Positions 1 through 15,619 of a stretch of DNA of 15,619 bases are shown piece after piece (the stretch's first letter is position 1; the number at the start of each line of letters is the position of its first letter). This DNA is from a virus (lineage: Duplodnaviria > Heunggongvirae > Uroviricota > Caudoviricetes). Both the position numbers and the translations under genes were made by a program. The stretch lies in the IMG/VR virus record IMGVR_UViG_3300035099_000022, positions 1 through 15,619 of that record. One strand, given 5' to 3'. The notes beneath the pieces are model-generated. The model made no database searches. It was not told the DNA's origin and saw only the letters and a list, made by a program, of their open reading frames with translations.

Positions 1-1
1 C

Positions 2-1924
2 GTAAGCATAGCCGCTGTCCCAAGCTCCGCGCCAGACTAAGCCGGGATCGCCTTGCGGTCCTTGCTCGCCTTGCGGTCCTTGCTCGCCTTGCGGTCCTTG
101 CTCGCCTTGCGGTCCTTGCTCGCCTTGTGGTCCTTGCTCGCCTTGCGGCCCCTGTGGCCCTTGCTCGCCTTGCGGTCCTTGCTCGCCTTGCGGTCCTTGC
201 GCGCCTTGCGGCCCCTGTGGCCCTTGCGGCCCCTGTGGCCCTTGCTCGCCTTGCGGTCCTTGCTCGCCTTGCGGTCCTTGCGCGCCTTTGGCAGCCAACA
301 CATTCCAGTAACTCGCGTTGGGCGGTTGCTGATTGGTGTTGGCTTGAATGCAGACGTAAGATGAGCCATTGCATTCAACAGCGTCATCTACGACGTAAGC
401 ATAGCCGCTGTCCCAAGCTCCGCGCCAGACTAAGCCGGGATCACCCTTGTCGCCCTTGTCGCCCTTGTCGCCCTTGTCACCTTTGTCACCTTTTGCACCT
501 GGACTTCCACTGCCACCACCACCACCCGCGCCAGTTTTACCAGGTTCACCTTTTGCAGCCAACACGTCCCAGTTTGTATTGCTTGTTGCTGTTGCAGGCG
601 GTCGTGCGATATTTGTCGGCTTGATACAAACAAAGGCGCTGCCCTTGTAGTGGACTGCATCGTCGGTGCTATAGGAAACACCAGGTTGCCACGCCCCTCG
701 CCATGTTAGACCCTGCTTGCCTTGCGGCCCCTGCGGCCCCTGCAGCCCCTGCGGCCCCTGTTGGCCTTCCCGTCCTTCCGGCCCCTGTGGGCCTTCCGGC
801 CCCTGTGGGCCTTCCGGCCCCTGTGGGCCTTCCGGCCCCTGTGGGCCTTCCGGTCCCTGCGGTCCCTGCGATCCCTGCGGGCCTTCCGGCCCCTGCGGGC
901 CTTGTGGGCCTTCCGGCCCCTGTGGGCCTTGTGGGCCTTCCGGCCCCTGTGGTCCCTGTGGGCCTTCCGGCCCTTGTGGGCCTTCCGGCCCCTGTGGTCC
1001 CTGTGGTCCCTGTGGGCCTTCCGGCCCTTGTGGGCCTTCCGGCCCTTGTGGGCCTTCTGGCCCCTGTGGTCCCTGTGGGCCTGGCTGTCCATCTATGCCA
1101 TCGCGACCGGGTTTTCCTTCCAGCCCCTGCGGGCCTTCCGGCCCCTGTGGGCCTTCTGGCCCCTGCGGGCCTTCCGGCCCCTGCGGGCCTTCCGGCCCCT
1201 GCGGGCCTTCCGGCCCCTGCGGGCCTTCCGGCCCCTGCGGGCCTTCTGGCCCCTGCGGGCCTTCCGGCCCCTGTGGGCCTTGTGGGCCTTCCGGCCCCTG
1301 TGGGCCTTGTGGGCCTTCCGGCCCCTGTGGGCCTTGTGGGCCTTCCGGCCCTTGTGGCCCCTGTGGGCCTTCTGGCCCCTGTGGGCCTTCCGGCCCCTGT
1401 GGGCCTTGCGGACCTTCCGGCCCCTGTGGGCCTTGCGGACCTTCCGGCCCTGGTTGTCCATCTACGCCGTTGCGACCAGGTTTTCCTTCCGGTCCTTCTG
1501 GCCCTTGTGGGCCTTGTGGGCCTTCCGGCCCTTCCGGCCCTTGCGGCCCTTGCGGCCCTGGTTGTCCATTCATGCCATCATGACCAGGTTTTCCTTCTGG
1601 CCCTTGCGGCCCTTGCGGCCCTTGCGGCCCTTGCGGCCCTTGCGGCCCTTGCGGCCCTTGCGGCCCTTGCGGCCCTTGCGGCCCTTCTGGCCCTTGCGGC
1701 CCTTGCGGCCCTTGCGGGCCTTCGGGTCCAAATTGGTCTACAAGTTCCCTGACTCGATCATCAATTTGGCAAACGAACGTGTGGAGTTTTAGAACGCCAT
1801 TTTCCACGGCCACAATTTCTTGTGCCATAAACTGCAAATCAGCCGGCGTTGGTGCGTCAATAATGCCAGACTCCCAAGTCGAGGGCCAAATGCCATTCCA
1901 TACTTGTTCAGGAAAGTGTGCCAT
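2..1924 (-). CDS. Collagen-like (G-X-Y) repeat protein with CBM5/12 (ChtBD3)-like modules; probable fibre/adhesin; 3' partial, at least 641 aa
   Basis: Manual translation from ATG 1924 (SD GAGGAGG upstream): [20 protein letters not shown]...DQF, then long GPQ/GPE triplets. Modules read [26 protein letters not shown]...WDVLAAKG and [26 protein letters not shown]...YWNVLAAKG; a third begins at the left edge. No stop seen in the segments translated. Missing from the ORF track because its stop lies outside the window. Confidence 0.9.
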
Positions 1925-1941
1925 TTATCTTCCTCCTCAGT

Positions 1942-2007
1942 TTGTCTCCGGTTGTCTCCGGTTGTCTCCGGTTGTCTCCGGTTGTCTCCGGTTGTCTCCG
2001 GTTGTCT
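1942..2007. repeat. 10-nt tandem repeat (GTTGTCTCCG, about 6.5 copies), intergenic
   Basis: Read directly. The minus-strand unit CGGAGACAAC contains GGAG, and the array abuts the collagen-gene RBS. Confidence 0.95.
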
Positions 2008-2099
2008 TTTGTCAACCTGGGTATTGACTAATTGCGAGATGACTTATCGATTTCAACAACGCTTCATAGTTCCGACAACGTTTTTCCCGGCTGATCGTC

Positions 2100-2219
2100 G
2101 TCGTTGGCTCAATCTTCATTGGCTCAATCTTCATTGGCTCAATTTTCGTCGGCTCGATCATCGTCAGCTTGATTGTCGTCAGCTTGATCTTCGTAGACTC
2201 GATTTTTGTCGGCTCGATT
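2100..2219. repeat. Degenerate 15-nt tandem repeat x8 spanning the end of the Zn-ribbon gene
   Basis: Minus-strand units AATCGAGCCGACAAA, AATCGAGTCTACGAA, GATCAAGCTGACGAC ... GATTGAGCCAACGAC. Confidence 0.9.
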
Positions 2220-2531
2220 TCGTAGTGCAACAAACATTTCGATGATCGCGTGAGCGGCGTGCCGCCGGATAATGTGGGTACGTTGCAAGTCAGCCTCAGT
2301 GGCGTTGCCGGCATCATAAATTTGCTCAGCCAGTAATTCATTACGGCACACGTCACGATACAGTTCGAGAGTCTGCGCGGCAGCTAATACAGGGTTGAAT
2401 ACGTCGTTTTTCGGTGGCACCGGCAGAACTTCTTGTTGGTCGCCCCACCAGCCGCAGACTTCACACAAGCGGTCGGCATCTCGGCTGCTCTCTAACGGTG
2501 CTGTACAACGGGGACAGAACTCAGCCATCAT
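2139..2531 (-). CDS. Hypothetical protein with N-terminal Zn ribbon (CPRC...CEVC)
   Basis: MMAEFCPRCTAPLESSRDADRLCEVCGWW. The ATG at 2531 overlaps the upstream stop (ATGA), so it is preferred over 2546. Confidence 0.75.
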   Translation of the reverse strand: MMAEFCPRCTAPLESSRDADRLCEVCGWWGDQQEVLPVPPKNDVFNPVLAAAQTLELYRDVCRNELLAEQIYDAGNATEADLQRTHIIRRHAAHAIIEMFVALRNRADKNRVYEDQADDNQADDDRADEN

Positions 2532-3295
2532 AGTTCCAGTTCGCAAGAGGCGTTGTGCTTGTTGTGCTTAGTGTGCTTAGGGCGCTTAGTATGCTTAGTA
2601 CGCTTAGTGCGCTTAGTGCGCTTCGCGGCAGGCTTCTTTCGTGTTTTTGCCGCTTTCTCGACATGTCGGGTTTCAGCATTCTTTGATCGAGTGTGACGGG
2701 TCCGTCGAGTTGTTGAGTTGCCCTCGGTCGAGGCCATTTTAGTAGATGCAGCAGAAGGTTCTGAAATCTTGATAAAGTCGTCGGAGCCGGATGCATCAAA
2801 GCCGGATGCGTCAGAACCGGATGCGTCAGAACCGGATGCGTCAGAACCGGATGCGTCAGAACCGGATGCGGTGCATGACTCATCGTTACGGTACTTTGCC
2901 GGCTGATTATTAGTCAAAATGGTATATAGCCGGCGGTTCAATTTCTTCCGTGTCCACAGTGGCAAGCCGAAGGGCAGCTTGCCGAATAGTTCCTTTAAGG
3001 CTCGGACACCCGCGGCCTCAATGGCCTTTGTCCAGAGTCGCTTGTGTTTCTCGCATTCTTTCTCAGCCTTCTTTAGCGTCTTTATTAGCCGATGGCTGCG
3101 ATTCACAAAATCCCACACCGGGCGCAATTGGCCATCGCTGTAGGGGACCAACATCCGCACACATGCTTGGTAACGGGCCGGCACTTGGACGCCGTAGATC
3201 TCCTTGCGCCAAGTAATCCTGTAGCCCTCTTCTGAGAACCATGTCTTACGGACCTTCTGGTTCTGACCACGTTTCTTCTTGCGAATGAAGTTCAT
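2528..3295 (-). CDS. Hypothetical protein with (ASGSD)n linker and Lys/Arg/His-rich tail
   Basis: 255-aa ORF with a globular-looking N-terminal half and a low-complexity, basic C-terminal half. Fits between its neighbours. Confidence 0.75.
   Translation of the reverse strand: MNFIRKKKRGQNQKVRKTWFSEEGYRITWRKEIYGVQVPARYQACVRMLVPYSDGQLRPVWDFVNRSHRLIKTLKKAEKECEKHKRLWTKAIEAAGVRALKELFGKLPFGLPLWTRKKLNRRLYTILTNNQPAKYRNDESCTASGSDASGSDASGSDASGSDASGFDASGSDDFIKISEPSAASTKMASTEGNSTTRRTRHTRSKNAETRHVEKAAKTRKKPAAKRTKRTKRTKHTKRPKHTKHNKHNASCELEL
2552..2623. repeat. In-frame 9-nt repeat x8 (K-R/H-T/N)
   Basis: Minus-strand AAGCGCACT-type units encode KRTKRTKRTKHTKRPKHTKHNKHN. Confidence 0.9.
2780..2869. repeat. 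In-frame 15-nt repeat x6 (ASGSD)
   Basis: Minus-strand GCATCCGGTTCTGAC x4 plus two variant copies. Confidence 0.95.
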
Positions 3296-3298
3296 GGC

Positions 3299-3472
3299 TT
3301 AGCTTCCCTTACGTTTGACATAGGCGTCGAACGCTGAGCCAACTGCCATCGGCGGCGGCGTCTGCGGTAGCCGAGGGGCGGCATGTCCGAAAGATACTTG
3401 ACGTAGAACTCATCGGCGTCTTTCTCAAAGAGCGACAAAAACCGAGTAGCTGAGAGACTTCGGGATTCTCAT
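3299..3472 (-). pseudogene. Frameshifted, truncated N-terminal remnant resembling phage PD-(D/E)XK (RecB/Cas4-like) exonucleases
   Basis: Joining frames gives MRIPKSLSYS / VLSLFEKDADEFYVKYLSDM / PRLPQTPPPMAVGSAFDAYVK. This resembles the 'LSYS..S.F....YY..YL....PQT..MA.GSAF' start I associate with that family. It needs two frameshifts (one in a T5 run), and the start frame hits TGA after 15 codons. Confidence 0.55.
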
Positions 3473-3475
3473 GGA

Positions 3476-3910
3476 TCACTTTCGATAACAGTGGAACTTG
3501 TGAAAGCCGCGTTTGAGTTGGGCGGCACAACAGCCGGTGAAGTAGGCCAGGTTCTCTTCCGCCTCATTGGTTTCCTTGGCAAGGCGCAGGCAACGGCCGG
3601 CGCGCCGCAGGTAGCCCGTTGCCATGTGGACCGCCTCGTGGGCCTGGGTTTCCATGCACAGTTGCGTGCGGGCGAACAGGACGTAGCCCAGGGAAGGGTC
3701 GCTTCTCCATTTCCTACGAAGGAACCACTGCCGCTCTTGTGGCATGACGATTGCGCCGAAGCGGTCGTCATGGTCATTGGTGATGTTGAGTTGATGGAAA
3801 CCTTGCCGCATGTGGCTCTTGTTGGCGAATACCAACACGGTCCAGTAATGCGGCGACCGCCGGCCGGCGGGAAAGACCTTGAAACGGGCGATCTCGCCGG
3901 CCAGCTTCAT
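3476..3910 (-). CDS. HExxH-motif protein (putative zincin-like metallopeptidase)
   Basis: HEAVH motif followed by EENLAY. The ATG at 3910 (MKLAGEIARF) is preferred because the ORF-track extension to 4018 looks non-coding. Confidence 0.65.
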   Translation of the reverse strand: MKLAGEIARFKVFPAGRRSPHYWTVLVFANKSHMRQGFHQLNITNDHDDRFGAIVMPQERQWFLRRKWRSDPSLGYVLFARTQLCMETQAHEAVHMATGYLRRAGRCLRLAKETNEAEENLAYFTGCCAAQLKRGFHKFHCYRK

Positions 3911-4014
3911 GCCTTCACACTTGCTGTCGTGGGGCCGTCTGGGACCGGGCCAATGACCTCGGCCACCTTGGCGTCGATGCGCTCTTGGACCTCGGTGGAC
4001 GCTTGAGTCAGGTT

Positions 4015-4614
4015 TCACTTCTTCTGCTTCACGGTGGTTATCTTCTGATTGGCGGGGACGTGCTCACCCATCCAGTCAAAGAAGTACCAGCGGTTGAGGC
4101 AGTCGATAACTGGGTCGTGGGCGATGTGTCGAAGGTAGCGTTTTACTTCGTCCCAAGTTGAAAAGATCATCTCGAAGGGAAGCACACCGAAGAGCCAATC
4201 AGGTGTGTGCTCAATACCTTGCTCGACGCGCACAAGGATGGGCTTCTTCATTCGGTTTGCCCAAGTTAGTTCCTCATAGGTGCCACATGCGTGGACGCGA
4301 AGATCAAGATTGACTACAAGGAAATCGGCGATGTCCACCATTCGCAGATCGACGGGGCGAATCTGCTTCATCTGGTTGCGGACGAATTCATAGTTACCGG
4401 CACATTTTGCTTTCTGGCGCAGGATACGGTTTTCCAAGTCTTCACCGCCAATGTTGATAGGTTTGCGCGTTGGGTCTAACCAGAGGATTTTCAGGTCTTT
4501 TAGGCTTTCGATCAGGTCTTGGCGCCAGCCGATGCCGCCATCCGTTGTGCGATCCATTGCACCACAGAGATAGCCGCGATTCAGCGCCAGTCGGTTCATT
4601 TTGTGTTTGCTCAC
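4015..4614 (-). CDS. Nucleoside 2-deoxyribosyltransferase-like / dNMP N-glycosidase family protein
   Basis: GYLCGAM, DP, DLRMVDIADFLVV, GTYEELTWA...KKP match the NDT/DNPH1 fold motifs. GTGA overlap with deoC. Confidence 0.75.
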   Translation of the reverse strand: MSKHKMNRLALNRGYLCGAMDRTTDGGIGWRQDLIESLKDLKILWLDPTRKPINIGGEDLENRILRQKAKCAGNYEFVRNQMKQIRPVDLRMVDIADFLVVNLDLRVHACGTYEELTWANRMKKPILVRVEQGIEHTPDWLFGVLPFEMIFSTWDEVKRYLRHIAHDPVIDCLNRWYFFDWMGEHVPANQKITTVKQKK

Positions 4615-5258
4615 GGCAACAATTCCTTGTAGTATGAGGAACCGATCCGTGTGCAGCCTAGGTTTAAATAGCGAGCGGCATCGGCATAGGTCTTGATTCC
4701 ACCGCTGGCTTTGACCTGGGCTTTGCCTTTCACAGCTTTAAGTATGGTTCGGACGGCTTCGGGAGTTGCGCCGCCGGCTGCGAAGCCGGTGGAGGTCTTT
4801 ACGAAGTCCACGCCACAGAAAACGCATATTCGGCAGGCTGCTTGAATCTGATTCGGTTGGTAGTAGCAGGTCTCCAAGATGGCTTTGATTTTTACACCGT
4901 GTTTTCGGGCCATGCTGACAAGGGTGCGCAATTCGTGGACCATTACTCCGCGTTGGCCGTCCAGAAAACGGCCGTAGTTGACCACCACGTCGATTTCGGT
5001 GGCTCCACAACTTATGGCTATTGCTGCCTCATGGAGCTTCACGAACGGCAGTGTGTTGCCATGCGGGAAGCCGATGACAGCACAGACTCGTGGCGTGTAG
5101 AGGCGGGCCAATTTTACATTACAAGGGGCTACACACAGGTTGCGGATATTCTCGCGGGTCACCAACCGTGCGGCTCGTCGGATTTCGTTGACAGTGGCCT
5201 CGGGCTTAAGTACCGCCAAGTCCAAGGCATCCGCGATCTGTTTCTTTGTATAGTTCAT
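4611..5258 (-). CDS. deoC: Deoxyribose-phosphate aldolase (DERA)
   Basis: LKP, VIGFPHG, GATEIDVVVN, KAILET, DFVKTSTGF (Schiff-base Lys), VKASGGIKT, RIGSS. Confidence 0.95.
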   Translation of the reverse strand: MNYTKKQIADALDLAVLKPEATVNEIRRAARLVTRENIRNLCVAPCNVKLARLYTPRVCAVIGFPHGNTLPFVKLHEAAIAISCGATEIDVVVNYGRFLDGQRGVMVHELRTLVSMARKHGVKIKAILETCYYQPNQIQAACRICVFCGVDFVKTSTGFAAGGATPEAVRTILKAVKGKAQVKASGGIKTYADAARYLNLGCTRIGSSYYKELLP

Positions 5259-5845
5259 TGCAGGGCTTCTTCTGGCAGAAAGTAGTGTGGATGCACCCCT
5301 TTGACGTTGAAAACTAAGATTTCGACGTGAAACTCCACTTCGGAAAAGATGTTCAAGGGCAGGGTAATGATCGAGGTAATCTGTGCCTTGGTATCACGTA
5401 GCCATCGCCAGCGGGTGCTGTGCTTGCGTTGGTTCAGTCGTAGACCCATCGGAGTGAAAAGTATGAGAGGCACCTTCGCGCCGAACAGTTTGAAGGTGTG
5501 CCGCAAAAAGACCTCGGGGTATAACTGTTTGCTCGGCGCGCCGTTGAATGGCGGATTGCATAGGATCAGGTCTGGCCGGTCCAGACGCTCTAAATCTTCG
5601 TAGCGGCTTAGATGAAACGAATGACATCTGGGTTTGTAGTCAACAACATCCACGCCTGTGATGTGGCAACCAGCTTCGTACCAAGGGTCTGTGAGTCGTC
5701 CTGTACCGATGGCGGGGTCCAAGATGTGTGCCTGAGCTTGGTTCAACACGTTGAATAGGAATCGGGCCACGCTGGACGGTGTATACACGGTGCTGGACTT
5801 AGGGTTATTATTGTAGTTGTTGCGTCTAACTGTCAAGACCGGCAT
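5255..5845 (-). CDS. Orphan amino-DNA methyltransferase (probably N6-adenine), motif I before motif IV
   Basis: YTP, ILDPAIGTGRL (motif I), LCNPPF (motif IV). Start ATG 5845 has AAGGTG upstream. Confidence 0.85.
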   Translation of the reverse strand: MPVLTVRRNNYNNNPKSSTVYTPSSVARFLFNVLNQAQAHILDPAIGTGRLTDPWYEAGCHITGVDVVDYKPRCHSFHLSRYEDLERLDRPDLILCNPPFNGAPSKQLYPEVFLRHTFKLFGAKVPLILFTPMGLRLNQRKHSTRWRWLRDTKAQITSIITLPLNIFSEVEFHVEILVFNVKGVHPHYFLPEEALQ

Positions 5846-6312
5846 CGGCGCACCTTGTAGGATAGGGTCCACAGCTTACGTTCACGCCCGTTGATGTGGC
5901 TGTGGCCGAAATAGGGCCAATAATCGTGCATGGCTTCATGGACTACGACCATTGCTCCGTCTTCTGCGGGCCAAGTGAGCACTTCAGGATCGATGCAGAT
6001 GCCAGGACAGTGTGGCATGTTGATGCCAATGGTTTTCTGCTCATCGAGACCGATGCATGGGGCCACCATGACACTCCATGCGCCCGCGCGGTTGTAACGC
6101 TGGATAGTGTAGTCTAGGATTCCTTGTAAGTCAGCATCGTCGCATTGCTTCCGCATTCGTTTCAAGTGGTCGATGGCTCTGTTGAGCCACGCCTGCTCGT
6201 ATTGATGGTCTCCGCAGAGACCGTACCACAGGCCACCCACGTAAGGCGCGGCGGTCCAGATGAAGACACCCAGTAGAAAGCCGCGAAAGACGGTGCAGGC
6301 GTGGTACTTCAC
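5833..6312 (-). CDS. Membrane-anchored HExxH protein (putative metallopeptidase)
   Basis: Hydrophobic N-terminal segment FLLGVFIWTAAPYVGGLW and motif VVHEAMHDYWPYFGHSH. The GTG at 6312 overlaps the ligase stop (GTGA). Confidence 0.65.
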   Translation of the reverse strand: MKYHACTVFRGFLLGVFIWTAAPYVGGLWYGLCGDHQYEQAWLNRAIDHLKRMRKQCDDADLQGILDYTIQRYNRAGAWSVMVAPCIGLDEQKTIGINMPHCPGICIDPEVLTWPAEDGAMVVVHEAMHDYWPYFGHSHINGRERKLWTLSYKVRRCRS

Positions 6313-7454
6313 AGTTCGCCCTCGTCTTTTGCGCCGTGGCGGTTTAAGTAATCTGCTGCGACTGATTTCAAGATCAGTCGGCCGAAGCAACATTGTTGTT
6401 CGACAAGGGGCGTAATTACAATTCCCTCACGGCCCTTGAATCTTGACTTGACTTTATCGGCTACTGTCGTCGGGCCGCACGTTAGTTGATCTACTAATTC
6501 CGGATGAAATGGGCCTTTGTAAAGCAATGGAACCGTTGGTACGTTATAGCGGTCGCAAAAACTTTTGAGCAGCGACCAGTCTTGGTAGGAACCGTTGATG
6601 CTGAGGTCGAAGCATCGCCAGCCGACTTCACCTGCAGGAATCCCGTAGTCTAAATCCTGGATGCCGGGGCCAAATAACTCGCCAAAAAGAATCACGTCGT
6701 CAGTCCGTTCGCCTCGATCACGGTTGCAGAGATCGGTGAGCAAGCCAAGTACACCTGCAAGCCGCGCAGGGTACCAGTAGATGGATTCTTGCCCTTCGGG
6801 CTCGAACCTCTTGCGAGCTGTTTTGTTGGAGCCGGCATAAAATAACCACTTGCCATCGACTTTCAACCAGCCTATGCGCGAGCATGTTCCGTGAATTTTC
6901 TCGGTTATTCTTACAGGCGTTCCTGGCTCTAGCAAGTGTCGGTATTTGCGGTAGTGCTGAATGTCGGTGTAGTGGTGGAAGTTGACTGGCTCCTGGACGA
7001 ATCCGCCCCAAACCGTGCCGCGGTTGATTCGTGCCGGCGGTTCATACTTGATGCCACGGAATTGTTCCGTTACGTCCACACCTGTCACGTCCACACCTGT
7101 TACGCCCCTACCTGTTACGTCCCCGCCCGGTGCCACCGACTTGCTCAGCACTGAGAGCGGTTGAACGAACCCATAGCTGGGCACGCCTCGCAGCCGGCAG
7201 GCTGCCACGCGACATGGTATCCGTTGGTTGTTGTAGGGGGCGGTCTTAAGGTACTTCTGGATACCTAGGGTTTCTGATACGTTGCTGGGGAGGCAGATGT
7301 CCGGTGGGAAATAGATGCATAAGTCACCGACCTTGAATTGACCCTTGACGATTAGCGTCTGTGTGCCGGCTACCTTAGCGATCTCCAGGTGATCTGCGTC
7401 AGGATGTGGCTCGATGGCTTCGATGCGTTCAACAGTGATGTTGACTTCACTCAT
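6309..7454 (-). CDS. ATP-dependent RNA ligase, DRB0094/Rnl5 family
   Basis: N-terminal IEPHPDADHLEIAKV...GQFKVGDLCIYFPPD, KYEPP, motif I TEKIHGT, FGELFGPGIQ, FD, VPLLYKG, REGIVI, LKSV. Confidence 0.9.
   Translation of the reverse strand: MSEVNITVERIEAIEPHPDADHLEIAKVAGTQTLIVKGQFKVGDLCIYFPPDICLPSNVSETLGIQKYLKTAPYNNQRIPCRVAACRLRGVPSYGFVQPLSVLSKSVAPGGDVTGRGVTGVDVTGVDVTEQFRGIKYEPPARINRGTVWGGFVQEPVNFHHYTDIQHYRKYRHLLEPGTPVRITEKIHGTCSRIGWLKVDGKWLFYAGSNKTARKRFEPEGQESIYWYPARLAGVLGLLTDLCNRDRGERTDDVILFGELFGPGIQDLDYGIPAGEVGWRCFDLSINGSYQDWSLLKSFCDRYNVPTVPLLYKGPFHPELVDQLTCGPTTVADKVKSRFKGREGIVITPLVEQQCCFGRLILKSVAADYLNRHGAKDEGEL
7065..7124. repeat. In-frame 15-nt repeat x4 (x-D-V-T-G) inside the RNA ligase
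   Basis: Encodes GDVTG RGVTG VDVTG VDVTE. Confidence 0.85.
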
Positions 7455-7496
7455 GCCTTTTACCCACGCTTTTCACTCACGCTTTTCACTCACGCC
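7446..7496. repeat. 13-nt tandem repeat x4 including the RNA ligase start codon
   Basis: Minus strand reads GGCGTGAGTGAAA AGCGTGAGTGAAA AGCGTGGGTAAA AGGCATGAGTGAA; the last copy carries the ATG. Confidence 0.85.
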
Positions 7497-7533
7497 TATT
7501 GACCGATGTAAAGGTTCGACCGATGTGCAAGTA

Positions 7534-7680
7534 TTAAAGCACCCTCTTCGTCTGTGTGACAATGGCGGCCACGGCCACAATGCCGCAAATGGTGATGATG
7601 GCAACAGGTGCCTCGCAGGTCAGGGTCATGACGACTGCGCCGGCGAGTATGCTAATAATCAAGGTTACGAGTCCGCCCAT
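7534..7680 (-). CDS. Small two-TM membrane protein (48 aa), not in ORF track
   Basis: MGGLVTLIISILAGAVVMTLTCEAPVAIITICGIVAVAAIVTQTKRVL*, with SD CAGGAG 7 nt upstream of the ATG. Confidence 0.7.
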   Translation of the reverse strand: MGGLVTLIISILAGAVVMTLTCEAPVAIITICGIVAVAAIVTQTKRVL

Positions 7681-7688
7681 GTTGGGTC

Positions 7689-7744
7689 TCCTGCGTGAGT
7701 TTCCTGCGTGAGTTTCCTGCGTGAGTTTCCTGCGTGAGTTTCCT
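7689..7744. repeat. 13-nt tandem repeat x4 (TCCTGCGTGAGTT) from a stop codon to the next RBS
   Basis: Minus strand reads TAG GAAACTCACGCAG x3 GAAACTCACGCAGGAG ACCCAAC ATG. Confidence 0.95.
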
Positions 7745-8309
7745 AGGTCTTGGATTTCCGTTTGCGACTCTTCGGGGTCGCATTTTCTATCTTATTGAGC
7801 AACGGGATTACTGAATCGATTTCCCCTGTCAGAACATGTGTGAAGGGAATATGCCATTCGTACAAGCAGGTGACGATGAAGTCATCCATTTCAAGGGCTT
7901 GATTCAGGTCTTCATACCGACCAGCCTGTTCATAGACGACAAACGGCGACCGAGCTACGTAGAAGTTGATCGAGGGATAGCTCCCCTCGAATCGTTTGGC
8001 AATGCGCCAAAGTTCATTTGCGGCTTTTTGCTTGTGTCGCAGGGCATACATGCATTGCAAATAGATTGGGCTGTCGGTCACGATCCATTTCACACCAGCC
8101 TGTAAGAGTCGGTCTTCCAGATGCAATTGGCTGGCAAACGTGTAAACGTAGTCAAATGACTTGATCTCCCGGCTTAAGTAGGCCCAATTCTTGACCCATT
8201 CTTGAACCAACTCGGCTGAATGGCCGTGTTGACGCAACCAACTATAAGTCATAGCGGCCAGTGTGGACTTACCGACACCAGGGCCCCCATAGAAATTTAC
8301 TCGCATCAT
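7743..8309 (-). CDS. P-loop NTPase/kinase, NadR-type (AAA_28-like)
   Basis: Walker A GGPGVGKST near the N-terminus and Walker B-like WIVTDSP. Confidence 0.8.
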   Translation of the reverse strand: MMRVNFYGGPGVGKSTLAAMTYSWLRQHGHSAELVQEWVKNWAYLSREIKSFDYVYTFASQLHLEDRLLQAGVKWIVTDSPIYLQCMYALRHKQKAANELWRIAKRFEGSYPSINFYVARSPFVVYEQAGRYEDLNQALEMDDFIVTCLYEWHIPFTHVLTGEIDSVIPLLNKIENATPKSRKRKSKT

Positions 8310-9028
8310 TCTCCTTTCATCCGCTTGATAGTCTGGTGGTAGTAAGATTCGCAGTTTAAACAGAGCCGACAGTATGCGCCCTCCAGACTGCCGCAGTGCG
8401 AGATGAGTCGATTACCCTTGTATTGGGCCAGCACATAGCGAATGAATGATGCCGTAGGACACCAATAAGAATTGATATGTCGCACGCGCCACTCGTAGCA
8501 CGGGCCGCCCACGGCTGCCAAGACTTCGGCCGGCGGTTTTGGCTCAGCCTCATAGTAGGCCAGGAAGGTCAGAACTACTGGAATCTGCTTTTCAGTGAAC
8601 CATTCGGCAGCCAATTTGACGTTGTTGAGATTGGTACTGGATACCCGTAGTCGAATGAACATGAGGTTATCAGGCACCCCGTTTTGTAGGGCTGGCGGGA
8701 TGCGCACAGGTTGCTCTTCGGCTGGGTTAGCGGTCCAGACGACGGGGCCCGGAAAATCGAAGCGGGGAATTGCTGTGTTGAAGAAGACACGTTTAAACTG
8801 CTTGGCGGTTTCAATCACCAGGTCACGCTGATTGTTGCTATCGTTCCCACAGTTCATGCGAACAATGCCGTTGCCAACTTCCTCGGGTGTCGGGACACTT
8901 GGCACTTCAGTGTAGAAGGCACCTGGTCGATTGAAAAAACATTGATTGCAACCCACGGGGCACAATCCCGCCTGTGGGATGCAATCATACAAGTTGCTGC
9001 CATCTTGTTTCGGATTGCGCTTTGTCAC
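8306..9028 (-). CDS. Radical-SAM-motif protein (CxxxCxxC)
   Basis: CPVGCNQCFF near the N-terminus and an extra Cys cluster CRLCLNC near the C-terminus. ATGA overlaps on both sides. Confidence 0.65.
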   Translation of the reverse strand: MTKRNPKQDGSNLYDCIPQAGLCPVGCNQCFFNRPGAFYTEVPSVPTPEEVGNGIVRMNCGNDSNNQRDLVIETAKQFKRVFFNTAIPRFDFPGPVVWTANPAEEQPVRIPPALQNGVPDNLMFIRLRVSSTNLNNVKLAAEWFTEKQIPVVLTFLAYYEAEPKPPAEVLAAVGGPCYEWRVRHINSYWCPTASFIRYVLAQYKGNRLISHCGSLEGAYCRLCLNCESYYHQTIKRMKGE

Positions 9029-9288
9029 GAGTCATCCTTTTCCAACAAGATATCTTGGGCCTCCTCAAAAAGGTAGTCTTTCGTCAAATTGCCAACAACT
9101 TGGATCAGGAAACCAGCCCAGTAGATGATGCGCGGTCGATCGTCTTTCAATTTGGCGGCTTCCAGCTCATCCAGAGCGTACAAGACACGCTTGCCTTTCT
9201 TCGTGTAGTCGTCGGGGTTGAGATTCAATTCGGCTACAACAAAAGAGTTTTTGTCGTCTGCCAACTGATGCAAGGATTCTTTATTCAT
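9025..9288 (-). CDS. Hypothetical protein (87 aa)
   Basis: MNKESLHQLADDKNSF... The ATG at 9288 follows pentamer array C; the ORF-track start at 9327 lies within the repeat. Confidence 0.7.
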   Translation of the reverse strand: MNKESLHQLADDKNSFVVAELNLNPDDYTKKGKRVLYALDELEAAKLKDDRPRIIYWAGFLIQVVGNLTKDYLFEEAQDILLEKDDS

Positions 9289-9435
9289 GTTGTCGTCTCG
9301 CCCTTGCCTCGCCTTTGCCTCGCCCATTTGCCTCGCCTATTTGCCTTGCCTTGCCTTGCCTTGCCTTGCCACGCCTAGCCCGGCCTCGCCGTGCCCAGCC
9401 GCGCCCAGCTATGCCTGGCCGTGCCACGCCACGTT
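9289..9435 (-). repeat. (GGC-NN)n pentamer array C; candidate VIPR-type guide RNA
   Basis: Starts at the phosphoesterase stop: AAC-GT, then NN = GT AC CA AT TG GC TG AC GA CG TA GT (one AGC variant unit), GGCAA x6 (9341-9370), then degenerate GGCGA/GGCAA units up to the next ATG. Confidence 0.9.
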
Positions 9436-10237
9436 AAATCACCAATGCAGTTGCCTTTTGTGATTTCAACTTCGCCATCACTGGCTCGAAGCGTGTCACC
9501 TCGCCACGGTGGGTCTCGAAGACAATGAATCCAAAATCAACTAACCCCTCACACCTGCGCGATCCGAACCGCGTTCCCATTGCTTGCAGCGCCGGTGTCG
9601 TTAGTTGTAGGCGCGGCTCGATAGTGTCCATCGCAGCGTTGAAATAGTGGACGTGCGAACGAACTAGGACGTTGGCTCGCGGTGCATAGTCCCGGTCAGC
9701 CCAGAGAATATTCCAAAGGGCCGCCTTCTTTAGTCCTGTGCCCCGTGTTGTGGGAACCTGTGAGCCACTGATGAAGTGTTTAAAATCGAACATGACGCCG
9801 CCGATTTCGACCCACTCATGTGCGCCGATTTTCTCAGCCTTTAATTCCTTAGCGATGTCGTTTTCCCACTCTTCCTGGTCGCCTGTGTGGTAGGCCGTGC
9901 CGTAGGTCATCACTAACTTTGGATTGCCCACAAGTGCCTGCCGGATGGCATAGCACGCCATGTCAACTTGTTCTTGGCGGTTGGTGGTAATTTGTTCGCA
10001 CCCACCGGAACGATCGCCGCGACCGTCAATGGCGTCGCCGTTGATGACCACCAAGTCATACGGGCCGTTGGCCACCACATTTTTGATGTACCACTGCCAC
10101 GCCTCTCGCTGGATTAAAGCGAATTTCACCCGCTTCGTGCGGCCGTTTGATTCGGATGAATCAGTCTGCCATGCGGGCGGCGTCAAGCCGACTAAGTGGC
10201 CACAATGTAGGTCCGCCAATACAAGGGTTCGCTTCAT
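9434..10237 (-). CDS. Calcineurin-like metallophosphoesterase
   Basis: LADLHCG, INGDAIDG, FKH and SHVH motifs. GTAYH sits at the usual GNH position. Confidence 0.85.
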   Translation of the reverse strand: MKRTLVLADLHCGHLVGLTPPAWQTDSSESNGRTKRVKFALIQREAWQWYIKNVVANGPYDLVVINGDAIDGRGDRSGGCEQITTNRQEQVDMACYAIRQALVGNPKLVMTYGTAYHTGDQEEWENDIAKELKAEKIGAHEWVEIGGVMFDFKHFISGSQVPTTRGTGLKKAALWNILWADRDYAPRANVLVRSHVHYFNAAMDTIEPRLQLTTPALQAMGTRFGSRRCEGLVDFGFIVFETHRGEVTRFEPVMAKLKSQKATALVI

Positions 10238-10430
10238 TGTTATGTCTTATCTTGTTTTGCCCTTGTCTTGTCTTGTTTTGTCTTGTCTTGTTTTGTCTTG
10301 CCTTGCCTTGCCTTGCCTTGCCTTGCCTTGCCTTGCCTTGCCTTGCCTTGCCTTGCCCCGCCACGCCGTGCCTCGCCAAGCCGGGCCCTGCCTAGCCCAG
10401 CCACGCCGAGCCGCGCTGTGTCGTGTCGCA
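10238..10430 (-). repeat. (GGC-NN)n pentamer array B; candidate VIPR-type guide RNA
   Basis: Begins a few nt after the RAMP-gene stop: GAC-AC GAC-AC AGC-GC, then NN = TC GT TG TA AG CC TT GA AC GT GG, GGCAA x12 (10298-10357), then GACAA/AACAA units up to ATG 10237. Confidence 0.9.
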
Positions 10431-10433
10431 AAA

Positions 10434-11015
10434 TTACGCTTTCTCCCAGCTTGTGACTTGAAATTTTCCGTAGACACCGCGGAATGTTCCTAGTCCAATA
10501 GCTACGCCAGACTTCACAAGGAGATTCTGCACTGTTTCTTCTTTCACCTCGTCATTTTCAAACAAGGTTAACGTGAACCGCAGTTCCCAGGGTAAAGGCA
10601 GTACAGGCCGCACCTTGGGATTCGGAATGCCGTTCCTCAACCGGGCCACGGCCCGATGAATGTAGCAACCTGATTTAGGATCACGTTCTTGAGCATCGAA
10701 ACCACTGAAAACGATGGGTTGGCCCTCACGGAGAAAGGGAATCTCCATCGGGTCGACGCTCACAAAGCTGCAAAGAGCTGCAGCCATTCGTTTGTATTTA
10801 CGGGAGTCGAGGAATCGTTTCGGAGCGCTTGGTGTGTTTTGTGCCGATAACAGAGAAAGGATGTTGGCAGACGGCAGGTAAATTGTGTTGTCGCTCTGCA
10901 GGTAAAGTTTTTGGTCTGGTCTCAGTTCCGTTCGATTGTCGCCTGCATAGCGATCGAACATGATATCGCTGATTCCAGTCAGCGTAATTTTGCGCAAAAT
11001 GTCGGTTGTTTTCAT
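10434..11015 (-). CDS. vipr: Cas7/RAMP-like protein, candidate Vipr effector (193 aa)
   Basis: RAMP-like pattern: N-terminal strand ITLTGISDIMF, IYLPSANILSLL (cf. Cas7 'IPGSSLKG'), RPVLPLPWELRFTL, and C-terminal Gly-rich loop GVAIGLGTFRGVYGKFQV. SD AAGGAG precedes ATG 11015. Flanked by GGC-NN arrays. The symbol is assigned from locus architecture and my recollection of the literature, not from a search. Confidence 0.75.
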   Translation of the reverse strand: MKTTDILRKITLTGISDIMFDRYAGDNRTELRPDQKLYLQSDNTIYLPSANILSLLSAQNTPSAPKRFLDSRKYKRMAAALCSFVSVDPMEIPFLREGQPIVFSGFDAQERDPKSGCYIHRAVARLRNGIPNPKVRPVLPLPWELRFTLTLFENDEVKEETVQNLLVKSGVAIGLGTFRGVYGKFQVTSWEKA

Positions 11016-11100
11016 CTGCAATCTCCTTTAGGTCTTGTACGAAGTCATCTGGGTCAGGGACGGGAATTTCGTCACGTGTCGTGAGACGAAAGATAGAAAC

Positions 11101-11160
11101 GGTGCGTGTCATTTAGGTGCGTGTTATTTAGATACGTGTTATTTAGATGCGTGTCATTTA
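11101..11160. repeat. 15-nt tandem repeat x4 (TAAATRACACGYAYC on the minus strand) between array A and the RAMP gene
   Basis: TAAATGACACGCATC TAAATAACACGTATC TAAATAACACGCACC TAAATGACACGCACC. Confidence 0.9.
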
Positions 11161-11165
11161 GAAGC

Positions 11166-11260
11166 TTGCCTTGCCTTGCCTTGCCCTGCCGCGCCCGGCC
11201 ATGCCCCGCCCAGCCATGCCCCGCCTTGCCCCGCCCAGCCTAGCCCAGCCCAGCCGCGAC
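11166..11260 (-). repeat. (GGC-NN)n pentamer array A; candidate VIPR-type guide RNA
   Basis: GTC-GC, then 18 perfect GGC units with NN = TG TG TA TG GG AA GG AT TG GG AT CG GC AG AA AA AA AA. Confidence 0.9.
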
Positions 11261-11280
11261 GATTTGTTACACTGGTTCGT

Positions 11281-11472
11281 TTATCCTCGTCCTCGGGTCT
11301 TGCGCGGGTGTCCATCTTCGTATTTGTTGTGGCCTTTGGGCGGTTTTATAAGTACGCGATGTACTTTCGTGGCGCCGCACTTCGCACAACGGGTGGGTTG
11401 CTTGGCGTCCATTGCCTGAAACTCTTCACTCTTATTGCCACACACACTGCATTCAAGGTCGTAGAGTGGCAT
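11281..11472 (-). CDS. FmdB-family Zn-ribbon protein (63 aa)
   Basis: MPLYDLECSVCGNKSEEFQAM....RCAKCG....RV. SD AAGGA precedes ATG 11472. Confidence 0.8.
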   Translation of the reverse strand: MPLYDLECSVCGNKSEEFQAMDAKQPTRCAKCGATKVHRVLIKPPKGHNKYEDGHPRKTRGRG

Positions 11473-11698
11473 CAGATAGTCCTTTCGGCGTGGTTTGCGG
11501 ACGTTCAACTACTACCACATTGTAAAGGTTCCTAAGAGTCACACGCCTACCGACAGGGTTGTAGCCAACGATGTTGGCTTCACTCACTTGGCTGACATTT
11601 AATTGCGCCAAGCCCATCATTGAACCGCGCCGCCACGAGTACACAACGAGGTCGCCAGGACGAATGGTGCGACCCAAATAGTCAACAGGAGTGTTCAT
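11453..11698 (-). CDS. Small hypothetical phage protein (beta-rich, possibly SH3/KOW-like)
   Basis: DYLGRTIRPGDLVVY pattern; fits the gene spacing. Confidence 0.65.
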   Translation of the reverse strand: MNTPVDYLGRTIRPGDLVVYSWRRGSMMGLAQLNVSQVSEANIVGYNPVGRRVTLRNLYNVVVVERPQTTPKGLSDATLRP

Positions 11699-11829
11699 AC
11701 GCGCTCTTCGATTGGAAGGGATTGGAAAACAACCGGTGGTTCCTTCTTCTGTTTTGGCAACGGTGTCGCTCTAAATACCACTTCGTAAACGGGGAACCAA
11801 TTTGGCGTCCTATAAAGTTCAGAATGTGA

Positions 11830-12606
11830 CTAAGGATTGACGGTCTCCAAAGCGGCTGTTTGGTGCCTGGCTGATGCCCACAACTTTTCGGACACTGATT
11901 TCAGCCCGTGTTCCTTGGCAATTTCAGCACAGTAGATCGGATTCAGCTCGACTGACACAGTATTGCGGTTGATGCGTTTACACACACGAAGTACCGTGCC
12001 TGTCCCGGAAAACAAATCGAGTACATCGTCCCCCTCGCGGGTGGATAGTTTAATAGCCCGTTCGACCAGGGCCTCGGGATGCTGTGTAGGATGCCAACGT
12101 CGTCGTTCCTTGGCGTTGCCTACAACACGCGGAAATTCAGTCCAAGCATCCAAGGGTACTCGGCCGCCGGCTGCCGCACGTTTGTCGTTATGCAACAACC
12201 GCCATGAGGCCACCTTGATCTGGTTTGGATAAAGTGGGGCATTTTTCTTGCGAAAACGAAGTATTGGTCGGTGTCCGGGGCCGCAGTCAGAGCTGCGGTA
12301 CTGTCCAAAGGTGAACGTCCAAACGAAGGGCTTGATTTTCAGCCACGGCCGTTGGGCACCAAATTGATAAGCCCAATGTTTGACAGCTAAATCCCATTTG
12401 GCGTTGTAACTCAGCCATGTTATGTCGCAGTGTGGGATCGTGGCCTCCACGACTTGGATCAGCCAGTCGATGTAGCCATCAACCGGACGATCTCTATAGC
12501 CGTTGTAATTCAATCCAAGAGCATCGGGTGGGTCTAAAAAAGCACAAGCGAAGTCTGGCAAGGATGGCAGCACTTCAAGGACATCTGCGTTAATCAACTG
12601 GTGCAT
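11830..12606 (-). CDS. Beta-class (N4-C/N6-A) DNA methyltransferase with DPPD motif IV
   Basis: INADVLEVL, FLDPPD, WLSY, HPTQHPEALVERAI, VLDLFSGTGT; motif IV precedes motif I. Confidence 0.85.
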   Translation of the reverse strand: MHQLINADVLEVLPSLPDFACAFLDPPDALGLNYNGYRDRPVDGYIDWLIQVVEATIPHCDITWLSYNAKWDLAVKHWAYQFGAQRPWLKIKPFVWTFTFGQYRSSDCGPGHRPILRFRKKNAPLYPNQIKVASWRLLHNDKRAAAGGRVPLDAWTEFPRVVGNAKERRRWHPTQHPEALVERAIKLSTREGDDVLDLFSGTGTVLRVCKRINRNTVSVELNPIYCAEIAKEHGLKSVSEKLWASARHQTAALETVNP

Positions 12607-12860
12607 GGATCAAGAGCCTCTTCAACGTCCCAGTCCTCGTATTCCCGGCGACGGTGAGCAACAAGTAGCCAGCGGATGGCATAGATATCGCCAGCTCGGG
12701 CCTCGGAAATGTGTTTCTCGTCGTCGTTGTAGTAACCTTGCTCATCTAACTGTTTGAATAACTTGCGCTGGGCGGCTTCTAGCTGCTGTGGTGTGTCAAC
12801 GAGCCAATATTTGTCGCCGTGCTCACCATAATAGACCAGAATTTGTACGCCTTTTTTCAT
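12594..12860 (-). CDS. Hypothetical protein (88 aa)
   Basis: ORF coupled by an ATGA overlap upstream, with protein-like composition. Confidence 0.65.
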   Translation of the reverse strand: MKKGVQILVYYGEHGDKYWLVDTPQQLEAAQRKLFKQLDEQGYYNDDEKHISEARAGDIYAIRWLLVAHRRREYEDWDVEEALDPCTS

Positions 12861-13132
12861 TGCTGCATGGGTTCCGAGTAGTTAAGTTTCCGGCGGCGGG
12901 TTACGACAGTATAGGTGCCGAGCCAACCTCCGAGGATGTAGGCGGCTACGGCGGTAAAGCATTTCTCAACGATCAGGACTGTGGAGACGATGGTACAGAG
13001 GTAAAGGACTGCACTCAAGTTGGCAGCCACCAAAGGCCGACATCGGGTGACTGCATCGACGCAAAGCGTCCACACCAGGTCCATTGCAAAGCCGGCGACA
13101 AACGCGATTCCAAGTACAGCTAGGAATGACAT
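12857..13132 (-). CDS. Hypothetical membrane protein (about 3 TM)
   Basis: Three hydrophobic segments and a basic C-terminal tail. SD GAGGA upstream. Confidence 0.7.
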   Translation of the reverse strand: MSFLAVLGIAFVAGFAMDLVWTLCVDAVTRCRPLVAANLSAVLYLCTIVSTVLIVEKCFTAVAAYILGGWLGTYTVVTRRRKLNYSEPMQQ

Positions 13133-13287
13133 ATCAATCCTCAGTCAGTTCACCCGACATGCTGTGACACTTGAGACATTTCAGGTTGGATAGTTCGCTG
13201 TGGGCTGGAGTTATAGCCCGTTCAGGTGTGGCTGCCCAGGTGTGGCTGCTCAGGTATAGCCGCATACGCGGCAGCACGCAAATCCTG

Positions 13288-13575
13288 CTATCCAGCTTTC
13301 GCGTAGTGTTCCAGAGCGTCGAGCACAAGCCAGCCGAATTGGGCTAGGAAGCTGCCGGCGCAGCCGGCAGCAAATACGATCAGCGGATGCAGGCCGAAGA
13401 GCGCTGCGCCCAATAGGATGCCGCACCAGAAACCCGAGCACTGATAGCAGTCCATCAGTTTGACGAGCCACTTGCAGCGCGGCTTGATCCACTTATGGAT
13501 CGGGGCAAAGATTACACTGTCTACGACGATGTGGGTCATGCCGATGACACCTAAGATGAAAAGTGTGAGTTGCAT
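13288..13575 (-). CDS. Membrane protein, DUF1360-like
   Basis: Hydrophobic, with LMDCYQCSGFWCG resembling the CxxCxxxW motif of DUF1360. SD GAGGA lies in the last repeat unit. Confidence 0.65.
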   Translation of the reverse strand: MQLTLFILGVIGMTHIVVDSVIFAPIHKWIKPRCKWLVKLMDCYQCSGFWCGILLGAALFGLHPLIVFAAGCAGSFLAQFGWLVLDALEHYAKAG

Positions 13576-13652
13576 GGTTATTCCTCTGGGTTATTCCTCT
13601 GAGCTATTCCTTTGGGTATTCCTTTGAGCTATTCCTCTGGGCTATTCCTCTG
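13576..13652. repeat. 13-nt tandem repeat x6 running from a stop codon to the next RBS/ATG
   Basis: Minus-strand units CARAGGAATARCY (one 12-nt unit). The first contains the upstream TAG and the last abuts ATG 13575. Confidence 0.95.
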
Positions 13653-13995
13653 GGTATGGGTCTACATCGCATGCTGCTTCAGCCGGCTGGAAGAAAGGAT
13701 TGGGTATTTCCACGACCGGTTGTGGTCTGGGTCGGATTTCAAGACTCTTGTTATCTGTTGTGTTTTTGGCGGGTGTTTGAGGCACTTGTTGCCGAACCAG
13801 GGAGAGCGTAATCGTTGGGATCAAATTGCCAGGGAGCAGCGTATCTTGATCGCCTACGTATTCAATGTTGATGGCGCAATGGTTCAGGTCAGCTCGATCA
13901 GCGGTCTGCGCCAATTTGATGAAAGCATCAGCAATCTGTGGACCAGTCATGGGGGCGGTCTGGATACGATTGAGAATGAAAAGTGGGATGGGCAT
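13642..13995 (-). CDS. Hypothetical protein (117 aa)
   Basis: SD AAAGG before ATG 13995; fills the gap after dut. Confidence 0.6.
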   Translation of the reverse strand: MPIPLFILNRIQTAPMTGPQIADAFIKLAQTADRADLNHCAINIEYVGDQDTLLPGNLIPTITLSLVRQQVPQTPAKNTTDNKSLEIRPRPQPVVEIPNPFFQPAEAACDVDPYPEE

Positions 13996-14031
13996 GATGA
14001 AGCCTTTCTAGTGTTCAGACGACGGTGATTG

Positions 14032-14448
14032 TCATATTCCGGTGCTTCCGAATCCGTTAGCGCCTCGCGACGTGTCGCTCAATTCATTCACCTCTTCCAC
14101 TGCCCAAGTCTCCACTGCTTGGAACAGGACTTGAGCAATCCGGTCCCCGGCTGTAATTTCAAATGGCTTGCCGGATAGATTACAGAGCACCACGCCCCAG
14201 GGGCCGCGATAATCGGAATCAATTACACCGGCAAAGCGGTGAATGCCCTTGGCTCCCATTCCGGAACGGTCCCAGATTAGAGCCACATATCCGCGGGGGA
14301 ATTCCACGGCAATGCCTGTGGGCACAATTACGGTCTTTGCCACAGGGATGATTATGTCCTGGCAGGCATACAGATCGTAGCCTGCGGAGTTATGAGCACG
14401 AGTTGGCAGTTTGGCGGTAGGAACTAGCTTCTTTACTCGAAGAATCAT
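14032..14448 (-). CDS. dut: Trimeric dUTPase
   Basis: All five motifs are present: AGYDL, RSG, GVIDSDYRG, GDRIAQ, RGANGFGSTG. Confidence 0.97.
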   Translation of the reverse strand: MILRVKKLVPTAKLPTRAHNSAGYDLYACQDIIIPVAKTVIVPTGIAVEFPRGYVALIWDRSGMGAKGIHRFAGVIDSDYRGPWGVVLCNLSGKPFEITAGDRIAQVLFQAVETWAVEEVNELSDTSRGANGFGSTGI

Positions 14449-14546
14449 TTGGCAGATTCCAAAGTTGCGGAAAGCCCCGGTGACAGGGATAGCTTAACGA
14501 ATCCAATACGCTGCAGGAAAGCTAAGTACCGCTCAAGATCAGTCAT
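14445..14546 (-). CDS. 33-aa ORF coupled at both ends, not in ORF track
   Basis: MTDLERYLAFLQRIGFVKLSLSPGLSATLESAK*. ATGA overlaps with both the deaminase stop and the dut start. Confidence 0.55.
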   Translation of the reverse strand: MTDLERYLAFLQRIGFVKLSLSPGLSATLESAK

Positions 14547-15043
14547 GGTGTCCAAAGCCTCCCATTGAAAAGGATTGTGAAATCGGAGGTGAATATTTGC
14601 CCGTCGAAATATTCTCGGACAACGCCTGCCTCATCAAGCATCTTATTACCTTCGTCGATGCTTTTTTGCCACCGTTCTGGTGTTTGATCCATCGCCTGTT
14701 TATGGCCAACAACGTGCTTGATGCCGGCTAAAATAATCGCTCGGGCACAATCAGCGCACGCAAACCAAGGGCAAAACAACGTAGCTCCATTTGTCTTAAT
14801 ACCGTGCCGCGCTGCCTCGTAAATTGCAGCCCGCTCGGCGTGCTCTATAAAGGTGTATTTCTGTGGCCGCTCTAGTCTCTCAGCCGATATGACGACGTTG
14901 CCGGGGATCGCATTTACGCCGCTAGTGATTGGCTCGTATCCTTTTGGAACCAGAATGGCTCCATTCTGAGTAGCTGGATCGTTACTCAGGCGTTGAGCAC
15001 GGATGTAGGCAAATCGTAACATGGTTTCATTGGTGTGCAACAT
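14543..15043 (-). CDS. dCMP deaminase (ComEB/T4 cd family)
   Basis: SDP/GA-like NDPATQNGAILV, HAERAAI, PWFACADCARAIILAGI. ATG 15043 follows the RNR stop by 1 nt. Confidence 0.9.
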   Translation of the reverse strand: MLHTNETMLRFAYIRAQRLSNDPATQNGAILVPKGYEPITSGVNAIPGNVVISAERLERPQKYTFIEHAERAAIYEAARHGIKTNGATLFCPWFACADCARAIILAGIKHVVGHKQAMDQTPERWQKSIDEGNKMLDEAGVVREYFDGQIFTSDFTILFNGRLWTP

Positions 15044-15044
15044 T

Positions 15045-15619
15045 TTAGACTCCACAGACGCCGCCGTGTCCGGTTAGACTGCATACATCATGGGCTGCAA
15101 TCGCCTCTTCAAATACCTTGCCAAGATTCTCTCTTGCCTCGGTGTAGCTTACAGGTGTCAGCGGTTGCCCGCCACGGGCGCCGTCAGGATAGACCGTGAA
15201 GCCACGCAGTCGGGGTGCGTAATGGGCCAGGGTGGCGGCAAAGTCTTTAACGGTGTCAAGGTTGTTCAGTCGGCTTCCCCAGCGAGGCAGGTTGATTGTT
15301 GAACTGATTGCTTGGTCAACATAGGATTGAATCTCAACCTGAAACTTGATTCGTCGTCGGTAGTTAGACGCTAGATCGAGAGCGCTTTCTATCATCTCTG
15401 GATTCAAGTCGTAATGGTCGATCAACTCTTGTGCAGCGCTGTCGATTACATATTGATAGTGCCATTTCGCATTTTCGCGGAGATACCGGCGTTTGTAAGC
15501 GACGGCATAAATAGGCTCGATGCCAGTGCTGGTGCCGGCGAGAATTCCAATTGTGCCTGTAGGAGCACACGCCCGCTTGGCTACTGGACGCGAAATGCTT
15601 AGCTTATCGCAAAAGGCGT
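15045..15619 (-). CDS. Ribonucleotide reductase catalytic subunit, C-terminal part (5' partial; class II/NrdJ-like probable)
   Basis: The frame is open to the right edge: APTGTIGILAGTSTGIEP, QSYVDQAISSTINLP, RGFTVYPDGAR, and a C-terminal Cys pair CSLTGHGGVCGV. Class cannot be proven from this fragment. Confidence 0.93.
   Translation of the reverse strand, partial: AFCDKLSISRPVAKRACAPTGTIGILAGTSTGIEPIYAVAYKRRYLRENAKWHYQYVIDSAAQELIDHYDLNPEMIESALDLASNYRRRIKFQVEIQSYVDQAISSTINLPRWGSRLNNLDTVKDFAATLAHYAPRLRGFTVYPDGARGGQPLTPVSYTEARENLGKVFEEAIAAHDVCSLTGHGGVCGV

What the first reader, a model, noticed from the sequence alone, without database searches (positions are those of the whole stretch)
9289..11260. 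Cas7/RAMP-like gene interleaved with three (GGC-NN)n arrays: candidate RNA-guided system with a gapped dinucleotide code (VIPR-like)
Seen in sequence: three separate arrays (11166-11260, 10238-10430, 9289-9435) lie on the coding strand, each downstream of a stop codon. Each has strict 5-nt phase, near-invariant GGC, a unique run of 11-14 variable NN, and then a constant GGCAA tail. They surround a 193-aa gene with RAMP hallmarks (IYLPSANILSLL; G-rich loop GLGTFRGVYGKF). A fixed scaffold with information confined to NN is not what a slippage microsatellite produces. Established: Cas7 subunits polymerise along RNA with a fixed per-subunit step. Recollection, unverified here: VIPR systems were reported as a RAMP protein plus alternating GGY/NN RNAs, where the NNs specify a gapped DNA target with every third base skipped, directed at competing phages. 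Inference: this phage carries one effector and three different guides, with no Cas1/2, Cas6 or nuclease visible in the window.
Basis: partly seen in the sequence, partly recalled or inferred. Interest (0 to 1): 0.97.

Follow-up and report, generated by a model that had tools for sequence, protein, structure and literature searches.

The report
Phage VIPR system, three guide arrays
This uncultured 82-kb sediment phage carries a genuine VIPR system, the CRISPR-related RNA-guided DNA silencer described in 2026 preprints: one small Cas7-like protein gene and three guide-RNA arrays of five-base GGC-NN units, so it is a well-supported new example of a known kind, and what it targets is still unknown.

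Summary
Three phase-locked GGC-NN arrays (14, 11 and 12 variable units, then 4, 12 and 6 GGCAA units) are the only such arrays in the 81.8-kb phage genome. All lie on the coding strand around one 193-aa gene.

In 77 of 80 viral contigs that encode a homologue, GGY-NN arrays lie beside the gene on the same strand. A sibling phage about 90% identical in the flanks has arrays at the same three sites, with an intact GGC scaffold but essentially unrelated NN strings.

Features particular to this clade:
- The constant 3' part is a plain (GGCAA)n run, not a structured pseudoknot.
- There is no conserved accessory gene.
- Guides sit singly in the gaps between early genes.

The enclosed metallophosphoesterase is probably an ordinary phage early gene. 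No natural target was found and there is no self-targeting. This scan has already found VIPR in at least 11 other genomes. Verdict: a new member of a known kind.

The parts
11166..11260 (-). vrRNA array A1. Lead-in unit GTCGC (11256-11260), 14 variable GGC-NN units (11186-11255), then (GGCAA)4 (11166-11185). The predicted target footprint is 41 bp under the 1-nt-skip rule.
   Evidence: The same site in sibling L097 holds an array with different NN.
11067..11162 (-). Spacer between A1 and vipr: a 15-nt tandem repeat TAAATRACACGYAYC x4 (11103-11162) and a short palindromic hairpin (about 11067-11091). Its role is unknown; a promoter/operator or processing site is possible.
   Evidence: the fold is not better than shuffles. 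The start of the repeat is conserved in L097.
10434..11015 (-). vipr gene: a 193-aa stand-alone RAMP protein (P0001). An AAGGAG Shine-Dalgarno sequence lies upstream. The predicted thumb is the beta-hairpin at residues 118-139 and the G-loop is GLGTFRGVYGKF at residues 174-185.
   Evidence: the only copy in the genome.
10238..10417 (-). vrRNA array A2. Lead-in AGCGC (10413-10417), 11 variable units (10358-10412), (GGCAA)12 (10298-10357), then a degenerate GACAA/AACAA decay (10238-10297) that runs into the next ATG. The predicted footprint is 32 bp.
   Evidence: Its 12-unit AA run is the longest among the 177 arrays surveyed.
9434..10237 (-). A 267-aa metallophosphoesterase (MPP fold; conserved DxH, GD and HxH metal-binding motifs) enclosed between A2 and A3. 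It is probably a resident phage early gene. A role as a VIPR accessory is not established.
9290..9435 (-). vrRNA array A3. Lead-in AACGT (9431-9435), 12 variable units (9371-9430; the fifth has AGC), (GGCAA)6 (9341-9370), then a degenerate 13-nt GGCGAGGCAAAT-type repeat (about 9290-9340) up to the next gene's ATG at 9287. The predicted footprint is 35 bp.

Best explanation
The locus is a VIPR (Viral Interference Programmable Repeat) system in a divergent, mostly metagenomic Vipr clade.

Inferred from the SUSP1 work: the minus-strand early-gene transcripts carry three vrRNAs. Vipr protomers bind one per 5-nt unit, and two neighbouring protomers sequester each GGC. The exposed NN dinucleotides then pair with double-stranded DNA, reading two of every three bases. 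This gives gapped footprints of 41, 32 and 35 bp and silences genes of a competing phage, prophage or satellite.

Shown here: the protein's fold and family, the array anatomy, the family-wide coupling of gene and array on one strand, NN hypervariability on a fixed scaffold, and the absence of self-targets.

Inferred only: transcription and processing, RNP assembly, DNA (not RNA) as the target, and silencing as the outcome.

The constant (GGCAA)n run at the 3' end of each guide most likely stands in for the invariant 3' tail of published vrRNAs. It would act as a non-targeting cap or nucleation segment. Its long run in A2 is a slippage expansion.
For: Fold:
- The AF2 model has pLDDT 87.9.
- All top 50 Foldseek PDB hits are type III/VII Csm3/Cas7 subunits.

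Family:
- The top five AFDB clusters are X1U2U4, A0A0F9A1L0, A0A1F4YLN4, A0A661D0E2 and A0A2D6XG06. These are exactly the five VIPR founders named in the preprint's methods.
- A 77-sequence family profile hits PDB 36pp 'SUSP1 Vipr protein' at E 1.2e-9, co-linear over thumb to G-loop.
- SUSP1 R138 and R179 are invariant here as R136 and R179, and W178 is F178.

Arrays:
- There are 14, 11 and 12 variable units, within the published 9-16.
- 77 of 80 homologue loci carry arrays, 174 on the gene's strand against 4 opposite.
- 105 of 177 arrays end in AA units, against 11 of 177 that start with them.

Hypervariability:
- L097 has a Vipr 96% identical and flanks 89-93% identical. Its NN strings are only 46-58% identical even after the best unit-level alignment. 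A1 cannot be told apart from shuffled unit order and A3 only marginally.

Other:
- No self-target rises above the shuffled-guide null, as published.
- No CRISPR or other Rfam family is present.
- The record is a virus record.
Against: - No natural target was found for any of the three guides in the viral, metagenome or genome collections.
- No RNA data exist for this phage, so expression and processing are untested.
- There is no structured 3' tail like the SUSP1 pseudoknot.
- SUSP1's G1-contacting D177 is T177 here.
- No conserved vap-like accessory gene exists in this clade.
- No promoter or terminator consensus was found on the coding strand near the arrays.
Confidence: 0.9

Rival explanations
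1. It is a VIPR system whose enclosed metallophosphoesterase is a dedicated accessory (vap-like) nuclease. Guide binding would then lead to target destruction rather than silencing, as proposed for the published nuclease-bearing types.
For: - The MPE gene sits between two arrays here. It is adjacent to vipr on the same strand in 9 of 80 homologue loci, sometimes upstream and sometimes downstream, across Vipr identities of 47-79%.
- Its metal-binding motifs are intact.
- Its fold matches include Mre11 and the PolD DP1 exonuclease.
Against: - 71 of 80 Vipr loci lack it.
- All 6 sampled loci of more distant MPE homologues (46-58% identity) have neither vipr nor arrays within 3 kb.
- Other Vipr neighbours are generic early genes such as YqaJ, ERF and AAA_24.
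- The fold search does not separate nuclease from phosphatase or diesterase: GpdQ, LpxH and Vps29 score equally well.
Confidence: 0.12
2. The Vipr-array RNP acts on RNA, or in cis on the phage's own polycistronic transcript (for example by controlling processing or translation of the flanking genes), rather than on foreign DNA.
For: - The nearest solved folds are RNA-targeting type III Csm3/Cmr4 subunits.
- The arrays fill the intergenic gaps of one co-oriented operon.
- The A2 and A3 tails run right up to start codons that lack a Shine-Dalgarno sequence.
- No DNA target was found.
Against: - The homologous SUSP1 system binds dsDNA by the 1-nt-skip rule, both in vitro and in vivo.
- NN strings differ completely between siblings that share the same flanking genes. 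That fits trans-acting guides and not cis regulation of conserved genes.
- The guides have no match in the phage's own genome.
Confidence: 0.05
3. The arrays are slippage microsatellites or structural DNA with no guide function, and their position next to a RAMP-like gene is coincidental.
For: The (GGCAA)12 run of A2, its GACAA decay, and the 13-nt degenerate repeat after A3 do look like slippage products.
Against: - Information is confined to NN (1.9 bits) while GGC is fixed (0.18 bits or less).
- The gene-array coupling holds family-wide and is strand-specific, in 77 of 80 loci.
- Sibling phages keep the position and scaffold of the arrays but not the NN strings.
Confidence: 0.01

Closest known systems
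VIPR systems (Vipr protein plus vrRNA); type II exemplars are Escherichia phage SUSP1 and a Pseudomonas fulva prophage. Sources: bioRxiv 10.64898/2026.04.26.720920, 10.64898/2026.04.26.720927 and 10.64898/2026.10.15.759431; PDB 36pp.
   Same: - A stand-alone RAMP protein of about 20 kDa, with RRM core, thumb and G-loop.
- GGY-NN pentamer tracts of 9-16 units on the gene's strand, both upstream and downstream of the gene.
- Hypervariable NN on an invariant scaffold.
- A variable tract followed by a constant 3' part.
- Phage-encoded, with no cas genes and no CRISPR array.
- No self-targeting.
   Different: - Sequence identity to SUSP1 Vipr is detectable only by profile, and only over the C-terminal third (E 1.2e-9).
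- D177 is replaced by T and W178 by F.
- The constant 3' part is a plain (GGCAA)2-12 repeat, not a roughly 40-nt pseudoknot tail.
- Guides are single and interleaved with protein genes, not in a downstream tandem array.
- No vap1-like DNA-binding accessory gene is present.
- Targets are unknown.
- The type (I-VII) could not be assigned because the preprint's supplementary tables are not held.
CRISPR-Cas class 1 backbone subunits (Csm3/Cmr4/Cas7 of types III, VII, I and IV)
   Different: - The step is 5 nt with 3 guide bases sequestered, not 6 nt with one flipped.
- There are no repeat-spacer array, Cas6, Cas10/large subunit, Cas1 or Cas2.
- There is no second RRM.
- It is encoded by a virus.
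Other VIPR loci already found by this scan in other genomes (for example notes e1-5325385, e1-5361203 and e1-5351670)
   Same: The same kind of locus: a stand-alone RAMP gene flanked by GGY-NN arrays in phage or prophage DNA. e1-5361203 quotes motifs (..IMFDRY.., VARLDKGIPNPKVRP) that match this family's consensus.
   Different: Those are different genomes with different guide strings and different accessory genes or tails (a ParB-like helper, tRNA-like tails, staggered arrays). The (GGCAA)n tail and the gene-interleaved layout are this clade's own features.

Membership tests
VIPR (Vipr + vrRNA) | Homology to established Vipr proteins | tested here: met
   The AFDB top five hits are the five founder accessions listed in the preprint. 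The family profile matches PDB 36pp SUSP1 Vipr at E 1.2e-9; a narrower profile gives E 3.6e-4.
VIPR (Vipr + vrRNA) | Adjacent tandem GGY-NN (YNNGG) repeats, 9-16 units, on the gene's strand | tested here: met
   There are 14, 11 and 12 variable units, all on the minus strand like the gene. The same coupling holds in 77 of 80 homologue loci.
VIPR (Vipr + vrRNA) | GGY conserved and NN hypervariable among close relatives | tested here: met
   Entropy is 0-0.18 bits at GGC against 1.9 bits at NN. In sibling L097 the flanks are 89-93% identical, the GGC scaffold is kept, and NN identity is 46-58% after best alignment, with A1 not distinguishable from shuffled order.
VIPR (Vipr + vrRNA) | An invariable 3' tail after the repeat tract (a structured pseudoknot in the SUSP1 clade) | tested here: inconclusive
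   A constant 3' element exists but it is (GGCAA)n, and 105 of 177 arrays in the clade end this way. The three arrays share no structure and no other common sequence. Whether it acts as a tail is untested.
VIPR (Vipr + vrRNA) | GGY-contacting residues of SUSP1 Vipr (R138, D177, W178, R179; also H17 and K33) | tested here: inconclusive
   R138 corresponds to R136 and R179 to R179, both invariant across 77 representatives. W178 is F178 and D177 is T177. H17 and K33 could not be aligned because the N-terminal part gives no sequence match.
VIPR (Vipr + vrRNA) | A vipr-accessory gene (vap) in the locus | tested here: inconclusive
   There is no universally conserved neighbour. The MPE gene appears in 9 of 80 loci, YqaJ in 14 and ERF in 10. 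The preprint says loci 'typically' have a vap and lists six vap genes for seven types, so a vap may not be obligatory.
VIPR (Vipr + vrRNA) | Guides match foreign mobile elements by the 1-nt-skip rule, with no self-targets | tested here: inconclusive
   Absence of self-targets is met. No foreign target rose above chance. The collection scans allow only exact matches.
VIPR (Vipr + vrRNA) | vrRNAs are expressed and co-purify with Vipr; the RNP binds dsDNA | not testable with these tools
   No RNA run holds this sequence.
CRISPR-Cas class 1 effector (Cas7/Csm3) | A CRISPR repeat-spacer array and partner cas genes (Cas5, large subunit, Cas6, Cas1/2) | tested here: not met
   Rfam finds no CRISPR repeat family. 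Tandem and direct repeats show only short-period arrays. The neighbouring genes are a Zn-ribbon protein, the MPE, a methyltransferase and AAA_28.
Slippage microsatellite | A uniform unit whose variation is in copy number or random decay across all positions | tested here: not met
   This is met only by the GGCAA, GACAA and 13-nt tails. In the 37 variable units, variation is confined to two of the five positions.

The most novel reading that the evidence does not exclude
This clade could be a VIPR architecture not yet described. In it a plain (GGCAA)n run replaces the structured 3' tail, acting as a non-pairing segment that loads or caps the Vipr filament. Single guides would be cut out of the intergenic gaps of a polycistronic early transcript with no dedicated accessory gene, so guide supply would be tied to early-gene expression.
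Probability: 0.25. Interest if true: 0.45.

Novelty: new member of a known kind. Interest (0 to 1): 0.35.

Why it matters
VIPR is months old and has been characterised experimentally only in type II enterobacterial and Pseudomonas systems. This locus does three things.

- It shows that the same protein-plus-pentamer logic operates in a large, environmentally widespread clade: over 1,700 protein clusters at 90% identity, from sediment and hot-spring phages.
- It gives a clean natural experiment. Two sibling phages share the same three insertion sites but have different NN strings, which supports rapid reprogramming of guides.
- It points to a minimal tail, (GGCAA)n, that could simplify engineered vrRNAs if it proves sufficient.

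It does not change the concept, and its targets remain unknown.

Tried and rejected
1. Target search with full-length patterns. Exact 1-nt-skip patterns for A1, A2 and A3 gave 0 hits in viral contigs. A2 gave 0 in metagenome contigs. A3, with its irregular unit left free, gave 0 in genome contigs.

2. Target search with sub-patterns.
- A 20-base sub-pattern of A1 gave 0 hits in metagenomes.
- 18-base sub-patterns gave 1, 0 and 1 isolated hits in viral contigs, plus one hit in a Gammaproteobacteria MAG at 20 of 24 positions. All of these are at the chance level expected for 18 specified bases.
- A3 units 1-4 and 6-10 hit seven viral contigs. All seven are one in-frame motif, VTQIKAWTDRL, of a lambdoid tyrosine integrase, with the skipped bases on wobble positions. 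This is thematically attractive, because a later preprint reports VIPR targeting of a satellite recombinase. I rejected it as evidence for four reasons. It is one independent event, matching the chance rate of the other scans. Only 18 of 24 NN positions match, below the published 80% threshold. The three remaining units all mismatch. And the integrase is of the mEp390/enterobacterial type while this phage comes from sediment.

3. Cross-targeting. 1,490 eight-unit guide windows from 177 arrays were searched against all fetched loci and the whole genome under skip rules 0-3, with no hits under rules 1-3. Mismatch-tolerant scoring of 111 relatives' guides against this genome, and of this phage's guides against all loci, equalled the shuffled controls.

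4. Expression. No RNA holder is listed.

5. Complex prediction with three Vipr copies returned no verdict.

6. Single-sequence searches. Pfam and NCBIfam gave nothing for the Vipr protein. PHROGs gave only phrog_4652, of unknown function.

7. The promoter/terminator scan found nothing on the coding strand.

8. RNA folding found no shared structured tail. The z-scores of -2.7 and -2.8 for A2 and A3 come from GC-rich repeat self-pairing.

9. The VIPR type could not be assigned because the preprint's supplementary tables are not held.

10. The genome search 'relatives' is not available for a virus record.
Full report
**What is in the sequence.**
The window is the first 15.6 kb of an 81,827-b linear IMG/VR-type virus record, with 54% G+C and a CheckV completeness estimate of about 80%. 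Its DNA is held almost completely by one sediment metagenome run, and partly by two hot-spring runs.

Nearly all long ORFs in the window are on the minus strand. They encode early or nucleotide-metabolism functions: dUTPase, dCMP deaminase, two DNA methyltransferases, RNA ligase, AAA_28, and a DeoC/NDT-like pair.

Three arrays of 5-nt units lie on that same strand, in three consecutive intergenic gaps:
- A1, 11166-11255: 14 variable GGC-NN units then 4 GGCAA.
- A2, 10298-10412: 11 variable units then 12 GGCAA, decaying into GACAA/AACAA units down to the next ATG at 10237.
- A3, 9341-9430: 12 variable units (one with AGC) then 6 GGCAA, followed by a degenerate 13-nt repeat.

Each array is preceded by an imperfect unit that keeps the C (GTCGC, AGCGC, AACGT). 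In the published YNNGG register the first unit is therefore complete.

The three arrays are the only ones in the genome. The longest run is 23 units, against a maximum of 5 in 100 Markov surrogates.

**The gene between A1 and A2.**
The gene at 10434-11015 (minus strand) encodes a 193-aa protein, P0001. Pfam and NCBIfam find nothing in it. It belongs to a large, almost entirely metagenomic family: 1,734 clusters at 90% identity and 289 representatives at 50% identity. A few members are named, from a Planctomycetes MAG, a Microcystis strain and Burkholderia phage vB_E436.

- AFDB neighbours. The five best AlphaFold-DB clusters are X1U2U4, A0A0F9A1L0, A0A1F4YLN4, A0A661D0E2 and A0A2D6XG06. These are exactly the five proteins the VIPR discovery preprint names as its founding non-CRISPR RAMP hits, and they rank ahead of every CRISPR RAMP.
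- Sequence. A 77-sequence family profile matches PDB 36pp, 'SUSP1 Vipr protein', at E 1.2e-9. The match is co-linear from the thumb to the C-terminal strand, positions 125-190 against 127-189. A 32-sequence profile gave E 3.6e-4.
- Contact residues. The structure preprint assigns G2 and Y3 contacts to R138, W178 and R179, and G1 contacts to D177 and H17. Here R136 and R179 are invariant across the family, W178 is F178 and D177 is T177.

The protein is therefore a Vipr homologue of a divergent clade.

**Coupling of gene and arrays.**
In 80 IMG/VR loci encoding homologues (47-79% identity), 77 carry GGY-NN arrays of 6 or more units next to the gene. There are 174 arrays on the gene's strand and 4 on the other strand, all four in one locus.

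Across 177 arrays, position 3 is C in 92% of units and T in 6%. All 16 dinucleotides occur at NN. Variable segments peak at 9-13 units, in line with the published 9-16.

A clade-specific feature is the 3' end. In 105 of 177 arrays at least two of the last four units are GGCAA, against 11 of 177 for the first four units. The window's three arrays share no other 3' sequence, and folding finds no common structure. So (GGCAA)n is the only candidate for the 'invariable tail' that published vrRNAs carry as a pseudoknot. AA runs elsewhere are 2-6 units long. The 12-unit run of A2 with its GACAA decay is an outlier that looks like slippage.

**A natural experiment.**
Contig L097 is syntenic with the window: methyltransferase, Zn-ribbon gene, vipr, MPE, a 92-aa gene, a 240-aa gene, AAA_28, RNA ligase. 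It is 89-93% identical in nucleotide sequence, and its Vipr is 96% identical.

It has arrays at the same three sites, with the same lead-in and trailing sequences and an intact GGC scaffold, but its NN strings are different. In ungapped register A2 shares 2 of 22 NN bases. After the best unit-level alignment, NN identity is 46-58%. A1 is indistinguishable from shuffled unit order, and A2 and A3 are marginal, with p = 0.09 and 0.05.

A 78%-identical relative (L100/L101) instead has four tandem guides downstream of vipr. Each ends in GGCAA units, and they are separated by a conserved spacer of about 37 nt. A fifth guide lies after the next gene.

Guides are therefore exchanged or rewritten much faster than their surroundings evolve. 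That is the signature expected of programmable specificity, and it rules out the 'drift from AA' alternative.

**The enclosed 267-aa gene.**
This is a metallophosphoesterase. Pfam gives a weak Metallophos hit. The DxH, GD and HxH motifs are invariant in 36 homologues. The AF2 model has pLDDT 89.5. Its fold matches spread evenly over GpdQ, Mre11, PolD DP1, LpxH and Vps29, so nuclease and phosphatase cannot be told apart.

It is adjacent to vipr in 9 of 80 loci, on either side. But six of six loci of more distant homologues have neither vipr nor arrays. Other Vipr loci have YqaJ, ERF or AAA_24 genes as neighbours. I read it as a resident early gene around which guides have been inserted, and I give about 12% to its being a dedicated accessory. 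No conserved vap-like gene exists in this clade.

**Targets.**
I used the published rule: the non-target strand reads NN-x-NN in the guide's orientation, searched on both strands.

- There is no self-target. The best own-genome matches are 68% or less of NN positions, equal to shuffled guides.
- No full-length exact match was found in the viral, metagenome or genome collections.
- Shorter exact seeds gave chance-level singletons.
- One seven-contig hit of A3 fell on an in-frame lambdoid integrase motif. I do not accept it. It is one independent event at the chance rate, it matches only 18 of 24 positions, and it comes from the wrong ecology.
- Local cross-targeting tests among 177 arrays and all fetched loci were negative.

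Targets remain unknown. The collection scans accept only exact patterns, so this is a weak negative.

**Mechanism and status of each step.**
- Shown here: the fold and family of the protein; the anatomy and statistical reality of the arrays; strand-specific gene-array coupling across the family; NN hypervariability on a fixed scaffold; the absence of self-targets; and the absence of CRISPR or cas components.
- Inferred from the SUSP1 work: transcription and trimming of RNAs of about 70-120 nt; one Vipr protomer per pentamer; GGC sequestered by two adjacent protomers; NN presented for pairing with two of every three target bases, often codon positions 1-2; R-loop and triplex formation; and transcriptional silencing of competing mobile elements.
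- Inference of my own: (GGCAA)n serves as a non-pairing 3' cap or loading segment. A target would otherwise need a run of AAx codons, which seems implausible for coding targets.

No RNA data exist. A homotrimer prediction gave no verdict.

**Comparison and novelty.**
VIPR was described in April-October 2026 preprints. A language-model survey recovered 99 clusters of intergenic sequences with the 5-nt VIPR-like period. This scan has already confirmed VIPR loci in at least 11 other genomes, including look-alikes of this protein.

The locus passes every membership feature that could be tested decisively. The tail, the D177 position, the accessory gene and the targets are inconclusive. It is a new member of a known kind. 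Its own features are the GGCAA tail, single guides interleaved with early genes, the lack of a vap gene, and the sibling pair with swapped guides.

Noticed in passing
window 11103-11162 and about 11067-11091 (minus strand): A 15-nt tandem repeat, TAAATRACACGYAYC x4, followed by a short palindromic hairpin (TTTCGTC..GACGAAA), lies between array A1 and the vipr start. The start of the repeat is conserved in sibling L097. It may be an operator/promoter or a processing signal for the locus.
   Followed up: partly
window 1942-2007, 7446-7495, 7689-7744, 13579-13654: Several other short intergenic tandem repeats (10-nt x6.6, 13-nt x3.8, 13-nt x4.3 perfect, 13-nt x5.9) lie between minus-strand genes. 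They are unrelated to the pentamer arrays, and the cause is unknown.
   Followed up: no
window 2-1924 (minus strand; repeats at 711-1723): A long ORF with 9/18/27-nt periodic repeats (about 56 copies of an 18-mer) looks like a collagen-like Gly-X-Y repeat protein, probably a fibre or structural protein.
   Followed up: no
L100:4596-5009 and L101:686-1099: A relative whose Vipr is 78% identical has four tandem guides downstream of vipr. Each has 11-13 variable units and 2-4 GGCAA units, and they are separated by a conserved spacer of about 37 nt (CCTCCAACTGRATAAGCAACTAAGT...). That spacer is a candidate processing or tail element, and it is absent from the window.
   Followed up: partly
L029:4-855: This is the only homologue locus with GGY-NN arrays on the strand opposite to vipr: four arrays of 7-24 units at the contig end. 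It may be a second, inverted system or solo guides.
   Followed up: no
L103:1868-1937 (Burkholderia phage vB_E436, PQ789831.1): A cultured phage has a Vipr homologue (52% identity, annotated as hypothetical) and one upstream 14-unit array that mixes GGC and GGA units. This hints that position 3 is relaxed in that branch. It is also a usable experimental model for this clade.
   Followed up: partly
L083-L089 (for example L086:12027-12055): Guide A3 matches 9 of its 12 units, in frame, on the motif VTQIKAWTDRL of mEp390-like lambdoid integrases, with the skipped bases on wobble positions. I judged this to be at chance level, but it is worth rechecking with a mismatch-tolerant search.
   Followed up: yes
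window 4015-5258, 14032-15055, 6309-7454: The window holds a nucleotide-pool and repair gene set: an NDT-like gene plus DeoC, dUTPase, dCMP deaminase, and an RNA ligase with a PHA02142 OB domain.
   Followed up: no

What the first reader, a model, noticed from the sequence alone, without database searches (positions are those of the whole stretch)
9289..9435. Array C guide string, separated from the effector by a whole gene
The NN run is GT AC CA AT TG GC TG AC GA CG TA GT, then AA x6. It begins on the phosphoesterase stop codon, about 1 kb from the effector gene, and ends in degenerate GGCGA/GGCAA units at the next ATG. All three arrays share the same polarity (GAC/AAC/GTC-type lead-in, variable core, AA tail). 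No promoter or terminator is obvious, which suggests guides are cut from the polycistronic mRNA and dispersed through intergenic spaces. More may exist elsewhere in the genome.
Basis: partly seen in the sequence, partly recalled or inferred. Interest (0 to 1): 0.7.

Follow-up and report, generated by a model that had tools for sequence, protein, structure and literature searches.

The report
Third guide RNA of phage VIPR
This five-base repeat tract is the third guide-RNA gene of a VIPR system, a CRISPR-like, RNA-guided DNA-silencing system of phages first described in 2026; it is a real further example whose target was not found, and its relatives seem to read their guides without the one-base gaps reported for the model system.

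Summary
On the - strand, 9432..9371 holds 13 variable dinucleotides separated by GGC (one AGC). Six GGCAA units follow (9370..9341), then degenerate GGCGA/GGCAA units run to the ATG at 9288.

It is a vrRNA of a VIPR system (bioRxiv 10.64898/2026.04.26.720920).
- The 193-aa gene at 10434..11015 (-) folds as a Cas7-like RAMP and matches SUSP1 Vipr in the thumb and G-loop.
- Among 80 viral loci with homologues, 78 carry such arrays, 186 on the vipr strand and 7 opposite.
- In a 96%-identical relative, GGC is kept at 44/45 positions and NN at only 10/30, beside a flank with 287/300 identity.
- The order array-vipr-array-phosphoesterase-array recurs in relatives.

No further array exists in the 81.8-kb genome. 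No target of array C was found under either rule.

New lead: four independent guides of this Vipr clade match rival loci contiguously (0-nt skip: 25/26, 31/36, 18/18, 20/20), three of them inside rival vipr genes. The 1-nt skip rule gave only background.

Processing from a polycistronic mRNA is plausible but untested. Earlier follow-ups on arrays A and B of this locus reached the same VIPR reading.

The parts
9371..9432 (-). Guide region of vrRNA C: 13 variable NN (GT GT AC CA AT TG GC TG AC GA CG TA GT) separated by GGC (one AGC)
   Evidence: Sequence; array calls. In relative L081 the same tract keeps GGC at 44/45 positions but NN at only 10/30.
9341..9370 (-). Constant 3' tail, six GGCAA units
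   Evidence: AA or GA units end most arrays of the clade. They lie outside the guide-target matches seen in relatives. Copy number differs between close relatives (array B: 12 here, 4 in L081).
9289..9340 (-). Degenerate tail: four GGCGA-GGCAA pairs with 1-3 nt phase breaks, running to the next start codon; no Shine-Dalgarno motif
   Evidence: Tandem Repeats Finder period 13 at 9304-9351; no stable hairpin or pseudoknot in the fold.
9434..10237 (-). 267-aa calcineurin-like metallophosphoesterase, candidate VIPR accessory gene, bracketed by arrays B and C
   Evidence: Pfam PF00149 below cutoff (E 0.005). AF2 model pLDDT 84.8. Fold matches to Vps29, LpxH, Rv0805, GpdQ, Mre11 and PolD DP1. Commonest real neighbour of vipr, 21 of 180 loci.
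10238..10414 (-). vrRNA B: 12 variable NN (from unit 0), GGCAA x12, then a GACAA/AACAA decay to the phosphoesterase ATG
10434..11015 (-). vipr: 193-aa Cas7-like RAMP protein with the G-loop GLGTFRGVYGKF
11166..11257 (-). vrRNA A: 15 variable NN (from unit 0), then GGCAA x4
9025..9288 (-). 87-aa ORF of unknown function that starts where the tail of array C ends
   Evidence: no Pfam, PHROG or PADLOC hit; not found beside vipr in other loci.

Best explanation
Array C is the gene for a VIPR guide RNA (vrRNA), the third of a phage-borne VIPR locus ordered vrRNA A, vipr, vrRNA B, metallophosphoesterase, vrRNA C, all on the - strand.

By analogy with SUSP1 VIPR, Vipr protomers bind one per pentamer. 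They sequester each GGC and expose the 13 NN dinucleotides, which together specify a double-stranded DNA target in a competing mobile element that is then silenced. The (GGCAA)n run and the degenerate GGCGA/GGCAA units form the constant 3' tail.

Shown here:
- the anatomy of the array;
- the RAMP fold of the protein and its G-loop/thumb homology to a solved Vipr;
- the strand-specific association of arrays with vipr across about 180 loci;
- fixed GGC against randomised NN between near-identical phages;
- the conserved position of an array right after the phosphoesterase stop codon;
- the absence of self-targets.

Inferred:
- expression of the array, and its release from the operon transcript;
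- binding by Vipr, and silencing of a target;
- that this clade pairs its NN string with a contiguous target (0-nt skip), not the 1-nt-gapped target of type II. I put this at about 0.65. It rests on four independent guides of relatives, not on array C itself.
For: Literature:
- VIPR is defined as a Vipr RAMP plus vrRNAs of 9-16 YNNGG repeats with a 3' tail.
- The vrRNAs lie in intergenic DNA up- and downstream of vipr and its accessory gene.
- The systems are phage-borne and do not target their own genome.

Protein:
- Profile hit to SUSP1 Vipr over the thumb and G-loop (E 1.4e-3). The RNA-contact residues R138, W178 and R179 align with R136, F178 and R179.

Arrays:
- 47 matches against 0 expected.
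- 186 arrays on the vipr strand against 7 opposite, in 78 of 80 loci.
- Information content is 1.75/1.83/1.51 bits at G, G and Y, against 0.14/0.06 at the two N.

Close relative L081 (Vipr 96% identical): flank 287/300 identical, GGC 44/45, NN 10/30. The same holds for arrays A and B.

Architecture: an array starts 2-16 nt after the phosphoesterase stop in L001, L002, L064, L081 and L083, as here.

Self-targeting: none under any skip rule.

Contiguous code in the clade: hits with segment score of at least 17 number 22 at skip 0, against 0, 0 and 3 at skips 1, 2 and 3. Hits of at least 20 number 11 against 0, 0 and 0. Reversed, shuffled and swapped controls give 0-1. Each guide-bearing phage's own vipr carries 4-13 mismatches at the same site.
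Against: - No target of array C was found under the 1-nt skip rule or the contiguous rule.
- No transcript data exist.
- Sequence similarity to the one solved Vipr is weak and limited to about 50 residues. D177 of SUSP1 Vipr, which contacts G1, is T here.
- No pseudoknot-like tail is predicted.
- The total of 19 or more GGC units exceeds the 9-16 repeats given for type II if tail units are counted.
- The VIPR type (I-VII) could not be assigned, because the papers' figures and data tables are not readable here.
Confidence: 0.9

Rival explanations
1. A functionless decaying microsatellite: a (GGCAA)n tract expanded by replication slippage, with older copies mutated at random.
For: The GGCAA copy number varies between close relatives (array B: 12 here, 4 in L081). 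The 3' ends decay into GACAA/AACAA or GGCGA units.
Against: Random decay would hit all five positions alike. Here GGC keeps 1.5-1.8 bits and NN 0.06-0.14 bits over 186 arrays. Between 96%-identical phages GGC is 44/45 identical and NN 10/30. The arrays track one protein family and its strand.
Confidence: 0.02
2. Chiefly a 5' leader of the next gene: a G/A-rich, weakly structured untranslated region that recruits ribosomes to an ATG lacking a Shine-Dalgarno motif, possibly regulated by Vipr binding.
For: The tails of arrays B and C run to the ATG of the next gene without a Shine-Dalgarno motif. The tail is A-rich and predicted to be weakly paired.
Against: This does not explain the hypervariable NN in a fixed GGC frame. 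Array A is separated from the vipr start by about 150 nt, and vipr has its own AAGGAG site. In relatives arrays also follow the last gene of the module. It could be a secondary role of the tail only.
Confidence: 0.04
3. A retired or decoy vrRNA: a true VIPR array that is no longer used for targeting, or that serves to titrate a rival's Vipr.
For: No target was found. Solo and decoy vrRNAs are described for satellites and SUSP1-family phages.
Against: Only one of 13 units departs from GGC (AGC). The orthologous array in L081 keeps the GGC scaffold with a different NN set, which points to ongoing selection. The searchable collections are a small sample of the source environment.
Confidence: 0.04
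4. Double-stranded DNA iterons bound by a protein (replication, packaging or operator sites).
For: The phage carries many other short intergenic tandem repeats.
Against: The strand bias of 186:7 relative to vipr argues for a transcript. The 5-bp period with free NN matches the solved Vipr-RNA contacts.
Confidence: 0.01

Closest known systems
Type II VIPR of Escherichia phage SUSP1 and the Pseudomonas fulva prophage (bioRxiv 10.64898/2026.04.26.720920 and .720927; PDB 36pp)
   Same: - A small RAMP protein of about 20 kDa with a thumb and a G-loop.
- Guide RNAs built of GGY/NN pentamers with hypervariable NN and a constant 3' part.
- vrRNAs both upstream of vipr and downstream of an accessory gene.
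- Phage-borne, with no self-targets.
   Different: - The Vipr is only remotely similar (21.6 bits, C-terminal 50 residues).
- The tail is a run of GGCAA or GGCGA repeat-like units rather than a roughly 40-nt pseudoknot.
- One vrRNA sits in each intergenic gap, instead of a downstream array of three.
- The neighbour is a metallophosphoesterase, not the DNA-binding vap1.
- In relatives the NN string matches targets contiguously, not with a 1-nt skip.
Class 1 CRISPR-Cas backbone subunits (Cas7 family: Csm3, Cmr4, Csf2, type VII Cas7)
   Different: The window has no CRISPR repeat-spacer array and no cas genes. The period is 5 nt with 2 read bases, instead of 6 nt with 5 read bases. The system sits on a phage.
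Solo vrRNAs of SUSP1-family phages that are predicted to target relatives' VIPR systems (bioRxiv 10.64898/2026.10.15.759431)
   Same: Guides of this clade (L156, L111, L015/L017) match conserved sites inside rival vipr genes, while the bearer's own vipr is mismatched.
   Different: Here the guide-bearing phages still carry vipr. The matches are ungapped. Array C of the window shows no such match.

Membership tests
VIPR system (Vipr + vrRNA) | Homology to an experimentally validated Vipr | tested here: inconclusive
   Family profile against PDB 36pp_D (SUSP1 Vipr): E 1.4e-3, 21.6 bits, residues 142-194 only. R138, W178 and R179 of SUSP1 align with R, F and R; D177 aligns with T. The fold libraries used predate or lack 36pp.
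VIPR system (Vipr + vrRNA) | At least 4 (typically 9-16) tandem YNNGG repeats in intergenic DNA beside vipr, on its strand | tested here: met
   13 variable units plus 6 GGCAA units in array C. 186 arrays on the vipr strand against 7 opposite in relatives.
VIPR system (Vipr + vrRNA) | GGY conserved while NN is hypervariable among related loci | tested here: met
   Information 1.75/1.83/1.51 bits against 0.14/0.06 bits. Against L081: GGC 44/45, NN 10/30, flank 287/300.
VIPR system (Vipr + vrRNA) | Constant 3' tail after the variable repeats | tested here: met
   GGCAA or GGCGA units end most arrays of the clade and lie outside the guide-target matches.
VIPR system (Vipr + vrRNA) | vrRNA expressed as a discrete small RNA and bound by Vipr | not testable with these tools
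   No transcript or binding data are available.
VIPR system (Vipr + vrRNA) | No self-targeting of the source genome | tested here: met
   The best own-genome match of guide C is 16/24 at 1-nt skip and 17/26 contiguous, both at the level of shuffled guides.
VIPR system (Vipr + vrRNA) | Recurrent accessory (vap) gene beside vipr | tested here: inconclusive
   The metallophosphoesterase lies next to vipr in 21 of 180 loci, on either side, usually bracketed by arrays. Whether it equals one of the published vap1-6 cannot be read, as the figures and data are not held.
Type II VIPR (SUSP1 / P. fulva clade) | Target read with a 1-nt skip (xNN) | tested here: not met
   This was tested on the clade, not on array C. 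With 513 arrays against 1.24 Mb of related loci, the 1-nt skip gives 0 hits of score at least 17 and the contiguous reading gives 22. Array C itself has no target under either rule.
Type II VIPR (SUSP1 / P. fulva clade) | 3' tail of about 40 nt forming a pseudoknot | tested here: not met
   The tail consists of GGCAA/GGCGA units. The minimum-free-energy fold shows only scattered 2-bp GC contacts there. There is no Rfam match in the window or in 20 related loci.
CRISPR-Cas | Repeat-spacer array (repeats of about 24-48 nt) with cas genes | tested here: not met
   Tandem Repeats Finder and the repeat scans show no such array in the window. Pfam, PHROGs and PADLOC show no Cas families in the neighbours.

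The most novel reading that the evidence does not exclude
The large Vipr clade to which this phage belongs decodes its guides differently from the published type II systems. The NN dinucleotides, starting with the pair that precedes the first GG, pair with a contiguous stretch of target DNA (0-nt skip), with GGC looped out of the guide only. Guides of this clade are often aimed at conserved sites inside rival phages' own vipr genes. Array C would then recognise an ungapped 26-bp site.
Probability: 0.6. Interest if true: 0.75.

Novelty: new variant of a known kind. Interest (0 to 1): 0.5.

Why it matters
VIPR is a months-old discovery: a minimal RNA-guided DNA binder proposed as an ancestor of CRISPR effectors. 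Its decoding rule has been established for one type only.

This locus adds an uncultured 82-kb phage with three dispersed guides, a repeat-like GGCAA tail and a metallophosphoesterase embedded between guides.

If the contiguous reading seen in its relatives holds, the 'gapped code' is a property of one VIPR type and not of the family. That would bear on how the thumb and helical bundle set the register, on target prediction for thousands of metagenomic vrRNAs, and on the use of these proteins as tools. It would also extend to a second clade the idea that phages aim VIPR guides at each other's vipr genes.

Tried and rejected
Target of guide C, 1-nt skip rule:
- Own genome: best 16/24, equal to shuffled guides.
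- 160 related loci: best 17/24, at the null level. A 15/16 partial hit in L063 and L067 fell to 17/26 on extension.
- IMG/VR exact scans of units 1-12, 4-12 and 1-9: 0 hits.
- Guide B in IMG/VR: 0 hits.
- Up to 3 mismatches in 5 genomes carrying vipr and in 401 Planctomycetota genomes: 0 hits.

Target of guide C, contiguous rule:
- Own genome: best 17/26, tied at five sites. One of them is the 5' end of the downstream ORF (9248..9273), which is not above chance.
- IMG/VR 16-mer seeds gave 19 and 23 loci, the number expected by chance, and the best extension was 21/26.
- Cultured phages by blastn: E of at least 2.

Other searches:
- Rfam gave no match in the window (E up to 1) or in 20 related loci, so there are no hammerhead-interspersed arrays.
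- DNA similarity of 8300..11700 to cultured phages: none.
- The single-protein scan of viral contigs found nothing; an alignment was needed.
- A vipr-only target database gave no excess of weaker hits beyond the four or five strong ones.
- A perfect 1-nt-skip hit came from a low-complexity CA/CC tract on the opposite strand and was discarded.
- ORFs that read through arrays (ARQGKARQG-like) are artefacts of stop-free G-rich sequence.

Limits:
- The VIPR type could not be assigned, because no supplementary files or figures are held.

Full report
**1. What is there**

The window is the first 15.6 kb of a single-contig virus record of 81,827 bases. Nearly all genes lie on the - strand.

Read on that strand, the 267-aa phosphoesterase gene ends with TAA at 9436..9434. 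Then come C, the dinucleotide GT, and twelve pentamers GGC-NN (one is AGC-TG) at 9430..9371. Six GGCAA units follow at 9370..9341. Four GGCGA-GGCAA pairs, broken by 1-3 nt, then run to the ATG at 9288.

A six-unit GGCNN pattern occurs 47 times in the window (up to 1 mismatch), always on the - strand within three arrays, against none in 200 shuffles. The whole genome has only these three arrays:
- array A at 11257..11166, upstream of a 193-aa gene;
- array B at 10414..10298, between that gene and the phosphoesterase;
- array C.

**2. What it is**

A profile of the 193-aa protein family hits one solved protein, 'SUSP1 Vipr protein' (PDB 36pp; E 1.4e-3). That led to three 2026 preprints on VIPR systems.

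In these systems a small phage RAMP protein, Vipr, polymerises on vrRNAs made of 9-16 YNNGG repeats. It hides each GGY and exposes the hypervariable NN, which specify a double-stranded DNA target that is silenced. A constant 3' tail follows the repeats. The vrRNAs lie in intergenic DNA up- and downstream of vipr and its accessory gene.

Each testable part of that definition holds here.
- **RNA contacts.** In the HMMER alignment, SUSP1's RNA-contact residues R138, W178 and R179 align with R136, F178 and R179. D177 aligns with T177.
- **Distribution.** The family is large: 1,734 proteins at E up to 1e-3, and 289 clusters at 50% identity. It occurs in viral contigs and in (pro)phage regions of Planctomycetota, Lysobacterales, Methylococcaceae, Paraburkholderia, Desulfovibrio and others. 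One cultured phage, Burkholderia phage vB_E436, also carries it.

**3. Comparative evidence that the arrays are guides**

In 80 viral loci with a homologue, 78 carry GGYNN arrays on the vipr strand, 186 arrays against 7 on the opposite strand. Most lie within 300 nt of the gene. Information content is 1.75, 1.83 and 1.51 bits at G, G and Y, but 0.14 and 0.06 bits at the two N.

The sharpest test is the metagenome contig L081, whose Vipr is 96% identical.
- The 300 nt upstream of array C are 287/300 identical.
- The GGC positions of the array are 44/45 identical.
- The NN positions are 10/30 identical, about random.
- Arrays A and B behave the same way in L082 and L081.

This is the pattern of a fixed scaffold carrying exchangeable specificity. 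It excludes a passively decaying microsatellite.

**4. The point of the finding: a guide beyond a whole gene**

The phosphoesterase is the commonest real neighbour of this Vipr clade (21 of 180 loci) and lies on either side of vipr. Wherever it lies downstream (L001, L002, L064, L081, L083 and the window), an array begins 2-16 nt after its stop codon. When it lies upstream, an array usually separates it from vipr.

So array C is a conserved member of the module, not a stray, and the phosphoesterase is embedded among guides. Its model (pLDDT 84.8) has the generic calcineurin-like fold shared by Vps29, LpxH, Rv0805, GpdQ, Mre11 and the PolD exonuclease. The substrate cannot be inferred. It is a candidate accessory protein, either a nuclease or an RNA-end processing enzyme, at about even odds.

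**5. Tail**

In the clade, the last two or three units are AA (52-54%) or GA (21%). In every guide-target pair found in relatives, these units lie outside the match. Their number changes between close relatives: array B has 12 here and 4 in L081.

They are therefore a constant 3' part, unlike the pseudoknot tail of type II. No stable structure is predicted there. No Rfam family, hammerhead included, matches the window or 20 related loci.

**6. Biogenesis**

No sigma-70-like promoter or intrinsic terminator is predicted on the - strand of 8900..11800. The first guide dinucleotide sits 2 nt after a stop codon, and all arrays share the gene strand.

Release from the operon transcript is therefore the simplest reading. 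It is an inference only: the host's promoter type is unknown, and a promoter could lie inside the phosphoesterase ORF.

**7. Target**

Under the published 1-nt skip rule, guide C has no match above chance:
- in its own genome (16/24);
- in 160 related loci;
- in IMG/VR by exact scans of 9-12 units;
- in 406 bacterial genomes with up to 3 mismatches.

**8. An unexpected result on the code**

I took all 513 GG-phased arrays from the 180 loci and this genome. I compared them with the same 1.24 Mb, arrays masked, under 0-3 skipped bases.
- The contiguous reading gave 22 hits of segment score at least 17, and 11 of at least 20.
- The 1-nt and 2-nt rules gave none.
- The 3-nt rule gave 3, which are residual array-to-array homology.
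- Reversed, shuffled or N4/N5-swapped guides gave 0-1.

Four independent guides account for the signal.

| Guide locus | Match in rival loci | Site | Bearer's own site |
|---|---|---|---|
| L156 | 25/26 | antisense strand of vipr in L155, L170 (a Paraburkholderia prophage) and L052 | 21/26 |
| L111 | 31/36 | sense strand, at the FDRYAGDN-coding site | 23/36 |
| L015/L017 | 18/18 | antisense strand, at the DIMFDR-coding site | 14/18 |
| L057/L155 | 20/20 | 255 nt upstream of vipr in L052 | no equivalent site (best 12/20, elsewhere in the locus) |

Matches start with the NN that precedes the first GG and stop before the AA/GA tail. Both DNA strands are hit, as expected for DNA targeting.

In this clade the NN string thus appears to pair with a contiguous target. 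The three preprints considered that architecture but rejected it for SUSP1, and their text reports no other rule. I could not read their figures or data tables.

Read this way, guide C is a 26-mer. It too has no target:
- own genome, 17/26 at five tied sites;
- IMG/VR 16-mer seeds at chance numbers, with the best extension 21/26;
- cultured phages, E of at least 2.

**9. Verdict**

The system itself is known since April 2026. Earlier follow-ups on arrays A and B of this locus reached the same reading.

What sets this clade apart from the characterised type II is the repeat-like tail, the embedded phosphoesterase and, as a strong lead, an ungapped target code with frequent aiming at rival vipr genes. 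I rate the finding as a variant of a known kind, of moderate interest. The contiguous-code lead is the part worth testing.

Noticed in passing
L156:1683-1757, L111:1201-1290, L015:4900-4964, L057:4818-4877 (targets in L155, L170, L052, L124, L160, L012): Guides of related phages match rival loci contiguously (25/26, 31/36, 18/18, 20/20), three of them at conserved sites inside rival vipr genes and one 255 nt upstream of vipr. For the three vipr-directed guides, the bearer's own vipr is mismatched at the same site. The published 1-nt skip rule gives nothing in the same data.
   Followed up: yes
window 11103-11162 (- strand): Four tandem copies of a 15-nt unit (TCTAAATGACACGCA-like) lie between the tail of array A and the vipr ribosome-binding site. 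The close relatives L081 and L082 have four to five copies. This could be an operator or a processing signal.
   Followed up: partly
window 7446-7495 and 7689-7744 (- strand): Two 13-nt tandem arrays with mutually complementary cores (ACTCACGC and GCGTGAGT; 21-nt arms, 76% complementary) flank a 58-codon hydrophobic ORF between the AAA-kinase-like and RNA ligase genes. The mRNA ends could pair with each other.
   Followed up: partly
window 9434-10237 (- strand): The metallophosphoesterase has DxH, GD and HxH motifs but GTxYH in place of the usual GNH. It is the commonest neighbour of this Vipr clade and is usually bracketed by guide arrays.
   Followed up: partly
window 2-1924 (- strand): A long collagen-like (Gly-X-Y) repeat gene with 9/18/27-nt periodicity and 65-70% GC stands out from the 52-54% GC of the rest of the window.
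   Followed up: no
L179:2860-2945 (Burkholderia phage vB_E436, PQ789831.1): A cultured phage carries a 52%-identical Vipr homologue annotated as a hypothetical protein. A single GG-phased array (GGC or GGA units, GGCGA tail) lies just upstream. This gives an experimentally tractable member of the clade.
   Followed up: partly
L051, L053 and L054 arrays downstream of vipr: Near-identical arrays differ by insertion of repeated three-unit blocks (GT TG GA). Guides therefore also change by unit duplication, not only by substitution.
   Followed up: no

Follow-up and report, generated by a model that had tools for sequence, protein, structure and literature searches.

A phage locus that probably encodes a VIPR guide RNA with a very long constant GGCAA 3' run, between a minimal RAMP gene and a phosphoesterase gene

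We analyzed a stretch of 15,619 nucleotides from a virus of the Caudoviricetes (IMG/VR record IMGVR_UViG_3300035099_000022, positions 1 to 15,619), hereafter called the window. A tract of pentamer repeats, array B, occupies the space between two genes and is accompanied by two similar tracts, arrays A and C. All coordinates given for the locus refer to the minus strand, on which all genes in this part of the window also lie. For comparison we refer repeatedly to contig L129, which has the same gene order as the window and whose homologue of the 193-aa protein encoded between arrays A and B is 96% identical. The features are listed below from upstream to downstream; the names vipr and vrRNA anticipate the interpretation developed in the text.

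11281-11508, minus: zinc-ribbon (FmdB-type) gene, 75 aa (PF09723, E 6.9e-12)
11166-11255, minus: putative vrRNA array A, upstream of vipr, 14 variable GGCNN units and 4 GGCAA; NN differ in L129
11103-11162, minus: 15-nt repeat in four tandem copies (TCTAAATRACACGYA), after array A and before the vipr ribosome-binding site
10434-11015, minus: putative vipr gene, 193-aa minimal RAMP protein, between arrays A and B
10436-10434, minus: vipr stop codon, TAA
10413-10433, minus: 5' lead-in of array B, 21 nt, from the vipr stop to the first GGC; nearly identical in L129
10358-10412, minus: variable guide segment of putative vrRNA B, 11 GGCNN units
10298-10357, minus: twelve perfect GGCAA units, 3' end of putative vrRNA B
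10238-10297, minus: A/C-rich (G/A)ACAA leader of the downstream gene, 60 nt
9434-10237, minus: calcineurin-like metallophosphoesterase gene, 267 aa, downstream of array B
9341-9430, minus: putative vrRNA array C, 12 variable units (one degenerate, AGCTG) and 6 GGCAA; NN differ in L129

Read in the YNNGG phase, the lead-in of array B consists of two degenerate units, CACGA and CACAG, and one full unit, CGCGG, whose NN is GC; this phasing adds a twelfth NN to the array at its 5' edge. The original prediction had the run start about 10 nt past the effector stop, which is true of the degenerate phase (about 8-10 nt) and not of the first canonical GGC, found at 21 nt. The variable NN are TC GT TG TA AG CC TT GA AC GT GG, exactly the string first described, in which only GT recurs (10 of 11 distinct). 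With the twelve GGCAA they form 23 in-phase GGCNN units without interruption (10412-10298); the corresponding counts are 18 for array A and 17 for array C. The leader then runs through seven in-phase GACAA or AACAA units, a 1-nt phase slip at GGGCAA, and AACAA GATAA GACAT AACA to the ATG at 10237. Apart from that slip, the earlier description of twelve GGCAA followed by about 60 nt of mostly (G/A)ACAA was accurate. The leader is unstructured (MFE 0.0 kcal/mol over its first 45 nt) and has a homologous counterpart in L129, with a different number of repeat units. We found no GGAG, GAGG or AGGA motif upstream of the ATG at 10237, as had been noted for the phosphoesterase gene. This absence is not distinctive: of 20 genes that we checked in the window, about half are likewise without an SD-like motif.

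The repeat tracts are real. A pattern of five GGCNN units matches the window 42 times, whereas 200 dinucleotide-preserving shuffles gave 0.00 matches, and arrays A, B and C are the only such arrays in the whole 81.8 kb genome. All three are on the coding strand, within 2 kb of one another, and each sits between two ORFs: the zinc-ribbon gene stops 25 nt ahead of array A, and array C begins 3 nt past the phosphoesterase stop. The ATG of vipr at 11015 is preceded by AAGGAG, and the ORF list extends the frame to a TTG at 11021. The 15-nt repeats that separate this ribosome-binding site from array A could be an operator or processing element for vipr. Intergenic tandem repeats were also seen at 1942-2007, 7446-7495, 7689-7744 and 13579-13654, where the period is 10 or 13 nt and two of the repeats are without mismatch (100% matches), and the phage seems generally prone to short intergenic tandem amplification.

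The 193-aa product of vipr matches no Pfam and no NCBIfam family. It belongs to a clade with more than 2300 metagenomic homologues at 90% clustering, and a profile of 38 homologues gave a single relevant PDB match, the Vipr protein of Escherichia phage SUSP1 (36pp_D, E 7.5e-5). The match spans the thumb (R138-P139) and the G-loop (GLGTFRG against GVGDWRP), with similarity confined to the C-terminal 50 residues. As to the residues of SUSP1 Vipr that contact GGY, R138 and R179 both align with Arg, W178 with Phe, so that position 178 is still aromatic, and D177 with Thr, and H17 falls outside the aligned stretch. Since D177 is essential in SUSP1, the aligned Thr would count against assigning this family to VIPR. 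We picked 80 viral loci by protein homology alone and then scanned them for arrays. Same-strand GGYNN arrays adjoin the gene in 77 of the 80 loci, 88 of them upstream of it and 86 downstream; on the opposite strand, these loci have just four arrays in all. A scan of IMG/VR by DNA pattern only (ten GGCNN units) gave at least 120 loci; the family is encoded in 42 among the 120 matches listed.

No conserved neighbor of vipr, the vap1 accessory gene included, was found among the 80 loci. A homologue of the zinc-ribbon gene occurs in 0 of the 80, so this gene is not a conserved accessory. The phosphoesterase matches Pfam Metallophos weakly (E 0.005, below the curated cut-off) and has no PDB sequence match and no NCBIfam match. 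It adjoins vipr in 9 of the 80 loci, in both gene orders, and likewise in L129 and in another relative, L134; all four of the phage loci examined that carry more distant homologues have neither vipr nor arrays. The phosphoesterase thus appears to be a common phage gene, and the comparison does not support it as a dedicated partner of the system. Other frequent vipr neighbors in the clade are ordinary replication and recombination genes (YqaJ, ERF, AAA_24, SSB and helicase). Within 6309-10237 on the minus strand of the window, the metallophosphoesterase (9434-10237) is accompanied by an AAA_28 kinase-like gene (7743-8309) and an RNA ligase gene with a PHA02142 OB domain (6309-7454). These are separate genes, which we take to resemble the three activities of bacterial Pnkp-type RNA repair; a phage tRNA-repair module beside the VIPR locus is possible.

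Systems of this kind, CRISPR-like silencers of DNA, were published in 2026 under the name VIPR. In three preprints (bioRxiv 10.64898/2026.04.26.720920,.720927 and 10.64898/2026.10.15.759431), VIPR consists of a minimal RAMP protein, Vipr, and of vrRNAs in which the YNNGG repeats number 9-16 (up to about 30) and precede an invariant 3' tail; the vrRNA is a discrete RNA of about 100 nt that co-purifies with Vipr, and in SUSP1 the engagement of DNA begins at the 3' units. According to the first two (10.64898/2026.04.26.720920,.720927), the GGY of each repeat is conserved and the NN are hypervariable, the NN pair with double-stranded DNA with every third target base skipped, and the systems silence competing mobile elements; those published are described as free of self-targeting.

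We next consider the NN of close relatives. When the window is aligned with L129, lead-ins, leaders and every GGC correspond, and all three arrays have had their NN replaced: in array B, counted by eye unit by unit from the 5' ends, 2 of 22 NN bases agree. Contigs from two hot-spring runs (X2 and X3) agree with the window at about 95% across the genes and part from it exactly where the arrays lie; in the contig of run X3, the array C stretch is replaced by 129 other letters. A DNA search of a phage collection with the locus returned no match. The claim that the tract is a string of guides beside a RAMP gene, with the NN as its information-bearing part, fits published VIPR well, the NN being wholly swapped at 96% Vipr identity. 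From these comparisons of sequence we consider that array B is probably the guide-RNA (vrRNA) gene of a phage VIPR system, with a probability of about 0.82. The locus is another example of a published kind, unusual in the very long constant GGCAA run at its 3' end.

It could be argued that the array is no guide RNA at all and instead serves as a periodic site for another oligomeric RNA-binding protein, in the manner of TRAP attenuation, or as a G-quadruplex leader. Bacillus trp leaders carry (G/U)AG-NN repeats that are bound by the oligomeric protein TRAP, and the 3+2 periodicity seen here is like theirs; GG-N3 repeats could in principle also make two-tier quadruplexes. Neither proposal sits well with the tight genomic link to the Vipr family or with the hypervariable NN, and no Rfam family, hammerhead included, was found in 8900-11800. 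ViennaRNA with G-quadruplexes allowed returned the same MFE structure, with no quadruplex. We regard a function of this sort as extremely improbable. The TRAP-like array, the G-quadruplex leader and a contingency-type simple repeat were all dropped in view of the Vipr link and of the MFE fold.

If array B encodes a guide, its target should follow an NNx pattern, with 80% or more of the NN bases matched as in natural VIPR targets. The full pattern of array B had zero exact matches in the viral, genome and metagenome collections, and that of array A had none in viral contigs. With the first 9 NN of array B (18 of the 22 NN bases) there was one match, at 340-365 of contig L136, where an unannotated 377-aa ORF has the skipped base as the second letter of a codon. 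No match was obtained with the last 9 NN. The last 10 NN (20 of 22) gave one metagenome match, at 12683-12711 of contig L221, in non-coding DNA next to a VanZ-like gene, and none in genomes. Roughly estimated from the length of the patterns and from sizes assumed for the collections, about this number of matches is expected by chance. Neither match lies inside a gene in wobble phase, and both were rejected as targets. A scan of the 81.8 kb genome for self-targets with a skip of 0-3 found nothing above shuffled guides. When 422 guides of the clade were compared with 1.7 Mb of fetched loci, 266 skip-1 matches were obtained, 250 of them from one low-complexity guide on collagen-like repeats; without that guide, skip-1 matches were not enriched over skip 0 or 2. 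The window has a tract that may be of this type, at 2-1924 (minus) and 703-1752 (plus), open on both strands, with 9/18/27-nt periodicity and an 18-mer in about 56 copies, as would fit a collagen-like Gly-X-Y repeat protein. This tract gave spurious NNx matches to a low-complexity guide of another locus.

We then turn to the GGCAA units, of which there are 4 in array A, 12 in array B and 6 in array C. Among 163 arrays of this Vipr clade, NN is AA at 34/58/52/31/28% of the last five units, at about 10-14% further in and at 6-16% at the 5' end. Terminal runs of GGCAA across the clade are 0-5 copies long (178 arrays), and the homologous array B of L129-L132 has 4 GGCAA and a GGTAA. Thus GGCAA at the 3' end is a constant trait of the clade, and a comparison of tail length across related loci, akin to the check on related phage reads that the original prediction had suggested, makes twelve an outlier. 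The proposal that the AA tail is non-targeting is upheld insofar as the comparison marks it as a constant 3' segment; the roles suggested for it in nucleation, processing or as a template gained no such backing. The 45 nt that follow arrays A, B and C are mutually unrelated and unstructured (-0.9, 0.0 and -5.5 kcal/mol), so a pseudoknot tail of the type II style is absent, and (GGCAA)n is the only constant 3' element that the three arrays share. For these reasons the GGCAA units would most likely act as an invariant tail or handle at the 3' end of the vrRNA, and may in this clade replace the structured tail. There is a hint of a correlation between absence of the AA run and a downstream hairpin: in arrays without the run, a structured downstream 45 nt is somewhat commoner, a weak effect (Spearman 0.17, p 0.04, relatedness ignored). 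By analogy with SUSP1, in which DNA is engaged from the 3' units, a long non-pairing AA block at the 3' end would be awkward for this simple model.

Another reading is that the AA units belong to the guide and pair with a target that has TTx repeats beside the specific site. A protomer is expected on each GGC unit, with the NN of that unit presented, and natural vrRNAs have as many as 30 repeats. Against such pairing, AA recurs at the 3' end of unrelated guides across the clade, which means that it is not specified by a target, and no AA/TT phase extends beyond either of the two chance-level candidate sites. We consider this very unlikely, and return to the units as a handle.

The length of the run in array B is a separate matter. 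The simplest explanation is slippage, by which a short simple repeat that began as the conserved terminal units has grown longer. Logan contigs from the run that is the probable source end at 10251 and 10374, and the count of twelve comes from the IMG/VR assembly alone, because no independent contig, among those of three DNA runs, spans the repeat (breaks at 10252-10373). The twelve copies may have no function of their own, whether they are a neutral expansion of the usual 2-4 terminal units or an artefact of their assembly, and those contig breaks fit such an origin. So does the shorter run at the homologous site of L129-L132. Two further contigs, L133 and L134, encode the same Vipr protein, yet have 8 and 6 GGCAA copies in one array (the L133 contig ends 16 nt past the run), the 15-nt repeats after array A number four here and two in L129, and the window has many other intergenic tandem repeats. 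The runs of all three arrays are nevertheless longer than is typical of the clade and none of the arrays has a structured tail, which leaves room for selection on run length. A functionless run is a real possibility, to which we give rather less than even odds.

The relatives also differ in the layout of their arrays. At 6549-6962 of L133 and 686-1099 of L134, a Vipr gene whose product is 78% identical is followed by four tandem vrRNAs with a repeated spacer of about 37 nt between them. Each of these finishes with 2-4 GGCAA, and a fifth array lies past the phosphoesterase gene; in L134, a DEAD-box helicase gene is found further downstream. In L137, likewise a 78% identical relative, both arrays (4589-4740 and 5556-5700) finish with GGCAA GGCAA GGTTN, after which comes a conserved hairpin of about 16 bp, so structured and unstructured 3' ends coexist in the clade. 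A Vipr of this clade (E 2e-94) is encoded at 30424-31038 of the cultured Burkholderia phage vB_E436 (PQ789831.1), where it is annotated as a hypothetical protein; array and gene together lie at 2074-2782 in the numbering of contig L222. This phage has a single upstream array of 14 units, with GGA alternating with GGC, that finishes GGCGA GGCGA 25 nt before the vipr ATG.

How the guides are made may be read from their position. Arrays of the clade start a median of 10 nt past the upstream stop and end a median of 23 nt ahead of the next start; that the array doubles as a 5' leader of the next gene, as was originally proposed for array B, is thus borne out in position and holds for the clade in general. 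On the coding strand in 9000-12000 we found neither a sigma-70 promoter-like nor a terminator-like site. With the genes not separated by any such site, the vrRNAs probably arise when a polycistronic transcript is cut or trimmed. The sequencing runs listed for the stretch include no RNA run. The (G/A)ACAA stretch looks like an unstructured leader of the next gene, related to GGCAA by G-to-A decay. Its units should not be bound by Vipr, which in the solved structure of the SUSP1 complex contacts a GG that they do not have.

The same arrangement raises the question of whether the array acts on its neighbors. Coating of the 23 units by Vipr, or excision of the vrRNA, might control translation of the phosphoesterase or stability of its mRNA, with array A feeding back on vipr; the VIPR identity of the locus would be unchanged. 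Such control would be in keeping with arrays that nearly fill the intergenic spacers, with genes separated by neither promoter- nor terminator-like sites, and with a phosphoesterase leader devoid of an SD-like motif. The last bound unit would, however, stop 60 nt short of the ATG, and the (G/A)ACAA units in between have no GG for Vipr to contact. In addition, about half of the window genes are equally without an SD-like motif, and the phosphoesterase is not a dedicated partner. We judge downstream control to be unlikely.

Taken as a vrRNA gene, array B would work as follows. The vrRNA would be cut or trimmed out of the polycistronic transcript, with the GGCAA units as its constant 3'-terminal part, as comparison within this Vipr clade suggests. 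By extension from the published work on SUSP1 and Pseudomonas fulva, each GGY would be bound by one Vipr protomer and flipped out, and the NN presented; the filament would read double-stranded DNA with one base skipped per dinucleotide (NNx) and repress transcription of a rival mobile element. A more elaborate version, which we find unlikely, holds that the vrRNAs of this clade have no structured cap and use the GGCAA run as their 3' handle, that their excision and coating by Vipr are coupled to the flanking genes, vipr among them, and that the run sets filament length or supplies blank units for new guides.

Experimental work on VIPR covers type II, whose guides are capped by a pseudoknot. 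The clade described here is very large (more than 2300 homologues, with arrays at 77 of 80 loci), and its GGCAA-ended guides wedged between ORFs are relevant to the making and capping of vrRNAs in systems other than type II. The AA run, at 0-12 copies, offers a natural length series for probing the role of the 3' end, and the cultured relative vB_E436 makes the clade open to experiment.

Several known systems invite comparison. TRAP leaders are alike in having a triplet with a 2-nt spacer in an mRNA leader, an oligomeric protein and possible downstream control. This is a resemblance only: the triplet and the protein family are different, and the spacers here are variable and information-bearing. 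The backbone subunits of class 1 CRISPR systems (Csm3/Cas7) with their crRNA have a 6-nt period, compared with 5 nt here. Unlike class 1 CRISPR, the locus has no repeats and spacers (a search for direct repeats of about 24-48 nt with unique spacers gave none), the single RAMP is its only cas-type gene, and in VIPR the pairing of dinucleotides to double-stranded DNA is noncontiguous. VIPR types I and III-VII (staggered, ribozyme-interspersed or single vrRNA), as described in the preprints, share the GGY/NN or a related consensus, variable accessory genes and a viral context; unlike the ribozyme-interspersed types so described, this locus has no hammerhead or other Rfam family near its arrays. 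The closest comparison is with type II VIPR of Escherichia phage SUSP1 and of a Pseudomonas fulva prophage, which comprises Vipr, vap1 and vrRNAs. There the vrRNAs of a locus have in common a pseudoknot tail of about 40 nt, whereas here there is only the GGCAA run, in 4, 12 and 6 copies; this locus also has no conserved vap gene, and its arrays are set between ORFs within an operon, with stop and start codons only a few nucleotides away. What the locus shares with type II is a minimal RAMP of about 200 aa with thumb and G-loop, same-strand arrays of GGY-NN pentamers that flank its gene in a phage, invariant GGY with hypervariable NN, a variable tract followed by a constant 3' part, and freedom from self-targeting.
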